NCBI GenBank assembly: GCA_028711505.1
Contig: JAQTSC010000001.1
Location: forward strand, 168,604-232,603
Length of the DNA stretch: 64,000 nucleotides
From: Minisyncoccota bacterium
Lineage (GTDB): Bacteria; Patescibacteriota; Minisyncoccia; JAHISW01; Tagabacteraceae
Direction of reading: 5' to 3'
Shown here: positions 1 through 64,000 of the stretch, in pieces
How the letters are laid out: each line of letters begins with the position of its first letter
How positions within the stretch are numbered: the stretch's first letter is position 1
Translations under genes and position numbers: made by a program
Notes under the pieces: generated by a model
Seen by the model: only the letters and a program-made list of their open reading frames with translations
Told to the model about the DNA's origin: nothing
The model's database searches: none

Positions 1-133
1 CGAAAAGGCGAGGAGGAAAACCAAACCCGAACTCCTCGACTTTAGCGCCGAAAATTCTTGCAAAAAGGAAATGTCCCAGTTCATGGGACAAAACCAATAT
101 CGCCAAAGCGGCTATAAATAATATAATTTCCAT
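1..133 (-). CDS. rseP: Site-2 protease RseP (M50 family), N-terminal 44 codons; gene continues past the window start
   Basis: The reverse strand reads [44 protein letters not shown]. This contains the HExxH motif of M50 metalloproteases. ATG at 133. It lies immediately downstream of frr, the usual neighbourhood. Confidence 0.55.
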
Positions 134-142
134 AAATCCGCG

Positions 143-694
143 TTAATTTTTTATTTCATCTTTCTTTTTTTCCGCCATCTCTTCAAGTCTTTCGGAACAC
201 TCGTCAAATATTTTTTGGAGTTCGTCTTTAAAACGAAACTTATCGTCTTCGCTAAATTCTTTCTCTTTTTCTTTCTCTTTTATGTCTTTTAAAACATCGT
301 CCCTTTCCCTTCTCATCGAAATTCTCGCTTCCTCAAGTTTTTCCGAAACAAGTTTCAAGAGAGCTGTTCTTCTTTCCGCGGTAAGATCGGGAAAAATGAC
401 TCGGATCGTTCCTTTTTCGGTAATAGCCTGAGCTCCCAAACCGGAAGCTCTTATCGCTTGTTCAACCGGTAAAACAGAATCGCTGTCCCACGGCTTTACA
501 AGCAAAGTCCTGGCGTCCTCAACCGCTATGGAAGCAACTCCCTTCAGCGGATTTTTAGCGCCATAATAATCAACTTTCACGTTTTCTATCAACGCGGGGG
601 TGGCGCGGCCGGTACGTATAAGAAAAATTTCATTCTTAAACCACTCCTCTGTATCCACCGCTTTCTTTTTAAATTTTGTGAAATCGTAAGGCAT
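143..694 (-). CDS. frr: Ribosome recycling factor
   Basis: 183 aa. RRF-like sequence (VKVDYYGAKNPLKGVASIAVEDARTLLVKPWD...) with a C-terminal coiled-coil. Confidence 0.9.
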   Translation of the reverse strand: MPYDFTKFKKKAVDTEEWFKNEIFLIRTGRATPALIENVKVDYYGAKNPLKGVASIAVEDARTLLVKPWDSDSVLPVEQAIRASGLGAQAITEKGTIRVIFPDLTAERRTALLKLVSEKLEEARISMRRERDDVLKDIKEKEKEKEFSEDDKFRFKDELQKIFDECSERLEEMAEKKKDEIKN

Positions 695-887
695 TCTTCG
701 TAATGCACTATCGCATTTAAAAAACGATAATGCAGTAATTTAAATGATAATCGATGTCCGTTAATTCCTTTTCCCGCCACGCGTCAGGGAAAGCACGCGA
801 GAATGTTTATTACGGGATATGTTTTTATTATATCAAACAAATCCCCGGATTGAAAAGTTTTAAAAACATAATCTTAAAAATCAAACC

Positions 888-1553
888 TCATTTTGTTTTC
901 GGTAAAAAATATGCCAAATGTTCCAAAACCATTTTCGGATAAGCGCCAGGGGAAAGGAGCATTTCTCGGCACTTCGCGGTTTCCTCCGCAATCTCCGCGT
1001 TTATAACCGCGCCCTTTAAAAAATCACCGTTCAAAACCTCCACAATTCCTCCGAGAAAAGATACCGCTTTCTGTTTATCCGATATAAACGGTTTTAAAAT
1101 TTCCAGCCGCTTGTCAATCGTTGAATTCAAAAATTCCAAAATAAATTCCTTGTTTTCTGCCAATGAGGAAGCGGGTATTTCAAAATCTTCCGGGAAAAGC
1201 CTTGACCTAAGAGTACCGGGTATATTTTCTTTTGAGCCGGTAATGAGAAAAAAACGGCTATCCGCCGCCGGCTCTTCAAAAGTTTTAAGCAGAGCGTCGG
1301 AAGATTCCTTCGTAAAGAAATCGGCCATTACCACAAATACCCTGCCCTTCCCCGAAAAAGATTTTTGAGAAGACCATGTTCTTAAAAGTCGGCTATGGTC
1401 TATTGAAAGGGTGGCTGTTTCAAGAAGGAAAAAATCGGGATCGGAATTTATACTATCCCGCGTTTTTCCTAAAATTTCCGAAGCTGCGGCAATCGCCTTG
1501 TTTAAAGCCGTTTTTTTGTCGCCGGTAAAAAGGTATCCGTGTTTGAAGTCCAT
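888..1553 (-). CDS. holB: DNA polymerase III delta-prime subunit-like (AAA+ clamp-loader fold)
   Basis: HGYLFTG N-terminus and the LLKTFEEP box typical of HolB. Confidence 0.7.
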   Translation of the reverse strand: MDFKHGYLFTGDKKTALNKAIAAASEILGKTRDSINSDPDFFLLETATLSIDHSRLLRTWSSQKSFSGKGRVFVVMADFFTKESSDALLKTFEEPAADSRFFLITGSKENIPGTLRSRLFPEDFEIPASSLAENKEFILEFLNSTIDKRLEILKPFISDKQKAVSFLGGIVEVLNGDFLKGAVINAEIAEETAKCREMLLSPGAYPKMVLEHLAYFLPKTK

Positions 1554-1600
1554 TTTCTATATTATTACCTGCTAAAGAAACAAAAACAAACCCTGCCGGA

Positions 1601-1632
1601 GAAAAAAAAGACGGGTTCTAAACGAACCCGTC
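1601..1632 (-). terminator. Rho-independent terminator downstream of mreB
   Basis: GACGGGTTC-taaac-GAACCCGTC hairpin, followed on the minus strand by a T8 tract. Confidence 0.5.
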
Positions 1633-1947
1633 CAACGCTGCTGCATGGGATATTGATTATAACGGATAACGTCCGCGTATGCGCGCGGATAAAAGGTCGA
1701 TCCGGATTCGCCTTCGTCAGTTCTAATCCCCCATAACAGCCGCGATCCGGGCTCGATAAATTTTTATAGAAAGAACTTCAAACCCGGGTCGCGACTGTTA
1801 ACTTTTATTTCAACATTACTTTTTAAAAAACTTAATAGCGGTTATTATTATAGCCGACTAAAAAAATCTGTCAAACCAAATTTGTTTTTCCTCAAACAAA
1901 GCGGATATAAAACTCCCATTGCGGATTAAAAACAAGAAAATAAAAAA

Positions 1948-2958
1948 TTACCTTTTTGCCACGATGCTTCTCTTGTACGCGTCCAAATGCTCCAAAGCCA
2001 CGCCAGTGCCTTTGGCGACACAAAGCAAAGAATCTTCGGCAACCTCCGCCCTGACCCCGGTAGAACGAAAAACAAGTTCGTCGATATTTCTCAAAAGCGA
2101 AACCCCTCCGCTCATCAAAATTCCCAAATCAATAATATCCGAAGAAAGTTCCGGCGGAGTTTCCTGAAGAACATGTTTTATCGCCTTTATTATTTCTTTA
2201 AGTTCAAACTCAATCGCTTTTACAACCTCATTCGTGGAAACTTCTGCGCTGCGAGGAAGACCGGTCAAAAAATCTCTTCCTTTAACGGTGCATTTAAGCT
2301 CGTCGTCAACCATGACAGCCGAACCTACCGCTATCTTTATCTCCTCGGCCGTTTTTTCGCCTATAGCCAAATTAAAAGCTTTCTTAACATAATTAATAAT
2401 GGCTTGGTCAAGTTTATTGCCGGCAACTTTTACCGAAGTGGAAAAAACGATACCGCCCAAGCTTATAACGGCGGCATCGGTAGTCCCTCCTCCTATATCA
2501 ACTATCATATGACCGCAAGCTTCGTGTATGGGAACTCCGGCGCCAATGGCAGCGAGTATCGGTTCTTTCACTACATAAGCCGAACGCGCCCCTGCTTTTA
2601 CCGCCGCCTCGACTACCGCCCTTTTTTCGGTTGACGTTATTCCGGCAGGAACGGATATCATTACTTCCGGTTTAAAAATGTTAAATTTCCCGATGGATTT
2701 TCCGATATAATATTTAAGCATCGCTTCTGTCGCGCGATAATCGGCGATAACCCCGTCTTTAAGCGGACGATAAGTCATTATCGTATCGGGAGTTTTCCCG
2801 ACCATGTCTTTGGCGTCATCGCCTACGGCAAGAATTTTATTGTCAGGAACGGATATGGCGACAACGGACGGTTCGTTTAAAACAATGCCTTTGCCATACA
2901 CAAAAACCAAAGTATTCGCTGTCCCCAAATCTATTCCAAGTTTTCTGGCAAAAAACAT
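1948..2958 (-). CDS. mreB: Rod shape-determining actin homolog MreB
   Basis: GIDLGTANTLV phosphate-1 motif, DIGGGTTD, full-length actin-fold ATPase. Confidence 0.9.
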   Translation of the reverse strand: MFFARKLGIDLGTANTLVFVYGKGIVLNEPSVVAISVPDNKILAVGDDAKDMVGKTPDTIMTYRPLKDGVIADYRATEAMLKYYIGKSIGKFNIFKPEVMISVPAGITSTEKRAVVEAAVKAGARSAYVVKEPILAAIGAGVPIHEACGHMIVDIGGGTTDAAVISLGGIVFSTSVKVAGNKLDQAIINYVKKAFNLAIGEKTAEEIKIAVGSAVMVDDELKCTVKGRDFLTGLPRSAEVSTNEVVKAIEFELKEIIKAIKHVLQETPPELSSDIIDLGILMSGGVSLLRNIDELVFRSTGVRAEVAEDSLLCVAKGTGVALEHLDAYKRSIVAKR

Positions 2959-2963
2959 AAAAG

Positions 2964-4232
2964 TTAAATGCGTTTTATTGTCGCGCCAATGTTTGAAAGG
3001 CGTTCCTCTATTTTTTCATATCCCCTGTCTATATTATAGATATTGCTTATTTCCGATTCTCCTTCCGCGGCAAGCGCCGCGGTAAGAAAAGCCAGCCCGG
3101 CTCTCAAATCAGGGCTTTCCATTTTTCTTCCCCTTAATTTTGTCGGACCTTCAATTATCGCCCTGTGGGGGTCGCAGATAATAATCTTCGCTCCCATTCT
3201 TTCCAAATCGTTTAAATAATTCAGGCGGCCGTCAAATACCGTTTCAAAAACCATGCTTTTGCCTTCTGCTTGCGTTAAAAGCACGGAAAAAGGCGCTTGC
3301 ATATCCGTTGAAAAACCAGGGTATTCATGAGTTTTTATATCAACGGCCGTAAGCCGTTTCGGAGCGCTGATTAAAAGATAATCTTTGCCTATTTTAATAT
3401 CAACCCCTGTTTCTTTTAAGGCGGAAAGTTCGGCTCGCATGTGAGAAGGGTCGCAATCGGATATTCTTAAATTTTTTCCCAAAATTGACGCGATAACCGC
3501 AAAGCTGCCCGCCTCCACCCTGTCTGGCGGAGTTTCAAAAACTCCTTTTTCCAAAAGTTTGCCCGATCTTCCGTTTATTTCGATCGTATTGGTTCCCGCT
3601 CCTTTTATGTCGGCGCCGCTGGCATTTAAAAAATTAGCGAGGACCGCTATTTCCGGTTCGCACGCCACGTTTCTCAAAATTGTCTTCCCGTAAGCCAGAA
3701 CAGCGGCCATCATCAAAGTTTCGGTCGCCGTAACACTGGGAAGCTTAAAAAAAATATCCGCGCCTTTTAATTTTTTAGCTTCTATCCGATAAAAATTTGT
3801 TTCTTCAATGACACCAGCGCCCATCTCTTTGAAAGAGTCCAAGAAAACATCTATCGGTCTCTTCCCGATAACGCACCCGCCGGGATGCGGGAAAAAAACC
3901 CTGCCTTCGCGCGCCAGAATCGGTCCGGTTAATACGACAGAGGAACGGAGAAGCGTCGCGATTTTCAGATCCATTTCGGGCTTTATGCCGGAAGAAATTT
4001 TATAACGAAAAGTCCTGCCCTCTTCATGAAAGACTTCAACGCCCAAACTGCCAAGCAGGCAATTCATCTGCAAAAAATCTTCTATAAAAGGAACGTTCTT
4101 TAAAACAACTTCTTCCTTAAAAAGAACGGACGCGGCTTGAGCCTTAAGGACGGCATTTTTAGCTCCGTTGACGCGGAGAGTTCCTTCAAGTTTCTTCTTT
4201 TTTCCAAGCCCTTTAATCAAAAAAGAGTTCAT
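2964..4232 (-). CDS. murA: UDP-N-acetylglucosamine 1-carboxyvinyltransferase
   Basis: 422 aa EPSP-synthase fold. GAKNAVL, catalytic CVIGKRPID loop, LRAGLAFLTAALAAEGES. Confidence 0.9.
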   Translation of the reverse strand: MNSFLIKGLGKKKKLEGTLRVNGAKNAVLKAQAASVLFKEEVVLKNVPFIEDFLQMNCLLGSLGVEVFHEEGRTFRYKISSGIKPEMDLKIATLLRSSVVLTGPILAREGRVFFPHPGGCVIGKRPIDVFLDSFKEMGAGVIEETNFYRIEAKKLKGADIFFKLPSVTATETLMMAAVLAYGKTILRNVACEPEIAVLANFLNASGADIKGAGTNTIEINGRSGKLLEKGVFETPPDRVEAGSFAVIASILGKNLRISDCDPSHMRAELSALKETGVDIKIGKDYLLISAPKRLTAVDIKTHEYPGFSTDMQAPFSVLLTQAEGKSMVFETVFDGRLNYLNDLERMGAKIIICDPHRAIIEGPTKLRGRKMESPDLRAGLAFLTAALAAEGESEISNIYNIDRGYEKIEERLSNIGATIKRI

Positions 4233-4352
4233 TCCAACCGATTAAATTCAAAATTAAATATTAGTTTAAAAAACACCTGCTTCTGTGCTTTTAATTTCGC
4301 CTTTGCTATTTTATCCTAGACTTTTAGGCGTTTTTTTGCAAATATAATAAAT

Positions 4353-5393
4353 ATGATGACTCGCAGAAAAAGAAGGGTGTTTTTTCTTATATCGACAGGT
4401 GTTTTTCTGTTTGTGTCCCTTGCCGTCGTATTTTATAGCCAAGGGTACATGCTGGACAAAAATTACAAAATAACGCGCAAAGGAGGACTCTACATAAACA
4501 CACCGATTGAAAATTCCGACATATATATAAACTTAAAGAAAGAAAAGACAACCAGTTTCTTAAACCGCGATTTGCTTATGTCGAATATTGAACCCAAAAA
4601 ATATTCGATACTTATTGCCAAAGAAGGCTACTGGCCTTGGGCGAAGACGATAGAAGTCAAGCCGGGCATGGTTATAGAAGCAAGAGCGATAATGGTAAAA
4701 GAAAATCCACAGGGAGAATTTATCTTAAAAGGAAAATTCTCGCGCATCTGGTCTTCCCCATCGGAAAAAATAATTGCGCTGAAAGAAGAAAAAAACGGAG
4801 TTTTTGATTTGCTTTTCTATCTGCCGGAAAATAATGTTTTTCTCACCCCCCTCAATTCATCTTCAAAATATCTCTTGTCCTTTAAAAAAGAAATCTCCGG
4901 CGTATCTTTTGAAAACGGAAGCGTTTCCTTTAAAACGGAAAAGGGAAATATAAAAGCCGATTTTGATTTTTCAAAAAACAGCGTGTCCGCGACGCAGACG
5001 GACGTTCTTCCGGAAAAATCCGATTACGAGAAAACCGCGAGAAGAGGACAGGAAAAAATTTCATGGAATCCTGAAACAAACGAGGTTTTTGTGGAATGGC
5101 TGGAGAAAAACTCGACCCCTCCGCAATATATTTGCGAGGAAAAATGCGAATCTCCCATAAAGATATTCAAAAGCTTCTTGAAACTGAGGAACGCGGATTT
5201 CTTTCCGGGGAGACCGGATGTGGCAACGATAGCCGTGGGCAACGGAATTTACGCCCTTGAAATAGACGGAAGAGGAGGTCGCCTTATTTACCCTCTATAC
5301 AAAGGCAAAGAACCGGATTTTGCCCTGCTTGGAAGCGAAAAAAACGTCTACATAATAGACGACGGTTCTCTTATAAAAATATCTTTGGAGTAA
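4353..5393 (+). CDS. Membrane-anchored hypothetical protein (N-terminal TM helix, extracytoplasmic body)
   Basis: 346 aa ORF. Hydrophobic segment FFLISTGVFLFVSLAVVFY after a basic N-terminus. Confidence 0.5.
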   Translation: MMTRRKRRVFFLISTGVFLFVSLAVVFYSQGYMLDKNYKITRKGGLYINTPIENSDIYINLKKEKTTSFLNRDLLMSNIEPKKYSILIAKEGYWPWAKTIEVKPGMVIEARAIMVKENPQGEFILKGKFSRIWSSPSEKIIALKEEKNGVFDLLFYLPENNVFLTPLNSSSKYLLSFKKEISGVSFENGSVSFKTEKGNIKADFDFSKNSVSATQTDVLPEKSDYEKTARRGQEKISWNPETNEVFVEWLEKNSTPPQYICEEKCESPIKIFKSFLKLRNADFFPGRPDVATIAVGNGIYALEIDGRGGRLIYPLYKGKEPDFALLGSEKNVYIIDDGSLIKISLE

Positions 5394-7288
5394 TGAGCTT
5401 AAACCTGGTTAAAATTGTGCCAATCACAAAAGGCGCAGCCAAAGAACTTTTTTACTTTTCACAAAAAGACATAAAAAAAGGCTCGATAGTTTCCGCCGAA
5501 ATAAGAAAAAAAGAAACTCCTTGCCTTGTTCTCTCTTCCGAAAGCATAAAAGACGCCAAGTCCAGAATAAAAAATTATTCTTATCCCCTAAAAAAGATTT
5601 CATCAGTAAAAGCTGATGGTTTTTTTACCGAAGAATTTATTGAAGCGGCAAAGGACACGGCCGATTATTTTCTCTCTGCCGCGGGCAATGTTGTAAAAGA
5701 ACTTTGTCCGCAGGCTATTCTTGAAAATCCGCCGGCGGTAAAAGATGCCTTTTTGCAGGAATCGCTTCTAAAAAAAAGATTGCGCTCAAAAGAATTGCCC
5801 GGACTTTTATCGCTTCAGTCACCTCTTCCGAATAGAATAATTTTCTATAAAAACCTGATAAGGTCTGAATTCGCCAGAGGAAATTCAATATTTTTATGCC
5901 TCCCCACTTCCGCCGAGGCAATGCGTTTGTTTAAAGAAATTGAAAAAGGAATAGAACAGTTTTCATTCATCTTCACGGCAAAGACTTTAAAAAGGGACCT
6001 GAAAAAAAACTGGGCTAAAGTTATGGAAGAATCTCACCCTGTATTTATCACGGCAACCCCGCTTTTCCTTTCTGTTGCCAGAAAAGATATAAAAACTTTC
6101 ATAATAGAAAACGAGGGTTCTTTCGCGTATAAAAAACCGCGAAGGCCTTTTTTAAATTTCAAAAAAGCAGCGGAAAATCTGGCGCGGCGGAACGAAGCGA
6201 AAATAATTTTTGCCGACGAGATACCCAGCGCGGAAATTCATTATAAAATCTTCGCGGGAAAAATTACGGCGGCAGCTCCGGTTCAAGAAAAAATAACATC
6301 CACCGCCGAGCAAACGCTTGTTGACGCTAAAAAACAGAAAACCGTCCTGAGCGAAAAGATAATAAAAATGGTTGAAGAAGCGTCAACAAATAATCAAAAA
6401 ACCATACTTTTCATAAACAGGCGAGGTTTCGGATTGCAGACGATATGTGAAGACTGCGGAAAAATAATGGTCTGCCCAAGATGCGAAACGCCGCTTACCC
6501 TTCATAAAACTTCGGGGAATGAATTCTTGTGCCACAAATGCTTCAACAAAACTCCCGTCTTTGAAAGATGCCCTGACTGCGGAAGCTGGAGAATGAAAAC
6601 TTTAGGCTGGGGCATACAGGCGGCGGAAGAAGAACTAAAAGAAAAATTCCATAATTTAAAAATTTTGAGGCTGGACGCCGATTCGGCAAAAACAAAAAAA
6701 CAGGGTCGGGAAATTATGAAAAAATACGAAGATTCGCCCTCCGCGGTCTTAATAGCCACGGAAATGCTTTTCTCTTTCTGGGGCGAGGAAACGGACAATA
6801 TCGGAATCGTATCCGTTGACAGCATGCTTTCTTTGCCGGATTTCAGGATAAACGAAAGAATTTTCCGGCTTCTATTCCTCTTGAAAACCCGCGCCAGAAA
6901 AACTTTTATTATCCAGACAAGGATGCCGGAAAATCCGATTTTTGAAAACGTTATAAAAGGAGACGCTTCCGGCTTTTATCGTTTTGAGCTGGATTCGCGA
7001 AAAAATTTTGGATACCCGCCGTTCAAAACTCTTATAAAAATAATTCTTGAAGGCAGAGACAAAAACACGGCGCAGAAAGAAATAACCTCTCTTGAAAAGA
7101 AACTGGAAGATTACAATCCGACAAGCTTTTCCGCGTTTACACCGAAAATAAAAAACTTCTACCGGTTTTTCACGCTTCTTAAAATAGAGCCGGGCAAGTG
7201 GCCCGACCAAGAGCAAAAACTTTTTGAAATTCTGTCTTCTCTGCCCCGAGAATGGAAAATAGACGTCGACCCGGAAAGTTTGCTGTAA
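5393..7288 (+). CDS. priA: Primosomal protein N' (PriA)-like; Zn-finger retained, helicase ATPase motifs degenerate
   Basis: Core LFINRRGF...CEDCGKIMVCPRCETPLTLHKTSGNEFLCHKCFNKTPVFERCPDCGS matches the PriA Cys-rich region. No Walker A GxGKT was found, and the DExH position reads IFADEIP. Confidence 0.65.
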   Translation: MSLNLVKIVPITKGAAKELFYFSQKDIKKGSIVSAEIRKKETPCLVLSSESIKDAKSRIKNYSYPLKKISSVKADGFFTEEFIEAAKDTADYFLSAAGNVVKELCPQAILENPPAVKDAFLQESLLKKRLRSKELPGLLSLQSPLPNRIIFYKNLIRSEFARGNSIFLCLPTSAEAMRLFKEIEKGIEQFSFIFTAKTLKRDLKKNWAKVMEESHPVFITATPLFLSVARKDIKTFIIENEGSFAYKKPRRPFLNFKKAAENLARRNEAKIIFADEIPSAEIHYKIFAGKITAAAPVQEKITSTAEQTLVDAKKQKTVLSEKIIKMVEEASTNNQKTILFINRRGFGLQTICEDCGKIMVCPRCETPLTLHKTSGNEFLCHKCFNKTPVFERCPDCGSWRMKTLGWGIQAAEEELKEKFHNLKILRLDADSAKTKKQGREIMKKYEDSPSAVLIATEMLFSFWGEETDNIGIVSVDSMLSLPDFRINERIFRLLFLLKTRARKTFIIQTRMPENPIFENVIKGDASGFYRFELDSRKNFGYPPFKTLIKIILEGRDKNTAQKEITSLEKKLEDYNPTSFSAFTPKIKNFYRFFTLLKIEPGKWPDQEQKLFEILSSLPREWKIDVDPESLL

Positions 7289-7306
7289 GAAAACTCAAGA
7301 CAAAAA

Positions 7307-7723
7307 TTATTTACCAAGATAATTTTCAAAAGCCAAGACTAAATCATCAATAAGCCCGTATTTTTTATATTCTTTCGGGTCAATCCAAATATATTCTTCA
7401 TGGTCTTCGCTTAATATTACCTTGTCCGAGCCGGCAAAACATTCAAAAAAAGTCCCGATAATTTGCCACTGCTCTTCCCTTACAACAGGCCTCCATTCAT
7501 TAACAAAAAATGGTCGGCCAATTCTAACGCTAAGTCCCGTCTCTTCCTTAATTTCACGGATTAAATTTTCGTCAAATCTTTTTCCTGGCTTAACCCGGCC
7601 GCCTGCCACGTCAAATTTTCCCGCATTTGCCCCGTCCTTGTATTTTGCGGATTCTTTTAGCAATAACACCTTCCCGTTATAAATAATAAAGGCTTTTGTA
7701 GCGGCAAATAATTTAATTTCCAT
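7307..7723 (-). CDS. NUDIX hydrolase
   Basis: Nudix box GGRVKPGKRFDENLIREIKEETGL. Confidence 0.75.
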   Translation of the reverse strand: MEIKLFAATKAFIIYNGKVLLLKESAKYKDGANAGKFDVAGGRVKPGKRFDENLIREIKEETGLSVRIGRPFFVNEWRPVVREEQWQIIGTFFECFAGSDKVILSEDHEEYIWIDPKEYKKYGLIDDLVLAFENYLGK

Positions 7724-7834
7724 CTTATTTAAAATGGTACTCTTGGAATACGTTCAAATAAAGCCCTTCTTCTTTTCCAAAAACCCGAAAAGGCCCGTCA
7801 TTCAAAAATATTTAAAATTCCCTATAATACAGGT

Positions 7835-8359
7835 ATGGAAGAAACAGGAAACGAAAAAATCAAAATCTATCAAAAAGGCGAAAAAGTGCTCCGTGAAAAA
7901 GCGAAGAATGTTCCTGTTTCCGAGATAAAAAGCAAAAAAATTAAAGCTATACTAAAAAAGATGGCTGAAGCCGTTGCCGAAAACGAAGAAGCTGTTGCTG
8001 TTGCCGCTCCTCAGATAGGAGAAAGCCGGCGTATTTTTCTTATCTCGAAATGGGCGCTTAATTCGGAAAAAGAGAAAAAAGAATTTGAAGGACAAAACAT
8101 AGTCTTCATAAACCCGAAAATAATCAAAGAGTCCCAAAAGAAAAAATCTGTTCCTGAATCCTGTCTCAGCGCCCCGAATCTTATGGGGGTTGTGGACCGC
8201 GCCGAAAAGATAAAAGTGGAAGCGTATGACGAAAACGGGGAAAAATTTGAACGCGGAGCTTCCGGCTTTTTTGCCCAGGCGATTCAGCATGAAATAGACC
8301 ACTTGGACGGCGTGCTTTTTATAGATAAAGCCGAGAACCTGCAAAAATATAAAAAATAA
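7835..8359 (+). CDS. def: Peptide deformylase
   Basis: The three PDF motifs: IGESRRIF (GxGxAAxQ-like), ESCLSAP (EGCLS), QHEIDHLDG. Confidence 0.9.
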   Translation: MEETGNEKIKIYQKGEKVLREKAKNVPVSEIKSKKIKAILKKMAEAVAENEEAVAVAAPQIGESRRIFLISKWALNSEKEKKEFEGQNIVFINPKIIKESQKKKSVPESCLSAPNLMGVVDRAEKIKVEAYDENGEKFERGASGFFAQAIQHEIDHLDGVLFIDKAENLQKYKK

Positions 8360-8411
8360 AATACGCGCAAATAAATCCTTTATATGCAAAGTGGTTTCGA
8401 ATATAAAGGAT

Positions 8412-8912
8412 TTATTTGGTGTTATAATTTTTTGACACGGGTTTGTCAATCTGTTCTATATCAATTTGGTCAATATCTCTGCCTAGCCTACCCTTATATT
8501 CAATCAAATCAAACATTGGTATCACTTTTATTTTTATTCCAAATTCTGAGATACATTCGGCTTTATTAAAATCGATGTCTCTTTTTATCCAAACATTATT
8601 TTTTGTGTTCAAATATTCGGCACTATCTGCATCACAAAGTTCAATTTGTTGCCCATGATAATTTAAAATTTGATAAATTAACTTCCAGTGCGAACCCACA
8701 TGATAATCGGGGCCAAACTGACTATATTCTTTTACAGCTTCAGCGATTTTAGCAAAACCAGAATTTGGAATAAAAATATCAATATCAGCTAACTCACGCG
8801 TTGATCCATAACATATCGCCGCTAAACCACCCTCGATTTGATAAGGAATATCACTGTTTTCTAAAATATCAACTATCCATTGAAGAGCTCTTGTTGTTTT
8901 TTTATTTTCCAT
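8412..8912 (-). CDS. Nucleotidyltransferase-domain protein (Pol-beta/MNT superfamily-like)
   Basis: GS-x5-DID motif (CYGSTRELADIDIFIP) near the N-terminus. It is encoded antisense between def and fmt. Confidence 0.4.
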   Translation of the reverse strand: MENKKTTRALQWIVDILENSDIPYQIEGGLAAICYGSTRELADIDIFIPNSGFAKIAEAVKEYSQFGPDYHVGSHWKLIYQILNYHGQQIELCDADSAEYLNTKNNVWIKRDIDFNKAECISEFGIKIKVIPMFDLIEYKGRLGRDIDQIDIEQIDKPVSKNYNTK

Positions 8913-9068
8913 GTAAGTGTCAAAAAAATATAATTTCCGATAACTCGATTACGCGCGAAGTGATTTCACTTATTATACATAATATCGCCAGTTTTATGAA
9001 TATCATGTATTATTTATTTACTAGCCTTGATTATAAGGGAAAAAACTAATGGATATCTTCTAAAAAAT

Positions 9069-9944
9069 ATGGACAAAGCCAGAATCGTATTCTTCGGCAC
9101 GCCGGAATTCTCGGTAAAAATTCTTGAGGCGATGAAAAACGCCTGTTTTTTGCCGGCACTTATAATTACCGCTCCGGACAAGCCAAAAGGACGCGGAATG
9201 AAAATGGCTCCCTCTCCCGCAAAAGCTTGGGCGGAAAAAAACTGCATAAATCATATTGAACCGTCCTCTCTTAAAAAAGACCCCGAAATAGCGATAAAGC
9301 TTTCGGAAATGAATCCCGACCTTTTTGTAGTAGCCTCTTACGGAAAAATTCTCCCGAAAGAAATTCTCGATGTCCCCCGAAAAGGCACGTTAAATGTCCA
9401 TCCTTCGCTTCTTCCCAAGCTCCGCGGCGCGTCGCCTATTCAAGGAGCAATTTTATCGGGTGAAAAAGAAACCGGAGTAACCATTATGCTTATGGACGAA
9501 AAAATGGACGAGGGTCCAATTTTGGCCAAACAAAAATTGGAATTTCCGATTGCCAATTTAAGATTTTCAGAACTGGAACAAGAGCTTGCGGAGTTTGGAG
9601 GAAAAATTCTGACGGAAACAATTCCGAAATGGCTAAATGACAAAATAACTCCGCAACCGCAAGACCACTCACAAGCCACTTACACCAAACTCATTAAAAA
9701 AGAAGACGGTGAAATAAACTGGAGCGAGCCAGCAGAAGCAATTTTTAGAAAAATACGGGCATATACTCCTTGGCCCGGAGCTTACACTTTTTATAACGGA
9801 AAAAGAATAATAATAGCTGACGCCGAAATAAAGAATGACTCGCTTGATATTAAGCGAGTCAAACCCGAAGGCAAAAACGAAATTTCTTTTAAAGAATTCT
9901 ACAAAAACAATCCCGAATTTCCTAATTGCCGAAAATCTGAATAA
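9069..9944 (+). CDS. fmt: Methionyl-tRNA formyltransferase
   Basis: ARIVFFGTPEFS, LNVHPSLLPKLRGASPIQ (the SLLP motif), plus the C-terminal Fmt domain. Start moved to the internal ATG at 9069. Confidence 0.9.
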   Translation: MDKARIVFFGTPEFSVKILEAMKNACFLPALIITAPDKPKGRGMKMAPSPAKAWAEKNCINHIEPSSLKKDPEIAIKLSEMNPDLFVVASYGKILPKEILDVPRKGTLNVHPSLLPKLRGASPIQGAILSGEKETGVTIMLMDEKMDEGPILAKQKLEFPIANLRFSELEQELAEFGGKILTETIPKWLNDKITPQPQDHSQATYTKLIKKEDGEINWSEPAEAIFRKIRAYTPWPGAYTFYNGKRIIIADAEIKNDSLDIKRVKPEGKNEISFKEFYKNNPEFPNCRKSE

Positions 9945-11565
9945 ACGGCCACAAGATAATTCCTAAAACAGACGGCGCCGCTTCATAAGAAGTTGGAAGC
10001 GATTCCGCGCTCGGCGCTGGTTCAACACTCGGCGGAACTATCTCTACTTCAATATGAGGAACTTCCACTGTGGGAACGTATTGTTCTCCCGCAGGCATTT
10101 GTTCTACTGGAGGCCTCATTTCTCCCGGGGGCAATTGCTGGTAATTGACAGAAGGCGGAACATATCCTACTCCCTGTCCGCTGTCATCCATAGGCATATA
10201 ATTACCTCCTTCTTGCGTCCTGTAATTTTCATCTCCAGGAGGCATTCCCATATCTCCTCTTTCCGGAAATTGAATTTCTTGCCGAGGCATCATCTGCGCT
10301 TGCTCGCCATTAAAGTCAGGATATTGCCCTGACTCTCCGCCAGGAGGACCGTATATTATGTCTCCCTGCTGTGGCTGTGGCATCATACCTCCTTCGCCGG
10401 GAGACATAGGGGGCATCATTCCTTCTTGAGGCATCATGCTTTCTTGAGGCTGCATCATAAAAAATTGCTGCATTCTTTGAGCTTGGTCCATCTGCTGCAT
10501 CATGCCTTGAACTCTGTCTTTGCTCATCATCCCGGTATCGGCCGCGAAATTCGCGCACTCCTCAATCCGCGCCGGATCGCCGCAATAATTGCTGCATTCT
10601 TCAATTGACCTGCATCCTCCTGGTCCGGGCTGCTCTCCCATTTTACCGATAATACTCATCTGTTTTTCCATCATTATCGCTTCTTCAGGAGAAAGAAGTC
10701 CGCTTTCTTTTGAAAAATTGAAACAAGTTTCCCTATTTTCTTCTTTACTGCAAAACGCGTCGCATTCTTCCGTGTTTTTACATCCTCCGGGACCGCCAAT
10801 GCTCATCATCTTCTGCGCTTTTTCAGCTTCTTCTCGCGGCATAAGTCCATGCTCCACCGCAAAATTCATGCACTCTTCCATACGGCTCGTATCGTCGCAA
10901 TACGCTTTGCACTCTTCGGGATTTTTACACCCTCCGGGACCCGACCCTGCCGCTTCAAGAATTTCCATCGCTTTCTGTTCGTCAATTTCCGGCCCTTTCG
11001 GCTTACCAATATCTCCCTTCGCGATTTTAATCATAAAATCTGCTTCTTCCTGGGAAATTTTTCCTTCATCAACCACAAATTTCATACATTCTTCTATATT
11101 ATCGCGATTTTTACAATAACTGTCGCAATTTTCTCTTGACTGACATCCGCCAGGCCCTCCCTTTGCCGCTTTTTCTCTTATCTTGTCCGCCTCTTCCGCG
11201 GAAGTGTATCCGTTTTGAACTCCGTAATTAAGGCACTCGTCAAGATTCTCCAAAGACCGGCAATACATATCGCAAGATTTCGGAGTGGTGCATCCACCCG
11301 GTCCGGCAACAGGGTCCTCGGGCTTATTTTCCATCTGCGCCATATCCTCCATCCTTTTGGCTTCCATCGCTGAAAAAACTCCCCGGCTTTTGCCCCACTC
11401 AATGCAAGAAATTTGATTGGCTGGATTATCGCAATAAATTTTGCATTCTTCTTGCGAATTGCAGCTGCCAAGCTCGGCAATCGGATAAGAAATTTCCAAG
11501 GGGTTTTGCGCCGAAACGACAAACCCCGCAAAAAGCAAAATCGCGATTAAAATAATTTTTCTCAT
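9922..11565 (-). CDS. Secreted protein with six tandem 4-Cys modules (GPGGC-x5-C-x3-C-x9/10-C) and a Met/Gln/Pro-rich C-terminal tail
   Basis: Signal-peptide-like N-terminus MRKIILIAILLFAGFVVSAQ. Repeats are separated by EEA-helix linkers. C-terminal hydrophobic stretch LGIILWPFIQIF. Confidence 0.7.
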   Translation of the reverse strand: MRKIILIAILLFAGFVVSAQNPLEISYPIAELGSCNSQEECKIYCDNPANQISCIEWGKSRGVFSAMEAKRMEDMAQMENKPEDPVAGPGGCTTPKSCDMYCRSLENLDECLNYGVQNGYTSAEEADKIREKAAKGGPGGCQSRENCDSYCKNRDNIEECMKFVVDEGKISQEEADFMIKIAKGDIGKPKGPEIDEQKAMEILEAAGSGPGGCKNPEECKAYCDDTSRMEECMNFAVEHGLMPREEAEKAQKMMSIGGPGGCKNTEECDAFCSKEENRETCFNFSKESGLLSPEEAIMMEKQMSIIGKMGEQPGPGGCRSIEECSNYCGDPARIEECANFAADTGMMSKDRVQGMMQQMDQAQRMQQFFMMQPQESMMPQEGMMPPMSPGEGGMMPQPQQGDIIYGPPGGESGQYPDFNGEQAQMMPRQEIQFPERGDMGMPPGDENYRTQEGGNYMPMDDSGQGVGYVPPSVNYQQLPPGEMRPPVEQMPAGEQYVPTVEVPHIEVEIVPPSVEPAPSAESLPTSYEAAPSVLGIILWPFIQIFGN

Positions 11566-11568
11566 ATT

Positions 11569-11835
11569 TTATTGAGCGAAAGGATTTTTATAAGCGTCTT
11601 TAAAAGGATTGGCCGCATTTTCTATGTCATTAAAAACATTGGCTTCTTCCACAACCTTTGATAATTCATCGTCTTGCGCTTTCTTCTGCTCGGCCAAAAG
11701 TTCGGAACGTCCGGTTTCCTTGCCGGAAACCACGCCCGCTGAAAAACCCTTATATTCACCATAATAATAACCGCCGAAAAGGCCCACAAACAAAGCCACA
11801 ATGGGCAAGACCATCAAATATGTTTTTTGACTCAT
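11569..11835 (-). CDS. Small single-pass membrane protein
   Basis: 88 aa. TM helix LMVLPIVALFVGLFGGYYY. Confidence 0.45.
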   Translation of the reverse strand: MSQKTYLMVLPIVALFVGLFGGYYYGEYKGFSAGVVSGKETGRSELLAEQKKAQDDELSKVVEEANVFNDIENAANPFKDAYKNPFAQ

Positions 11836-11930
11836 TTTGTTAAAAAATTAAATTAGTAATTGTCATTTACTCCATTCTACAACAAAACTCCCCCCTGGGC
11901 GGGAGGAGTTATCCACAAAAAAAGAAGAAA

Positions 11931-12254
11931 TTACGATTTTAATTTTTTTTCCTTGAAATCACGTATTTCTCTGCGCGCCCTTTGGTTGGCTTTGTCTATC
12001 GCTTGGCGCCATGTTGCACCGTTTCCCTCAGCCCTGATTCCCTTTGCCGCTCCCGGAAAAATTATTTGCATTTCAGCCCTAAAAACATCTCCCTTGCTGT
12101 GTTTTTTAACTCTTTCTATTTCAATTTCAACTCTCCAGTCAACCCCTGTTTTTTTGGAAAATTTTTCAACCATTATTCCCGCTTTTTTTTCTACGAAATC
12201 GCGGGTTTTTTCTTCCAACTCAAAATTTGTCGCCTTAAGATTTAAATTCATCAT
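11931..12254 (-). CDS. hpf: Ribosome hibernation-promoting factor / RaiA (YfiA) family
   Basis: 107 aa with sigma-54 modulation protein family features (VEIEIERVKKHSKGDVFRAEMQI...). Confidence 0.8.
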   Translation of the reverse strand: MMNLNLKATNFELEEKTRDFVEKKAGIMVEKFSKKTGVDWRVEIEIERVKKHSKGDVFRAEMQIIFPGAAKGIRAEGNGATWRQAIDKANQRARREIRDFKEKKLKS

Positions 12255-12292
12255 ACTTTTTTAACAAGAAACTCCCTTAAGAAGTTTCTTGC

Positions 12293-12742
12293 CTATTTTC
12301 TTCCATAAAGGCCCACAAGTGTCGCTTGGTCCAAAACGCGAGGTTCCATTGTTTGTTCCAAAGTTTTTTTATCTATACCCGAAGGCAAATCCAAATATCC
12401 GTCAAGGGCATAAAGCTTAAACATATACCTGTGTTTTTTCGCTCCTGCCGGAGGGCAAGGACCTCCATATTCATTTCTGCCAAAATCGTTTCTCCCCTGC
12501 AGCGCGCCTTCGGGAACGCTGTATTCTTGAATTTCTTCGATTTCATCGGAAATATTGAAAACTATCCAATGGTCAAAAGTGCGGCCCGACGTGGCGTCAG
12601 GATCATCCATTATCAAAACCAAACTTTCCGCTCCTTCAGGGATGTCGCTTACCAAGAGAGGAGGGCTGACATTTTCACCGTCGCAAGTGTATTTTACCGG
12701 AATGTCGGAACTATTTTCAAAAGCAGGGCTCGATAAATTCAT
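12293..12742 (-). CDS. YbhB/YbcL (PEBP/Raf-kinase-inhibitor-like) family protein
   Basis: LVLIMDDPDA, DHWIVFNI, GPCPPAG..HRYMFKLYALD. Confidence 0.8.
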   Translation of the reverse strand: MNLSSPAFENSSDIPVKYTCDGENVSPPLLVSDIPEGAESLVLIMDDPDATSGRTFDHWIVFNISDEIEEIQEYSVPEGALQGRNDFGRNEYGGPCPPAGAKKHRYMFKLYALDGYLDLPSGIDKKTLEQTMEPRVLDQATLVGLYGRK

Positions 12743-12756
12743 AAATAAAATAAAAT

Positions 12757-13215
12757 TTAATAACCGGCGACATTTAAATTGTTTTCTAACACAAAACTTC
12801 TTAAAACGCCCTGCGAAGCGGCGATTCTGACAATATCATCCATCATTACTATAACAAACGGCACAAGAATTATTATCATCAAAATGCTGAGAATTTTTTC
12901 GTTTCTGGACCAATCTTTGCGCCATATTTCGTAAAAAAGAAGTATTGAATACAAACTTATGGAAAAAGGAACGATAAGCGTTATCAAAAACACGACTCCC
13001 CAAAGAAGATAAGAAAGTCCCAAAAGAGAACCGGAATTTATTATGGTATGCCATATGAACTTCAAGGCAAGCCAAAGATTGCCCGCGTAAAAAACAGCGA
13101 AGTACGAAAAGAAAAGCAGGTACAAAATAGTAAGAGCAGACCTCCATGTAGGCGCGAAATAAAAACTGAAAATACGAGAAAAATAATTTTGTTTAACAAA
13201 TTCGTCTTTTATCAT
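12757..13215 (-). CDS. Integral membrane hypothetical protein
   Basis: 152 aa with several hydrophobic helices. Confidence 0.45.
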   Translation of the reverse strand: MIKDEFVKQNYFSRIFSFYFAPTWRSALTILYLLFFSYFAVFYAGNLWLALKFIWHTIINSGSLLGLSYLLWGVVFLITLIVPFSISLYSILLFYEIWRKDWSRNEKILSILMIIILVPFVIVMMDDIVRIAASQGVLRSFVLENNLNVAGY

Positions 13216-13247
13216 ATGAAAAAGATTAACTTATTTTTATTATAACA

Positions 13248-14021
13248 CTAAAAAACGATTTGAGAAAAAGCCGAAAGAAGCACCAAAAAACCGAAACTCA
13301 CGGCAAACCAGCCAAAATTTATCTTTTTTGAAAGCCGGAATAAAAAACCCATTGTTAAAAGCCCGAAAACGAAAGATGTCAGAACACCCGTGATTCCGGA
13401 AATTCCTATTTCAATACCGCGGCCGGAAATGAAAAAAAAGACGTTGGCGCAAAAGACGGCGGGAAGGCTCATAAGAAAACTCAATTTTAGAGCATCGGTA
13501 TCGTTAAAGCGGCGGAAAAGAAGCGAGGCAATTGTAAGCCCGGAACGGGAAAGACCAGGAAGAGAAGAAAAACCTTGAAGAATTCCGGCAATAACTCCAT
13601 CTTTAAAGTTTACATCTTTCACTTCTCTGAATTCTGATTCTTTTTTCCTAAACAGCGCGAGCCCAGTAATTATAAGAAATATTCCTACGGCTCCGGAAAC
13701 AACGCCGGAAGAAACATCTGCAAAATACTTTTCGGCGAAAATAACGAGCGGGACCGACACGACTCCCGTAAACAACGTGCTTAAAAAAAGAAAATTAAAA
13801 ATTTGTCTGTTCTCCTTTTTAAAAATAGAAAAGACGTCTTTTCTCAAATAAATCAAAGCCGCGAAAAAAGTGCCTATATGCAGAAAAACCGCCATTGAAT
13901 AAGCGGCCGTATAATTTTTACCGAAAAAATTCACTCCGGCAAGAGATACCAGCCCGTCCGAACTTAAAGGCAGCCATTCGGCAATACCCTGAATCGCGCC
14001 CATTACAAAACCTTCTAACAT
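13248..14021 (-). CDS. uppP: Undecaprenyl-diphosphatase
   Basis: BacA signature AIQGIAEWLPLSSDG, SRSG motif, polytopic. Confidence 0.85.
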   Translation of the reverse strand: MLEGFVMGAIQGIAEWLPLSSDGLVSLAGVNFFGKNYTAAYSMAVFLHIGTFFAALIYLRKDVFSIFKKENRQIFNFLFLSTLFTGVVSVPLVIFAEKYFADVSSGVVSGAVGIFLIITGLALFRKKESEFREVKDVNFKDGVIAGILQGFSSLPGLSRSGLTIASLLFRRFNDTDALKLSFLMSLPAVFCANVFFFISGRGIEIGISGITGVLTSFVFGLLTMGFLFRLSKKINFGWFAVSFGFLVLLSAFSQIVF

Positions 14022-14125
14022 TTTTTAATAATACCAAAATCTCAAGCAGAATATAAGCGAACCGGCAAAAAAAGAAGGGACATAAAACATATAAAAATAC
14101 CCCGACACGAAGTCGGGATATTTTT

Positions 14126-14542
14126 TTAAACCTCTATATTCTTCGCCTCTTTTCTTATCACTGCCCAATGATAAAGATACAAAGGCAGACCTACTATTAT
14201 CATCGCCAAATTTATAGAAGCATCCCGCTGGCGCTGGCTTGATACCGGATCAACTTTATCGGATTGTTCTTTCCAAATTTTATAATCAGCGATAATTCTT
14301 TGCATTTCCGCCCTTTCGGTTTCCGTGAGCTGCTCTCCAGCCGCGGCTTTTTCTAAATTTTCAACAGGCGCATACACAGGCAATATTTTTGAACTGACTC
14401 TCTGCTGGTCATCGGCGCCGGTAAAGACAAACGCCTTAAGCCCCATGTTTATAAACCTCACTCCCGCAATGACCATAAGCGTAAGCCCGACAAGCGAAAA
14501 CAAATAAAGATAAATCGTTCTTATTATTGTTTGTTTTTTCAT
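14126..14542 (-). CDS. Membrane hypothetical protein
   Basis: 138 aa with an N-terminal TM. Confidence 0.45.
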   Translation of the reverse strand: MKKQTIIRTIYLYLFSLVGLTLMVIAGVRFINMGLKAFVFTGADDQQRVSSKILPVYAPVENLEKAAAGEQLTETERAEMQRIIADYKIWKEQSDKVDPVSSQRQRDASINLAMIIVGLPLYLYHWAVIRKEAKNIEV

Positions 14543-14553
14543 TTTTAATTTTA

Positions 14554-14760
14554 TTATTTCATCCCGTACGCTTTTCTCGTTTCCGGGTCATTAACTCTGG
14601 CCTGGGCCGTTTTCATTCTTTTTTCTTCTTCTTTCAAAGCTTCCGCTCCTTTTTTCTCTAAAATTTTTTTCTTTTCTTCTTCCATTAATACCACTTTTCT
14701 TCCCTGCTTCAATTGTTCCAAATAACCGGGGACCGGTTTCGGCATTTTTTCAAAATTCAT
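14554..14760 (-). CDS. Small charged hypothetical protein
   Basis: 68 aa ORF lying between two genes on the same strand. Confidence 0.3.
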   Translation of the reverse strand: MNFEKMPKPVPGYLEQLKQGRKVVLMEEEKKKILEKKGAEALKEEEKRMKTAQARVNDPETRKAYGMK

Positions 14761-14787
14761 GATATTTTTTGCTAATTTTATAATACT

Positions 14788-15942
14788 TTAATTATACTCC
14801 TTGGTTTCCGCCGCCTCAATCGCTTCCAAAATCATTTTTTTCACATCAAAATTTTCCTCGGCTTTTTCAATTTCACTCAGTCTTGCCTTTGTCGCCGGAT
14901 GGCGCGGCGTAAAAAGCTGGCAGCAATCTTGGTCGGGAATTATGGAAATCTCATAAGTCCCTATTTTTTTCGCCAAATCAATAATCTCTTCTTTATCCAT
15001 TCCTATAAGAGGTCTTAATATTTGAAAACCGGAAGCCCTGGAAACTACCGACATATTTTCCATGGTTTGAGAGGCTACTTGCCCCAAACTCTCTCCGGTT
15101 ATCAAGGCTCCGGCTTTTTCTTTTTCGGCGATTTGCGAAGCAATTCCCATCATAAGCCTGCGATATATTACTACGCGATATTTTTCCGGCGCAGACAAAA
15201 CTATTTTTTTCTGAATTTCACCGAAAGGAACGAGAAATAATTTTGAACCGTGCTGATGCCGGTCTAGAGTTTTTACAAGCTCTTCCGCCTTCTCAATGGA
15301 AGCTCTATTCAAAAACGGATAGGCGTGAAAATGAACGAAAACAACCCGGCACCCCCTTTTCATCATCATAAACGACGCGGCAGGAGAATCTATGCCGCCG
15401 GAAAGAAGCGCTACCGCCTTGCCGCCCGAATCAACAGGCAATCCGCCGATCCCCTTATATTTTTCAAAATAAAAAATCGCCTTGCCGCTATGCATTTCAA
15501 CATTGATTGTTTTCCCGGGATTTTTTAAATCAACAATGGCGCCGGTTTTAAGTTTTACGAATTCTCCGAGTTCCCTGTTTATTCCTTCCGAAGTTAACGG
15601 AAAATTTTTATCCGAACGGATAGAAGAAATTCTAAAACTTACGGGATTAAAATCAACAATTTCCTTTTCAAGCCGTTTTTTTATCGTTTCCATATCCGGC
15701 TTAACCCGAAAGACTGGCATAAAATTGGCAATACCCGGAGTCGCTTTCAAGATATCCCTGACTGCGGCTTCGTCAAAACCTGCTTTTGGAACAATAAAAA
15801 AACCGCCGGATATCTTTTCTATCCTTACTCCGCCGTTTTTTACAAACGCTTTTTTTAGATTATTCAAAAGGCGCGCCTCGAACAGGGGCCTGTTTCTTTT
15901 CTTTAAGGTTATTTCGTGAAAATGCGCGAGAAATCCATCCAC
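14788..15942 (-). CDS. thiI: tRNA 4-thiouridine synthase (THUMP + PP-loop ATPase)
   Basis: PP-loop motif LLSGGIDSPAASFMM with an N-terminal THUMP-like region. Confidence 0.85.
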   Translation of the reverse strand: MDGFLAHFHEITLKKRNRPLFEARLLNNLKKAFVKNGGVRIEKISGGFFIVPKAGFDEAAVRDILKATPGIANFMPVFRVKPDMETIKKRLEKEIVDFNPVSFRISSIRSDKNFPLTSEGINRELGEFVKLKTGAIVDLKNPGKTINVEMHSGKAIFYFEKYKGIGGLPVDSGGKAVALLSGGIDSPAASFMMMKRGCRVVFVHFHAYPFLNRASIEKAEELVKTLDRHQHGSKLFLVPFGEIQKKIVLSAPEKYRVVIYRRLMMGIASQIAEKEKAGALITGESLGQVASQTMENMSVVSRASGFQILRPLIGMDKEEIIDLAKKIGTYEISIIPDQDCCQLFTPRHPATKARLSEIEKAEENFDVKKMILEAIEAAETKEYN

Positions 15943-15947
15943 AAATT

Positions 15948-16733
15948 TTACTTTATCTCGTACGTCAGGCTCACGTTAACGCTAATTTCCTGCGAACCCG
16001 GTTCAATTGTTGAAACCGAGGAAACCGTATCGCCGCCCATTCCTATACCAATACCTTTCTCGTAGACAGAATAAGGATAGCCGTCCGATTCGTAAATGGA
16101 AATAAGCTTGCCTACTTTAAACCCCGCGGACTCAGCCATTGATTTCGCTTTTTCCTTGGCTTTTTTGATTGCCTCGTCTCTCGCGTCGTTTCGAACAACG
16201 GTCGGATCGTCAACCGTAAAAGAAAGCTGGCTTACGGAATTAGCTCCTTTTTCAACAACACCGGAAAGCACTTTTCCTATTTTTGAAAAATCCCTTATTT
16301 TTACCGAGACTGTCTGTGTTATCGTATATCCCACGATTTCAGGCGGGGGACAGGTTGAACTGGAAGAACCGGAATAAATTATTCCGCAATTTGAATACTG
16401 ATATCTCGGCGAAAGATTATATCCCTCGGTTTTTATATCCTTCGGGTCAATACCATTTGACTTCACAAAATCTATCGACGCGTTGACTTTTTCTGTATTT
16501 TTCGCTTGAGACGCGCCCACATCCATTCCTCCTTCCGTGATCACGCTAAAAGTAAATTGCGCCACGTCGGGAACGGTCGTTATCTTGCCGTCTCCGCTCA
16601 CGGTAAAACTTCTGTAAGAAGAAGGCGCGATTGATTTAGAATAAGTTATCACGTAAAAAACCGATGAAAACGCAATGGCAAGAGAAACCAAAATAATCGC
16701 CGGCCACAAATAATTTTTCGCTTGTTTTTCCAT
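15948..16733 (-). CDS. SIMPL (DUF541) domain periplasmic protein
   Basis: N-terminal TM followed by a SIMPL-like C-terminal region. Confidence 0.65.
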   Translation of the reverse strand: MEKQAKNYLWPAIILVSLAIAFSSVFYVITYSKSIAPSSYRSFTVSGDGKITTVPDVAQFTFSVITEGGMDVGASQAKNTEKVNASIDFVKSNGIDPKDIKTEGYNLSPRYQYSNCGIIYSGSSSSTCPPPEIVGYTITQTVSVKIRDFSKIGKVLSGVVEKGANSVSQLSFTVDDPTVVRNDARDEAIKKAKEKAKSMAESAGFKVGKLISIYESDGYPYSVYEKGIGIGMGGDTVSSVSTIEPGSQEISVNVSLTYEIK

Positions 16734-16835
16734 AAATTAAAATTTTAATAATTTAACAGGTTAATAATAAATTCCAATTATATTCCGATATCTTTATATT
16801 GTACCCAAAAAAACGGCTCCGGACAATAAAACTCA

Positions 16836-17834
16836 TTATAAAGCGGTAAAATTTCCCTGCGGAAAATATTTAGGATGATTTTCAAAAAATTCCCATATTA
16901 TTTCCGACGCGGAAATTGCCTGCAAGGGATCTTCTCCCAAGAACCATGCTTTTCCTCCTCCAGGCCAGCTATGTCCGCCGTTTTTTACGTCATAAAATAC
17001 AACGCCTGAATTTTCGTCGCAGCCATCATATTCTTCCATTTTAAAAAATTCGTTTTCTGTCTTTCTTGGATTAATCACACACCTGTTATGTCCCACCCAA
17101 AAAGAAAGCGCCTTAATGACTGCCGGATGATTGACGCCAAAAATTTTATAAACAGGGTCAGTGGCAAATCCTCCGTAAAAAGGAATGGTATCGTCAGCCT
17201 GCCCATGAAAAATTATTATTGACACCGGTTCTGCCGGCTTGCACATCGTCAAATCCATAGACCCTGAAACCGAAGACACGGCGGCAAAAATATCCGATGC
17301 TTCACAGGCCATTTTATAAGCCATTATTCCCCCATTGGACATCCCCGCTATATAAATACGGCGCGAATCTATCTTGTATTCTTTTTTCATCTGCCGGACT
17401 ATTTCTTCAAGAAATTCCGCGTCATCAACGCCGAACGGCTTGACTAAATTACAGCAATAACCTGCATTCCACGTAAGAAGATAATTATTAAAAAGTCCGG
17501 TACCGTTCGGATAAACGACAATAAATCTGTTTTTATCGGAAACTTCATCCATTTTCGTAGTTTCTCTGGCGATATCCGCGTTTCCGCCGGCTCCATGAAG
17601 CATCAAAACAAGAGGTATGGGGCTTCCGCCGTTATAATCTTTAGGCAAATGAACCAAATAGCTTCTCTCCAGCCCGCCCATTGTCAGATATAATTTAAAA
17701 TCCGAAGAGGAGATTTCTTTTGGAGTAGTTCGCGCGATTACGAAATTATCAAAAACCCAAGTTCTTAATTGGAAAATAACGGCAATAAGTATCAAAACAG
17801 CCAAAAGAGAAACAAAACGCCTGCCTGCTTTCAT
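16836..17834 (-). CDS. Secreted esterase, PHB-depolymerase/LpqC family (alpha/beta hydrolase)
   Basis: HGAGGNADIA and the nucleophile elbow GMSNGG. Confidence 0.7.
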   Translation of the reverse strand: MKAGRRFVSLLAVLILIAVIFQLRTWVFDNFVIARTTPKEISSSDFKLYLTMGGLERSYLVHLPKDYNGGSPIPLVLMLHGAGGNADIARETTKMDEVSDKNRFIVVYPNGTGLFNNYLLTWNAGYCCNLVKPFGVDDAEFLEEIVRQMKKEYKIDSRRIYIAGMSNGGIMAYKMACEASDIFAAVSSVSGSMDLTMCKPAEPVSIIIFHGQADDTIPFYGGFATDPVYKIFGVNHPAVIKALSFWVGHNRCVINPRKTENEFFKMEEYDGCDENSGVVFYDVKNGGHSWPGGGKAWFLGEDPLQAISASEIIWEFFENHPKYFPQGNFTAL

Positions 17835-17926
17835 AAAATAATATTACCAAAAACGGCTGAATTTTGAAATAAAAAAACCGCCAGCCCGATAAGACGGACA
17901 GGCGGTTTGCGTTGAATGCGTTTTTT

Positions 17927-18235
17927 CTAAAGCCTCTTTTTTGAAGAAGAAACAACATACTCTTCCGCTATTTTTCTGAGACGGAATACGCCGTTTATGT
18001 TTCTAAAAACAGCGTACTTGTAGGCACCCTCTTTGCGCGCGAAAAAAAACGCGGCGCCGCGAATCATGGGGCCGCAAAAAATTTCCCCCGAACCAATTAT
18101 AGTCCAATGACCCTCGGGATTTGCGCTCAAGCAGCCTAAACGCTCAAGCTCGTTGGCAATCGGCTCTGCCGCTTCCCAACCATCACCCATCTTTTTCGCC
18201 AACTCCTTTATTTCCTTTTCAAAAAAATTTTCCAT
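17927..18235 (-). CDS. Hypothetical small protein (paralog of the next gene)
   Basis: Start trimmed to MENFFEKEIKEL. Shares a GP-I-G...F-RKE-A-Y block with 18267..18614. Confidence 0.4.
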   Translation of the reverse strand: MENFFEKEIKELAKKMGDGWEAAEPIANELERLGCLSANPEGHWTIIGSGEIFCGPMIRGAAFFFARKEGAYKYAVFRNINGVFRLRKIAEEYVVSSSKKRL

Positions 18236-18266
18236 GGTTCTTTCCCCTTTCCTCCCTGAAGTCTTT

Positions 18267-18614
18267 TTAAGTTCTAGAAATTTTTTTGACAAGAAAATTC
18301 CTGGATTTTCCGGGAAACTTCGCTTCCACATATTCCCAGGCAAATTCCTCCTTTCGAAAATAATAAAGCGTTCCTTCTATGATAGGTCCGGCAAGCTGCA
18401 CATGCAGATTGCATAGACCCTGAGATAAAGTAGGACGCTTCAATAGTACAAAATTGCCAACAAGAGAAGCCCTGCTTTCAAACATTTCGGAAGACAAAAC
18501 CGACTCGTTAACAAGAATTTCCGCTTGCTTTTTGGCTTCTTCCCATTTTCTAGAAGAAAGAGCCTGGACAAACGGTTCCCATTTCACATTGATCACGCTG
18601 TCGTAAATCCCCAT
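18267..18614 (-). CDS. Hypothetical small protein (tandem paralog)
   Basis: Start trimmed to MGIYDSV. Block similarity to the upstream neighbour. Confidence 0.4.
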   Translation of the reverse strand: MGIYDSVINVKWEPFVQALSSRKWEEAKKQAEILVNESVLSSEMFESRASLVGNFVLLKRPTLSQGLCNLHVQLAGPIIEGTLYYFRKEEFAWEYVEAKFPGKSRNFLVKKISRT

Positions 18615-18756
18615 TTTTATATTTCCTCCCTTTTTTCTGTTTTCAAAATTCTTCAAATCCAAGAAGAAATTTACCATAAAAAATAACTTGTGTCAAACAC
18701 ACAAGGGTTCTTAATCCCTATTAAAAATAAAATTCCCGATCTTTTGTAACGCTGCT

Positions 18757-19914
18757 TTATCCCGTCTCGCTCCGCAAACTAGAAAGCATTTTCCTTTTTT
18801 CCGTCTCCCCCGCTTTCATTTTCCTCACAACTTTTCCGAAAAAATCAATTGTTTTATCATAAGTGATTCTATCCACATCATATGGAGTCGCGTCTTTTCC
18901 TCCATGAGCGAACGAATATCGCGCCGGATCTTCATAAGACGGCTTCGCTCCGTATATCATTTCCGAAACTAAGCTTAAAGCGCGAACCGTTTTCGGGCCC
19001 ACGCCTTTTGTTGCCAAAAGCGCTTCGTAATTTTCCGGCTTCTCATCGCATACTTTTCCCAAGACTTTCTCCAAATATTTGCTTTTTGAAAAATCCTCGC
19101 TCACGACGGGATGCCAAAAAAATTCTTTAGTTTCTAAATTTATCAAAGTCATCTGTCTGGTTCCTTGTCTTAACGAAACTGTCCGCGAAAGCCTCGAAGA
19201 ATGTTTGCGTAAAATTTCAATATCTTTCATAAGCCCGCCGTAATTACCCTGAACAAGCTCCGCGCTTAATTTCCGAGTCTGTCCGCTTTTTTTAGCCGAC
19301 AAATCAAGGGTAGGCGAAATCAAATCGCTTGAAATACCCGAATGAGGTTCGCAGACCAAATCGGTGGCTTTTTCCGAATGCCAATGATATCTGCGGGCTG
19401 TTTGTTTTTCCGTGTTCATTCCCTGTTGAACAACCGCCCACGCTCCGCCCTTGCTAAAAAAGAAAGAGTGATGATAAATCTGAAATCCGTCCTGTACCAA
19501 AGCGCCGTCAACCTTAGCCGCCATTTTTGAATTATAGACAAGCGATTCGGATTTTTCCTCGCCAAGCCCAGATCTTTCTCCATGCGTTTTTATTTCATCG
19601 GGAGTTTTTCTTGAGGTTTTCCCTTTCCCGCCGCAAATAAAAATTCCCAAATTATTTTCCCTGCCCCTCACCGCCTCTTTTAGCGAAGCGGTTAAAACCG
19701 TAGTGAGCCCGGACGCGTTCCAATCAAAAGCCAAAACGGTCCCGAGCGACTGGAACCACGCGGGGTCTGAAATTCTTTTCACAAATTCATCCGGACCATA
19801 TTCGGCAATAATAATTTCTACCATTTCCCTTCCAAGCTTTACCATTCTCTCGTAAAGCCACTTCGGGCAAATGCCGTAGTCAAGGCCGAATGTGGCAATA
19901 TTTTTTTGTATCAT
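18757..19914 (-). CDS. DUF763-like protein
   Basis: Start trimmed to M78 (MIQKNIATFGLDYGICPKWLYERMVKLGREMVEII...), giving about 385 aa, the usual DUF763 size. Confidence 0.45.
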   Translation of the reverse strand: MIQKNIATFGLDYGICPKWLYERMVKLGREMVEIIIAEYGPDEFVKRISDPAWFQSLGTVLAFDWNASGLTTVLTASLKEAVRGRENNLGIFICGGKGKTSRKTPDEIKTHGERSGLGEEKSESLVYNSKMAAKVDGALVQDGFQIYHHSFFFSKGGAWAVVQQGMNTEKQTARRYHWHSEKATDLVCEPHSGISSDLISPTLDLSAKKSGQTRKLSAELVQGNYGGLMKDIEILRKHSSRLSRTVSLRQGTRQMTLINLETKEFFWHPVVSEDFSKSKYLEKVLGKVCDEKPENYEALLATKGVGPKTVRALSLVSEMIYGAKPSYEDPARYSFAHGGKDATPYDVDRITYDKTIDFFGKVVRKMKAGETEKRKMLSSLRSETG

Positions 19915-19939
19915 CTTATATATATTATAGAATACCTGT

Positions 19940-20425
19940 ATGGCTTCAAAAACATCCGCCGGGCTTTTGATGTACCGGGTAAAAAACGGGAAAATTGAAT
20001 TCCTTTTAGGACACCCGGGAGGCCCTTTTTTCAAAAACAAAAATAATGGATTTTGGACAATTCCCAAAGGGGAAATAAAAAAAGACGAAGCACCGCTTGA
20101 AACCGCAGAACGAGAATTTGAAGAAGAAACAGGGCTTAAACCCATTAAAGAATTTATCCCGCTTGGAGAGATAATTCAAAAAAACGATAAGAAAGTTTTT
20201 GCCTGGGCTTTTGAATCAACAGACTGGCAAGATGACAACACAATATCTATTCCCCAAACAAATCTCGTTGAAATTGAATGGCCGCCAAAAAGCGGAAAGA
20301 CAATAAAGTTCTCGGAAATTGATAAACTGGAATTTTTTGATTTTGAAAACGCTAAAGAAAAGATAAATCAGGCGCAAATTCCGTTCTTGGAAAATCTTTT
20401 AAAGTACATTGACAAAAACCTATAA
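19940..20425 (+). CDS. NUDIX hydrolase
   Basis: Nudix box GEIKKDEAPLETAEREFEEETGL. Confidence 0.75.
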   Translation: MASKTSAGLLMYRVKNGKIEFLLGHPGGPFFKNKNNGFWTIPKGEIKKDEAPLETAEREFEEETGLKPIKEFIPLGEIIQKNDKKVFAWAFESTDWQDDNTISIPQTNLVEIEWPPKSGKTIKFSEIDKLEFFDFENAKEKINQAQIPFLENLLKYIDKNL

Positions 20426-20485
20426 AAATGCTATAAAAGATATATTAAGGTTTTAAAAAGTGTGAAAGGAAGGAGGTGAAGGTAG

Positions 20486-20689
20486 GTGAAAAAAAGATTT
20501 CAACAAACACCGGAAAATTGGAAACGGTTTAAAGGCTACGGCAGGTATGGTCAAGGAAGCTGGGAAGAGTTGGAAGTTCAAGCGGCAGACAGAGAGCACG
20601 CCGCAACACAAATCTCTTTCAAGTTTAGAGAAATCCACCGTCTAACCCGAACCGCTTTCGTTCAAACATCCAATATCCACCCCGCATAA
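20486..20689 (+). CDS. Small hypothetical protein (67 aa)
   Basis: GTG start preceded by GGAGGTG. A plus-strand terminator follows immediately. Confidence 0.3.
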   Translation: MKKRFQQTPENWKRFKGYGRYGQGSWEELEVQAADREHAATQISFKFREIHRLTRTAFVQTSNIHPA

Positions 20690-20705
20690 CTCTCCCCTTT
20701 CTAAA

Positions 20706-20742
20706 AGCCCCGCTATAAAAAGCGGGGCAGGTTTTTTGTTTT
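20706..20742 (+). terminator. Rho-independent terminator
   Basis: GCCCCGC-tataaaaa-GCGGGGC followed by TTTTTTGTTTT. Confidence 0.5.
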
Positions 20743-21982
20743 ATTCGTATCTAAGCGCTTCAATCGGGCTTTTACGCGAGGCCTGCCGCGCCGGATAAAG
20801 CCCGAAAATCAGTCCGACAAAAGCCGAGACTCCTATTCCCAAAAGCGCGGCTGAAAACGGAAAAGTAAATCCCCAATCAATAGCAAGCGCCTGCGTCAGA
20901 ATTAAAGACGCCAGAAAAGAAAAGGCGGCCCCAAGAAAAATTCCGATAAGTCCGCCCATGGCGGTGAGCAAAATCGCTTCAAGTAGAAATTGGCTTAAAA
21001 TATCTTTTTCGGTCGCTCCAAGCGCTTTGCGAAGCCCTATTTCCCGAGTGCGTTCGGTAACAGAAACAAGCATTATATTCATAATTCCAATTCCGCCAAC
21101 GACAAGCGAAATGGCCGCTACCGCCGCCAAAAACAGCGTAAGAATATTCATAATGGTTCCGACCATCTCCATCGCTTGCGCCTGAGTTTCCAAAAAGAAA
21201 TCGTCTTTGTCAGGGTCGGTGATATTATGGTTATTACGCAGAGTAATTTTTATATCCTCAACAGTCCTATCGACATTTTCTTCGCTGTCGGCCTCCACCA
21301 CGATACGATTATAATATTTGATGCTGAAGATATATTGCTGAGCGGTAGTGTATGGCGTGATAGCCGAATCATCAAAACTGATGAAAGAAAACTGCCCTTT
21401 TTCCGGCAGCACGCCGACAATACGAAGCCCTCGATTTTTTATTTTTATCTTCTGCCCGAGCGCTTCTTCGTTTGGCTCAAAAAGTTCATTTCTAAGTTTT
21501 GAACCGATAATAACAACTTCCGCTTTGGACATTATTTCTTCATCGGTAAAAAGCCTGCCTTCTTCGGGATAGATATCATAAATTTCCGCGAAAAAATTGT
21601 TAACGCCGAAAACAGTAGTCTGATGAATTTTATTTTCCCGCGTTGCCGCTTCGGAACCGAAAACTATAGGCATTACGCGCATCAAATGCGGCACATTGAT
21701 TTTTTTTTGCAAATCTTCCAAATCCTTATTTTTCAAAGAATCGGTAAAGGTGGAAAGAGAATCCGCAATGCCGGTAGGCTGCCGGCCTGGAGCTATAGCG
21801 ATAGTTTTCGAACCCATGCTCTGAATTTGACCAAGAATAAGATTTTGCGCTCCCTGCCCCAGAGAAACAATAAGAATAATCGCCGTAACCCCTATCACTA
21901 TTCCTAAAATAGTAAGAGACGAACGCGACTTGTTCGTTTTAAGTCCCCTAACCGCGGTTCTAAAACTATATTTAAAAGTCAT
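20741..21982 (-). CDS. ABC transporter permease, MacB/FtsX-like
   Basis: N-terminal TM, large periplasmic domain, C-terminal FtsX-type 3-TM bundle. Confidence 0.8.
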   Translation of the reverse strand: MTFKYSFRTAVRGLKTNKSRSSLTILGIVIGVTAIILIVSLGQGAQNLILGQIQSMGSKTIAIAPGRQPTGIADSLSTFTDSLKNKDLEDLQKKINVPHLMRVMPIVFGSEAATRENKIHQTTVFGVNNFFAEIYDIYPEEGRLFTDEEIMSKAEVVIIGSKLRNELFEPNEEALGQKIKIKNRGLRIVGVLPEKGQFSFISFDDSAITPYTTAQQYIFSIKYYNRIVVEADSEENVDRTVEDIKITLRNNHNITDPDKDDFFLETQAQAMEMVGTIMNILTLFLAAVAAISLVVGGIGIMNIMLVSVTERTREIGLRKALGATEKDILSQFLLEAILLTAMGGLIGIFLGAAFSFLASLILTQALAIDWGFTFPFSAALLGIGVSAFVGLIFGLYPARQASRKSPIEALRYE

Positions 21983-21994
21983 GGCTTTCTTGTT

Positions 21995-22714
21995 TTACTT
22001 CTCAAACATATGCCTCGATTTGCGGCGGTCTCCGACTTTTTCATCACTCTCGATTTTTCCGTCTTTCAAACGGATAATTCTTTGCGCGTGTTCGGCTGTG
22101 TAAGTTTCGTGAGTTATAAGAATAACAGTATGCCCTTTTTCTTCGTTCAACCGCTGGATTGTTTCCATAACCATCTGCCCCGATTTGGAATCGAGATTTC
22201 CGGTAGGTTCATCGGCAAAAATTATCTGCGGAGAATTCACCAAAGCGCGCGCTATCGCCACGCGCTGTTTTTCGCCTCCGGAAAGCTGATAGGGTTCATG
22301 GTTTATCCGATGAGACATCCCGACAATATCTATGGCGGCTTTCGCCATTTCATCCCAGAGAGATTCTTTTATCCCCGAATAAAGGAGTGGCAATTTTACG
22401 TTTTCCAAAACCGTAGTTTTTGGAAGAAGATTAAACGCCTGGAAAACAAAACCCATCTTTTTGTTTCTTACGCGCGCTATTTCTTCCTTTGAATAATCGT
22501 CTATGGTTCTTCCGTCAAAACGATACTCGCCGGACGTATAGAAATCCAGAAAACCGAGCATGTGAAGAAGAGTTGATTTTCCGGAACCGGACGGGCCCAT
22601 CACCGCCACAAATTCTCCCTGTTCGATATTAAAAGAAATGCCATCCAAAGCCGGCAGGTCAGAACCGTCCGAAGTGTATCTTTTGACTAAATTTTTTGTT
22701 TCTATAAGAGACAT
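21995..22714 (-). CDS. ABC transporter ATP-binding protein (MacB/LolD-type)
   Basis: Walker [10 protein letters not shown], signature [15 protein letters not shown], Walker [13 protein letters not shown]. Confidence 0.85.
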
Positions 22715-22755
22715 AAAATTGCAGAAAAAAATCCTTCGCAAAAAGGCCGCGTTTT

Positions 22756-24318
22756 TTATTTCTTCACGGAAATCATCACCTTATCGCCTTCGCTTATGCC
22801 GTTTGTTATTTCAATATTACCGTCAGAACCCCTTAGCCCGATCTCAACTTTAATCTCCTTGTAAGTTTTTCCGTCCGGTTCAATAACCTTTACGAATTTA
22901 TCCCCGTTTGACGATATGACCGCGCGAAAAGGAATTGAAATCACGTTCTCTTTTTTGTCGGCCAAAATATCCAAATTCGCGGTCATGCCCGATTTAATCC
23001 TGTCGTCTTTTTTAATGAATTGAAAAGTCGTCTTGTATGTTGAAACTCCTTCGATAACAGTTTCGGCAGGGTCTATTTTTGTAAGCCTCGCTTCAAAAAA
23101 AACGCTTTCTCCGTACGCGTCAAGCGTCACTTTCGTGAAATCTCCTATTTGAAGTTTAGAGATATCGGCTTCGGCAATATTCGCTTCTATTTCAAAATCG
23201 GACTCGGAAATCATTGAAACAACGGAAGTATTCGCTATCGCGGTTTCGCCGACCTTGGCGTCTTGCTTCGTAATTACTCCCGCTATGGGCGCCCAAATGA
23301 CATTTTTAGAAATTTGCGCTTTTATTTTATCAACAGCCGCTTCGGCTTCTTTCACGCTGGCTTTTTTCGCTTCAATTTCTTCCGAAGAACTGCCTGCGAG
23401 TTCCAAATCCAGTTGTTTTTCCGCCAGGTCTAAGGCTGATTGCTCCGTACGAAAACCTTCCACTGCCGTGGAAAGATTTGAAATCGCCGTATTGACATTT
23501 GTTCTTGCGGCGGAAACATCTGTTTTCCACCCGTCTATCGTAGTTTGAGAAAGCGAAGTATTCGGAGTAAGAGAATTTACAACAGAAGCCGCTTTTCCCA
23601 GAAAATCGCTTATTTGGTTTAAATTGTTTTGGGCAACATTCGCTTTTGAAAGCAGTTCTTCGGAAGAAAGTCCGCTTAAAACCCAGGAATTCCAATTGAC
23701 TAAAAGCACTTCAACGCTTCTTCTTCCAAATTCAACCGCTATTTCAGTCGTTGAATCCGACGGGCTGAATCTAAGCTGAGGGCTTACGCTTCTCGGATTA
23801 TCAAAAAACTGGTCGGCCTTGCCGCGAACCGCGTCGTCGGACTTGGTGTAAGCATCTTCTATCTTGTCCAAAAGAGTGCGTTTCGCGTCATCCAAAGCGA
23901 CTCCTGCGTTCGCCACTTTTACTCTTTGTATTTCTATCTCTTCGGGTCGGGAACCCCTTTCAAGTTCAGCCAGCTGAATTTTCGCTGATTCAAGAGACGC
24001 TTCCTTGCTCCTCAAGTCGGCGGAAAGTTCCGAAGTGTCCAAAGACGCTATGGATTGTCCCGAAAAAACCTTATCGCCAACATCGACATAAACCGCCACA
24101 ATTCTTCCGCTGGATTGAAAAGCCAAATCAACGCTTTGCGCCGGTTCGACTTTTCCGGTAACGCTCACTTCCAAAACAACATCCGTCTTCTTCGCCTCGG
24201 CAAAATCAAAAGCGGTTTCCCCCCCTCTCAAAAAGAAAAACCAAATTCCCGCAGCCACCAGGACGGCAAGAATTGAAAACAAAAAAATATACTTATGCTT
24301 TTTAAAAATTGAAGTCAT
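22756..24318 (-). CDS. HlyD-family periplasmic adaptor (MacA-like)
   Basis: N-terminal TM, long coiled-coil, beta-barrel C-terminus. Operonic with the ABC pair. Confidence 0.8.
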   Translation of the reverse strand: MTSIFKKHKYIFLFSILAVLVAAGIWFFFLRGGETAFDFAEAKKTDVVLEVSVTGKVEPAQSVDLAFQSSGRIVAVYVDVGDKVFSGQSIASLDTSELSADLRSKEASLESAKIQLAELERGSRPEEIEIQRVKVANAGVALDDAKRTLLDKIEDAYTKSDDAVRGKADQFFDNPRSVSPQLRFSPSDSTTEIAVEFGRRSVEVLLVNWNSWVLSGLSSEELLSKANVAQNNLNQISDFLGKAASVVNSLTPNTSLSQTTIDGWKTDVSAARTNVNTAISNLSTAVEGFRTEQSALDLAEKQLDLELAGSSSEEIEAKKASVKEAEAAVDKIKAQISKNVIWAPIAGVITKQDAKVGETAIANTSVVSMISESDFEIEANIAEADISKLQIGDFTKVTLDAYGESVFFEARLTKIDPAETVIEGVSTYKTTFQFIKKDDRIKSGMTANLDILADKKENVISIPFRAVISSNGDKFVKVIEPDGKTYKEIKVEIGLRGSDGNIEITNGISEGDKVMISVKK

Positions 24319-24345
24319 AATTTTTTCTAATTTAAAACGAAGAGG

Positions 24346-24558
24346 TTATTTTCCTTTATTCGGCTGGCGGTCGGCTTTTTTGGGCACGACAAAGATGGCG
24401 ATAATATAAGCGGCTATTCCCAGCACGAAACCGGTAAGCGCCGTTATCGCTATCCACGCGAGCCTCAAAACCACCGGGTCAACGTCAAAATACTCGCCAA
24501 GCCCGCCGAAAATTCCGGCAAAAACTTTGTTCTCTCCGCTTCTGTATAACTTTTTCAT
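24346..24558 (-). CDS. PspC-domain membrane protein
   Basis: RSGENKVFAGIFGGLGEYFDVDPVVLRLAWI followed by a TM. Start trimmed to the internal ATG at 24558. Confidence 0.65.
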   Translation of the reverse strand: MKKLYRSGENKVFAGIFGGLGEYFDVDPVVLRLAWIAITALTGFVLGIAAYIIAIFVVPKKADRQPNKGK

Positions 24559-24673
24559 AATGCTATTTATAGCATAAAAAACCCGGAAAGTTAAAGAAGC
24601 TGTTCGGTTGACCCGGTTCCTTCTTTTCTCTAAGATATAAGCCAGAATTTGAAAACAAAATAGCAAAAAGGAG

Positions 24674-25783
24674 GTGATAATCTTGGGCAAAAATAAAAAG
24701 AAAAGACCGAAAAAAACCAAGCTTGAAATGATATTTGAAAAAACGGCGGAAGACGTGAGAATTTTAAGAAAAAATGCCTCAATCGTCATCAATATCGAAA
24801 ACAATGCGGAAAAACCTGTCTTGGTAGAAAATCCAAATGGCCGGCTCAATTTGATAGCCGTTATCGGGCCATCGTCTTTTTTGTGGGAAGGAAAAGAATA
24901 TTGCGTGGATGAAGCCGTTCTTTTGGAAATAGGAGCAGAAAGAGCTCGACCTTACATCCTTTCGAAAGCGAAAAGGGGGAAACTGAAAACAAAAAGCCTT
25001 CACGGCAGAAACAAAAGATTTTTTCTTTCAGAATCTCAATATAAAATAGCGGCGCCGGTTTTATTTGACTGCATCGCAAAAAAAGCGACGGAGAAATGTT
25101 CGACCAGAATGAGGGCTGGCTGGAAGATTCATGAAAAAAACACCAGATGGAACAAATTCCGTAAAAATTTTGAAATAAAAGACAAGACAAAATGGCGGCC
25201 AAACGGTTCAAGATTCTCAGTATCGAAGAAAGACAGCTTGGTTCTTGGAGATATTTTTTGGGCGGAATTGAATTTAAACTCCGCCACAAAACGCCAAGTA
25301 GACGGCATTGCAAACGCTATCGGCATGGTAATAGTGGGCTGGACAGAGAAGAGAGGAAAAGATTTTAAAAAATTTCTCAAAAGCCAAAACGGAGACGAAA
25401 TTAAATGGAGCATCAAAAGATTGCCTCTGTATCTTGAAAAAATCGCCATGAAAAGATGTATTGAAATAAATCCCAAAAGCCGCTTTGTCTGCGATTTCTG
25501 CGAACTCTTGGGAATAAATTTGGAATCCAAAACCGACGAAGAAATTTTAGCGGAAAAAGCCGAGGAAATCGGAAATCCCTTGGGCAGAATAGGCAATATG
25601 GTATTAAAAACCAGCCCGCGCATCGCGGCAAAACGCAAAACTCAACCAAGATATCCCAAAAGATACGTGGTAATAGAAGTTTATCCTCCCGAGATTTTGG
25701 AAAAAGAAGAAGAAGAAACAAACTGGATAAATCCGAAATACCTGGACCAAACGGCATTTATTGAAGACATTATCCCGTTTTAA
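24674..25783 (+). CDS. Hypothetical protein (369 aa, basic)
   Basis: GGAGG immediately upstream of the GTG/TTG start. A strong terminator follows. Confidence 0.5.
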   Translation: MIILGKNKKKRPKKTKLEMIFEKTAEDVRILRKNASIVINIENNAEKPVLVENPNGRLNLIAVIGPSSFLWEGKEYCVDEAVLLEIGAERARPYILSKAKRGKLKTKSLHGRNKRFFLSESQYKIAAPVLFDCIAKKATEKCSTRMRAGWKIHEKNTRWNKFRKNFEIKDKTKWRPNGSRFSVSKKDSLVLGDIFWAELNLNSATKRQVDGIANAIGMVIVGWTEKRGKDFKKFLKSQNGDEIKWSIKRLPLYLEKIAMKRCIEINPKSRFVCDFCELLGINLESKTDEEILAEKAEEIGNPLGRIGNMVLKTSPRIAAKRKTQPRYPKRYVVIEVYPPEILEKEEEETNWINPKYLDQTAFIEDIIPF

Positions 25784-25832
25784 AAAGCGCCGAAATGCGA
25801 TTGATTACGCATAGCGGCGCTTTATTATTTTC
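25784..25832 (+). terminator. Rho-independent terminator
   Basis: AAGCGCCG...CGGCGCTT stem followed by TATTATTTTCT. Confidence 0.5.
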
Positions 25833-25842
25833 TGGCAACCTA

Positions 25843-25880
25843 AAAATAAAAGGGCAACATAAAATATTGCCCTTTTTGTG
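25843..25880. terminator. Bidirectional terminator hairpin
   Basis: AGGGCAA-cataaaatat-TTGCCCT flanked by A- and T-tracts. Confidence 0.45.
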
Positions 25881-25900
25881 GTGAGATAAAATTAAAATGT

Positions 25901-26248
25901 TTAAATCCGTAAAATTTCTTTATCCCCCAGCGTCACTAAAATATAAAATGTTTTTCCAACACCGAGATCCGCGCTCTCGTCGTCTTTGCCAAAATTAACG
26001 ATCACTTCCGGCAAATATTTCCTGGCAGCTTCCATTCCGTCTTTAACAAGGCAATTGTCGGCTATTAACATATCCACAAGAAAGTCGTAGACGTTAGCGG
26101 CCTCAATCAAATCCATAAGCACCCGTAGTTTTTCTTTCCGGGAAGATTGTTCTTTAAACACCTTCTCAAGCTCTTCTGCTTTCTTCTTAACCTCTTTTTC
26201 CTTCTCTTTCAGCTTTTTTCTATCAGCATCAGCAACAAAAAACTCCAT
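25901..26248 (-). CDS. Hypothetical coiled-coil protein
   Basis: Start trimmed to MEFFVADAD. Confidence 0.45.
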   Translation of the reverse strand: MEFFVADADRKKLKEKEKEVKKKAEELEKVFKEQSSRKEKLRVLMDLIEAANVYDFLVDMLIADNCLVKDGMEAARKYLPEVIVNFGKDDESADLGVGKTFYILVTLGDKEILRI

Positions 26249-26437
26249 CCTCTTTTTCCCCCTTCTTTTTTTAATGAGCAATTCTATATTTTAGAGATAG
26301 CACATATTTATCTTTTTGTAAAGAGCAAGATTTAGCAAAACGAAAGCCCGCCTCCATAAAACGAAGACGGGCCGTCATTTGGGACTTGGCAAAGGGTCAT
26401 CCCCTAAGACCGATCCGATTGAGTTAGCCATTGGAAT

Positions 26438-26728
26438 TTACACAATTTCCAACTCAGAAAAACTCTTTTGGTCTTTTTCATTCCTCTCTTCCTCTTTTTG
26501 GAAATAATACGTTCCCAAAACAGTGCCTACCGCGCAACCAAAAGCATAAACTACGGCAATCAGCCAATTATCAATGTCGTCCACAAAACGCTGAAGCACA
26601 TAATACCATATGAGGACGTTAACCATTGTAATTGCCCCGCTTGCCATAACCTTTGTTCTCGTGACAACTTTAGTCCAAGCGGTCACAATAAGCATTTCAA
26701 TAATGCCGACAAAAAATAAGAAGAACAT
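26438..26728 (-). CDS. Small membrane protein
   Basis: 96 aa with 2-3 TM helices. Confidence 0.4.
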   Translation of the reverse strand: MFFLFFVGIIEMLIVTAWTKVVTRTKVMASGAITMVNVLIWYYVLQRFVDDIDNWLIAVVYAFGCAVGTVLGTYYFQKEEERNEKDQKSFSELEIV

Positions 26729-26867
26729 AGTGTGTTTTTCTGAAGTTTACGCTAGTAATTTTTTAACGACCAATGAAAAAATATTCCCTCAGCGGGAATA
26801 CTTTTCACTACGAAATTATTATACTCTAAAAAAGCTTTTTTTACAACCCCCCGCAATATTTCATAAT

Positions 26868-27269
26868 TCACTTCCCTTCTTCGGAAAAAACGCGATAAGG
26901 ATACCTTTTTGAGAGCAAATTGTAAAAATAAGGCCTCGAGATAAAGGAAAACCCCACAATGGTCATCGCGAAAAAAACCGCGATTTTTACCCCGACGGAC
27001 ATGTTCAAAACAAACACGAAAAAAGACGAAAAAAACATTATGATTCCGCCGGTCGGCTCGTTCTTCCACGCGACGAAAAGAAGTATCGTAAAAACATACG
27101 CGGGGAAAAGACGCATAACAAGCAGCGTTATTATCGCCCAGACAGAAGGGTCGTCATCATAAATTCCCAAAGCGGAAATCCACAAAAAGCAAAGGAAAGC
27201 TATTCCTAAAGATCTGGGTGTCCAGTATGAAATTTTTTCCATCTTATCCCTATCCATATTCATTTGCAT
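26868..27269 (-). CDS. Membrane hypothetical protein
   Basis: 133 aa, polytopic. Confidence 0.45.
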   Translation of the reverse strand: MQMNMDRDKMEKISYWTPRSLGIAFLCFLWISALGIYDDDPSVWAIITLLVMRLFPAYVFTILLFVAWKNEPTGGIIMFFSSFFVFVLNMSVGVKIAVFFAMTIVGFSFISRPYFYNLLSKRYPYRVFSEEGK

Positions 27270-27347
27270 AAAATTTTATTTCAAAAAAGCCTTACGGCAA
27301 AAACACAAACTGTCGGCAAGAACAAAAACAAAAGTGCAAATTCTCCG

Positions 27348-27740
27348 CTAAAACTCGTCTCCGAATTTCTTCTCTTCAAGCTCTGAAATTTCTCTTTCGC
27401 CAAAGCCCAGATGATGACCCACTTCGTGCCAAACCACTTCAAAAACCAGCTTTCTTATTTTTTTTGAATCGGTCCTCCCCGCCAGCTCTTCAATCGGCTT
27501 TTGGAAAATAGTGATCTTATCGGGCATCACGCCGAAATATCCGGATCCGCGGGCGCTCTTTGGAACGCCTTCATAAAGCCCCAAAATATCGTCATCAACA
27601 AAAATTTCCGTCTCGCCGAAATTCTTTTTGCGCGCTTCTTCCTCAACGACAAAAACAAGGTTCTCCAAAGACGCTTTTGCTTTCCCCGGCAAGGCGTTCA
27701 CCGCTTCTGCCACTATTTTTTCAAATTCTTTTGTATTCAC
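27348..27740 (-). CDS. Small Zn-metallopeptidase-like protein (HExxH)
   Basis: WHEVGHHLGF motif. 130 aa. Confidence 0.6.
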   Translation of the reverse strand: MNTKEFEKIVAEAVNALPGKAKASLENLVFVVEEEARKKNFGETEIFVDDDILGLYEGVPKSARGSGYFGVMPDKITIFQKPIEELAGRTDSKKIRKLVFEVVWHEVGHHLGFGEREISELEEKKFGDEF

Positions 27741-27750
27741 TTCCGTACTG

Positions 27751-28770
27751 TTATTCTACCAAAAAATCGCCGGACAAGCTCCCTCCTGCCAGCTGGCCGC
27801 AAGCGGCGCTTATATCCTCGCCAAAACGGTATCTCTGGGTAACTCCTATTCCTCTTTTCTCCAAAATTTCCCGGAATTTTTTAATCTTAAGAGGAGCGGA
27901 AGGCTTGAAAAATCCGGTCGGATTATAAGAAATCAAATTGACGAAACAAAGGCGCCCCCTCATCAGCTCGGCCAATTTTTCGGCATGCTTTTCACTGTCA
28001 TTTACACCGCTTATCATTACATACTCAAACATCACGCGGCGTCCGGTATTTTTTATATAATCATCAACCGCGGCTAAAATTTTCTTAATCGGATATTTTT
28101 CGTTAATCGGCATCAATTTTAAACGAAGGTCGTCATCGGGAGCATGAAGTGAAATCGCCAAATTTATCTGTAATTTTTCTTTTGCCAAATTTATAATTCC
28201 TTCAACAATACCGGCGGTAGAAATTGAAAAATGCCTGGCGCCCAGATTAAATTCTTCCTTGCCGTTCAAAATCTTTATCGCCCCGATCACATTTTTGTAA
28301 TTCAAAAACGGCTCACCCATACCCATAAAAACTACGCTGGTGATTTTTTCTTTAAATTTCTTCAAATAGCGGGCGAAAAACAAAACCTGGTCTGTAATTT
28401 CATAAATATCCAAATTTCTTTTGAATCCGGTTTTTCCCGTGGCGCAAAAAGAACAATCCAAAACGCAGCCCACTTGAGAAGAAACGCAAACGGTATTTCT
28501 GGCGCCCTTGCCTCTCATTAAAACCGATTCAATTTTCAAGCCGTCTTTTAAGACGAAAAGAGCTTTTATCGCATCCTTGTTTTTGGAAACAATAGTCTTT
28601 CCTGGAGTTTCAATCGGAAACTCTTTGCTTAATTTTTCTCTCAAACCTAACGGCAAAGCCGACGCTTCCCGCCAATCCTGAATTAAATCCTGAAAAATAG
28701 CTTTCCTTGCTTGTTTTAAGCGATACTCTGGTTCTTTGTTAAAAAATTTTTGAAGCCGCGCTAAATCCAT
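27751..28770 (-). CDS. rlmN: 23S rRNA/tRNA adenine-C2 methyltransferase RlmN (radical SAM)
   Basis: CVSSQVGCVLDCSFCATG radical-SAM cluster motif. Confidence 0.9.
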   Translation of the reverse strand: MDLARLQKFFNKEPEYRLKQARKAIFQDLIQDWREASALPLGLREKLSKEFPIETPGKTIVSKNKDAIKALFVLKDGLKIESVLMRGKGARNTVCVSSQVGCVLDCSFCATGKTGFKRNLDIYEITDQVLFFARYLKKFKEKITSVVFMGMGEPFLNYKNVIGAIKILNGKEEFNLGARHFSISTAGIVEGIINLAKEKLQINLAISLHAPDDDLRLKLMPINEKYPIKKILAAVDDYIKNTGRRVMFEYVMISGVNDSEKHAEKLAELMRGRLCFVNLISYNPTGFFKPSAPLKIKKFREILEKRGIGVTQRYRFGEDISAACGQLAGGSLSGDFLVE

Positions 28771-28780
28771 CTTAATATAC

Positions 28781-28823
28781 TAACAAGAAACCGCCCGCTT
28801 TTTAAGCGGGCGGTTTCTTGTTA
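28781..28823. terminator. Perfect palindromic terminator
   Basis: TAACAAGAAACCGCCCGC-ttttta-GCGGGCGGTTTCTTGTTA. Confidence 0.5.
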
Positions 28824-28836
28824 GTGGCATTGCGTT

Positions 28837-29034
28837 TTAAGCGCGTGACACATTTGTGGCGCTCGGTCCCTTTTCACCGTCTACGACTTCAAAAGTAACT
28901 GCATCGCCGACTTTGAGTTCGTCATATGCAACTCCTTTGAGCTCATTTGAGTGAAAGAAAAGATCCTTTGCTTCGCCTTCGCGCGCGATGAATCCGAATC
29001 CTTTGGGCGTGAGCGTTTTGATAGTTCCGTTCAT
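28837..29034 (-). CDS. cspA: Cold-shock protein
   Basis: KGFGFI RNP1 motif; 65 aa. Confidence 0.9.
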   Translation of the reverse strand: MNGTIKTLTPKGFGFIAREGEAKDLFFHSNELKGVAYDELKVGDAVTFEVVDGEKGPSATNVSRA

Positions 29035-29135
29035 TTAATTATTCAAGTTATTTTTTATACAGAAATCCGACCTCGTCTCTATAGTGTTTTAATAATATCA
29101 AAATAATATAATTTTGTCAACTTTAACCTTGGTCT

Positions 29136-30110
29136 TTATAACTTTTTTGTTTTGGCTGCTTGCAAATCATTAAGTATTTTTTTCACAAACTCAATGCTGT
29201 CCAATTCAAAAATGGATATGGCCGTTATTTTTTTATTCAATTTTTTAATCTTCTTTATAGTCTCATTAACAATAGTCGGCGAAACCGCGTCTTTCTTGCT
29301 TATAAAAACATACTCCGGTTTTTCGAGAAGCGGTTTATTGTACGCCCCAAGCTCATGGCGTACTGTCTTATAATCGGAAACAGGGTCGGCGGAATCCGCG
29401 GCGATAAAATGAAACAACGTATTCGTGCGTTCCACGTGCCGCAAAAATTTAATGCCCAGTCCTTTTCCGCCAGACGCGCCCTCAATGAGCCCCGGAATGT
29501 CGGCAAGTATCAAATCAAAATAAGTACCTAAATTCGGCTCCAAAGTGGTAAATGGATAATTCGCCACTTTGCTTTTCGCGTTAGTAAGCTCGTTAAGTAA
29601 GCTTGATTTTCCGACATTAGGCAGCCCGATAAACCCCACGTCGGCGATCAGTTTTAATTCAAAACGAATTTTAAACGCTTCTCCCGGCGTTCCGTATTGA
29701 AATTCTTTTGGCGTCGTATTGGTGGAAGAACGAAAATGAAAATTCCCTTTTCCCCCGCGGCCGGCGCGGGCAATTGCCTCCCTTTGCCCGATTTTAGTTA
29801 TCTCAATATCTTTGCCGGTACTTAAATTATGAATTACGGTCCCCGTTGGAACGAATAAAATCAACTCATCGGAATCGGCGCCATCACGAAACTGAGAATG
29901 GCCGTCTTCCCCGTTTTTAGCGTTAATTTCTTTTTTAAAGCGAAATTGATTCAGCGCGCTCAAATCAGAAACCCCTTCGGCAAAAACGCTTCCGCCCCTG
30001 CCTCCGCTTCCGCCAGCCGGCCCAAAAGACATAACATTTTTATTAAAAGAGACAGCGCCCTTTCCTCCATTTCCCGCGCGTACTTTAATTGTCACATCAT
30101 CAATCAGCAT
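29136..30110 (-). CDS. obg: GTPase Obg (N-terminal Obg fold + G domain; no long C-terminal extension)
   Basis: Gly-rich Obg fold, then G1 GLPNVGKSSLL, DIPGLIEGA, NKPD-like motif. Confidence 0.85.
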   Translation of the reverse strand: MLIDDVTIKVRAGNGGKGAVSFNKNVMSFGPAGGSGGRGGSVFAEGVSDLSALNQFRFKKEINAKNGEDGHSQFRDGADSDELILFVPTGTVIHNLSTGKDIEITKIGQREAIARAGRGGKGNFHFRSSTNTTPKEFQYGTPGEAFKIRFELKLIADVGFIGLPNVGKSSLLNELTNAKSKVANYPFTTLEPNLGTYFDLILADIPGLIEGASGGKGLGIKFLRHVERTNTLFHFIAADSADPVSDYKTVRHELGAYNKPLLEKPEYVFISKKDAVSPTIVNETIKKIKKLNKKITAISIFELDSIEFVKKILNDLQAAKTKKL

Positions 30111-30384
30111 AATATATATATAACAAGAAAAAGGCCTTTAAAAAACCAATAATTCACGGTCCGATAATCTTAACAGCCTCAATAAAAAATCTTGCTGGAT
30201 TTGTCAGAAAAATTACTGGCTTTTTAAAAGCCTTCAAAAATAGCTAAGAGAACGTATAGAACAAGAGAAATTATCTTAGTATTTGAAGTATATCATATCT
30301 GATTTGTCTTGTCAAACAGAAAACTTTTGTATATGATATAGAAACACGACAGCCGGAAGGACCGGATATTTTTATAAAATTATT

Positions 30385-30981
30385 ATGAATCTGAAAAGAC
30401 GTTTTATTGAAGTTCAAAAATGCCCGGCAGTATCGGATGTAGATTTGCCTCTCGAAATCAAATTGAGAATTGCAAAAATCTGCCTTACATTGCGGCAACG
30501 CCGGACGAAATTCGGGCTTTTTGTTATCTTGGGATGGAAGAAAAAATGGAATAAATACGCGGTTTCTCCGGACATCTCGCAAGACATTTTTCTTCGGCAC
30601 CATACGAACATTATGACCCCGGGAATCCGTCCGGCGGCATCGCAAGACAAAAATCGGGACATCACCAAAACAATAAATTTTGACGGAGCGATACTGATAG
30701 ACGAATCCGGCGACATCTTGCACTCGGGAACCATGATTGAAAATCTGCGTCCCAAAAAAGTGGCCCAAAAAATCAATCCCCAAAAATCCAGCACCGACTT
30801 GTCCACCCAGTTCGGATTCAAGCAAAAAGTGCACATGAGGCATTTGTCCGCCATCACTTCTTCGTATATTTTCAAAGGAACAACCGTGTTTACCGTTTCC
30901 GAAGAAACAGGCCATTTCCCTATTTTTGAAAACGGAAAAATTCTGTACTCAACCATTCTGCAAGAACAGGAATTGGATTGA
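30385..30981 (+). CDS. DAC-domain diadenylate cyclase (CdaA/DisA_N-like), soluble, with a divergent RHR motif
   Basis: FDGAILIDESGDILHSGTMIE (DGA motif), HMRHLSAITSS in place of GTRHRAA, and TVFTVSEETGHFPIFENGKI. Confidence 0.55.
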   Translation: MNLKRRFIEVQKCPAVSDVDLPLEIKLRIAKICLTLRQRRTKFGLFVILGWKKKWNKYAVSPDISQDIFLRHHTNIMTPGIRPAASQDKNRDITKTINFDGAILIDESGDILHSGTMIENLRPKKVAQKINPQKSSTDLSTQFGFKQKVHMRHLSAITSSYIFKGTTVFTVSEETGHFPIFENGKILYSTILQEQELD

Positions 30982-30997
30982 TAAAAACGATGGACAG

Positions 30998-31396
30998 TTA
31001 TTCCGTGGTTATCCCGTCAAATTCCGGCCCGTCCGCCGTGGCTTCTTCTTTCGTCATCCGGACAACCCCGTCTTTGTGGTGCGCCGGGGAATAAATCGTG
31101 TAAAGTTTTAAACTCTCGGTCGCGGAAGTATTGATAATATTGTGCTGAGCGCCGGCAGGCACAATAATTACGGAGCCGTCGCCAAGCGCGCATTCGTTCC
31201 CGTCAATAACGCATTTCCCCTGCCCTTTTTCAAAACGAAAAAATTGGTCGTTTTCCTCGTGCGTCTCCATCCCGATTTCTTCGTTCGGTTTCAAACTCAT
31301 TAGCACCAACTGGCTGTGCTTCCCCGTGTAAAGCACTTTGCGAAAATTTTCATTTTCCAAAGTTTCTTTCTCTATGTTCGCGTTAAATCCTTTCAT
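30998..31396 (-). CDS. Cupin-domain protein
   Basis: G(x)5HxH-like METHEEND and IIVPAGAQHN motifs. Confidence 0.6.
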   Translation of the reverse strand: MKGFNANIEKETLENENFRKVLYTGKHSQLVLMSLKPNEEIGMETHEENDQFFRFEKGQGKCVIDGNECALGDGSVIIVPAGAQHNIINTSATESLKLYTIYSPAHHKDGVVRMTKEEATADGPEFDGITTE

Positions 31397-31433
31397 AAAA
31401 TTTTTTGTTTAATCTGATAAATTTTCGACAAAA

Positions 31434-31739
31434 TTATTTGTCTTTTCTCTTGTCGAGCTTGTCCAAACCCAATAACCTGACTCCAAAATAAACCACCAAA
31501 GCGATAACGACAAAATCAATAAACACACTAACAAGGTCTCCGTAAAGAATCTTAGCCGAACCGATATTTAACGAAGCGTTTTTTAATTCGCCGGCAGCCC
31601 CCAAAACAATGCCCAAAAGAGGATTGATAAAATCTGACACAATCGCGGAAACAAGTTTGGACACGGCGCCACCAAGAATAAAACCGACCGCCAAACCGAT
31701 AACTCCCTGTTCGCGGATAAAATTTACAAATCCTTTCAT
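31434..31739 (-). CDS. mscL: Large-conductance mechanosensitive channel
   Basis: MKGFVNFIREQGVIGLAVGFILGGA with a second TM; about 100 aa. Confidence 0.85.
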   Translation of the reverse strand: MKGFVNFIREQGVIGLAVGFILGGAVSKLVSAIVSDFINPLLGIVLGAAGELKNASLNIGSAKILYGDLVSVFIDFVVIALVVYFGVRLLGLDKLDKRKDK

Positions 31740-31778
31740 GTTTTATTTTATTATCAAATTAATTTCTAAAAAATAAAA

Positions 31779-32642
31779 TTATCTGCAGGAAGACAGCCCC
31801 TCGTCGCACCCGCACCCGTACGCGGCCCCGATGCTCACATGGTAATGATTACCTTCATTCAGACACTTCGCTTCTATATTGCACTCCCCCGCGGCTTTTT
31901 TTACTTGGTCAAAAGATAAATTTGTGCCCACATCCAAAGCGTAGCTTCCCTTTGAAGAACAATTCCTTCCTCCGTAATGACAGGAATATTGCGTGTGCTG
32001 ACAATTTTGGCTATCGTTAAAACTTTCGCCGGGACTCGTATAATTGCATGTTCCCGACACTATATTATTATCGGCTACTGAAGTTATTCTCACGCCGGAC
32101 AGCCTGCTTTCAAAACACGATTGAAATACGGCAAGCTCCGCGGAAGCGTTGGCATTGGAATTACCGGAAGAAGGCGTTTCTTCAAAAAGAGGGGCAGAAA
32201 CCTCCGGAGCGGATTTCATTTCTACCAGCTCGCAAGCGGGAAATTTTTGCCACACTTTAAACTCGCCGGTCAAAAGCACTCCTAAAATGGAATTCACGAT
32301 GGAATACGCGCTGAAAGCGATTATCAAACCAATAGCCGTGTTTTTAAATATCTCTTTCCCTTTTTCTTTTGTGCCGGGATTTCCTCCCGAAGTCATAAAA
32401 TAAAAGCCGGCAACGATAAAAGCCAAAACAGAAACCGGAAGAGTCAATTCAAAAAGAAGAAAGTTCAGGAAATTATTTACCATCGTCTCAAAATAACAAA
32501 GATTGCAAGCGCTTTCTCCCGCGCCGCCGCAAGGCACAATCCCTTTCGCAAAAGCCACAGACGGCAAAAGCAAAATCGCCGTTAAAACAGAGAAAGGCAA
32601 CAAGCCGCCTTTATTCCAGAATTGTTTAAACTGCCTGAACAT
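31779..32642 (-). CDS. Membrane/secreted Cys-rich hypothetical protein
   Basis: N-terminal hydrophobic segments, then a C-terminal half with many Cys. Confidence 0.5.
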   Translation of the reverse strand: MFRQFKQFWNKGGLLPFSVLTAILLLPSVAFAKGIVPCGGAGESACNLCYFETMVNNFLNFLLFELTLPVSVLAFIVAGFYFMTSGGNPGTKEKGKEIFKNTAIGLIIAFSAYSIVNSILGVLLTGEFKVWQKFPACELVEMKSAPEVSAPLFEETPSSGNSNANASAELAVFQSCFESRLSGVRITSVADNNIVSGTCNYTSPGESFNDSQNCQHTQYSCHYGGRNCSSKGSYALDVGTNLSFDQVKKAAGECNIEAKCLNEGNHYHVSIGAAYGCGCDEGLSSCR

Positions 32643-32687
32643 ATATGTTAGAATTATACTATAAAAGGTCGTTAAAATTAAATTATA

Positions 32688-33167
32688 TTGAACATGGTAA
32701 TAAAACTTATTTACACTGTCTTTTTGGCATTGTTAGTCGCGCTTTTTGTCGGTTTTGGCATTGACGCTTTTTATAAGGGCTCAGAAATGCCAAAGTATCC
32801 GATTGAATTGGAAACTCAAAAAGCGGGCTGCGATGAGCCGGCAGAAATGACTTCTCTCAGAAAAGATTACGACCAAAAGCAGGAACAATATTTTGAAGAA
32901 TCCAAATCGTACAACCGCAATGTTTCTATCATTGCGCTGGTTGCCGCTATCATCATTTTGGTGGCGAGTTTGACGCTTTTGTCAAAAATCAAAATGATAG
33001 CCGACGGAATACTTTTAGGCGGAGTTTTTACGACCGCTTATGGCATTATCCGCGGAATCATGAGCGCGAATTCCCAATTCCGATTTTTCATTATAGTGAT
33101 TGGTCTGTTAATCGCTTTAATCTTGGGCTATATCAAATTCATCCGGGCCAAAACGGATTCTCGGTAA
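32688..33167 (+). CDS. Membrane hypothetical protein
   Basis: 159 aa with 3-4 TM helices. Confidence 0.5.
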   Translation: MNMVIKLIYTVFLALLVALFVGFGIDAFYKGSEMPKYPIELETQKAGCDEPAEMTSLRKDYDQKQEQYFEESKSYNRNVSIIALVAAIIILVASLTLLSKIKMIADGILLGGVFTTAYGIIRGIMSANSQFRFFIIVIGLLIALILGYIKFIRAKTDSR

Positions 33168-33268
33168 AAACAATCGCGGGTGCTTGATTTCGGACAACAA
33201 AAAAAGGAGGGGCGTACTGTCTCTCCTTTTTTTGTTTAATATTCTAATAACTGAAAACTGTATAAATC

Positions 33269-33391
33269 CTATCTCCGCTTTTTCTTTGCGGCTTTATTCT
33301 CAAGCATGAGTCTTTTAACCTCAAGACGCTTCGCTGTCTTGTGAGAATGCGATTTTTTCCTTTTCCCTATTGCCGTGCTTCTTTTTGCCAT
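33269..33391 (-). CDS. Very basic 40-aa ORF (MAKRSTAIGKRKKSHSHKTAKRLEVKRLMLENKAAKKKRR); possible small ribosomal-type protein
   Basis: Not in the ORF track because it is under 60 aa. It is a clean ATG..TAG in an otherwise empty intergenic gap, with a composition like bL32/bL34-class proteins. Confidence 0.3.
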   Translation of the reverse strand: MAKRSTAIGKRKKSHSHKTAKRLEVKRLMLENKAAKKKRR

Positions 33392-33467
33392 ATGAATTTT
33401 TAATAATTGCTAAAAATCTTATTTCTATTCTGCCAAGTACCGGAATAAATAGAGGTTTGACAGACTA

Positions 33468-34028
33468 TCAATCAAATAATTTTGCAAGCCAGCCAAATAA
33501 ACTGAATTTTCCTTCCTGAGCCTTAATAAAACTTTCAATTTTGGTTTGTTCCTGTTCTAGAGACTGAACTTGATTTTGAAGCTCTGTTTTTTCTCCTTCG
33601 TTTTGAATATTCTCCATCAATCTGTTTAATTGTTCCAGCCTGTTTCTGGTTTGAACAGTTTCGCTTCTTAAAGCGCCGAGATTTTTATAATCGGAACCGA
33701 TTAAAAAAGTTTTTATCTTGCTTCTTGCCTGGACTTTTTCCATCGCCTTAATCGCCGTGCTCGCGGATTGGTTTTGCTCCGTGGCTATAATTTTTACTTG
33801 CTGCCCTATTCCTTCTTCTCCTTCCGTGCTGCTTGCCGTCTCCAAAAGAGTCTGGACAAAATCGGCTACAACACTGCGATGTTCTTCGGTATCAATCTGA
33901 GCGCGAACTTGTTTTTGTTCGCTATTTCCGTTTTGGTTTTGTTCTTCCTGCCCGTTTTTCGCGTCAGCAGCAAAAGCAAGAACAAAAACAAACACCCAAA
34001 TACCCGCTGCTAAAATTTTATTTTTCAT
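33468..34028 (-). CDS. Secreted coiled-coil hypothetical protein
   Basis: Signal-peptide-like start, Q/E-rich helical body. Confidence 0.5.
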   Translation of the reverse strand: MKNKILAAGIWVFVFVLAFAADAKNGQEEQNQNGNSEQKQVRAQIDTEEHRSVVADFVQTLLETASSTEGEEGIGQQVKIIATEQNQSASTAIKAMEKVQARSKIKTFLIGSDYKNLGALRSETVQTRNRLEQLNRLMENIQNEGEKTELQNQVQSLEQEQTKIESFIKAQEGKFSLFGWLAKLFD

Positions 34029-34148
34029 ATTTTTGAAATATTGTTAAATTCCCGACTTTTTAATTAATGCTGTCATTATATCAAAAAACCGCCCGCGCGT
34101 CAGCTGATACGCGGACAATTTTCAAATTTCTCTAATTTCGCTAAAAAA

Positions 34149-35579
34149 CTAAACTCTTTTAGCGGTTCGCAAAGGGATGTCGGCAACAGTTTTTTTGCCT
34201 AAAATTCCGGCAATTTCCAAAAGATATTTCCCGTGCCCGAAAACTTTAAGAAACCATCTCGGGTTTGTTCTCAATATGGCCTCAAAAGTGTTGAAAACCA
34301 CGCGGGGATTGGTATAAAAACGCTTTGCCGCTTCTTTGCACTTTCTCTGAACCAATTCTTCTGGCATCGGCTGAAATTTCCCTTCTTTTTGCGCGAGCCA
34401 TATGTCGGAACCGATAAGCACGGTCAGAACATAAAATCCGCAAAACGTCGGCTTTATTTTCAAAGCAAATTTTATAGTCTCTTCCATTGTTTCTTCGGTG
34501 TCTCCGGGAAGGCCAAAAATAAATTCCACGCTGTTCAAGATACCCGATTTTTTCAATTCTTTCACCAAATCGGCCAAAGCTTGGGGCTGTTCCGGACTTC
34601 TGTTTACGTTTTTCAAAATCTCTTTGGATGCGGACTGCAAACCGATTGTAATTGAAGAACACCCCGCTTTTTTCATCAAAGGCAAAATTTCTTTGCGGCT
34701 TTTTAAAAAGCTGAACGGATGCAATATACAGCGCCACTTCAAATCATAATTTCTTTCAATAAGTTTTTGGCAGAATTCTCTTGCCCAATCATCGTTAAGC
34801 CATGACCAGATATCGTCCTGAAACATAAGGTACTTAACGCCTTTTTCCTTCACGAGATAATCAATTTCTTCCAAAACGCTTTCAACGGAACGGCTTCGGT
34901 AAACGCCTCCCCATATTTTATGAGAAACGCAATAACTGCATTTAAAAGGACAGCCGCGGGAAGCCATTATTGAAGTATAAGGAGTCCTCATGTCAAAAAC
35001 GTGATAATCGTAAAAATTATTCAAATCGAATTTGTCCCATGCCGGCATCGGCAATTCATCAAGATTTTTTACAAGTTCCCTTTCCGGAGTATATTTTATT
35101 TCGCCGCGTTCTTTGTAAGCGATTCCTTTTATCTGAGGCAAATTGATTTTCCCGCGGCAATATTCAATCATTTCCACAATAGTTTTTTCTCCTTCATTAA
35201 GACAAAAAACATCCACGCCGGCGTTCAAATAACTTTCACAATCAAACATGTCGGGGCCGCCGGCAAAAATTTTTAACTTGGGAAATTTTTCCCTGGTTGC
35301 CCGCAAAAATTCAAACATATGGTCTTTCATCGCGGCGGAGCCGTAAAAACCCACGAAAAGAGGGGAAACTTCGGCAATATGAGAATTAAGCGATTCTTTG
35401 GTATAAGGAGTAATGGTAAAATCAAGTATTTCTGAATCAACGCCCTGTTGACGCAAAACCGAAACCAAATAAGCGAAACCTATTTGAGGCTCCCTCTTTA
35501 TGTCGTAATCTCTTTTGCCGGCGAGAGCGAAACTCATGTCGGGTTGTCCGACGTAAACAAAGAGGCATTTTTCCTGCAT
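34149..35579 (-). CDS. B12-binding-domain radical SAM protein
   Basis: N-terminal Rossmann-like B12-binding region, then RGCPFKCSYCVSH. Confidence 0.8.
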   Translation of the reverse strand: MQEKCLFVYVGQPDMSFALAGKRDYDIKREPQIGFAYLVSVLRQQGVDSEILDFTITPYTKESLNSHIAEVSPLFVGFYGSAAMKDHMFEFLRATREKFPKLKIFAGGPDMFDCESYLNAGVDVFCLNEGEKTIVEMIEYCRGKINLPQIKGIAYKERGEIKYTPERELVKNLDELPMPAWDKFDLNNFYDYHVFDMRTPYTSIMASRGCPFKCSYCVSHKIWGGVYRSRSVESVLEEIDYLVKEKGVKYLMFQDDIWSWLNDDWAREFCQKLIERNYDLKWRCILHPFSFLKSRKEILPLMKKAGCSSITIGLQSASKEILKNVNRSPEQPQALADLVKELKKSGILNSVEFIFGLPGDTEETMEETIKFALKIKPTFCGFYVLTVLIGSDIWLAQKEGKFQPMPEELVQRKCKEAAKRFYTNPRVVFNTFEAILRTNPRWFLKVFGHGKYLLEIAGILGKKTVADIPLRTAKRV

Positions 35580-35729
35580 AAATTTTTGGAAGAGAAGCTT
35601 GTTTTCTTTTTTTATTATTTAAACCAAATTAAATAATACAAAAAATGTTGTTTCCGGTCAAACAAAACGCGGCCAATTTGAGAAAAATGGTTTAACCGAG
35701 GCCAACGAACGACGATGAAACCTGTTTTA

Positions 35730-35772
35730 TTAATTGAAATATAAAAAAGCGGATGTTAGCTTCTTGCCTCAC
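35730..35772. terminator. Terminator hairpin
   Basis: AAGCGG...CCGCTT stem with flanking A6/T6 tracts. Confidence 0.45.
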
Positions 35773-35791
35773 CGCTTTTTTAACTAAAAGA

Positions 35792-36100
35792 TTATTTGAA
35801 CAAAGAAATTGTTTTCTCGGCCTCATCCAAGAGATTCTTAAAATCAGCCGGCCCGCTGTAGCCATTTCTAACATTAAATAAAGGTTTAAGCCCCAGCTCC
35901 TGTATCAGAAAAAACAAAGCGGCGCGGGCAGGTGTTGTCAGTTCGGAAGGTTGAGGTATACCAAATAAAAAATCTCTTCTTTGTTCCCGGGCTGCCGCTT
36001 TTTCAGGTGAACAGGTAAAGATACCATTTTTTGCTTCCAGTTCTTTAAGGTTTTTTATAACCTTTTCGCATATTGCGATATCGGGGATTTTCATAAACAA
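35792..36100 (-). CDS. Hypothetical protein
   Basis: 102 aa ORF upstream of the terminator. Confidence 0.45.
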   Translation of the reverse strand: MFMKIPDIAICEKVIKNLKELEAKNGIFTCSPEKAAAREQRRDFLFGIPQPSELTTPARAALFFLIQELGLKPLFNVRNGYSGPADFKNLLDEAEKTISLFK

Positions 36101-36416
36101 CCTCCTTTTTCAATCCAAAATTTCTTTATCAAAAAAAACCGCCAGTTTTTATCTATTTAATCTATAACAAACTATATTAATTCTGTCAACTCCCGAATTA
36201 AAACCCTCGCAAACTTTTGAAATCATTTTGCCAAATCTGATACACAAATCCAAAAAACGGACAGAATTTTTGGCGGCGGATATCCAACTTGATTTATCCA
36301 ATCACGAATATACATTCCCACGCGTTCAATATGGTGATGTCTCAAAGAAGAGGCGCCCGCGAAATAAAGCCGTAACCGCACCTGCATTAGCAGACAAAGT
36401 CATTGTATTAAAGATT

Positions 36417-36464
36417 GGCATAAAAAAGAGCCCTCGGCGTTGCGAAAAAATCGCGCCGAAGGCT
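36417..36464 (-). terminator. Rho-independent terminator of the GC-rich gene
   Basis: GAGCCTTCGGCGCG...CGCCGAGGGCTC followed on the minus strand by TTTTTTAT. Confidence 0.5.
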
Positions 36465-36503
36465 CAAGGGTTAAAAAGGGGTAAACTCTCAAAATTACAA
36501 GGT

Positions 36504-37370
36504 TCAGAGCCTCCGAGACGCACCCACGCCAACGCCGTAGCCGCGGTCGCCGTCCCAGCCGCCGACGCGGAGGCCGTCCTCGCCGAAGCCGCCGACACAC
36601 GAGACGCCGCCAACGCTGCCAGCAGCGACCTTATCGGTCTTCACAATGCGCTCCGTGCAGGCTGCCCACCGCGATGAATTAGGACGGTTACCCGTCTTGC
36701 GGAAGACGAGGATGTCCTTCGTCGTTTCGGCGATGGTCGTCGGCACTTCGTACCCTTCGGGAAGCATCGCCACCTGCTCTTCGGGCTTCTTGCTCGTGGA
36801 ATCGGGAACGATGTCCTTGAGCATGAGGTACCACCTGAGTTGCATAGTTGCCACATCGGTGTGCGGCTGGCCTACGTGCCACGGGTCGTTGTTGAAATAA
36901 AATTTCGGCTGTTCCGTTGCAGGGTGCAGTTCAAGCCACTTCGCTACCGTAAGCGGAGCACCGTTGATGCGGGAAAGACCCAGGAATGCGAAATGTGTGT
37001 CCTTCACTAGCTTACCCTTGTTGAAGGGACAGGGACTGTTGAGGACGTCTTCGCCCCACGGAAACTTCCCGGCTTCACGGAGCTGTTTCTTGGTGAACTT
37101 GGCGTCGTAGTAGCTCATCCAGTCGGCATCGTCGAAGATGTTCCGACCCAGAACCACCCGAGCCAACCGTGACCCGATGGAACCGACGAGACCCTTGCGC
37201 ATCATCGCTTGCGCGATGCGGCAGGCGTACTCGTTGTCTGTACGGAAGAGATCGAAGAGGTCGCAAGGATTGCCTCCCTGCTTGGTGATTGCCCTTTCAA
37301 GAGAAGCCACACTCTCCTCGAACCCACCCTTTGTCATTGTCCAGAGACCGCTTGTCTGTCTTGTGCTCAT
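36504..37370 (-). CDS. Hypothetical protein encoded in a GC-rich foreign-looking cassette
   Basis: Strong RBS GGAGGTG 6 nt before ATG. G+C is visibly much higher than in flanking DNA. The Gly/Val-rich C-terminal tail may be an artefact of the GC-rich repeats. Confidence 0.55.
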   Translation of the reverse strand: MSTRQTSGLWTMTKGGFEESVASLERAITKQGGNPCDLFDLFRTDNEYACRIAQAMMRKGLVGSIGSRLARVVLGRNIFDDADWMSYYDAKFTKKQLREAGKFPWGEDVLNSPCPFNKGKLVKDTHFAFLGLSRINGAPLTVAKWLELHPATEQPKFYFNNDPWHVGQPHTDVATMQLRWYLMLKDIVPDSTSKKPEEQVAMLPEGYEVPTTIAETTKDILVFRKTGNRPNSSRWAACTERIVKTDKVAAGSVGGVSCVGGFGEDGLRVGGWDGDRGYGVGVGASRRL

Positions 37371-37520
37371 AGCACACCTCCATTTTTTGATTTGTTCTCC
37401 ATATCCTTCAGAGATTTTAGAGAACGGGTTACCCTTTGCCGCAGGGTGACGGTCTCATCTCTCCTATGAGACGAGCGTTTTAGGAATCAAGATTTTGACA
37501 CCCAAAACGCCCATCTCATA
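37371..37520 (-). promoter_or_regulatory. Highly structured 5' leader (nested long inverted repeats) of the GC-rich gene
   Basis: Imperfect ~22-bp stem CTATGAGATGGGCGTTTTGGG / CCTAAAACGCTCGTCTCATAG, plus GGAGAGA...TCTCT with an inner ACCCT-GCGGCAA-AGGGT hairpin. Confidence 0.35.
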
Positions 37521-37630
37521 GACTGTCTGAATCTATTTTATTCTCATTTTCAAAGGATATCTCATCACAGCAATATATTTTAGGAAAGTCAAGCCAAAGA
37601 AAAAAGTGTCGCTATAAAAACAACAACCCG

Positions 37631-37846
37631 CTTGCGGGAGATCAAAGCGACATTTACAAAGCCGCTGGCATTGCCGCGCACGAGTTGGCTTACTTTTGTA
37701 AACAAATATACGAAGTTGCCGAATCAGATGACAGGCGCATGTTGTTCTCCCAGATTTTTACGAACCTTGTCCAAAATCGAAGTGGAATAAAAAAACACCA
37801 GCTTTCGTTGATGTTTATCCTTCTTGGCTCGCTTGGAAGGATATGA
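37631..37846 (+). pseudogene. Relic C-terminal fragment of a large serine recombinase
   Basis: Reads ...DQSDIYKAAGIAAHELAYFCKQIYEVAESDDRRMLFSQIFTNLVQNRSGI. This aligns with DEHQAAGIAVHELAFRSKEIYEVADDVDMKRLLLSQLFTNLLQNG in the intact recombinase at 50148..51725. No catalytic N-terminal domain is present. Confidence 0.55.
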
Positions 37847-38095
37847 TACGAACGCTGAAATGGGAAGAGATTTTCCCTTATCCCACAGTATCTTTACAGC
37901 AGATAAGGCAGTTGTTAGCTATCGTTCAATAAAATTGTATCACTTATAATAACAATTTAATAGTTTATTAAGCCAGGAGAAGAGGCACGATGTCTCTTCT
38001 TTTTGGTTTTAGGGTGGTGGTAGTTTCCCAGTGCCATTTTATTTTTTTGAGGGGGAAGCCCTGGGGTAATTTGTCTTTTTTGTCCGAAAACCTGT

Positions 38096-38170
38096 TGTAT
38101 GTACCAGTACGTACCATACCAGTACATACTAACGGCACATTATTTGCACATAGCCACTTCTACCACGTAC
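38096..38170. repeat. GTAC/ACGTAC-containing short direct repeats (iteron-like)
   Basis: gtaccagtacgtaccataccagtacatac ... ccacgtacac. A similar ACGTAC cluster occurs at 47083-47155. Confidence 0.3.
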
Positions 38171-38314
38171 ACACCCTGTCATCGTTTGAGACATTAACTT
38201 GTTTATGCTTGGAATAACAGATGATAGCAGGGTTATAGTGTGTTAAACAAAAAGGGTGTAACCATCTTTTTACCCGTCTCAATAGGTTAAAAATACCACT
38301 ACCTATAAGGGTAG

Positions 38315-38815
38315 CTATTTTACCTCTCTGCCCTTGGTGTGATTTTGGAACAAGATATAACCGATACTAAACACAATTAAAGAGGCGCCAAGTGGTGGGA
38401 ATAGATACAACACAAGGTTTAAGATGTTATACAAAAAAGATATTATAGCGTTCAATAGTTCGACAACCTTGGGAACAACCCAAAAGTACATAATTAGAAT
38501 CAAGAAGCCCCATATAAGCCCCTTTATACCTCGATAAAGCTGCCTGTCTCCCAAGCCTCTTACTATCAGATGGTATAAGAATTGATAAAATCTCACCCAA
38601 TATAAAAATGCGCCAAATGTTACAAATACCAAGGCGCTATACAATACTCGGTTAAAAAAACTCGGCGCCTCAATAGGGTTTATCGTAGCCCACTGAAATG
38701 TCTTACCAAGCCAGAAATGCCAGAGTAAAATTGCCAAAGCAAAAACGACAGCAAATGCCGCCGATGATGCAATTTCTTTTTTATTTTTTGCTATAACTTT
38801 TTTATACCAGCTCAT
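38315..38815 (-). CDS. 4-TM membrane protein, last gene of the hsdR-hsdMS-AAA_13 operon
   Basis: 166 aa with four hydrophobic helices. Start is 3 nt after the upstream stop. Confidence 0.55.
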   Translation of the reverse strand: MSWYKKVIAKNKKEIASSAAFAVVFALAILLWHFWLGKTFQWATINPIEAPSFFNRVLYSALVFVTFGAFLYWVRFYQFLYHLIVRGLGDRQLYRGIKGLIWGFLILIMYFWVVPKVVELLNAIISFLYNILNLVLYLFPPLGASLIVFSIGYILFQNHTKGREVK

Positions 38816-38818
38816 ATT

Positions 38819-41128
38819 TTATGGCGTCGTCGTTGTCGCGGGCGTGCAAAGAGCTTTTATGTCATCGTAGTGCTCTTTGTCTGCTAACTCAATAAACTTC
38901 AATACGTTTTTAGCAATAGATTTTCCTTCAAGCATAGCTGCGGAAATTGGTCTTGAAAAATCTTGTCCGTGAGAATACTCGTGTAAAAACTTAACTACAA
39001 AATCACCCGTGCCTTTTTTGAGATGATTTGGGTCTGCAACGAATCTATTAAGTACGATACTGGTAAAATCCTCGGTTGTTCTACAAGACCATTTGAAGCC
39101 AGAAAAAAACTCTAAAACCTTCCTTGCTATATTCGCCACGAGTGGTTCGTCCAATGGTCTTATATTATTTGCAAACTGATAAAGTCGGCAAAAGAGATAT
39201 TGATATTCGCTTTTATATTCTTTAAGAAGGTCTGGGAGATTTTCAACTTTAACTTCTTGGGTAGTGTTTTCTTTATCAAGGGAAATAAGATACATCCACG
39301 AATCATTTTCTAATTGCTTGCTTAAAAACCAATCGCGCATTAAATTAAAAAACTCGAAATTGTGTGTGAGTACAATCAGCTGCCCGACATTTTTTAGTTG
39401 TCTTTTTATCAAGCCCGCCGTGCGGAATAAAAAAATACTATCCTGACTATCAACTGGGTCATCAACGACAATCAAACAATTCTCTTTATTACACCCGTCT
39501 TCTTCAAGTTTTATTAAAAAGTAGACAAGAGCAAGCACGCCTTCTTCTCCTTCGCTCAAATGCTTGGCATCTTTATTTCTTCGTTTCAAAACATAGCTTG
39601 TATCACCATCCTCCGACTCTGTAACTTCAAGGTAGATATGGGATTCACCAAAAAACTCTTTTAGTATGGCATTGATTTTATCAACTGCATCTGTTGCATT
39701 ATGTAAAGATGCTTTTTTGCTTTGGATTTTAATAATCAAATCACCACGCTCAACTTTTAATTTAGCTATCTCTGCCGCAATACGCTCATTTTCTTTTTTG
39801 TTTTGGAAATACTGCTTATCAGATAAAATCGAGGCTATTATATGTAATTCAATTTTTTCTGCTGCGTTTTTAACTTCTTCTGATATTGTTGCTACTTTTT
39901 TGTTGTGTTCAGTTATTATACTTTTAATTTTTTCCAAACTTACATTTGCCTTGTCTATGGCGTCTTTTGGGTATATTACGGCGCTATGCTTTTTAGTGCA
40001 GTCGTGTAGATTGTCTTTTTTATTTTTAAGACAATCCGTGAGAGAGCCAATTACTTCTTTTATTTTTTTGACTTGTTCTTCGAGCTCCTTCTTCGCTGTT
40101 GTATATTCTTTTGCTGGTTCGGGGAACAAGGCACTTGATTCCAACTCTAACGCGATGCCGTTATAATCATCGTTTTCAAGAGAAATTATTGCATCCTCAA
40201 TTTGCTTCTTTGTTTTTTGAAGTTCGTCGGTAAAAAAACTTCCAAGACGAGTTAAGGTTTCTCCTGGCAAACTACTTTTGCAGAATTGACATTCGGTCAA
40301 AGCCCTATCTTTGTGTAGTTTATATCCAGTCTCAACCCAATCTCGTAAATCCTTATCATCTTTAAGCTCCTTGATTTCTTGTACGTTAATTGTGGTACAA
40401 AGTAGACCATTGGCACTACCAAAAAGCTCGGAAAAATCTGGAATCGTTGCTACGTTTAATTTAATTTCTTTCTTCTCATTTTTTATAATATCTTTCTTTG
40501 CGTCCACGTCTGCCTGGTCTGCAATAATCAATGAGGCGATACTACTTTCGCTTACTACTCCACTTTCAATACGCTTATCGACTTTATTTTTGTTATAGCT
40601 TCTACCATAGTATGTATCATTCGCCAGCGGTGTGTTGGTAAAGTTTTGAGGAACTTGTCTTCCTGCCTCCGTGAGAATAGCGTCAAGTTTAGGTAATTTT
40701 CCTTGCGCTTCCTCTAACTCCTCAATGCTTTTCTGCTTTGCCTTATAATCAATATCTAACGCTTCAATTTCTTTTTTGGTCTCAACATTTTCTTTTCCAA
40801 GTATTACGATTTTCTTCGCTTGCGATTCTTCGAACAGTAGGTTTTCTTTTATAAAATCTTCATTAAAAACCCTTACATTGAGTTCGTGATTCGCTATATT
40901 GTTCTGTTTTATTGTGCCAGCGTCTGTTTGAACTGTGAACTCAACAGAGGTTAAGTCTGGGATGTGTATTGCTTTTCTTTCCAAAAAATTAAAAAGTCTG
41001 GAAATGGTAGTCTTTCCAGAACCGTTCCAACCGTAAATAAGGTTGTGCTTTTTGAGGTCATCGCCAAGCCAATTGAAGGAATCAAAAGCGTCAACATTTT
41101 TTATTTCTTTGACTTTTTTTACTATCAT
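38819..41128 (-). CDS. AAA_13-family ABC-type ATPase with coiled-coil insertion and CxxC hook (PrrC/RloC-like; putative anticodon-nuclease-type abortive-infection protein)
   Basis: Walker A GWNGSGKTT near the N-terminus, ~300-aa coiled-coil containing CQFCKS, Walker B-like LIVVDDPVDSQD, C-terminal His-containing region. Directly downstream of the type I RM genes. Confidence 0.5.
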   Translation of the reverse strand: MIVKKVKEIKNVDAFDSFNWLGDDLKKHNLIYGWNGSGKTTISRLFNFLERKAIHIPDLTSVEFTVQTDAGTIKQNNIANHELNVRVFNEDFIKENLLFEESQAKKIVILGKENVETKKEIEALDIDYKAKQKSIEELEEAQGKLPKLDAILTEAGRQVPQNFTNTPLANDTYYGRSYNKNKVDKRIESGVVSESSIASLIIADQADVDAKKDIIKNEKKEIKLNVATIPDFSELFGSANGLLCTTINVQEIKELKDDKDLRDWVETGYKLHKDRALTECQFCKSSLPGETLTRLGSFFTDELQKTKKQIEDAIISLENDDYNGIALELESSALFPEPAKEYTTAKKELEEQVKKIKEVIGSLTDCLKNKKDNLHDCTKKHSAVIYPKDAIDKANVSLEKIKSIITEHNKKVATISEEVKNAAEKIELHIIASILSDKQYFQNKKENERIAAEIAKLKVERGDLIIKIQSKKASLHNATDAVDKINAILKEFFGESHIYLEVTESEDGDTSYVLKRRNKDAKHLSEGEEGVLALVYFLIKLEEDGCNKENCLIVVDDPVDSQDSIFLFRTAGLIKRQLKNVGQLIVLTHNFEFFNLMRDWFLSKQLENDSWMYLISLDKENTTQEVKVENLPDLLKEYKSEYQYLFCRLYQFANNIRPLDEPLVANIARKVLEFFSGFKWSCRTTEDFTSIVLNRFVADPNHLKKGTGDFVVKFLHEYSHGQDFSRPISAAMLEGKSIAKNVLKFIELADKEHYDDIKALCTPATTTTP

Positions 41129-41133
41129 AATGT

Positions 41134-43575
41134 TTATTCACCCCAAACTTCGGCGATTTTAGCCTTAATCTTTTCTTCGTATATTTCAATCATCCTTTTG
41201 GCTGATTCGACGTGTTTCGATTCATTTTCAATTTCAGAGACAATCTTTGTCTGTTCTTCAATCGGTGGTAGAAGTATTGAATAGTTTGAAACAAAATTGT
41301 TTGTTAATCTCTGCTGTCCAGCAGAGCCTGTCATATTATTTTTTCCCATCTTCAAAAACCTATCTTCCGCAATATAGTAATACAATAATTCGGGCAATAT
41401 CTTTTCTGTGGAGCGTAAAACAAAGAACTCTGTCGAACCAAATCCAATACCATTGGTGAGATTTTTTGCTATACCCGCTTTTCCGTTTTCAAAACACGGA
41501 GTAATTTTTGCAAGGAGAACATCATTATCCCTAAAATAAGTATAACTTTTTATCACGTCTTTGAGCGGTTTTGTTTCTTTCGGATAGAAAAACTTTTGAT
41601 GCTCTTCGATGTCTGCCATCGGCACAAATGATACTTGGGTAGTCCCGCTTATTTTTTTGACTTCTGATTTTGCTGGGTTTATTTCACAAACTTCTTTTAA
41701 GGAAACTTTTTTCCAATTTGGATTAACTTTTATTGATGATTTTGAGTGTTCAATAATTTGCTTTGCTCCATCTATAACTTTTTGATAGTTGTTAATTTCG
41801 CCGACTATTTCTCTTTGTACCTCAATCGGAGGTAGAGGGATTTTAATTTTTGAGTATTCAGAAATCCAATATCTTTTATGTTTATGACTTACAGAACCTA
41901 TCTTCTGCATTACATAAAACAAAAATCCTATATCTGCCACATTTTCCTTTGCGTGCAATATCTTCATCGCAGATGATTTAACCTTAAAAGGAAAATCAAC
42001 GAACTTTATCGCAGTAGTAAAATCATCAAAAATAATAACGGGCAATTTTTCTTTGAAGATACCGTCTTTTTCGTTGGTGTGTCCTAAAATAAAAGTTTTT
42101 CCAGCAGTTAATACTGGTGTTGTGTAGCTGTCATCATAATCAACAGAACGAACAATATACTTTGTGGGTTGTTCATAATCCAATATTTCACCCAGACTAA
42201 CCATTTGCCATTTAGTATTATTGTTACCAACCACGGCTCTATAATGGTCTCCTGACAGGTCGTAATTTTCGTTTTCAGCAATCTTTGTTTTAAGAGCTGT
42301 CCAAGCAAATAAACTACCTTTCTTCAATAGCGGATTTTTCTTTCCCGTTGTTATTGCATTTCGCTGTGCTTGTAATACTTCAATGGCGTGGGGCAAATCA
42401 TTTCGGTCAACTGGTCTACGTTGGGCGCCAAGGTCAAATCCATCGTTAAGTACTTTTATAAACAGAACTTCATTTGATTGTTTTGAAAGTTGATTGTCAA
42501 AAAATAAAATACTGGTTCTTACGCCAGAATATGGATTGAAAACTCCCGAAGGTAAAGAAACGACAGCGTACAAACCATCCTCAACAAGTAGTTTTCTTAA
42601 TTGTTTATAGGCTCCTGCTACTTGAAAAATAATAGCCTCTGGCACGATGATACCAGCACGTCCCTTATTATTGAGATGCTCCATAATATAATCTACGAAA
42701 AGCACTTCGGCGCGGTTAGCTTGTGCCATAAAGCGCTTGTGTGGGCGTATTCCGCCTTTGGGTGTCATAAAGGGTGGATTTGCCATCATTACGTCAAAGC
42801 GCTCGTCCCACTTCTCTTCGCTTGTTAGCGTGTCATATTCGTGGATATTTGGACTTGGGAAGCCGTGTAGATACAGATTTACAAGCGATAACTTCACCAT
42901 ATCGGGTGAAATATCATAGCCAGTAAGATTGCCCATTAAGCGTTTCTTTTCATCTGGGGTAAGCGGTTTATTCTTATTTGATTTAAGAATATGTTTGTAT
43001 GCAGAAATAAGAAATCCTGCCGTGCCACAAGCGGGGTCAAGTATTGTTTCGTCTTTCTTTGGGTCAACAACTTCAACGATAAAATCAATAATATGTCGCG
43101 GCGTTCTGAACTGTCCTGCGTCGCCCTGAGAGCCAAGGATTGAAAGTAAATACTCAAACGCATCACCAAGATTTTCACTGTGGTCGTAATTAAAAAAGTT
43201 TATATCTTTCAAAAATAGATTGAGAGTTTCTGGGTCGCGATATGGTAAAAAAGCATCTTTGAAAACATCACGAAAGAGTTGTGGAAGATGTGGATTTTTC
43301 GACATCTTTGTAATAGCTTCCACATAAAGATTCAAACGCTCCTGTCCGCCAAGTTTAGCATCCATCATTTTGCCCCAAGCATATTTTTCAAATCCATTCG
43401 TAAAAAACTGCGCCTTGCCCTTCGGTAAAGATGCAGCTCGCTTATCCATATCATCCATAAACTTATAGATAAGCGCTGTGGTGATTTGTTCCACTTGGGC
43501 TTTCGGGTCTGGGACTTTACCAACTAAAATATCCCGCGCCGAATCAATTTTCTTTTTTATATCTGTTGTTAGCAT
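41134..43575 (-). CDS. hsdMS: Type I restriction-modification N6-adenine methyltransferase fused to specificity subunit (HsdM-HsdS)
   Basis: HsdM N-terminus (QVEQITTALIYKFMDDMD), motif I LDPACGTAGFL, motif IV NPPF. About 370 C-terminal residues carry two TRD-like halves with conserved HsdS-type spacer helices. Confidence 0.8.
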   Translation of the reverse strand: MLTTDIKKKIDSARDILVGKVPDPKAQVEQITTALIYKFMDDMDKRAASLPKGKAQFFTNGFEKYAWGKMMDAKLGGQERLNLYVEAITKMSKNPHLPQLFRDVFKDAFLPYRDPETLNLFLKDINFFNYDHSENLGDAFEYLLSILGSQGDAGQFRTPRHIIDFIVEVVDPKKDETILDPACGTAGFLISAYKHILKSNKNKPLTPDEKKRLMGNLTGYDISPDMVKLSLVNLYLHGFPSPNIHEYDTLTSEEKWDERFDVMMANPPFMTPKGGIRPHKRFMAQANRAEVLFVDYIMEHLNNKGRAGIIVPEAIIFQVAGAYKQLRKLLVEDGLYAVVSLPSGVFNPYSGVRTSILFFDNQLSKQSNEVLFIKVLNDGFDLGAQRRPVDRNDLPHAIEVLQAQRNAITTGKKNPLLKKGSLFAWTALKTKIAENENYDLSGDHYRAVVGNNNTKWQMVSLGEILDYEQPTKYIVRSVDYDDSYTTPVLTAGKTFILGHTNEKDGIFKEKLPVIIFDDFTTAIKFVDFPFKVKSSAMKILHAKENVADIGFLFYVMQKIGSVSHKHKRYWISEYSKIKIPLPPIEVQREIVGEINNYQKVIDGAKQIIEHSKSSIKVNPNWKKVSLKEVCEINPAKSEVKKISGTTQVSFVPMADIEEHQKFFYPKETKPLKDVIKSYTYFRDNDVLLAKITPCFENGKAGIAKNLTNGIGFGSTEFFVLRSTEKILPELLYYYIAEDRFLKMGKNNMTGSAGQQRLTNNFVSNYSILLPPIEEQTKIVSEIENESKHVESAKRMIEIYEEKIKAKIAEVWGE

Positions 43576-43577
43576 AA

Positions 43578-46094
43578 TTACATATAGGCGTTAAGCGAAA
43601 CATAATCCTTCACATATTCTGGCACTTTCTCAATCCAACCATTTAAGGCTTCAAGGTCTGCAAAAGTTAGTTTTGGATTGGTGGCGAGCCGCGCATATTC
43701 ACCCTTTTCGATAATGTCTCGTATTTCATTATCGGTTATGTATGCCTTCAAGTAATTTTTAATCGGCATTACGAATTGATTTTCTGGCTTATTGATAGCA
43801 ACGAACTTCTCAAACTCTCCCTCCAATAATTCGTCTTTTGATTTGAAGTTAGTGATACCACCGAAGATTTTTTCTATAAACTCGCGCAAGCTGATGCGTC
43901 GGTCAGACTTCACTGATTTACGTAATTTGTCCAGATTGAAGAAATCTTCTGGCTTATCAAAAATCTTGTCTTTTACATAATCTTCAATCGTCGCCAAATC
44001 TCCTTCATCATATTTTTGTTTAATAAAGGAGTCTTCTTTTATTGCTGCCTCAAACTTTTCGAATAGCTTGCGGTCAATCTTCATCCCTTCAACACCCACC
44101 GCTTTTTCAGTAAATGTTTTTAATGGGTCTGGCTGCGTAATTGAAATCTCGTCAATGTTTATTCCGCCTTCTCCACTTTCACCGCCAGTGCCAGTTTTAG
44201 CAGGTAAATGTAAAACCTCATCGTAATCATACTTTTCTTCAAAGTATTCGCAGTTAGCAAAGAAATCAAAGAGCTTAAACTTTTCTTTTGATACTTTTGC
44301 TTCCTGTATTTTGCCACCTTCTTTTTCTTGGTGGGTAAATGTGAACTTGCGCGTGCCACGTCCCTTAATCTGAATAAAATCAGTCGGAGAAAATATCGGG
44401 CGCATCAAGGCAACGTTGAGTATATCTTGGCAATCATAACCAGTTGTCATCATCCCAACTGTTACACAAAGACGCGTCTTGCTGGAATGATAGCCGTCCA
44501 AAAACTTTGTATAGCCATTAAGATTGTTGTTAGCAAAACTCACCGTAAAATCTTGGGCACTTGGAATATTTGAAGTAACCTGTACGGCAAAATCAGAATT
44601 ATATTTGCCTGGATAAAGTTGGTCGGCAAACTGATTAAGTATTTGTGTAACTTTGGATGCGTGTTTTTGACTAACACAAAAAACAATACCCTTACCAATT
44701 TCTCCCGTTATTGGGTCTTTAAGAGCATTTTCAAAAAATGTTTTGCAAAAAATCTGATTGGTTTTATCGGAGAAGAACTTGCGTTCAAAATCAGTATGGA
44801 AAAAAGTCTGTTCTTCTTCCTTACCGTTTTCATCTTCAACCATCATCGCATAGCCCTTTTCAGAAAGAAGCTCGGTTGTTATTTCGGTACGCGCATCAGC
44901 AACAACTGGGTTTATTAAATAGCCTTCCTTAACGCCATCAAGCAAGGTGTATCGAAATGTTGGCTCGCCAGTTTCGCAGCCAAAAGTTTTGTAGGTATCA
45001 AAAAGTTGGCGGCGCTCCCAAGCGCGCGGGTCTTTGGTGTTGAGTTTTTCAGGGTTGATTCCTTTGAGATAATTTTTAGGAGTTGCAGTAAGTCCGAGTT
45101 TATAGCCAACAAAATACTCAAATACTGCACGACTATTGCCGCCGATTGAACGATGGGCTTCATCGGAAATTATGAGGTCAAAATCCGTAGGAGAGAATAA
45201 TTTTTGATACTTATTATTAAAGGAAAGACTTTGCACAGTGGAAACAACAATCTCTGCCTTGCGCCAGTCATCTTTGTTTTCTTTATAAACAACGGTTGTA
45301 TAATCCTTTGAAAGCCACTTCTTGAAGTTCTTGGCTGCCTGGTCTTCCAATTCCAAACGGTCAACAAGAAATAAAATACGCTTGGCATTTCCGCTTTTTA
45401 GGAAAAGTTTAATGATAGCCGCTGATACAAGAGTTTTACCCGTGCCTGTCGCCATCTCAAACAAATAACGGTCATTGCCTTTGGCGGCGGATTCTTGAAG
45501 AGATTTGATGGCGTGTAATTGATATGGGCGCAAAAACTTTAATCCTTCCGTGTCAATAAGATTCTGTTGCTGCTCTTCGTTCTCCCAGCGTGGGTCGCTC
45601 TTATAATCTGTCTTCTGGGTAAGTACTATGTAATCATTTTCTACATCCTCATCGGCAAGACGCTTGGAATTAGGTTTGAATTGTTCAAAATGTTGAAGTG
45701 ATTGTGGTGTTGGAAATTGGACAATGATTGTAGGGTTGCCGCGCTCCAAGTCCCAGAAATAGTGAAGGTTACCGTTAGAAAGAATAACAAAACGTACATT
45801 TAGGGACTGGGCATAGCTGCGCGCTTGTTCTTTGCCGTCAAGCGGGTCTTTGTCTTCGGACTTCGCTTCAAGCACTACATACGGGAATCCTTTTTCATCA
45901 AGTAATAAAAAATCAACAAAACCATTTTTTGTTTTTTCGAAATCACCACCAAAAGCATCGACTGCTTTTTTAGTAAGTTTAGTGTTAAGTTCAAGGGCGA
46001 TGTTAGCCTTGCCTTTTTCATCATCAAAAAATCTCCAACCAGACTTTTGGAGGAGGTCGTTTATTTTTATTCGTGATTTAGCTTCTTTTTGCAT
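43578..46094 (-). CDS. hsdR: Type I restriction enzyme R subunit (PD-(D/E)xK nuclease + SF2 helicase)
   Basis: N-terminal VDFLLLDEKGFPYVVLEAKS (D...EAK), Walker A MATGTGKT, DEAH (LIISDEAHRS), motif VI QIKGRGTR. Confidence 0.8.
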   Translation of the reverse strand: MQKEAKSRIKINDLLQKSGWRFFDDEKGKANIALELNTKLTKKAVDAFGGDFEKTKNGFVDFLLLDEKGFPYVVLEAKSEDKDPLDGKEQARSYAQSLNVRFVILSNGNLHYFWDLERGNPTIIVQFPTPQSLQHFEQFKPNSKRLADEDVENDYIVLTQKTDYKSDPRWENEEQQQNLIDTEGLKFLRPYQLHAIKSLQESAAKGNDRYLFEMATGTGKTLVSAAIIKLFLKSGNAKRILFLVDRLELEDQAAKNFKKWLSKDYTTVVYKENKDDWRKAEIVVSTVQSLSFNNKYQKLFSPTDFDLIISDEAHRSIGGNSRAVFEYFVGYKLGLTATPKNYLKGINPEKLNTKDPRAWERRQLFDTYKTFGCETGEPTFRYTLLDGVKEGYLINPVVADARTEITTELLSEKGYAMMVEDENGKEEEQTFFHTDFERKFFSDKTNQIFCKTFFENALKDPITGEIGKGIVFCVSQKHASKVTQILNQFADQLYPGKYNSDFAVQVTSNIPSAQDFTVSFANNNLNGYTKFLDGYHSSKTRLCVTVGMMTTGYDCQDILNVALMRPIFSPTDFIQIKGRGTRKFTFTHQEKEGGKIQEAKVSKEKFKLFDFFANCEYFEEKYDYDEVLHLPAKTGTGGESGEGGINIDEISITQPDPLKTFTEKAVGVEGMKIDRKLFEKFEAAIKEDSFIKQKYDEGDLATIEDYVKDKIFDKPEDFFNLDKLRKSVKSDRRISLREFIEKIFGGITNFKSKDELLEGEFEKFVAINKPENQFVMPIKNYLKAYITDNEIRDIIEKGEYARLATNPKLTFADLEALNGWIEKVPEYVKDYVSLNAYM

Positions 46095-46129
46095 AATACA
46101 TTTTCATTTTCATATTTACAGAGAAACGG

Positions 46130-46318
46130 TTATCTCTTTTTCTTTTTTGCCTTAAAACTGTTCTCGACGAACTCTTCAAGGTCTTCTTTTCTAAAACGCC
46201 AACGTCCAATTTTTGCAGCTTTAATTTTACCGCTATGCAGATAGCGGAATAGTGTGCGCTTGCCAATATCAAGAAACTTGGCGGCTTCTTCTATATTCAA
46301 AAACTTCTCTTGTTCCAT
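46130..46318 (-). CDS. Excisionase/MerR-type HTH DNA-binding protein
   Basis: 62 aa; LNIEEAAKFLDIGKRTLFRYLHSGKIKAAKIGRWRFRKEDLEEF. Confidence 0.65.
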   Translation of the reverse strand: MEQEKFLNIEEAAKFLDIGKRTLFRYLHSGKIKAAKIGRWRFRKEDLEEFVENSFKAKKKKR

Positions 46319-46392
46319 ACAAACATATTGTATCCCTTTTTGCTCGAAATGGCAATTATTGGCATTTCTTGATATAATGGCTTTAAGACACT

Positions 46393-47067
46393 ATGGAAAT
46401 GAAAATGACAACAAAAGAAAAGGATATTTTATTTGCTCAAATTATCAATGAGCACTTTTTAACGCAAAAAAATAATACGGTCTATATACCAGCAAGACAT
46501 CTCGAAGCGAAGGGTTTTGATATTTCTGATAGTAATAATGCCTTGTGGCGCCTAAAAGATAATGGGATTATTAAACAATATAAACATTGCTGGGGCTTTT
46601 GGGAGATTAAAGGCAGTAAGAAGGTTTTTGTTATTACGAGCGAAGAGGAACCCAAAACAGATGATGACGTTGAGGTTTATCAGATTAACGTTATTCCTGG
46701 ACACCTTGTGCAAGCAACAAAAAGCCAAATAGAAAAACAAGAAGAAAAAAATGTTACTCTCTACCTCAACAAAAATGGTGATTTGTACAGAGAGCCGAAA
46801 AGCAATTTTTGTTATCCGATGAGCGGTAAGGGTGTTCCATTAAAAATACTCAAATACTTCGTAGATAACCCAAATATTGATTATGAACAAAATACAATAA
46901 ACGCCGCCGACTCTATCGGTATAAAAGCAGACCAATTACGTAAAGAAATAAACAAGATGAGAAAACCCATCAAAGACAGACTAAAACTGAATAGTGGGCT
47001 AATTGAAGCAAGAAGGAATAGCGGTTATAGGCTTAATCCAAATATAGAAATAATACACAAAAACTAA
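46393..47067 (+). CDS. Hypothetical protein (possible element regulator or replication factor)
   Basis: Divergent from the Xis-like gene. TTGATATAAT promoter-like sequence lies upstream. A terminator follows. Confidence 0.5.
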   Translation: MEMKMTTKEKDILFAQIINEHFLTQKNNTVYIPARHLEAKGFDISDSNNALWRLKDNGIIKQYKHCWGFWEIKGSKKVFVITSEEEPKTDDDVEVYQINVIPGHLVQATKSQIEKQEEKNVTLYLNKNGDLYREPKSNFCYPMSGKGVPLKILKYFVDNPNIDYEQNTINAADSIGIKADQLRKEINKMRKPIKDRLKLNSGLIEARRNSGYRLNPNIEIIHKN

Positions 47068-47106
47068 ATACCCTCACGTACCCCATACGTACTGTTAATT
47101 ACTTTT

Positions 47107-47140
47107 AAGACGACTGCTAAAACAGTCGTCTTTTTGTATC
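47107..47140 (+). terminator. Rho-independent terminator
   Basis: AAGACGACTG-ctaaaa-CAGTCGTCTT followed by TTTGTATC. Confidence 0.55.
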
Positions 47141-47449
47141 TCAAAAAGTACGTGCAGATTATGTTAAGCGATAACACGTCGTTGATATTCTGTAAGTATA
47201 TGAAAAATGCAGATACAAAAATTGCAATTAGCGACTTGGGACTTGCGAGCTTACTGGTAACGCTCAACTTTAATTTGGTCGATATGGAGCGCGTGAACGA
47301 AAAGCGCATCAACTTTTTATTTGCGCCAGCAGAAGGAATAGAGCAAGTCATCAGTGATTTTTGGGCAGGCATTAAAATCTCTGTTTCTACACAGAGCCTT
47401 TTTAATAATCAAAAGATGCTCAAAAACCGCTTGTACGCTTTCAAATAAT

Positions 47450-47614
47450 ATGGAGCTTACTGCGGAACAATTACAAATGCTTCGAAAGCCTTTTGAAAAA
47501 GCAGGGGCATTTGTTGGTCGTTCCGAAGAAGAAATTAAAAAACTTCTTGAAGGCATTGCAGATATTTACGTAACCCTTGCAGAAATAAACTTACTTTCAA
47601 AAAATAAAAAATAA
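47450..47614 (+). CDS. Small hypothetical protein (54 aa) immediately upstream of the primase
   Basis: ATG at 47450. It is 4 nt before the Prim-Pol start. Confidence 0.3.
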   Translation: MELTAEQLQMLRKPFEKAGAFVGRSEEEIKKLLEGIADIYVTLAEINLLSKNKK

Positions 47615-47618
47615 AACT

Positions 47619-49352
47619 ATGGAAAATGAAAATCAAATCTTAAAAGCTGCGTTGCGATATTGCGATATGGGATTCTCTATAATTCCAATCGGGGAAAATA
47701 AACGTCCGCTTCTTGCCGAATGGAAACCGTATCAAGAAGTGTGCGCAACAAAGGAACAAGTAGAAAAATGGTTTGAACAATTCCCGCAAGCGAATATAGG
47801 AATCATAACGGGCAAAGTGTCCAATATTGTTGTCATAGATGTTGATGATAAAGATGCAGACATATCAGGGCTAATACCAACAGCTATTGCACAAACTGGT
47901 AGAGGCTTCCACTATTATTATTCACATCCTGGCTTTCCTGTTCATTGCGGCATATTGCGTACCAAGATTGATATTAAGGGAGATGGCGGTTATGTAATTG
48001 CTCCGCCCTCATTGCACGCATCTGGACGTCATTATGAATGGGTTTATCATCCCGATGATGTTGGGTTTGCTGATTTACCGCAATGGGTTTTTAGAGAAAA
48101 CGGAAAACAAAAAATCAATCAAATAGAAAATAATCCTCAAACTGAAAATAAAGTATACGAAGGACATCGAAATGATAGTGCTACGAGATTTGCTGGAAAG
48201 CTATTGCACGCACTACCACGCGAAGACTGGGAGTTTGGATGGTCTGTAATACAAAAATGGAATCAAGAGCGATGTGTGCCGCCGCTTCCAGAAAGTGAGC
48301 TGCGAAAAACTTTTGATAGTATTTCTGGACGTGAAAACAAAAGACAAGATGGAAAGGGCGCTACCGAATGGGAAATAAAAACTATGCAACTTTCGGAACT
48401 TGTTAAAATGGATTTTCCAAATCCACAATGGCTCGTAGATAGATTGATTCCGCACGAGGCTGTTACCATCATCTCTGGTACGCCAGCATCTTATAAAACT
48501 TTCCTTACTCTGGACATTGCATTAAAGGTAGCAAGCGGAGAAAAAGTTTTCGGTAATTTCCAGGCTACCCAAAGTCCAGTTTTAATTATTGATGAAGAAA
48601 ATAATCCACGCGTATTACAAGAACGAGTCAAATTACTTTCACAGAATCCCGACTTGCCAATTTTTATAGCATCAAGAAACGGTTTTCAACTTAACGACGA
48701 CAATGTTCAAAAAATTGTTGATTATGCCAAAAGTAAAAATGTACAACTAATTATATTTGACTCTTTTATTTGCATACACCAAGCCGATGAAAATGTGGCA
48801 AGTGAAATGCGTAATGTGATGAAACACTTGAAAGAGATTGCCAGCCACGGCATCGCGGTTATTGTTATTCATCATCACCGCAAAAGAGGAAATGCGGAAA
48901 AAGGAAATGCCTCGCAGGATATGCGCGGCTCTTCCGATATTCTGGCGCAGGTTGATTGTCATTTGGCGATTGATAGAAAAAAGAGCGGAGACGCCAGCGT
49001 TACTATCCAGCAGGTCAAGTTAAGAGAAGCCAAAGAGATGGAGCCATTTGTTGTTTGCCTTCATAGTAATGGCGAGAGTGGATATTTTGAATATGTTGGG
49101 CAAGCCAAAGAAAAAAATGATAAGCAAGGAGATGTTAAAGCAGCTGTAATTAAAATACTTGGCGCAACAGACAAGCCACTAAATAAGGCAGAGGTATGGA
49201 GACTTATCAAACAGTCTGGTGTTGAGGTGGGACAGTCAACATACAAAACAGCCTTTAAGGAATTGGTTGAGACTGGCGAGATACTCACACAGAAAGGGGC
49301 TAAAAATACCATACTTTGCAGTCTGAATAAGTTAGAGGGTGGTGATGGTTAA
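47619..49352 (+). CDS. Bifunctional DNA primase/polymerase (Prim-Pol N-terminal domain) fused to a RecA-like/AAA_25 helicase-type ATPase domain
   Basis: Prim-Pol motifs GFSIIPIG..KRPL, VVIDVD, GRGFHYYY, DIKGDGGYVIAPPSLH. C-terminal Walker A GTPASYKT and Walker B LIIFDSF. Confidence 0.8.
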   Translation: MENENQILKAALRYCDMGFSIIPIGENKRPLLAEWKPYQEVCATKEQVEKWFEQFPQANIGIITGKVSNIVVIDVDDKDADISGLIPTAIAQTGRGFHYYYSHPGFPVHCGILRTKIDIKGDGGYVIAPPSLHASGRHYEWVYHPDDVGFADLPQWVFRENGKQKINQIENNPQTENKVYEGHRNDSATRFAGKLLHALPREDWEFGWSVIQKWNQERCVPPLPESELRKTFDSISGRENKRQDGKGATEWEIKTMQLSELVKMDFPNPQWLVDRLIPHEAVTIISGTPASYKTFLTLDIALKVASGEKVFGNFQATQSPVLIIDEENNPRVLQERVKLLSQNPDLPIFIASRNGFQLNDDNVQKIVDYAKSKNVQLIIFDSFICIHQADENVASEMRNVMKHLKEIASHGIAVIVIHHHRKRGNAEKGNASQDMRGSSDILAQVDCHLAIDRKKSGDASVTIQQVKLREAKEMEPFVVCLHSNGESGYFEYVGQAKEKNDKQGDVKAAVIKILGATDKPLNKAEVWRLIKQSGVEVGQSTYKTAFKELVETGEILTQKGAKNTILCSLNKLEGGDG

Positions 49353-49432
49353 AAACACTACTATATAGTGTCAGATTTTTTTAACCAACTTAAAGGTCGA
49401 AATAATTAAACAATAATTAAACATAAAAAAAT

Positions 49433-49603
49433 ATGGAAGAAGAGCTTTATATCAATGTTCCTCGCCCGTTGCTACAAGACGCAGCCAAAGAAGACTTCGG
49501 GAGATTATTAACCGATGATGAACTCGTGGAGGTAGGAAGTCTGGTCGTAGAAGCGGCTATGGCAGCAATCCAAGAGAGTATTAAACAGGTTGTTGAAAAA
49601 TAA
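49433..49603 (+). CDS. Small acidic hypothetical protein (56 aa)
   Basis: Clean ATG..TAA ORF. Confidence 0.3.
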   Translation: MEEELYINVPRPLLQDAAKEDFGRLLTDDELVEVGSLVVEAAMAAIQESIKQVVEK

Positions 49604-49649
49604 CATCTTGCCAATTCTTGCCACTATGATATACTAACTATGACGCCTA

Positions 49650-49825
49650 CATTTCATAATAGCCATTTTGCTACGTTGTAGCTTTTAGTTCCCAGAAAGG
49701 GGTTCATCCTCTTACTGCCACTAAAAGCTACGCAAGTGGTTTGAAATGTGGGCGTCCAGTAAGATGTGGTGAGCCCCTTTTTGGGTATTTGGGGACACCG
49801 CACAGGTGCCCTTTTTTCTTTTTCC
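49650..49825 (+). ncRNA. Candidate structured small RNA (promoter-to-terminator unit)
   Basis: TTGCCA-N16-TATACT promoter-like sequence at 49617-49644. Long stem GTAGCTTTTAGT...ACTAAAAGCTAC. Ends with a GGGACACC-gcaca-GGTGCCC hairpin plus TTTTTTCTTTTT terminator. Confidence 0.3.
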
Positions 49826-49895
49826 CATTGAGTGCTTCGAGCACTAACGAGCGCCAAGAGTGTCTGGGAGAAAGAAAAAAGGACGCCTTAATAAA

Positions 49896-50126
49896 ATGAA
49901 TATGAACTACCAAAAACAATTAAGTGTTAGCGAACTAATAATGTGGTCGATTTACTTTTTGTTTTTCTTTTCCATTTTTACCGCAATCAGTACTGGAATA
50001 ATGCAATGGCTTTTCGAGATAAAAACATTATCTTTAATAGTCGGAATAACTTGTGGAATCGTGGGCTGCTATTTGGTAAGAAACTTACCGCACAAAATGA
50101 AAGTAAATGACCGCGGCGGATTATAA
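49896..50126 (+). CDS. Small 2-TM membrane protein
   Basis: MNMNYQ start. Two hydrophobic helices. Confidence 0.35.
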   Translation: MNMNYQKQLSVSELIMWSIYFLFFFSIFTAISTGIMQWLFEIKTLSLIVGITCGIVGCYLVRNLPHKMKVNDRGGL

Positions 50127-50147
50127 ACTAACTTCACTTACAAAAAT

Positions 50148-51725
50148 ATGACCAATAACATTTCATCAAAAATAAAAGCAATGGTTTTCTGCCGCGTCTC
50201 TTCCAAAGAACAAGAAGACACGGGCTACTCGTTGGACTCGCAAGAAAAACTTTTGACCGAGTATGCGAAAAAATACGATTACAAAATTGTAAAAGTCTAC
50301 CGCATATCTGAATCAGCCAGCGGCAAACAGGTGCGCAAAACTTTTATTGAGGCTTTGCAATTTGCCACAAAAAATAAAATAGAAATTATTTTGTGTGAAA
50401 AAATTGACCGCCTTACTCGCAACTTAAAAGATGCCGCCACAATAGATGACTGGGTAAAGGAAGACACGGCGCGCGCAGTTCATTTCGTCAAAGAAAACTT
50501 TATCTTGAACCAACAGACGAAGGCTCACGATAATTTTATTTGGGATATGAAAGTTGCTGTTGCCAGATTTTATACCAACAATCTTTCCGAAGAAGTTAAG
50601 AAAGGACAAATAGAAAAAATAGCCCAAGGTTGGCTACCAACAAAACCGCCGCTCGGATATAAAACTATCGGCGACAAAGGACACAAGACGCACGTCATTG
50701 ATGAAGAAGTGGCGCCTTTTATGCGCAAGATGTTTGAATGGTACGCTACGGGCAATTATTCAGTTGCGCGCGTGGAAAAGGAATTGTTTGAGGCTGGGCT
50801 GCGCACACGTTCGGGTAAAAAGCTGGGAATGAGTCGAATCCATATGATGCTACAAGACCCGTTCTATTACGGCAAGATGCGCTGGATGGGAAAAGTATTT
50901 GCTGGTATGCACAAGCCGCTTATAGAAAAAGATGTGTTTGATAAAGTACAAGGATTACTGCGCCGAAAAACAAACTCACCTCATCTTCGAAAACACAACC
51001 CACTTTTTAAGAGCAAAATCTTCTGCGAAAATTGCGGCGGGATGATGACTTGGTATGAGAAGAAAGGACACTGGTATGGGCACTGTAACAACCACGGAGA
51101 GTACGCCAGGTGCACTAAAAAGACCTGTATGAGGCAGGAAGCCATAGAAGAACAGATAACCACCGTCTTTGACGTCATAGCCCCTCAAAATGAGGAGGTG
51201 CTTGCAGCGATAGTTCAAATCCTTAAAGACAAACACAAGGATATGACCGCCAACCGCGAGAATGATATTAAAAGGTATAATTCGCTCCTGGCTAATGTCC
51301 AGACACAGAAAGACAGACTCTACGAAGCCAAGCTAAATAAGGAGGTGCCAGTTGAGTACGTAGAGCGCAAGCTGGCTGAATTAACCACCGAAGCAGAGAC
51401 TTTGGAAAATACCCTGGTTTCTGTGAGAGACAAGAGCGATGAGCACCAAGCGGCAGGCATTGCCGTACACGAGCTGGCGTTTCGTTCAAAGGAGATTTAC
51501 GAGGTAGCTGATGACGTTGATATGAAGAGATTGCTTTTGTCTCAATTATTTACGAACTTGCTACAAAATGGGCTTGAAATAAAGAAAGAATACACATCCG
51601 CCGCTAAATTATTGATAGAATGGGTGCCAAAGCTAAACAAGGATTACGAACTGCAAAAAAGTGAGCAGATAAAAGGAAAAGACGTCGTTTTGTCGACGTC
51701 TTCTCCTGTCTGGCTCCGGTGGTAG
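50148..51725 (+). CDS. Large serine recombinase (resolvase catalytic domain + recombinase domain + Zn ribbon + coiled-coil)
   Basis: Catalytic AMVFCRVSSKEQ (Ser nucleophile), IDRLTRN, Cys cluster CENCGG...CNNHGEYARCTKKTC. The last 5 codons overlap the tRNA-Asn 3' end. Confidence 0.85.
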   Translation: MTNNISSKIKAMVFCRVSSKEQEDTGYSLDSQEKLLTEYAKKYDYKIVKVYRISESASGKQVRKTFIEALQFATKNKIEIILCEKIDRLTRNLKDAATIDDWVKEDTARAVHFVKENFILNQQTKAHDNFIWDMKVAVARFYTNNLSEEVKKGQIEKIAQGWLPTKPPLGYKTIGDKGHKTHVIDEEVAPFMRKMFEWYATGNYSVARVEKELFEAGLRTRSGKKLGMSRIHMMLQDPFYYGKMRWMGKVFAGMHKPLIEKDVFDKVQGLLRRKTNSPHLRKHNPLFKSKIFCENCGGMMTWYEKKGHWYGHCNNHGEYARCTKKTCMRQEAIEEQITTVFDVIAPQNEEVLAAIVQILKDKHKDMTANRENDIKRYNSLLANVQTQKDRLYEAKLNKEVPVEYVERKLAELTTEAETLENTLVSVRDKSDEHQAAGIAVHELAFRSKEIYEVADDVDMKRLLLSQLFTNLLQNGLEIKKEYTSAAKLLIEWVPKLNKDYELQKSEQIKGKDVVLSTSSPVWLRW

Positions 51726-51785
51726 GATTCGAACCTACAACCAACTCCTTAACAGGGAGCTGCGCTACCGTTGCGCTACACCGGA
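51711..51785 (-). tRNA. tRNA-Asn (anticodon GTT)
   Basis: 75 nt cloverleaf. Acceptor TCCGGTG/CACCGGA, D-arm GCGC-AACGGTA-GCGC, anticodon loop CTGTTAA, T-arm GTAGG-TTCGAAT-CCTAC, discriminator G, encoded CCA. Confidence 0.85.
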
Positions 51786-51818
51786 ATAAAAACTTATTTC
51801 CCTATTCTATATTCTGTT

Positions 51819-53057
51819 CTAATACCCTTCAAGCCTCCGCAATTTATCGTGTTGGCGGATTTTTTCAATCGCTTTGGCTTCAATCTGACGTATTCGCTCG
51901 CGGGTAACCCCAAATTCTTTTCCCACTTCTTCAAGCGTGTGAGTGATGCCGTCGGCAAGTCCGAAACGCATCTCCAAAATTTTCTGTTCTCTCGGCGCCA
52001 AATCAATCAAAATTTCTTTAAGCTGGTCTTTAAGCAATCTGCGCGCCGCCTGTTGGTCTGGCGACAGAATTTTTTCATCTTCAATAAATTCACCGAGCGT
52101 TGAATCGTCTTCGTCGTCTCCGACCGGCGCTTCAAGTGAAATCGTTTCCTGGGAAATCTTCTGCATGTGGCGAATTTTTTCCACCTCAACTCCCATCTCC
52201 GCCGCTATTTCTTCGGCGAGGGGATCTCTTCCCAGATCCTGAGTAAGCCGGCGGAAAACTTGCTGATATTTTGAAATCGTTTCAACCATATGAACGGGAA
52301 TGCGAATCGTTCTCGCCTGATCCGCCAAGGCGCGCGTTATCGCCTGTCTCACCCACCAAGTAGCGTATGTGGAAAATTTAAAACCTTTTCTCCAGTCAAA
52401 TTTTTCAACGGCGCGGAAAAGTCCGAGGTTTCCTTCCTGTATCAAATCCAAAATAGTAAGGTTCGGAGTGCGATTTATGTATTTTTTGGCGATGGAAACA
52501 ACCAAACGCAAATTAGCCTGCGCTAATTTCTTTTTCGCTTCGTCATCTCCCTGCTCAATGAGCTTTGCCAATTCTTTTTCTTCCTGCGCGGTGATAAGCG
52601 GAATTTTTCCTATCTCTTTCAGATACATCTGGACAGAGTCCGACAACCCGCCGCCTTCTTCAAGAAGTCTGGCTTTCCCTTTTTTGCGAGGAACGGCGTC
52701 GGTTTCCAAAAGATCGCTTCCTTCCAATACATCTATTCCCTGCTCTTCGCATTTAACGTAAAGATGGTCAAGAAAAACAATGTCGTTTTCTATATCAGGG
52801 AAAGCTTTAAGTATCTCGTTATGAGTTATGAACCCCCGTGTTTTGCCTTTCGCTAAAAGAATCTCTATTTTTTGTTCGTTTGTTATTTTCCCTTTCTTCT
52901 GCAAGGGTTCTTTAACAATTACCGCTTTCTCCGGCTTTATGCCGGCTTTTTTAGAAATTTTTTCCGATTTCTTGACTAAAGATTTTCCCTGAGATTTTCC
53001 GGAAGATTTAGGTGAAAGATGTTTTTGAGATTTGGCTTTTGCGAGTTTTTTGGGCAT
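51819..53057 (-). CDS. rpoD: RNA polymerase sigma-70 factor
   Basis: Regions 1.2-4. [23 protein letters not shown], and the region 4.2 HTH ([20 protein letters not shown]). Confidence 0.9.
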
Positions 53058-53144
53058 TGAGAATAAATATAATACATCTTGCGTTTAAAAACAAGAATCC
53101 CGCCCCGTCTTTACACCGGAGCGGGATTCTTTAAAATCCAAAAT

Positions 53145-55820
53145 CTACGCCGAACACAATCCCCAACCGCAAACCGGACAAGAAGCACAGCCTTCCTTAA
53201 AAGAAAGTTCCACTTTGCAATTAGGACAATGTGTTATTTTGCCGTTCCCATTTCCATTGCCATTTCCGTTTCCGTTTAAATCTCCGTTCAAAATACTTGA
53301 AGACGAAGAATCCAAATACACGGCCATTCCTTCTGCTTTTTCATCTTTCATGCTTTGAAGGTTTGAACGCGGACTTTCGCTCCCCTTGCTACCCTTGGTC
53401 ATCCTGCTCTTTTTTGTGTCGGCCACCGCCGTTAAAACCTGATCTTTAATTGATTCATCGCGAAACACGGTTACATCTTTACAGCCGAGTTCGTAAGCAA
53501 GAATATAAGCTTTTTTCATATCTTCCACCGTCGCGGTCTTGGGGAAATTAATTGTTTTTGAAATTGAAGAATCAATCCATTTCTGGAAAACAGAAAGTGC
53601 CCTAACGTGCTCTTCCGGCTTTATGTCATGGCTTACCACAAAAAGTTTTTTAAGTCTCGGAGGAATATAATTTATGCCTTGAACAGATCCGTGATTATCA
53701 ACAACGTCATTTAAAAGGTCTTCATCAAAAAGCCCTTCCCTTAGCATTACTTTTTCAAAAACCGGGTCAATATAATAGAAAGAACCGACAGCGACGCTTT
53801 TCTGATACACAAGCGAATAAACAGGCTCTATGCCGGACGAACACCCGGCTATCATTGAAGTGGAACCCGTGGGAGCCACAACGGTTGTAAAGCTGTTTCT
53901 TACGCCATAGCGCTTTATATCGGCGGCAATTTTTTTCCAGTCAAAATTCCAGGATTTTTTGTCGTAAAATCCGGAAAAAGGCAACTTCCCTTCCGCGTAA
54001 AAACTCTTCTTAAAAAGAGGGAAAGGTCCCCGTCTTTTAGATATTTCTATTGATTCAAGTTTTGAATGATAGTTTATGAACTCTGTGACTTTTTCCATCA
54101 TTTCGTGCCCTTTCTGAGAATCGTATGGCAATTCAAGCTCAAAAAGAAAATCTCCAAGCCCCATAATTCCAAGCCCCGCCTTTCTCGTCTTTAAAGACAT
54201 TTCTTCGATGTCTTTAAGCGGAAATTTGTTCATGTCTATTATATTATCCAAAAACTTAAGGCCAACGCGCGCCGCTCTGGCAATGCCGTCCCAATCAACG
54301 GTTTTTTTATCGTGAGAATTTTCTTTTATGAAAGACCACAAATTTATGGCGCCGAGATTGCAGGACTCGTTCGGATAAAGCAAAAGTTCGCCGCAAGGAT
54401 TAGTCGTAACTATCGGCCCGAGCGCTTTTAGCATCGGGTTGTGTTCATTTATGCGGTCAAAATAAATCACTCCCGGCTCTCCCGACTCCCACGCCTGATA
54501 CGCGATTTTTTCAAGAAAAATTTTGGGAGAGATATACCCCATTACCACTTTTGTTCTCGGATTCAATAAAGGATAAGGCTTGTCTTTTTTGTAATAGTCC
54601 CAAAAATCTCCCATCACTAAAACCGAAATGTTGAAATTCTTCAAAAATTTGTTGCCTGTTTTTGAAGTAATGAATTTTTCTATGTCAGGGTGATTGCTAT
54701 TCATTATGCCCATGTTCGCTCCGCGCCGTATTCCACCCTGCTTCACCACTTCGGTCATGGTGTCAAAAAGTCTCATAAAACTCAAAGGGCCGGAAGAAGT
54801 TCCTCCTGTCGTTTTTATGAAATCGCCTTCGGGCCTTAATTTTGAAAAATTATAGCCAAGGCCGCCGCCGGATTTAAAAATAATAGAAGCCCTTTTTAAG
54901 GTTTCCATTATTGAATCAATGGAGTCATCTATATCCAAAGCGAAACAAGCCGAGCCCATGCCAAGATAACTTCCGAAATTCGCGATAGCCGGAGTGTTTG
55001 GCATAAATTTTCTGCTCACCATCAACTCTTTCACTTCGTCCATTTCTTTCTGGTACTCTTTAAACTTGTTCTGCTTCAGCATGGAAACAAGATTTTCCCA
55101 GCTTGTTTTCATTCTGCCTTCTTTTTCAAAACGCTTAAAAAGCCGGTAAAGACCTTTTACGTGAAAACGGTTGAGAGAATAATCTCCAAGTTTTAAAGTT
55201 CCTTCCAAGGCAATCGCTTTCTCGTTTGGAAGTTCCCTTTCTTCTTCGGTGAGTTCGTGAAGCGCTTCAAGAAAATCTTTTTTCGGCTTGCCGCTGACTT
55301 TTTTATCGTGCATTACGCTGGCAAGAGTGGCATGTAAGGCAACGCGCTCAAAAAGCTGTTTTGGAGACTCTATAACCCTGCCGTTGTCGTCTTTTCTCAA
55401 ATAGCGGCTTTTTAAAACCCTTAGAGCATTCGGGTCAAAACGCTTATCAACTTCATCTATCTCCTGTTTATCCAAAATATCCTGCTTTTCCCTCCTTATT
55501 TCGCCTCTTTTTTGCCGGTAAAGTATGTATGATTTCGCCACTTTGGCATGGCCTTTATCAACCAAAGACTCTTCTACAAGGTCCTGTATTTCTTCTATGG
55601 AGGGAACGGCTTTTGACACCGCTTTTTTGTATTTTTTTTCCAGTTTTTGAAGTACGGCAACCATCACTTCCTCGGCAAGCGGGTAATCTGGCTTGGCGCT
55701 TGCCTGAAACGCTTTAAAAACAGCCTGCGTGATGCGGCCTGCGTCAAAATCAACGATCCTTCCGTCCCTCTTTTTTATTTTTTTGGGGGCTGGCAATGGA
55801 GAATTTTTTTTCGGTTGCAT
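53145..55820 (-). CDS. nrdJ: Adenosylcobalamin-dependent (class II) ribonucleotide reductase with ATP-cone and C-terminal Zn ribbon
   Basis: ATP-cone VDFDAGRITQAV, NPCGE active-site loop, C-terminal CPNCK...CASCPVCG. Contains a (GN)n repeat. Confidence 0.85.
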   Translation of the reverse strand: MQPKKNSPLPAPKKIKKRDGRIVDFDAGRITQAVFKAFQASAKPDYPLAEEVMVAVLQKLEKKYKKAVSKAVPSIEEIQDLVEESLVDKGHAKVAKSYILYRQKRGEIRREKQDILDKQEIDEVDKRFDPNALRVLKSRYLRKDDNGRVIESPKQLFERVALHATLASVMHDKKVSGKPKKDFLEALHELTEEERELPNEKAIALEGTLKLGDYSLNRFHVKGLYRLFKRFEKEGRMKTSWENLVSMLKQNKFKEYQKEMDEVKELMVSRKFMPNTPAIANFGSYLGMGSACFALDIDDSIDSIMETLKRASIIFKSGGGLGYNFSKLRPEGDFIKTTGGTSSGPLSFMRLFDTMTEVVKQGGIRRGANMGIMNSNHPDIEKFITSKTGNKFLKNFNISVLVMGDFWDYYKKDKPYPLLNPRTKVVMGYISPKIFLEKIAYQAWESGEPGVIYFDRINEHNPMLKALGPIVTTNPCGELLLYPNESCNLGAINLWSFIKENSHDKKTVDWDGIARAARVGLKFLDNIIDMNKFPLKDIEEMSLKTRKAGLGIMGLGDFLFELELPYDSQKGHEMMEKVTEFINYHSKLESIEISKRRGPFPLFKKSFYAEGKLPFSGFYDKKSWNFDWKKIAADIKRYGVRNSFTTVVAPTGSTSMIAGCSSGIEPVYSLVYQKSVAVGSFYYIDPVFEKVMLREGLFDEDLLNDVVDNHGSVQGINYIPPRLKKLFVVSHDIKPEEHVRALSVFQKWIDSSISKTINFPKTATVEDMKKAYILAYELGCKDVTVFRDESIKDQVLTAVADTKKSRMTKGSKGSESPRSNLQSMKDEKAEGMAVYLDSSSSSILNGDLNGNGNGNGNGNGKITHCPNCKVELSFKEGCASCPVCGWGLCSA

Positions 55821-55940
55821 GATTTTCGCGATTAACTTTCTTCTTGCTGTCTATATCTTACCAAAAACCGGCAACAAAAAACTTGTGGATAAACATGCGG
55901 AATTTTTTTCAAAAGTTCGTCAAATTCACTTCGCAAAAAA

Positions 55941-55969
55941 ACGAAAAAATAAAAGCCCCCGCAGGGGGC
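55941..55969 (-). terminator. Rho-independent terminator
   Basis: GCCCCCTGCGGGGGC followed on the minus strand by TTTTATTTTTT. Confidence 0.5.
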
Positions 55970-55994
55970 GAAAAAATTAAAATCAAAAAATCGC

Positions 55995-56032
55995 GAAAAA
56001 TAAAAAATCCGCCAGACCTTCGAGCCTGGCGG
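55995..56032 (-). terminator. Rho-independent terminator (tandem with the previous one)
   Basis: CCGCCAG-gctcgaaggt-CTGGCGG followed on the minus strand by TTTTTTATTTTT. Confidence 0.5.
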
Positions 56033-56061
56033 AAATGAAAAATCTGTTGCTTGGCAAATCA

Positions 56062-56433
56062 TCAAATAACGGCATTGCAGATTTTAAAACTCCCATCAGT
56101 CGCAATTCTCGGCCCAAAAGACATACAAACACCCTTGAACCAGGTAAAAATCCCGAGACCCCAAACCGCCTGCGCCACAAAAAGGCCCCACGGCTCTATG
56201 GCAAACCAACATGCCCCGTAAAGAAAAAACCCCAGGAAGACAAAAATGGACGCTTCCCATCGGCAGAATGAGACTGCAGTGAAAACTAACACAGAAAAAA
56301 TAGTGATGACCGGAGAAGTATCCCTAAGAAGACTAAGGAAGAAAAGCCCAAAAAGTCCACAACCCATCGCGGCCATCAAAAAAAAGAAAACACTAAACGC
56401 CTGATTAACCCCCCTGTAAAAGGATTTTTTCAT
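56062..56433 (-). CDS. Membrane hypothetical protein
   Basis: 123 aa with 3-4 TM helices. Confidence 0.45.
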   Translation of the reverse strand: MKKSFYRGVNQAFSVFFFLMAAMGCGLFGLFFLSLLRDTSPVITIFSVLVFTAVSFCRWEASIFVFLGFFLYGACWFAIEPWGLFVAQAVWGLGIFTWFKGVCMSFGPRIATDGSFKICNAVI

Positions 56434-56553
56434 AGAAACACCCCCCTTTTTTTATTCTTTTTTTATTGCCAAAAAAATGATTTCAAATCTAATGTATATT
56501 ATACACCAAAAATTAACCTATTGTCAATAACAATAAACTTATGCAAAAACCCC

Positions 56554-57504
56554 CTACGGCTGCAAAATATCCTCTGTTCGGCCGTTTACCGACATAATCA
56601 CACTATTTACCGTTGAAAACTGCTTTAAAGTCTCGGTTATTTGAGCCCTTATGGCAGAAACTCGGCAGGAACCGCCCACCGCCCGCTCCATTTCCCCGTC
56701 AAAATCCACTCTGGCAACTCCATTTTCTATAGTTAAACTGTTGATTTTAACGCCCGGGTTTATGGAAGTGGCAAAACCGCATTTTTTCTCAACACTGGCA
56801 GGACCTTTTAAAAGTTCTTCAAGCGCCACGCGCGCCACGGCCTGTGTTTTTGCGACTTTTCTTTCCACGGGGAAAACTTTATTGCAGGAAGCCTCCGGAT
56901 CCAAAATGGAATTATTAAAATATGCTCTTATTGTTATTGTTTCGGTTTCTGAAAAATTTACCGGAATTCTGACCTCCGCCGAATTCTCCGGAAGTCCGGA
57001 CGGATTATCTTTTTCCAAAACCAAAAAACCGGTTTTCGCCCCTTTTGCGTCAAAACTGATTTCAGTTTCAAATGGCACAAAATTTTCCGTCATCCAATCC
57101 CCGCCAGCTTGCGCCGGAACAGCCGCTAAAACTTCTTCTTTTTCATTTAAAATTTTTACAGGAAACGACGCTTCAAAATACCAAGAACCCCTTGCTTCTC
57201 CTTTTACAATAAGCGGACTTGAAATCGTATCCCCGGATTTCGGAGACACAAGCCGCACACTGTCGTTTAAAGCGACTCCGTTATTATTATCTTGAAAATT
57301 ATTTCCGCACGGCTCCGCGGGTTTTTCCGCGTACGGACTGCCATGTTTTACCCACTCCCCTTTTTCTTTATCGCAAATCCACGTATCTTCGTCTCCGCCG
57401 ATTAAAAAACGCAAAGTTAAAACCAGCGCCGCAATCGCCAAAACGATAAAAATAACAGTTAATATTTTATTCGCCATATTGTTTTTATCAAAAACAACAA
57501 ACAA
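56554..57504 (-). CDS. Secreted GerMN/Gmad2-like domain protein
   Basis: N-terminal TM followed by a C-terminal GerMN-like region (VNSVIMSVNG). Confidence 0.45.
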   Translation of the reverse strand: MFVVFDKNNMANKILTVIFIVLAIAALVLTLRFLIGGDEDTWICDKEKGEWVKHGSPYAEKPAEPCGNNFQDNNNGVALNDSVRLVSPKSGDTISSPLIVKGEARGSWYFEASFPVKILNEKEEVLAAVPAQAGGDWMTENFVPFETEISFDAKGAKTGFLVLEKDNPSGLPENSAEVRIPVNFSETETITIRAYFNNSILDPEASCNKVFPVERKVAKTQAVARVALEELLKGPASVEKKCGFATSINPGVKINSLTIENGVARVDFDGEMERAVGGSCRVSAIRAQITETLKQFSTVNSVIMSVNGRTEDILQP

Positions 57505-57663
57505 AGAAGACGGAAGACAAAACGAATTTGGCGGATTGTGCAGCCCGAGCGGGCATGGATTTTTTCTGAAAGAAAAATGAGCGAGGGCGGAGCCCTTTTG
57601 ATCACCGCGCAGGAGCGATCGAAAAAAGCCAGATCGTTTTATCTTCCGCCTAAAACGAATTTT

Positions 57664-58131
57664 CTATTGCTTTTCTATACCCAAAAGTTCCACTTCAAAA
57701 ATAAGAGTAGAGTTCGGCGGTATTGAACCGATGGCGCGCGAACCATAGCCAAGCTCAGCAGGAATAATGAGTTTTCTTTTTTCTCCGATTTTCATTCCCA
57801 AAACTCCCTGGTCCCAACCTTTTATCACATACCCCGATCCAAGCGGAAATGAAAACGGCTGTCCCCTGTCTATACTGGAATCAAACTTTGTTCCGTTTTC
57901 CAAAACGCCGACATAGTGCACGGAAACTGTATCGCCGTTTTTCGCTTCCGCGCCAGTTCCCTCTTTTAAAATTTCAATCTTTAATTCTCCTGCTTGATTT
58001 TCCATATTTTGATTTTGCGCCGGATCCAACGTTTGCTCTTCCGACTCATTATTAATTTTTGAATAATCGTAAATAAAATACGAAACCAACGCGACCGTTA
58101 AAATAACAATGACTAAAACGATTTTATTCAT
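57664..58131 (-). CDS. FKBP-type peptidyl-prolyl cis-trans isomerase
   Basis: [16 protein letters not shown]...[26 protein letters not shown]. Confidence 0.85.
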
Positions 58132-58132
58132 A

Positions 58133-58861
58133 TTATTTCAGGCCAAAAGAAGTTTTAACGGTAACCATTATTTCTTTTTCAATACTGGAAGTGTCATAAG
58201 TGCCGTAATCGGACACATCAACGGAATTAAGCGGCAAAACCTGCACTACACCGCTTGAAGCGGACCTTATGCTACCCGTTTTTTTGCCGGCACTTTCCGC
58301 GATTTTGTCCGCCCTGTCTTTGGCATCTTTTACCGCGTCAGAAAGCAAAGAAACCCTGGTTTCCGGAAGTTTGGAATAGTAATATTCAAGTGACTGCACC
58401 GAGGCTATCGCGCCCTTGACTGCCAATTCGGGTATGGCTTTTGAAAGATTAGTGATTTTTGAGACATCGGCTGATTGAATAATCGCGGTTTGCCGAAGTT
58501 CATATTCATTTTCCCCTCCTTGTTTGTTGCTCCAGAATTGATTCATGGAAACAGGGCTAATGGTTGTTTCTGTGGCGGAAATTCCCTTTTGGGCCAAGAG
58601 CTCATTTAAAAAGCCGAGGTCGCGGGAGACTTGAGAATTGCCGTACGCAAGCTGGCTCACGGGAACAACGCGCGACAAAACTATTGTCAATTTTGCCTGA
58701 TCCGAAGTCACCGCTTTTTTGGCGGAACCCGTAACAGTCAAAACGTCTCTGCTGGTCGCGTACTGCGCGTAATAATAAAATCCGCCGAAGATTGAAAAGC
58801 TGATTATTAAGGAAATGCCCAAAATGACGGCGAAAGGTATTTTTGAATTTGTCGGAGGCAT
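58133..58861 (-). CDS. SIMPL (DUF541)-like periplasmic protein
   Basis: N-terminal TM. Architecture similar to 15948..16733. Confidence 0.5.
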
Positions 58862-58968
58862 AATATTTAAAATTTAAGGTTAATTATAGTTTTATTATAC
58901 AATGAACTAAAAAATCTTAAAATTGACGGTGGCGGTGTTTGGAAGTTTAAGTAAAAAACATGGAACCG

Positions 58969-59415
58969 TCACTTCTCAAGCGTTTTCCTTAATTCGCTTA
59001 TAACTGCTTTTTCCCAATACTTCATCGAATACCAACGGATAAGTGGCGTTGCGGCTACGCGTAGCCATGCCTTATGAATTGAAACGCGATAAGTGTAATC
59101 GATTAAGGTTCCTTCGGGGGATTTGGAAAATAGCATCTCTTCATGCCCGGAAGTTCCGAATTTAGAGCTTTCATTATCCGAAATGAACCCCTTCCCAGGG
59201 AGAATCTGAGTTTTCATTTTTACCGGAAATTTTTTGCCGAACGAACTGGCAATTGCATCCATTTCTACATAATTTCCCTCCCGTTTCTTCACTCGTATTG
59301 ATTCGGCAACCCTTGGAAAATAATCGGGGAATTTCTCGAAGTCTGTCATCATACTGAAAACATCTTCAACAGGTGCTTTAATAATCCACTGACCATGAAG
59401 CGTAATTTCTTTCAT
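58969..59415 (-). CDS. SRPBCC (polyketide cyclase/dehydrase-like) family protein
   Basis: Start trimmed to MKEITLHGQWIIKAPVEDVFSMMTDFEKFPDYFP. Confidence 0.5.
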   Translation of the reverse strand: MKEITLHGQWIIKAPVEDVFSMMTDFEKFPDYFPRVAESIRVKKREGNYVEMDAIASSFGKKFPVKMKTQILPGKGFISDNESSKFGTSGHEEMLFSKSPEGTLIDYTYRVSIHKAWLRVAATPLIRWYSMKYWEKAVISELRKTLEK

Positions 59416-59685
59416 CTGGGTAATTTTTCCATGACTTCTTTCAATTTCGCTGAATGTAAAACTTGGCGGAGAGGGCGAGAAGATAGATTCGGTCAGACAT
59501 TTTTTATCCGCCGTAGGCGGTGACCAAGCTCTCTCCACAAAACGGTGTACTCGGGTTAAGTACCCGTGACTTCAATGTTTATAAGGGTATTTTAGCACGA
59601 TTTTAGGCCTCGCTTCAAGGCATGTGGGTCGGGGTCTGGCTTTTTAAAAATGCGACAAATGCGACAGTACTTAAGCATTTTTGCT

Positions 59686-60330
59686 TTACTCAGCAAATGC
59701 AGTTAAATGTGGCCAAATTTTGTATTTTCCAAGCACTTTTTCTGGTTCATAGATCTCATACCATGGAGTCATTGCTATTGTATTTTCCTTGCCCTCGACT
59801 GGCACAGAGACATATTCGAGCAGTTTCTTGGGCGGTAACACGCCTTCATTTTCTTTTATTAAAAATACTTCAAAACCACTCTGAGGAATAATCCGTGCTT
59901 TCAAGACACCTTGTCGAATAAGTTTTCTAACAGTTGGCGACTTCATTTTAAAATAAGTATCAAATTCCCAAGTCGCATACCAATCTTTATCGTTATAGCA
60001 AATCTTACCAGAAATAATTTTCTTGTTGACCGCGTCCTGACAAGCAAGACATTTTTTACCCCATTTATCATACCAAAGCTGTTCGTCCTTAATTGAGGCG
60101 TGGCAAATACCACAATTATAGGTTTGACCATCCATTAAACAATAACCCTTGGGATGATCTTTTAGTTTTTCTTTAAGTTTTAATTCTCGCACGTGGCTAT
60201 CAAACAAAATTTTATATAAACCAACCAAACGCTCGCCAGACTCACGAGCTTCTTCAAAGGAAATTTCTTTTCCATATTCTTTTTTGAAAATTTCCTGAAA
60301 TTCTTTAATTGCTTTTTCTGATAAAGACAT
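59686..60330 (-). CDS. Zn-ribbon (CxxC...CxxC) hypothetical protein, terminal gene of the CBASS-like operon
   Basis: YNCGICH...CLACQD. Start abuts the upstream stop, suggesting translational coupling. Very AT-rich. Confidence 0.5.
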   Translation of the reverse strand: MSLSEKAIKEFQEIFKKEYGKEISFEEARESGERLVGLYKILFDSHVRELKLKEKLKDHPKGYCLMDGQTYNCGICHASIKDEQLWYDKWGKKCLACQDAVNKKIISGKICYNDKDWYATWEFDTYFKMKSPTVRKLIRQGVLKARIIPQSGFEVFLIKENEGVLPPKKLLEYVSVPVEGKENTIAMTPWYEIYEPEKVLGKYKIWPHLTAFAE

Positions 60331-61014
60331 TTATTTTTTGTTAGCGATCTTATATATAATTTGATCTATACTCTCAAGAGTCTTTTTGGCATCTTTTGCT
60401 CTAATTTGACCTTTATATTTTTTCATTAACTCAAAATGACAATTTCTTAATTTTTTATTACTACCACAATAACAATTCCAGTGTCCTTTGATTTTCTTTT
60501 TGGTTAGATATTCGATAAATCTATAGACTGCTTTTATATCGTCTGTATTTAATATTTCCTTATAAAATTGAAGGGCTCCGTCTAACCCGTGCGCGTATGC
60601 CTTATCCTTGTTTTTGCCACCACTTACCTCGTATTCTATTTGCCAGAGAAAAAATGGCTCAACCAATTTTTTCATAAAATCAAGAATTGTAGATTTTTCG
60701 TTCCAGTACAAAAAGATTGCATCTCTAAAACACAAACACGCCTTTCCATCATTTTCAAAATGCCGGTCTGGAACTGTAGGAATTCGATTCCCAGTTTCTC
60801 TAACTTCTGGTATTTCTTGTGGAAAGTTATAAGGCACCTGTATATCAATCTTAAAACTATCCAGAATAGTATTTTTACTGTCCCTGATTCTAAGAGTGCC
60901 TTTTATATGAACTAGATTATTCTCTATTGAAACGACTAGGGTTGGATAATTTTTGTCAATTTCTGATTTGAGGGAGTTAAATAGTTCTTTATTTTGGAGA
61001 TGCCAATAGTTCAT
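60331..61014 (-). CDS. Possible E2 (UBC-fold)-like protein (CBASS Cap2-E2-only type)
   Basis: RHFENDGKACLCFRDAIFLYW resembles the E2 HPN-x-G-x-ICL-x-IL active-site segment, with Cys in the expected position. Confidence 0.35.
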   Translation of the reverse strand: MNYWHLQNKELFNSLKSEIDKNYPTLVVSIENNLVHIKGTLRIRDSKNTILDSFKIDIQVPYNFPQEIPEVRETGNRIPTVPDRHFENDGKACLCFRDAIFLYWNEKSTILDFMKKLVEPFFLWQIEYEVSGGKNKDKAYAHGLDGALQFYKEILNTDDIKAVYRFIEYLTKKKIKGHWNCYCGSNKKLRNCHFELMKKYKGQIRAKDAKKTLESIDQIIYKIANKK

Positions 61015-61017
61015 AAC

Positions 61018-61902
61018 TTAGCAATTCAGCCATGGTTTGGGTGCGTTGCCTTGATTGCTATTTGTTTTAAAAGAATTAACCACATAGCTTTTATCAGTAT
61101 CCTCCGCGATGCCAAATAATTCCTCCCAATTATCATTATTAATCAACTCAATTGCTTTTGTAGCAGCCGCAGACAGATTACTTTTTACGGTACTATCAAA
61201 TAGCGAACTAAGGTCGTTTCCTGAATTGGCAGGATCCTCAATCGAAATATTATCTATGTTGGTACTTAATTCTTCAAAGAATTTCTTAAGGCATTTCCCT
61301 AAACCATCATCATCTTTACTTTTTTCTAGAACCTTAACAACTAAAAGCTCCAAAACAAAAGTTTTTACATCAATTGAATAGATGTTTTTCCAAATCTTAA
61401 CCAATTTTATTGTTTTGGTTAGTGCACTATCTTTAATATGACTGATATGTACATCAAGATTAGTCTTTAGGCGTTTTTTATCACCCGATGACTGATAAAG
61501 AAAAGTGTCACTTTCAGAATCATCAACAAATCTTCCTGGGACAACATCGATATGAAAATCAAATTTATTTTCGCCCTGGAGACGTAACGCTGACTTCTTT
61601 GAGACAATCGTATATTGCTTTGATAGCGAATCTTTAACATTATTAAAAATATCTTCCAAATTATCTCCCGCTGAATCATCGTCATGCTTAAAATAACAGA
61701 CAATATCTAAGTCATAACTAGCTTTTATCATGGTCTCTTTTTTATAAGAACCAGCATATCTAATCACTGGGTTTCCGTCGAAAGAGTCAGAGATAGCCTT
61801 CTCCACCTTTGCTTTCTCTTCTTGCATGGCCTTGGCCTCTGCAGAATCTTTTGTTAAACCTTCTTTACTCAATATTTGCTCTAAATATTTTTCTGTTTCC
61901 AT
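61018..61902 (-). CDS. SMODS-type nucleotidyltransferase (CD-NTase-like second-messenger synthase)
   Basis: GS-x10-DLD (RYAGSYKKETMIKASYDLDIV) and third acidic residue in FDFHIDVVPG. Confidence 0.65.
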   Translation of the reverse strand: METEKYLEQILSKEGLTKDSAEAKAMQEEKAKVEKAISDSFDGNPVIRYAGSYKKETMIKASYDLDIVCYFKHDDDSAGDNLEDIFNNVKDSLSKQYTIVSKKSALRLQGENKFDFHIDVVPGRFVDDSESDTFLYQSSGDKKRLKTNLDVHISHIKDSALTKTIKLVKIWKNIYSIDVKTFVLELLVVKVLEKSKDDDGLGKCLKKFFEELSTNIDNISIEDPANSGNDLSSLFDSTVKSNLSAAATKAIELINNDNWEELFGIAEDTDKSYVVNSFKTNSNQGNAPKPWLNC

Positions 61903-61912
61903 ATTTTTATAA

Positions 61913-63061
61913 TTAATTAATTGTTAATGAATACTTAAATTTACCTTTGTTGTACGTATTATAGATTTTTAATTTTGGGTCAGAATGTTTATTTAATGAT
62001 CTGCCGCAAACTATCGCCACTGGGGCAGGGACTGCTGGGAAAACATCAATATTTTTTAAACCAACATGCTCATTTTTAATTTTACTTATCGTATCGGAAA
62101 AACACTTTTCAAAATTTAATAAGTCTTTTTGCGTTCTTAGAAAGTTGTAATTCGGACTTCCCACTAAAGACAGTTCGTATATATAATATTTTTTGTCTAT
62201 TTTTGTGGGTAGCAAATCTCGTTTTATTGTTCCAGACAACGATAGTAATAATGCCACCTTGCTCTTATCTTGTCCTTTGTCGGTTAACTTAAACTGGTAA
62301 TCGGCCTTTGGTTTTCCATTTTTCCACTCCCAGTTTTCTCCGTCACGATGGCGTTGGAATATTTTAGTTTTGATTTTATTATCTAATTTCGAACCCAAAT
62401 ACATAAGAAGCGGCATAGGTCCTATTCCAAAAATTGACACATGTTCTATTTTTTCTCTTTTTAAATCAGAATAGAATTTATCAAGGGTGCTATTGATATC
62501 TCGCGATTTTGACTTCCAATAATCACTGCTGTCTTGTCCTGGATTATTAGAAAAATCAACTTCTTCGAATTTGTCTTCACAAGGTATTAATCCAGCTTTC
62601 ATTAGTGCCTTTACGATATCAGGGGTTGATAATTTAACAGTCTCAGAGTTTATATTGGCAACCATTTTCAAAACTTTTGTTTGTCTTTTCTGATCAAAAC
62701 TTGTAGATAACAGAATTCGTTTTTCGTGCTCAGCTTTATAATCTTGCAGTTGCTGAGCGGTGTAATATTCATCCTGTCCTGTTTTATCAATTTTCTCATG
62801 GCAATCAGGACACGCTAATAGTAAATTACTAACGTTATTTTTATCAGTGATATATTTATTAGCCCTGGGGCCTTTATTACTAAAGGCATATATATGAGCC
62901 ATTTCTCCCCATACAAATTGTTGCCTTGTTGTGGAATCTTTGATTACTAGCTTGTTACAAATTTCGCACCTACCAGCAGATTTCGCGAATAATAAAACCT
63001 TAGTATTTTCCTTAATACCACGACCATTTTTTATTTCTGTAATTTTTATATCTGTATTCAT
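61913..63061 (-). CDS. HNH endonuclease fused to a SAVED-like sensor domain (Cap5-like CBASS effector)
   Basis: HNH motif CEICNK..H..N..ACPDCH in the first ~100 aa. The remaining ~280 aa is the size and position of a SAVED domain. Confidence 0.55.
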   Translation of the reverse strand: MNTDIKITEIKNGRGIKENTKVLLFAKSAGRCEICNKLVIKDSTTRQQFVWGEMAHIYAFSNKGPRANKYITDKNNVSNLLLACPDCHEKIDKTGQDEYYTAQQLQDYKAEHEKRILLSTSFDQKRQTKVLKMVANINSETVKLSTPDIVKALMKAGLIPCEDKFEEVDFSNNPGQDSSDYWKSKSRDINSTLDKFYSDLKREKIEHVSIFGIGPMPLLMYLGSKLDNKIKTKIFQRHRDGENWEWKNGKPKADYQFKLTDKGQDKSKVALLLSLSGTIKRDLLPTKIDKKYYIYELSLVGSPNYNFLRTQKDLLNFEKCFSDTISKIKNEHVGLKNIDVFPAVPAPVAIVCGRSLNKHSDPKLKIYNTYNKGKFKYSLTIN

Positions 63062-63065
63062 ATCT

Positions 63066-63701
63066 CTATTTTTTAATAACTCTAACAGCGACCCCGTTGA
63101 CCATATAGCTAGAGCTGTTTATATCTGATTCGTGTAAAATAATCGGTGGAATTTCTTGTGTTGATTCAGAAACAAGACGAATTTCGTGTTTACTGTCATC
63201 TTTAAAAAACTTCTTGAAATTGGCCGCACCGTCAATGATGGATAAAACATAATCCCCATTGCTCGGTTGCTGTTTGCAATCAACGATTACATAGTCGCCG
63301 TCTTCAATATTTTCACCTCCAATATTTGCCTTATTCAGAGAGTCACCGACAGCTCTCACAGCAATCAGTCCGTCAGGCTTAGATCTCTTAAGCGATGTTT
63401 GAGTAATTTTTAAGTATTTCTGGATATCTTCCTGGGCCAACTCCATAGCTGGACCGCAGTTGGCAGATCCAACCAGTGGGATGCTAAATAATTTATCTAC
63501 AGCAAAAGCTTTAGGTTTCGCCACCCTCTGACGCTTTTTAATATCCAAATACAGAAGTCCTTTCTTTTTAAGTTGATCAAGATGATAGATCACTGTCTGT
63601 GGATTGGGAATACCTAGCTCACGGCCTATTTCTCTGAAAGTCATCTTGGAAATATCCTTTTTCTTAGCTAAATCTATTAATTTTTGTTGGTTTTCGTTCA
63701 T
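63066..63701 (-). CDS. LexA-like repressor (winged HTH + S24 peptidase autocleavage domain)
   Basis: N-terminal HTH (MTFREIGRELGIPNPQTVIYHLDQLKKKG), Ala-Gly cleavage-site region (VGSANCGPAMEL), Ser-Lys dyad context (VRAVGDSL ... K). Confidence 0.75.
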   Translation of the reverse strand: MNENQQKLIDLAKKKDISKMTFREIGRELGIPNPQTVIYHLDQLKKKGLLYLDIKKRQRVAKPKAFAVDKLFSIPLVGSANCGPAMELAQEDIQKYLKITQTSLKRSKPDGLIAVRAVGDSLNKANIGGENIEDGDYVIVDCKQQPSNGDYVLSIIDGAANFKKFFKDDSKHEIRLVSESTQEIPPIILHESDINSSSYMVNGVAVRVIKK

Positions 63702-63727
63702 AGGACTTTGTTTATAATTTCTTATTA

Positions 63728-63756
63728 ACTATTTCCATTATAATCTAAGCTGTTTC
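63728..63756 (-). promoter_or_regulatory. Sigma-70 consensus promoter of the lexA-like/CBASS-like operon
   Basis: Reverse strand reads TTGACA-N17-TATAAT exactly, about 27 nt upstream of the lexA-like ATG. Confidence 0.55.
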
Positions 63757-63782
63757 TAATGTCAATAGATTATTTATTGACA
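63752..63782. promoter_or_regulatory. Palindromic operator candidate overlapping the -35 element
   Basis: GTCAATAG-N15-CTATTGAC with a third TATTGAC half-site in the spacer. Confidence 0.4.
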
Positions 63783-63921
63783 CTATTGACGGCACCCAAC
63801 GATTGGGTATATACTTTAAGTAGGTTTGAATACCAAACAACAAACCCAAGAATCTTACGACAATTGAATAGAAATAATGCAACCTAAATAAAAAGCGAGG
63901 GCTTATCCCCTCAATCAGGCC

Positions 63922-63996
63922 GGAGCACTTATTTCACTACACCAAACACGAAATGCTTTTTTGTGTTGGAAAAGTGAAATAGGTGCTTTTTATTTT
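63922..63996 (+). terminator. Nested hairpin followed by TTTTTATTTT (plus-strand terminator-like)
   Basis: GCACTTATTTCACT...AGTGAAATAGGTGC outer stem with an inner CCAACAC/GTGTTGG stem. Confidence 0.4.
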
Positions 63997-64000
63997 GGTC

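Follow-up and report, generated by a model that had tools for sequence, protein, structure and literature searches.

The operon analyzed here joins a known kind of layered defense to a new, uncharacterized family of membrane proteins linked to mobile elements. It lies in a window of 64,000 nucleotides, the whole stretch of DNA that we analyzed, and would comprise five genes, coding in order for an HTH_17 protein, HsdR, an HsdMS fusion, RloC, and a small membrane protein that we call TM4. Its carrier would be an integrative element with a serine recombinase, probably a conjugative one, in a Paceibacterota (CPR) bacterium. The best explanation as a whole, which we judge fairly probable, is a layered defense operon on an integrative element in which TM4 is independent of RloC. 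The features of the operon are given here from its 5' to its 3' end, followed by those of the element.

46327..46355, minus strand: candidate sigma-70-like promoter, TTGCCA-17-TACAAT, a consensus match just 5' of the HTH_17 start codon
46130..46318, minus strand: gene 1 of the operon, 62-aa HTH_17 (excisionase/MerR-like) DNA-binding protein (Pfam HTH_17, 1.4e-17)
43578..46094, minus strand: hsdR, 838 aa (ResIII, HSDR_N, REase_I)
41134..43575, minus strand: hsdMS, 813 aa (N6_Mtase and two Methylase_S stretches)
38819..41128, minus strand: rloC-family gene, 769 aa (AAA_13, PDC-S06, RloC motifs)
38315..38815, minus strand: TM4, 166-aa multi-pass membrane protein without a family, terminal gene of the operon
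38298..38315, minus strand: terminator-like hairpin, GCTACCCTTATAGGTAGT and then a T-rich tail, from the consensus scan; it shares one base with the TM4 stop codon, the final one
51711-51785: tRNA-Asn
50148-51725: large serine recombinase, overlapping the 3' end of the tRNA-Asn
47619-49352: PrimPol-AAA_25 gene
31779-32642: TrbC/VirB2 pilin gene

The ORF check confirmed the four genes from hsdR to TM4 where an earlier note on this DNA had placed them, all on the minus strand. Their junctions had been put at 3 to 6 nt, which is essentially right, the stop-to-start gaps being 2, 5, and 3 nt. The HTH_17 gene, located 35 nt before hsdR, had been overlooked, as had the promoter-like site and the terminator-like hairpin that flank the operon. 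The total count of promoter-like sites in the region was not above shuffle expectation in the consensus scan; the location of the candidate TTGCCA-17-TACAAT fits an operon start. An Rfam search of positions 36000 to 47700 returned no match at E<0.1. The HTH_17 protein is a candidate regulator, and its gene stands before hsdR in another locus, L033, too. It probably controls the operon, in a parallel with RptR of E. coli type I islands that is one of analogy only.

The setting inside an integrative element, as previously described, is plausible given the recombinase, its overlap with the tRNA gene, the PrimPol gene, and the pilin gene. The far boundary of this element was not found; neither direct repeats of the tRNA-Asn 3' end nor convincing att-like repeats were detected. 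Of the 15 TM4-bearing loci compared, 6 have a serine recombinase within 11 kb of TM4, as does one additional context.

Judged by their sequences, hsdR and hsdMS encode an intact type I restriction enzyme. HsdR matches ResIII (1.6e-41) and HSDR_N/HSDR_N_2 in the Pfam domain search, REase_I in PADLOC (4.4e-55), and the EcoAI/FtnUII family in NCBIfam (1.6e-71, yet under that model's own cutoff). As in type I R subunits, an N-terminal PD-(D/E)xK nuclease (PD-ExK motif D61..E76-A-K78) is combined with an SF2 translocase, whose motor motifs are GTGKT at 217, DEAH at 311, and TATP at 336. The second gene product has an N6_Mtase match (4.8e-53) and two Methylase_S stretches, and PADLOC assigns residues 1-454 to MTase_I and residues 455-612 and 617-797 to Specificity_I. 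Its HsdM part is a gamma-class N6-adenine methyltransferase with a DPACGTAGF SAM-binding motif and NPPF at 266. Instead of a separate HsdS carrying two TRDs, both TRDs are fused C-terminal to HsdM in one ORF of 813 aa. The domain matches thus agree with the earlier description of an R subunit and an in-frame M-S fusion with two TRDs.

The suggestion that this fusion is an undescribed variant does not hold. All of the top 120 hsdMS homologs, which measure about 625-1090 aa and come from many phyla, are fused in the same way, and an engineered M-S fusion of EcoKI both restricts and modifies in vivo; the purified EcoKI fusion required additional M in vitro (PMC3510504). Since the fusion is kept in the homologs, we regard hsdMS as a fused-subunit variant of type I. 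The possibility of a frameshift artifact was rejected because the fusion is present in all 120. At the DNA level, the identity of hsdMS to related loci is lost across the TRDs and regained at the 3' end. From what is known of the family, the enzyme would methylate self DNA and would translocate and cut unmodified incoming DNA.

The 769-aa protein has every sequence feature by which RloC, an anticodon nuclease, is defined, and its length falls within the RloC range of 658-897 aa (defining features and size range from PMC2610378). The AAA_13 profile search that had been proposed for it gave a match at 2.8e-115 over residues 22-723, and the PADLOC model PDLC04894 of PDC-S06 matched at full length (E=1.2e-140; residues 1-760 on profile positions 1-737 of 740). 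The ABC motifs G33WNGSGKT (Walker A), L524SEGE (signature), D556D557 (Walker B/D-loop), and T588H589 (linchpin His) are invariant in the homolog alignment. Down to 25% identity, in 27 homologs, the invariant positions are G33-K39, C280, C283, LSEGE 524-528, DD 556-557, H589, and the C-proximal R669-X3-E673-X46-S719-H720. The last of these has the form of the RloC triad, Arg-X3-Glu-X36-52-His, in which Ser often precedes His (PMC2610378). A helical insert, extending from about residue 110 to 495 and made of long helices, splits the ATPase head and carries the CX2C pair C280 and C283 near its midpoint; according to the DSSP string of the AF2 model alone, this CxxC sits in a beta-hairpin inside a multi-helix region. 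The AF2 model (pLDDT 83.8) has Rad50 (7zr1, E=1.7e-9) and SMC heads as its top Foldseek matches, as expected of a Rad50/SbcC-like fold. Its C-terminal domain is all-alpha and is predicted to be an anticodon-nuclease domain of the HEPN type, like the nuclease domain of RloC/PrrC, a domain frequent in R-M operons (PMC3710099). Homologs carry the JGI label "wobble nucleotide-excising tRNase." No solved structure of an RloC/PrrC relative was found by sequence at E<0.01.

Size, ABC motifs, CxxC insert, and C-proximal Arg/Glu/His residues all fit the earlier identification of the third gene as RloC-like. The absence of an Arg/His motif and of a CxxC had been named as what would overturn it; the Arg/Glu/His residues are conserved, the CxxC (C280-Q-F-C283) is invariant, and Walker A, LSEGE, and Walker B are all present. 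The alternative name PrrC, offered alongside RloC, has to be dropped. PrrC proteins have 341-416 aa, an uninterrupted ABC domain, and linkage to type IC hsd genes, a set of traits that the 769-aa protein does not show: it is twice that size, it contains the coiled-coil insert, and the PrrC model is not among its 13 PADLOC matches at E<0.01. Membership in PrrC was rejected on size, insert, and the missing model match. The presence of RloC inside restriction loci is an arrangement already known. From family knowledge, RloC would be the second line of defense here: the Rad50-like ATPase/zinc-hook region would keep the C-terminal HEPN nuclease off until DNA damage or restriction failure licensed it, whereupon tRNA anticodon loops would be cut and translation stopped.

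TM4, the terminal gene product, had been described as a four-helix membrane protein, and its 166 residues indeed include four to five hydrophobic helices. Its AF2 model is all-helical (pLDDT 86.6) and has no fold match. The protein matches nothing in Pfam, PADLOC, NCBIfam, or PHROGs; likeness to KwaA, RexB-like and Sie proteins, or CBASS/retron TM effectors (PADLOC and PHROGs) was found neither by sequence nor by fold. These searches indicate that TM4 is an undescribed family. It has 53 close homologs, and 132 clusters were found in 1.84e9 representatives, mostly from CPR genomes. Scans with the TM4 alignment yielded 6 loci in genomes and 12 in metagenomes, these numbers being small because the patterns are narrow. 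A dN/dS of 0.045 against the L001 homolog points to strong purifying selection, with dS saturated in most other pairs. The polar residues N122, S126, and N130 are conserved on one face of a hydrophobic helix, and K98 and W102 are invariant. Nothing in the sequence or fold favors an exclusion function above any other membrane role. A conserved 125-nt element 3' of TM4, folded on both strands, was not convincingly structured (z = -2.3 for the window copy and +0.6 for the L001 copy). On a membrane protein accessory to type I systems, the literature searches returned nothing relevant.

TM4 is a modular 3' gene that, in related elements, stands immediately 3' of many unrelated defense genes, and the content of the slot between hsdMS and TM4 is swapped. 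It is preceded by at least 14 unrelated immediately upstream gene families. These include two RloC subfamilies, an OLD-like nuclease, EMARD_N/PDC-S39, TPR-PIN, a protein encoded after SAVED and SMODS genes, a LexA-like S24 peptidase, and several unknowns. Type I systems are found upstream in 9 of 17 contexts. DNA homology to L017, L011, and L001 spans hsdR and the 5' part of hsdM, is lost over the cargo, and returns exactly at the TM4 ATG; L022, which has a different type I family, matches at the DNA level in TM4 alone. Identity among TM4 proteins does not follow that of the cargo, i.e., the upstream gene. In most loci, the TM4 start codon and the preceding stop codon are -1 to +12 nt apart; elsewhere, TM4 is 80-215 nt away or follows a divergently oriented gene. 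Two pairs, a 785/786-aa protein with TM4 and a 1260-aa protein with TM4, occur in two different contexts each.

The short gaps and the recurring pairs are also compatible with a functional coupling of cargo and TM4. A coupling specific to RloC had been proposed, in which TM4 would be a membrane effector, an anchor, or an immunity factor and would define a new RloC variant. We find this highly improbable, and TM4 is not RloC's dedicated partner. It is true that the 3-nt gap between rloC and TM4 implies that the two genes may be translationally coupled. The synteny with AAA_13 genes elsewhere, on which the partnership had been made to depend, does exist in one other context (L017/18/21), where TM4 follows a second, divergent AAA_13/PDC-S06 protein of a different subfamily. 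However, the closer relatives of this RloC itself lack TM4. The closest (L033, 74% identity), which is part of the same HTH_17-hsdR-hsdMS operon type, has a soluble 115-aa protein in its place, and those at 50-56% identity (L034 and L035) are without it too. That 115-aa protein was considered as a truncated TM4 and rejected, being soluble and without an HMM match. Moreover, at least 12 families other than AAA_13 precede TM4, its divergence does not track the upstream neighbor, and RloC already has a nuclease effector of its own. Another doubt concerns the 769-aa protein, which might be a DNA-directed SMC/Rad50-like defense ATPase with a noncatalytic C-terminal domain, like Lamassu LmuB or other PDC-S06 candidates. 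Weak PADLOC matches to LmuB (2.2e-13) and mad3 and the presence of Lamassu LmuACB (9hqu) among the Foldseek matches would agree with this, and PDC-S06 is only a candidate system, for whose mechanism our literature search found nothing relevant. We nevertheless consider a noncatalytic role very unlikely: the SMC-like matches are confined to the head and coiled coil, the Arg-X3-Glu-X46-Ser-His triad is invariant across the homologs, and mutating the equivalent residues destroys the activity of RloC and PrrC (PMC2610378, PMC3710099).

Under the best explanation, a defense operon with an independent TM4, this protein would act at the membrane as a superinfection- or entry-exclusion protein or as an abortive-infection-type layer of the mobile element, rather than serving RloC as an anchor, effector, or immunity factor; this role is our best guess, offered with low confidence. 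It is unlikely that TM4 is instead a backbone gene of the integrative/conjugative element without a direct defense role, with a function such as conjugative entry exclusion or the maintenance of the element, with defense cargo inserted upstream of it and with TM4 and the hsd genes providing homology arms for cassette exchange. Serine recombinases, ParB-methylases, and terminase-like and T4SS genes recur near TM4, and the element here has its TrbC pilin, PrimPol gene, and serine recombinase. In addition, the swapped cargo lies between the only tracts of DNA homology, the hsd genes and the TM4 ORF, and the TM4 tree is ordered by locus group, not by cargo. Yet the genes that follow TM4 vary from context to context, which places it outside a stable backbone block, and it accompanies three different type I families as well as type II and CBASS-like loci. 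It forms the 3' end of the defense operon itself in most loci; here, the terminator-like hairpin comes after it. Unlikely, too, is that TM4 serves many unrelated CPR mobile-element defense proteins as a generic membrane sensor or effector, in the way of lambda RexB with RexA or Kiwa KwaA with KwaB, informing the upstream protein of membrane perturbation or DNA injection, or depolarizing the cell at its command. Tight coupling to the upstream gene (-1 to +12 nt in most loci) would suit such a function, as would the one-sided N122, S126, and N130 alongside K98 and W102. The same can be said of the size and topology of TM4, which we take to resemble those of RexB and KwaA, and of the cargo-TM4 pairs that cross backbones, with the 785/786-aa protein in two type I families and the 1260/1261-aa protein in LexA-like versus HsdR-YgjP contexts. 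On the other hand, one small protein would need 14 unrelated partners, with which it shows no codivergence, and its occasional distance of 80-215 nt or position after a divergently oriented gene does not fit. Short gaps are ubiquitous in compact CPR genomes, all junctions here being 2-5 nt, and there is neither a sequence match to PADLOC models, KwaA included, nor a fold match.

A type I restriction system in which an RloC anticodon nuclease is embedded represents a textbook case of layered immunity; this operon adds a CPR example on an integrative element. What is new is a small, strongly conserved membrane family without known relatives that caps defense operons in Patescibacteria mobile elements, together with an hsdMS-to-TM4 interval that behaves as a swap slot and has held at least 14 unrelated genes. 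Several of these encode large unannotated proteins and are good candidates for new defense systems. To our knowledge, very few defense or mobile-element functions have been described in CPR bacteria; a recurrent cargo marker gene such as TM4 would therefore be a practical discovery handle, its own function aside. We also entertain, as a speculation that we would not expect to be borne out, that TM4 may be the founding member of a family of universal membrane modules, specific to CPR and attached by translational coupling 3' of any defense gene carried. If so, the module would sense or execute at the membrane for all of these genes, functioning like RexB or KwaA, or would form a layer that excludes injection or entry; the genes carried would be RloC, OLD, PIN, CBASS-like, and numerous unknowns. 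Cassettes would then be exchanged in a defined slot, the hsdMS-to-TM4 interval, and the uncharacterized 785-, 815-, and 1260-aa proteins encoded there would be new defense genes.

Lambda RexB, Kiwa KwaA, prophage Sie proteins, and F-plasmid TraS are proteins of approximately 150-200 aa with about four TM helices, encoded on mobile elements beside defense genes; TM4 has no detectable sequence or fold similarity to any of them. The 769-aa protein is like the RloC proteins (COG4694) of Geobacillus kaustophilus and Acinetobacter baylyi in its size, ABC motifs, CX2C helical insert, triad, and Rad50-like head. Published RloCs respond to DNA breaks and are mostly not linked to R-M genes. As with Campylobacter jejuni rloC, one of the original "restriction-linked ORFs," the gene here is located inside a type I R-M operon (PMC2610378). 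It differs from known rloC genes in being downstream of all hsd genes, in the order R-MS-rloC, and in being carried on a CPR integrative element. With PrrC of the EcoprrI locus, the protein shares an ABC ATPase and an ACNase triad, and it would likewise be an anticodon nuclease of the HEPN kind that is encoded within a type I R-M locus, stays latent, and steps in if restriction fails. PrrC is without a coiled-coil/zinc-hook insert, and its locus is of type IC, whereas the HsdR encoded in the window comes nearest to the EcoAI (type IB) model. PDC-S06 is a label for single-gene candidates that implies no mechanism; the subgroup found here is RloC by present evidence, and the L017 protein in the same slot matches other PDC-S06 models.

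Similar to the engineered EcoKI fusion ("Type IMS"; Roberts et al. 2012, PMC3510504), hsdMS joins HsdM to HsdS in frame and leaves HsdR separate, but it occurs in nature, carries two TRDs, and is a member of a large family spread over many phyla. In Type ISP enzymes, unlike in hsdMS, the R part is fused as well and there is a single TRD. As a whole, the operon resembles the EPEC RptR island with DarTG2, in which one operon likewise combines type I hsd genes with a small DNA-binding protein as its first ORF and with another defense system embedded in it (PMC12255303). It differs from that island in its regulator, an HTH_17 protein likened to RptR by analogy, and in the position of its cargo, which follows hsdMS instead of lying between hsdS and hsdR.

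The earlier note described four close-packed, co-directional ORFs, encoding HsdR, a fused HsdMS, an RloC/PrrC-like ATPase and a small membrane protein (here TM4). They are on the minus strand, and their coordinates are exact. The intergenic gaps are, in that order, 2, 5 and 3 nt. A further gene for an HTH_17 protein, absent from that four-gene description, forms a fifth member, and the set is bounded by two elements recognized by consensus match only:

46355-46327, minus strand: promoter-like site preceding the HTH_17 gene
46130-46318, minus strand: HTH_17 protein, 62 aa, 35 nt upstream of hsdR
43578-46094, minus strand: hsdR, 838 aa
41134-43575, minus strand: hsdMS (M-S fusion), 813 aa
38819-41128, minus strand: RloC-like ATPase, 769 aa
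38315-38815, minus strand: TM4, 166 aa
38315-38298, minus strand: terminator-like hairpin after the TM4 stop codon

Given the tight ORFs, the HTH_17 gene, the promoter-like site and the terminator-like hairpin, the simplest reading of the region is a five-gene operon, HTH_17 - hsdR - hsdMS - rloC - TM4. Its 769-aa and 166-aa products each have a 100% identical counterpart in a “Candidatus Pacebacteria” MAG, on a contig of 233,962 bp, which places the window in a CPR/Patescibacteria genome.

HsdR matches ResIII (1.6e-41), HSDR_N/HSDR_N_2 and PADLOC REase_I (4.4e-55). Among NCBIfam models it comes nearest to the EcoAI/FtnUII type I R family, with a score under the model cutoff. Both a PD-ExK motif (D61...E76-A-K78) and helicase motifs (GTGKT, DEAH, TATP) are present. 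In HsdMS, an N6_Mtase domain (4.8e-53; NPPF at 266) is followed by two specificity domains. The best 120 HsdMS homologues are of ~790-880 aa with two TRDs or ~625 aa with one, plus two longer forms, and span Paceibacterota, Omnitrophota, Cyclobacteriaceae, Acidithiobacillus, Acidiferrobacter, Elusimicrobia and others. All 120 are fused, which rules out an assembly artefact. The M-S fusion, previously suggested to be part of an undescribed variant, is widespread, with these homologues coming from many phyla.

According to Davidov and Kaufmann (PMC2610378), RloC proteins are 658-897 aa long, with ABC ATPase motifs like those of PrrC, a helical insert centred on a CX2C, and a C-proximal Arg-X3-Glu-X36-52-His, often with Ser ahead of the His. 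The 769-aa protein contains G33WNGSGKT, C280QFC283, L524SEGE, D556D557 and H589, with R669-X3-E673-X46-S719-H720 toward its C terminus, and all these motif residues are invariant across 27 aligned homologues down to 25% identity. Pfam AAA_13 covers residues 22-723 (2.8e-115) and PADLOC PDC-S06 the full length (1.2e-140), and PrrC is not among the PADLOC matches. Many homologues are annotated by JGI as “wobble nucleotide-excising tRNase.” In the AlphaFold2 model (pLDDT 83.8) the ABC head is split, long helices are present and the C-terminal domain is all alpha; Rad50 and SMC heads top its matches in the PDB. The identification of this ATPase as RloC-like, with an AAA_13 domain, is therefore upheld.

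Searches of Pfam, PADLOC, NCBIfam and PHROGs gave no match to TM4. We found 53 close homologues, and a profile search recovered 132 clusters from a set of 1.84 billion representatives; with few exceptions these are standalone proteins of 155-200 aa. Source labels, where given, are mostly Paceibacterota or Saccharibacteria, with a few MAGs carrying unverified “Gammaproteobacteria” labels. The gene is under strong purifying selection (dN/dS = 0.045 versus the TM4-bearing locus L001; dS saturated in most other comparisons; dN 0.12-0.63 across all). Its AlphaFold2 model is confident (pLDDT 86.6) and all-helical, with 4-5 hydrophobic segments, and a structure search returned no fold relatives. The N terminus and one loop are positively charged, and the invariant residues include K98, W102 and a polar stripe, N122/S126/N130.

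We sampled TM4 neighbourhoods in 17 distinct genomic contexts. Nine of them have a co-oriented type I R-M system upstream, with at least three hsd architectures represented. The gene directly upstream, which we call the cargo, changes in almost every context:

Window: RloC
L017: divergent RloC-like protein, 865 aa
L001: OLD-like ATPase-Toprim protein
L005/L014: EMARD_N/PDC-S39
L025: TPR-PIN protein
L037: 228-aa protein after SAVED and SMODS genes
L013: SEC-C protein behind a LexA-like repressor
L020: S24 peptidase
Further contexts: unannotated proteins of 785/786, 815, 1260/1261, 315, 253 and 221 aa

The mosaic structure of these loci is directly visible at the DNA level. Across hsdR and into the 5' part of hsdMS, the window is ~79% identical to L017, L011 and L001; identity is lost over the TRDs, is regained in L017 and L011 over the last ~90 nt of hsdMS, and is nil over the cargo gene. 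It restarts exactly at the TM4 ATG (38815) and continues to about 38344. In L022, which has an unrelated type I system, TM4 alone matches the window.

Is TM4 the specific partner of RloC, as the earlier note proposed? The expected synteny with AAA_13 genes holds in the window and L017, yet in most contexts the upstream gene is unlike RloC, and TM4 is missing beside the closest RloC homologue. The latter (L033; 74% identity) lies in the same HTH_17-hsdR-hsdMS operon, with a soluble protein of 115 aa encoded after it; nor is TM4 present beside two further RloC homologues (56% and 50% identity). Moreover, TM4 identities reflect the locus group and not the cargo: L011 and L022, which share a cargo, have TM4 proteins 75% identical, versus 79% for L011 and L017, whose cargos differ. 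Together, the mosaic DNA, the variable upstream genes, the RloC operons without TM4 and the locus-wise identities argue against a specific partnership, and a dedicated RloC partner is very improbable. Two observations would nonetheless fit a functional link between cargo and TM4: the distance from the upstream stop to the TM4 start is usually -1 to +12 nt, and two cargo-TM4 pairs recur in different backbones. We consider a sensor or effector shared by diverse cargos unlikely. That TM4 is a non-defence backbone gene beside a cargo slot is likewise rather doubtful.

Several occupants of the slot deserve description. The 865-aa protein (L017 6398-8995; also L018 and L021) belongs to a second, divergent RloC-like subfamily, in the RloC slot of a ~79%-identical hsdR-hsdMS operon. 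It has ~100 additional N-terminal aa, CVYC, LSEGE and R-x3-E near the C terminus; it matches other PDC-S06 models, and phmmer with the window RloC did not recover it. Cargos of 785/786 aa (L011 7635-9992 and L022 7637-9997; 77% identity) and 1260/1261 aa (L015 6208-9993 and L024 2201-5983; 67% identity) each occur in different backbones, and one of 815 aa lies at L008 3546-5993. None has a Pfam or PADLOC match. Flanked by TM4 and by either a type I system or a LexA-like repressor, they fill RloC's slot and are candidate new defence genes.

A conserved 148-150-aa protein between hsdMS and cargo of two related operons (L033 6549-6995, L011 7186-7638), absent from the window, has by eye a PD-(D/E)xK-like motif (GVDIKV...WLIECKG) and no Pfam match. 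L037 (3711-7003) carries a CBASS-like set of SAVED protein, SMODS cyclase and 228-aa protein, with the TM4 homologue 15 nt on, in an element that also has a serine recombinase and TraC/TraG-like ATPases. Where no type I system is adjacent, in L013 (8739-9344), L015 (5284-5949) and L020 (8372-9001), a LexA-like S24 peptidase/repressor heads the TM4-ending gene set, which hints at SOS-type control. Small soluble proteins of 61-69 aa recur just downstream of TM4 (L011 ~10476-10661, L017 ~9452-9661, L025 ~5571-5777), and the 115-aa protein in TM4's place in L033 (9305-9652) belongs to this family. Also downstream of TM4 is a ~125-nt non-coding element (window 37813-37945; ~80% identity to L001 8025-8157), found likewise in L002-4, L012 and L023, that includes GATAGCTAAC and GGATAAGGGAAAAT..TCCCATTT; its flanking genes in the window are not those of the L001 locus group. 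Rfam yielded no match to the element, and folding gave no convincing conserved structure.

Around TM4 loci, serine recombinases, ParB-methylases and T4SS genes turn up repeatedly, which ties TM4 to mobile elements. In the window, the relevant features are:

31779-32642: TrbC/VirB2-type T4SS pilin gene
34149-35579: B12-binding radical SAM protein gene, same neighbourhood
47619-49352: PrimPol-AAA_25 primase-helicase gene, upstream of the operon
50148-51725, plus strand: large serine recombinase gene, 525 aa, upstream of the operon
51711-51785, minus strand: tRNA-Asn, its 3' end overlapped for 15 nt by the recombinase gene 3' end

This overlap suggests integration at tRNA-Asn, and the PrimPol-AAA_25 and pilin genes point to a conjugative element, here in a CPR genome. 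It is plausible that the element is integrative and probably conjugative. The tRNA-Asn end is not repeated elsewhere in the window, and the element's far boundary was not located.

From knowledge of these families, we infer with high confidence that the type I enzyme would restrict unmodified DNA, and that RloC would be a latent HEPN anticodon nuclease under the control of its Rad50-like ATPase and putative zinc-hook region, stopping translation once infection is signalled by DNA damage or a failure of restriction. The HTH_17 protein plausibly regulates the operon, as an analogy with RptR islands (PMC12255303) suggests. With low confidence, we propose that TM4 may act independently at the membrane, as a superinfection-/entry-exclusion or Abi-type layer of the element.

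Much of the operon has precedent. As in the window, the engineered EcoKI M-S fusion joins HsdM to HsdS and leaves HsdR separate; with HsdR it restricts and modifies in vivo, while extra M is needed in vitro (PMC3510504). Since RloC-like ABC-HEPN proteins within R-M operons are already on record (PMC2610378, PMC3710099), the 769-aa protein adds no new kind, and the type I R-M plus RloC core is a known arrangement. What is new is the uncharacterised, CPR-centred TM4 membrane family, which delimits a variable defence slot on its 3' side; several large unannotated proteins are among the occupants of that slot.

What the first reader, a model, noticed from the sequence alone, without database searches (positions are those of the whole stretch)
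59686..63790. AT-rich five-gene CBASS-like island under a LexA-type repressor with consensus promoter and palindromic operator
Five tightly packed minus-strand genes with 0-4 nt gaps, in an island whose G+C is visibly far lower than its neighbours. In transcription order they encode a LexA-like HTH+S24 repressor, an HNH nuclease fused to a SAVED-sized C-terminal domain, a SMODS nucleotidyltransferase (GS-x10-DxD plus a third Asp), a protein with an E2-like HFEN..GKACLC segment, and a Zn-ribbon protein. The operon sits under a textbook TTGACA-N17-TATAAT promoter that overlaps GTCAATAG-N15-CTATTGAC.

Having a single-polypeptide LexA-type autoprotease as the first gene of a cyclic-oligonucleotide defence operon would couple it directly to DNA damage. 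The usual arrangement is a separate CapH/CapP HTH-metallopeptidase pair. In a Patescibacteria-like genome, presumably epibiotic or reduced, this cargo is unusual. The trailing Zn-ribbon gene has no obvious assignment.
Basis: partly seen in the sequence, partly recalled or inferred. Interest (0 to 1): 0.8.

Follow-up and report, generated by a model that had tools for sequence, protein, structure and literature searches.

The report
LexA-led swappable defence operon, CBASS cargo
The five genes are real, but the LexA-like self-cleaving repressor is not a CBASS part: it heads a cargo slot on a mobile element common in Patescibacteria, and in related copies the same repressor and promoter drive CBASS, Thoeris-like, Avs4 and other anti-phage systems.

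Summary
Five co-directional genes (gaps 0-10 nt) lie in a low-GC block (0.32-0.385, against 0.40-0.45 in the flanks). They follow the only perfect TTGACA-17-TATAAT promoter in the window, which is overlapped by GTCAATA half-sites.

Genes 2-4 are a bona fide E2-type (type II short) CBASS: a Cap5 HNH-SAVED effector, a CD-NTase and an E2. Gene 1 is a LexA-family wHTH+S24 protein with invariant catalytic Ser and Lys and a Cys-Gly cleavage site.

About 55 related loci change the interpretation. The S24 gene, a divergent ParB-methyltransferase operon, gene 5 and a conserved ~140-bp terminal segment form a mobile backbone, usually next to a large serine recombinase. Its right end is base-precise and sits in different chromosomal contexts.

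Between the S24 gene and gene 5 is an exchangeable slot. Different loci carry E2-CBASS, Cap15-CBASS, other SMODS systems, ThsB-TIR genes, Avs4, nSTAND3, TPR-PIN or Schlafen. So the repressor is a general regulator of a plug-in defence operon, and the "Zn-ribbon" gene belongs to the backbone.

DNA-damage induction is plausible but inferred. I found no prior description. I rate it a new variant of a known kind.

The parts
63737..63765 (-). Sigma-70 promoter of the S24-cargo operon (TTGACA-17-TATAAT, 12/12).
   Evidence: It is the only perfect match in the 64-kb window. The TTGACA and TATA(A/C)T hexamers are conserved upstream of S24 homologs in other loci.
63760..63790 (.). Operator region with three GTCAATA-type half-sites. 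The inner palindrome TGTCAATA-N7-TATTGACA is at 63760-63782, and a third copy lies at 63784-63790 (9-bp direct spacing). The outer sites overlap the -35 boxes of the two divergent promoters.
   Evidence: Searches show the motif is unique in the window. The half-site pattern is conserved in more than 20 loci, including 43-45%-identical homologs whose flanking DNA no longer aligns. The middle half-site is not part of either promoter.
63786..63815 (+). Divergent promoter-like site (TTGACG-18-TATACT, 10/12). It reads toward the ParB-methyltransferase operon that lies beyond the window end.
   Evidence: One search found the site. Its -10 region is conserved in L007, L013, L051 and L055. In close relatives ParB_N+N6_N4_Mtase begins about 355-375 bp upstream of S24.
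63066..63701 (-). LexA-family repressor (winged HTH plus S24 autopeptidase), 211 aa. It is the first gene of the operon and a backbone gene of the element.
   Evidence: Pfam Peptidase_S24 scores 6.5e-15 and LexA_DNA_bind 24.0 bits (cutoff 23.7). It aligns full-length to solved LexA (3k2z, 1jhh). Ser121 and Lys163 are invariant, and Cys82-Gly83 sits at the LexA Ala84-Gly85 position. There are 924 homologs, all of whose source-given names refer to Patescibacteria-type (candidate phyla radiation) taxa.
61913..63061 (-). Cap5-type CBASS effector: N-terminal HNH nuclease plus C-terminal SAVED sensor (cargo).
   Evidence: PADLOC PDLC00746 scores 1.5e-161, and Pfam SAVED scores 2e-38. It aligns full-length to solved Cap5 chains 8ysq, 7rwm, 7rwk and 8fm1, with E down to 1.4e-41.
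61018..61902 (-). CD-NTase (SMODS cyclase), a short 294-aa form (cargo).
   Evidence: PADLOC cyclase PDLC00803 scores 6.4e-73, and Pfam SMODS scores 1.8e-08. The family profile matches solved CD-NTases (9sa4 at 9e-29, plus CdnD and CdnC). G51, S52, D64, D66 and D119 are invariant.
60331..61014 (-). E2-like CBASS accessory protein with conserved Cys93 and a C-terminal SEC-C-like CxC...CH zinc motif (cargo).
   Evidence: PADLOC E2 PDLC00872 scores 4.1e-71, and six more E2 or E1-E2 models score below 1e-27. Pfam E2-ntca is sub-threshold (17.5 bits against 27.5). There is no sequence or profile match to any solved chain.
59686..60330 (-). Backbone gene 5 (214 aa): an N-terminal helical hairpin, a CxxC...CxxC zinc ribbon and a MerR/Xis-like winged-helix subdomain. 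It is the last gene before the element end. Its function is unknown, and a DNA-binding or recombination-directionality role is a guess.
   Evidence: It has 88 homologs of about 219 aa and no Pfam, PADLOC, NCBIfam or PHROG family. It also follows Avs4 cargo in L055 and is split in L047. Its N-terminal ~57 aa match a 58-aa ORF after three cargo types. The AF2 model has pLDDT 94.4. Only subdomain matches were found (BldC, Pukovnik Xis, BmrR). C73, C76, C94 and C97 are invariant.
59543..59685 (-). Conserved non-coding terminal segment marking the right end of the element. It holds a tandem TGTCGCATT repeat (59649-59666), an extended -10 promoter-like site (59618..59589) and a hairpin CGGGT-ACTTA-ACCCG (59552-59566). 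Homology ends after ...TACACCG at about 59543.
   Evidence: It is 87-93% identical in loci with different cargo. The flanks diverge completely after the same base in more than 10 loci. The terminal motif occurs once per locus and is also seen in the deep-branching loci L027, L028 and L032. Housekeeping genes and host-level GC resume to its right.
63882..63999 (.). Structured leader in the S24/ParB-MTase intergenic region. It has a 22-nt-arm hairpin (63924-63945 / 63966-63987) followed by a T-run on the plus strand, and a short GC hairpin plus T-run (63913-63896) on the minus strand.
   Evidence: Searches found the hairpins. The region is conserved at 88-97% in L007, L051 and L055. The only Rfam hit is sub-threshold (SpF19, E 0.56).

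Best explanation
Window 59543-64000 is the right arm of a mobile, probably serine-recombinase-borne, element that is widespread in Patescibacteria.

The arm is a single operon. It starts at a consensus sigma-70 promoter and has four parts:
(i) a LexA-family repressor (winged HTH plus S24 self-cleaving peptidase);
(ii) an exchangeable cargo slot;
(iii) a conserved zinc-ribbon/winged-helix backbone gene (gene 5);
(iv) a conserved ~140-bp terminal segment.

In this copy the slot holds a three-gene E2-type CBASS. On phage infection the CD-NTase makes a cyclic oligonucleotide, the SAVED domain of Cap5 binds it, and the HNH nuclease degrades DNA, which aborts the infection. The E2 modulates the cyclase by covalent conjugation.

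The repressor dimer binds GTCAATA half-sites that overlap the -35 boxes of its own promoter and of a divergent promoter for the ParB-methyltransferase operon. This keeps both at a low, autoregulated level. When RecA-ssDNA filaments form, through DNA damage or phage replication, the repressor cleaves itself at Cys82-Gly83 and both operons are derepressed. Whatever defence cassette is installed is then boosted.

Shown here: gene identities, catalytic and cleavage-site residues, promoter and operator conservation, cargo exchange, the precise right terminus in different contexts, and mosaic recombination.

Inferred: DNA binding at these sites, autocleavage, RecA dependence, the direction of regulation and the transposition mechanism.
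For: Gene identities.

Operon geometry: gaps are 0-10 nt and there is a single perfect promoter.

Operator: GTCAA half-sites are conserved from 96% down to 43% S24 identity, while the surrounding DNA is unalignable.

Backbone: ParB_N/N6_N4 MTase sits divergent from S24 in every locus with enough upstream sequence, down to 48-58% S24 identity. A large serine recombinase is adjacent in all six long contigs sampled (L004, L047, L049, L055, L056, L057).

Cargo slot: about 21 distinct architectures were seen, and about 18 of them have defence-family hits:
- Cap5+CD-NTase+E2;
- SMODS+Cap15;
- SAVED+SMODS;
- SMODS-AGS_C;
- ThsB_TIR x2;
- Avs4 (2241 bits);
- nSTAND3;
- TPR+PIN;
- Schlafen/AlbA_2;
- PDC-S54.
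Cargo is always co-directional with S24. The gap from the S24 or DUF2188 stop codon is mostly 2-20 nt and at most 55 nt.

Mobility: the right end is identical to the base and followed by unrelated flanks. L051/L053, L052/L054 and the window carry elements about 93% identical over 4.46 kb with three different right flanks. Housekeeping genes (RpoD, RNR, FKBP) and host GC follow immediately in the window.

Mosaicism: compared with L051, the S24 gene is 69-81% identical, while the upstream DNA is 97% and the CBASS genes 94-99% identical.
Against: No experiment or transcript data exists. Repression, autocleavage and RecA dependence are inferred from homology only.

The protein scores below NCBIfam's LexA equivalog cutoff (76 against 111 bits). 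It has Cys-Gly rather than Ala-Gly at the cleavage site.

Because the repressor is co-transcribed with the cargo, basal expression may already be sufficient, and induction may matter little.

The left arm and the recombinase of this particular copy lie beyond the window end and could not be retrieved.

No left-terminus repeat or att site was identified, so the mechanism of movement is unproven.

L051 and L052 share an identical left 6.6 kb but differ on the right. That could also reflect rearrangement at the terminus rather than independent insertions.

No copy was found in IMG/VR viral contigs.
Confidence: 0.7

Rival explanations
1. Maintenance-repressor reading. The S24 protein is mainly the element's cI/SetR-like immunity repressor. 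It holds the leftward (ParB-methyltransferase/terminase-small-like, and perhaps excision) functions off. The defence cassette is a 'moron' that rides on the repressor transcript, as rexAB rides with lambda cI, so it is expressed constitutively in the resident state. DNA damage would then mainly trigger element mobilisation, and induction of the defence cargo would be incidental or absent.
For: The half-sites overlap a divergent promoter pair, which is typical of MGE immunity switches. Backbone proteins have phage-type relatives: ParB-MTase matches phrog_498 at 4e-84, p172/p220 weakly match terminase small subunit, DUF2188 matches phrog_3220, and the recombinase matches integrase phrog_95. The repressor allele is swapped independently of its flanks, as in phage immunity regions.
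Against: The operator also covers the S24-cargo promoter's own -35 hexamer, so by geometry loss of repressor should raise cargo transcription too. No excisionase, replication or structural genes were recognised in the leftward operon. No copy was found in viral contig or phage collections. This reading overlaps with the best explanation and differs mainly in emphasis.
Confidence: 0.3
2. Host-LexA reading. The 211-aa protein is the organism's own housekeeping SOS repressor. The DNA immediately downstream of lexA is a chromosomal hotspot where defence islands accumulate, and co-transcription is a by-product.
For: The family is very large and tightly conserved in length (924 hits, mostly 209-215 aa), and JGI annotation of many members reads 'repressor LexA'. 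More distant members (43% identity; L035-L037) are stand-alone genes among housekeeping genes and have the same GTCAA-type operator. The element clade therefore clearly derives from a Patescibacterial LexA.
Against: In every sampled locus with at least 48-57% S24 identity, the gene travels with the ParB-MTase, usually a serine recombinase, gene 5/p58 and the terminal segment. This block sits in unrelated chromosomal neighbourhoods with a base-precise end. Its GC is below host level. Cargo is always co-directional with mostly 2-20-nt junctions, unlike ordinary hotspots. The S24 allele is mosaic relative to its flanks. The operator is unique in 64 kb, although that is a weak test.
Confidence: 0.12
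3. The LexA-type protein is a dedicated CBASS component, a single-polypeptide substitute for CapH/CapP that co-evolved with this CBASS operon.
For: In the window the S24 stop codon is 4 nt from the Cap5 start, and both lie in the low-GC block. CBASS of several types is the commonest cargo in the sample.
Against: S24 proteins 94% identical to the window's head a different CBASS (Cap15 type; L012, L013). Others 64-82% identical head Avs4, TIR, TPR-PIN or PDC-S54 cargo, or none. The S24 gene and the CBASS genes of the window have different closest relatives: L007 for S24 and L051 for CBASS.
Confidence: 0.04

Closest known systems
CapH/CapP (HTH repressor plus Zn-metallopeptidase), regulators of CBASS and other defence operons (bioRxiv 10.1101/2022.04.27.489752; PMC13228613)
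   Same: It is a protease-inactivated repressor that binds the promoter of a defence operon. It is associated with several CBASS types and with non-CBASS systems, and it is proposed to link defence expression to DNA damage.
   Different: CapH/CapP are two proteins encoded upstream on the opposite strand, and the protease is a metallopeptidase activated by ssDNA. Here a single LexA-type Ser-Lys autopeptidase is the first gene of the operon on the same strand and is part of a mobile backbone. No CapP-like gene is present.
CapW/BrxR (wHTH-WYL-WCX) and CapK/CapS regulators of immune operons (PMC11662680; PMC13373217)
   Same: They are modular regulators found upstream of many different defence systems, and they respond to DNA damage or ssDNA.
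   Different: Their folds and signal-sensing mechanisms are unrelated (a WYL ssDNA sensor, and a kinase plus a phosphorylated repressor). The CapK/CapS paper does not mention LexA or S24 at all.
LexA/UmuD and cI/SetR-type S24 repressors of prophages and the SXT ICE (background knowledge; solved LexA 1jhh, 3k2z, 3jso)
   Same: It has a winged HTH plus S24 domain, a Ser/Lys dyad, a cleavage loop, and negative autoregulation from an operator overlapping its own promoter. An element-borne repressor that senses RecA is the standard way mobile elements couple to the SOS response.
   Different: It scores below the LexA equivalog cutoff. The operator uses GTCAATA half-sites rather than CTGT-N8-ACAG or GAAC-N4-GTTC, and the cleavage site is Cys-Gly, as in UmuD. 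Here the repressor transcript itself carries the defence cassette.
Defence genes co-transcribed with, or adjacent to, a prophage repressor, and defence hotspots in mobile elements (lambda cI-rexAB; P2/P4 hotspots, bioRxiv 10.1101/2021.01.21.427644; SXT ICE hotspot 5, background knowledge)
   Same: There is a fixed position in a mobile backbone where unrelated defence systems replace one another, flanked by conserved genes.
   Different: The host clade (Patescibacteria) and the backbone differ: ParB-MTase, SNase, LexA-like repressor, gene 5, a terminal segment and a large serine recombinase. The slot lies inside the repressor's own operon with mostly 2-20-nt junctions.
E2-CBASS (type II short) SmCdnG-SmE2 (PMC12948482) and Cap5 HNH-SAVED effectors (PDB 7rwk, 7rwm, 8fm1)
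   Same: The operon has a CD-NTase plus a stand-alone E2 without E1 or JAB, and an HNH-SAVED effector that aligns end to end with solved Cap5.
   Different: The described E2-CBASS cyclases are long clade-G enzymes (about 398 aa) with a C-terminal E2-binding helix/beta-sheet ending in Gly. This cyclase is 294 aa and ends in a conserved P-KPW-LN(x) motif. This E2 has an extra SEC-C-like zinc motif and no detectable sequence similarity to any solved chain.

Membership tests
LexA/S24 repressor family | N-terminal LexA-type winged HTH plus C-terminal Peptidase_S24 domain | tested here: met
   Pfam PF00717 scores 6.5e-15, and PF01726 scores 24.0 bits against a cutoff of 23.7. Residues 5-210 align to E. 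coli LexA residues 8-197.
LexA/S24 repressor family | Catalytic Ser-Lys dyad | tested here: met
   Ser121 aligns with LexA S119 and Lys163 with LexA K156. Both are invariant in 19 family members.
LexA/S24 repressor family | Scissile Ala-Gly (or Cys-Gly) bond in the cleavage loop | tested here: met
   Cys82-Gly83 aligns with LexA Ala84-Gly85. Gly is invariant and Cys at least 90% conserved. That UmuD uses a Cys-Gly bond is background knowledge.
LexA (equivalog; global SOS repressor) | Score above the NCBIfam TIGR00498 trusted cutoff | tested here: not met
   The score is 76.3 bits against a cutoff of 110.95.
LexA (equivalog; global SOS repressor) | Operator boxes upstream of recA, uvr and other SOS genes in the same genome | tested here: inconclusive
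   The operator is unique within the 64-kb window. The rest of the genome was not available.
LexA/S24 repressor family | RecA-stimulated or alkaline self-cleavage, and operator binding | not testable with these tools
   This needs biochemistry.
CBASS | CD-NTase with the GS...DxD...D active site | tested here: met
   PADLOC cyclase scores 6.4e-73. The family profile matches solved CD-NTases at 9e-29. G51, S52, D64, D66 and D119 are invariant.
CBASS | Effector with a cyclic-oligonucleotide sensor domain fused to a killing domain | tested here: met
   The SAVED domain scores 2e-38. The full-length HNH-SAVED protein matches PADLOC at 1.5e-161 and solved Cap5 at 1.4e-41.
E2-CBASS (type II short) | Stand-alone E2 with a catalytic Cys, and no E1 or JAB gene | tested here: inconclusive
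   PADLOC E2 models score 4e-71 and Cys93 is conserved. No E1 or JAB ORF is present in the operon. However, Pfam E2-ntca is sub-threshold, there is no match to solved E2 or Cap2 chains, and the single-sequence AF2 model is unusable (pLDDT 40). The UBC fold is therefore not verified.
E2-CBASS (type II short) | Long clade-G cyclase with a C-terminal E2-binding motif ending in a conserved Gly (PMC12948482) | tested here: not met
   The cyclase is 294 aa. Its C-terminus has a conserved P-KPW-LN(x) motif, and the Gly at ...QGN... is not conserved.
CapH/CapP-regulated defence operon | HTH repressor plus DUF955/Zn-metallopeptidase gene pair upstream on the opposite strand | tested here: not met
   No metallopeptidase is present. 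The upstream divergent gene in relatives is a ParB_N/N6_N4 methyltransferase.
Integrative element moved by a large serine recombinase | Recombinase gene within or next to the conserved backbone | tested here: inconclusive
   This is met in relatives L004, L013, L047, L049, L055, L056 and L057. The left arm of the window's own copy lies beyond position 64000. The recombinase at 50148-51725 is separated from the element by housekeeping genes.
Integrative element moved by a large serine recombinase | Defined termini, with the same element in different insertion contexts | tested here: met
   The right terminus is precise to the base in more than 10 loci with unrelated flanks. The left terminus and att sites were not identified.
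Prophage or phage satellite | Structural, packaging or replication genes, or presence in viral collections | tested here: not met
   There are no relatives in IMG/VR, and phage genomes give only hits of 31% identity or less. The only matches are weak terminase-small-like hits for p172/p220 (1.6e-6 to 3.7e-6).

The most novel reading that the evidence does not exclude
Patescibacteria carry a family of small mobile 'defence carriers'. In these, a captured LexA paralog serves as a single-polypeptide, RecA-coupled master switch for whatever anti-phage cassette is plugged into its operon (CBASS, Thoeris-like, Avs, PIN, Schlafen and others). This would be a fourth class of DNA-damage-responsive regulator of immune operons, after CapH/CapP, CapW/BrxR and CapK/CapS, and the first that is co-transcribed with its cargo. 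Because stand-alone host-type relatives share the same GTCAA operator, the element may also be wired into the host SOS regulon. Unassigned cargos in the slot (for example L004, L023 and L056, and the unassigned genes next to known hits in L017, L028 and L049) would then be candidate new defence systems.
Probability: 0.45. Interest if true: 0.8.

Novelty: new variant of a known kind. Interest (0 to 1): 0.66.

Why it matters
How abortive-infection systems are kept in check transcriptionally is an active question. Three regulator modules have been described since 2022, none of them LexA-type, and full-text searches found no S24/LexA regulator of CBASS or other defence operons.

If this repressor is RecA-cleavable, it gives the most direct known link between the SOS signal and defence expression. 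It does so in reduced-genome, largely uncultured bacteria, for which full-text searches here found almost no defence or mobile-element literature.

The conserved flanks are the S24 gene on one side and gene 5 plus the terminal segment on the other. They also give a simple, testable 'bait' for finding new defence systems in metagenomes.

Finally, the cassette-swapping with mostly 2-20-nt junctions is a compact natural expression platform.

Tried and rejected
(1) Exact-sequence look-ups of the window's S24 and Cap5 proteins, meant to recover the source contig beyond position 64000, found nothing on record. Gene 5 gave only a 974-bp contig.

(2) Scanning viral contigs for S24 relatives found none. 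The phage genome collection gave only hits of 31% identity or less.

(3) Rfam on 59000-64000 gave only two sub-threshold hits (SpF19 at E 0.56, DUF2815 RNA at E 0.75). No known RNA family explains the terminal segment or the leader hairpins.

(4) tRNA scanning found no tRNA at the element boundary. The only tRNA (Asn, 51711-51785) belongs to another region.

(5) A search for the operator elsewhere in the window found only the one copy. This is uninformative about a regulon.

(6) A search for a direct or inverted copy of the right-terminal 24-mer at a left end found none.

(8) The E2 structure could not be modelled usefully. Sequence and profile searches of solved chains found nothing.

(9) I considered that the outward promoter in the terminal segment drives the recombinase across a circular junction, as I recall for Tn4451. 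I set this aside because in L055 the recombinase is transcribed away from the junction.

(10) I considered that the serine recombinase at 50148-51725 belongs to this element. I rejected this because RpoD, RNR, FKBP and other core genes at host GC lie in between.

Full report
**1. Observation**

ORF listing confirms five minus-strand genes at exactly the reported coordinates. The gaps between them are 4, 10, 3 and 0 nt.

GC is 0.385 for the first gene and 0.319-0.355 for the other four. The genes to the right are at 0.40-0.45, and the whole window is at 0.404.

The promoter TTGACA-17-TATAAT at 63765..63737 on the minus strand is the only perfect match in the 64 kb.

The reported palindrome exists, but at 63761-63768 and 63783-63790 with a 14-nt spacer. 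A tighter perfect palindrome, TGTCAATA-N7-TATTGACA (63760-63782), covers the -35 hexamer.

**2. Gene identities**

Gene 1 (211 aa)
- It matches Peptidase_S24 (6.5e-15) and LexA_DNA_bind, just above the cutoff.
- It aligns end to end with solved LexA structures.
- Ser121 and Lys163 align with LexA S119 and K156 and are invariant in the family.
- The cleavage-site position reads Cys82-Gly83, as I recall for UmuD.
- It is below NCBIfam's LexA equivalog cutoff (76 against 111 bits).

Gene 2 (382 aa) is a Cap5-type HNH-SAVED effector. It matches PADLOC at 1.5e-161 and solved Cap5 chains at 1e-41 to 1e-24.

Gene 3 (294 aa) is a CD-NTase. It matches PADLOC at 6e-73, and the family profile matches solved CD-NTases at 9e-29. 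G51, S52, D64, D66 and D119 are invariant.

Gene 4 (227 aa)
- It matches seven PADLOC E2 or E1-E2 models at 1e-27 or better, the best at 4e-71.
- It keeps a DRHF..DG.AC93LC motif plus a SEC-C-like zinc motif.
- Its E2 fold could not be verified.

Gene 5 (214 aa) has no family in Pfam, PADLOC, NCBIfam or PHROGs.

**3. The regulator is not CBASS-specific**

The S24 protein has 924 homologs at E ≤ 1e-5. Nearly all are about 211 aa, and every source-given name refers to a Patescibacteria-type taxon.

I fetched 2 genome loci, 37 metagenome loci and several loci by exact-protein look-up. I then mapped their genes.

A conserved backbone emerged. It runs: [large serine recombinase] ... SNase, then a 172-220-aa protein, then ParB_N/N6_N4 methyltransferase, all on one strand. 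Divergent from these are the S24 gene, an optional 77-aa DUF2188 gene (or a 156-aa protein in deeper branches), variable genes, gene 5 or a 58-aa remnant of it, and a conserved non-coding segment.

The ParB-MTase/S24 pairing persists down to 48-58% S24 identity (L027, L028, L029, L032).

The variable genes are always co-directional with S24. They start mostly 2-20 nt (at most 55 nt) after the preceding stop codon. Their identities, are:
- Cap5+CD-NTase+E2 (window, L051-54, L007-11, L002/L038, L003);
- SMODS cyclase plus Cap15 (L012, L013, L019);
- SAVED effector plus SMODS (L047, L057);
- other SMODS operons (L022/L027, L025, L026);
- two ThsB-TIR genes (L018);
- Avs4 at 2241 and 1809 bits (L049, L055);
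- nSTAND3 NTPase (L029);
- an 1184-aa TPR-PIN protein (L015);
- Schlafen/AlbA_2 (L028);
- a PDC-S54 candidate (L017);
- a few cargos with no assignment (L004, L023, L056).

S24 proteins 94% identical to the window's head a different CBASS type (L012, L013). The repressor is therefore a general head gene of an exchangeable defence slot.

**4. Gene 5 and the right end**

The N-terminal ~57 residues of gene 5 match the 58-aa ORF that follows E2-CBASS, Cap15-CBASS and the TIR cargo. Full-length relatives (about 219 aa; 88 hits) follow Avs4 in L055, and the gene is split in L047. It is thus a backbone gene.

A family-based AlphaFold model is very confident (pLDDT 94.4) but has no whole-fold match in the PDB. 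Only a ~50-residue MerR/Xis-type winged helix is recognisable (BldC, Pukovnik Xis, BmrR). It is combined with an invariant CxxC...CxxC zinc ribbon.

Immediately after gene 5, window 59543-59685 is 87-93% identical across loci with different cargo, more conserved than the coding genes. It contains:
- a tandem TGTCGCATT repeat;
- an extended -10 promoter-like site;
- a short hairpin.

Similarity stops at the same base (...TACACCG[C]) in more than 10 loci, after which the flanks are unrelated. The terminal motif occurs once per locus, including in deep-branching members.

In the window, the genes that follow are housekeeping genes at host GC: SRPBCC, SIMPL, FKBP, ribonucleotide reductase and RpoD.

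L051/L053, L052/L054 and the window carry elements about 93% identical over 4.46 kb, with three different right flanks. This argues for a mobile element with a defined right terminus.

The left terminus was not found. A second variable stretch lies between the recombinase and SNase in some copies.

**5. Regulation**

Upstream of S24 homologs the same pattern recurs. Two GTCAA(T/C)A half-sites sit 9 bp apart, with an inverted TTGAC forming the -35 hexamer. This holds even at 43-45% protein identity, where the surrounding DNA is unalignable.

In the window the outer half-site also overlaps the -35 of a divergent promoter-like site (63786..63815). That site's -10 region is conserved in relatives. 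The middle half-site belongs to neither promoter.

The simplest reading is a repressor dimer (or two dimers) shutting both promoters, with negative autoregulation of the S24-cargo operon. By analogy with LexA, cI and SetR, derepression would follow RecA-stimulated self-cleavage. These steps are inferred, not shown.

**6. Host LexA or element-borne paralog?**

The most distant homologs (43%; L035-L037) are stand-alone genes among housekeeping genes. They have no ParB-MTase, recombinase or cargo, yet keep the GTCAA operator.

The element-borne clade therefore looks like a captured paralog of a Patescibacterial LexA.

Compared with L051, the window's S24 gene is only 69-81% identical, while the upstream DNA is 97% and the CBASS genes 94-99% identical. 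The window's S24 is instead closest to L007's. This shows allele swapping of the repressor independently of the cargo.

Backbone proteins have phage-type relatives: ParB-MTase matches phrog_498 at 4e-84, p172/p220 weakly match small-terminase families, and the recombinase matches integrase phrog_95. No structural genes and no viral-collection copies were found.

**7. Comparison with known systems**

CapH/CapP, CapW/BrxR and CapK/CapS are modular, DNA-damage-responsive regulators of diverse immune operons. They are encoded divergently and use other folds.

Full-text searches found no LexA/S24-type regulator of CBASS or defence operons, and no description of this element.

The CBASS cassette belongs to the known E2-only class (PMC12948482). 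It deviates from the described members in two ways: the cyclase is short with a conserved C-terminal P-KPW motif, and the E2 carries a zinc motif.

The concept of defence cargo in a fixed slot of a mobile element, next to the repressor, is known from lambda rexAB, P2/P4 hotspots and SXT. The novelty lies in three things: the LexA-type head gene, the intra-operon slot, and the Patescibacterial element.

**8. Verdict**

The CBASS itself is ordinary. The interesting object is larger than the finding: a LexA-headed, exchangeable defence operon on a mobile backbone. I rate it a new variant of a known kind, with interest 0.66.

Noticed in passing
window 59543-59685 (just outside the finding's start): A ~140-bp non-coding segment is more conserved (87-93%) than the neighbouring genes across loci with different cargo. 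It has a tandem TGTCGCATT repeat, an outward-facing extended -10 promoter-like site and a hairpin. Homology ends at the same base everywhere. Its role (recombination site, outward promoter or small RNA) is unresolved.
   Followed up: partly
window 63882-63999: The leader between the S24 gene and the ParB-MTase (which lies off-window) contains a 22-nt-arm hairpin followed by a T-run on the plus strand, and a GC hairpin plus T-run on the minus strand. These look like back-to-back terminators or attenuators. The region is 88-97% conserved in L007, L051 and L055, and the only Rfam hit is sub-threshold.
   Followed up: partly
window 47619-51785: A separate mobile-element remnant is present. A Prim-Pol/AAA_25 primase-helicase gene (47619-49352) and a 525-aa large serine recombinase gene (50148-51725) abut tRNA-Asn (51711-51785). 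Housekeeping genes separate them from the CBASS element.
   Followed up: partly
window 63100-63700 versus L051 and L007: The locus is mosaic. The S24 gene is 69-81% identical to L051, while the flanking upstream DNA (97%) and the CBASS genes (94-99%) are near-identical. The S24 allele is instead closest to L007. The repressor appears to be exchanged independently, like a phage immunity region.
   Followed up: yes
L011 1204-4563; L015 2969-5122; L007 1-4600; L051 364-3012: A second variable stretch lies between the serine recombinase and the SNase gene of the backbone. It holds type I R-M-like genes (HsdR, YgjP) in L007/L017/L038. In L051 it holds an 882-aa methyltransferase next to a gene with a faint Cas12f1-like_TNB Pfam hit.
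   Followed up: partly
window 61018-61060 (cyclase C-terminus) and 60430-60480 (E2 C-terminus): The cyclase ends in a P-KPW-LN(x) motif that is conserved even in a 20%-identical relative (L047). This differs from the terminal Gly reported for E2-CBASS cyclases. The E2 carries a conserved SEC-C-like H..CxC...CH zinc motif.
   Followed up: partly
L035 2474-3091; L036 7513-8139; L037 8001-8627: S24 homologs at about 43% identity are stand-alone genes among housekeeping genes (tRNA-binding protein, SDR, P-type ATPase, glycosyltransferase). They keep GTCAA-type repeats at their promoters and are candidate host-type LexA genes of Patescibacteria.
   Followed up: partly
L007 8648-8881 and equivalents; L022, L025, L026, L027 (156-aa ORF after S24): Most copies have a 77-aa DUF2188 gene (phrog_3220) between S24 and the cargo. 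Deeper branches have a 156-aa protein with a weak lamin-tail-domain hit instead. The window and L051-54 have neither. The function of this second conserved gene is unknown.
   Followed up: no
L004 9076-9953; L023 831-3888; L056 9896-11917; L017 9303-10145; L049 15522-17860: These cargo-slot genes have no Pfam or PADLOC assignment, or only a non-defence family (M23 peptidase in L056). Given their position, they are candidates for undescribed defence functions.
   Followed up: no
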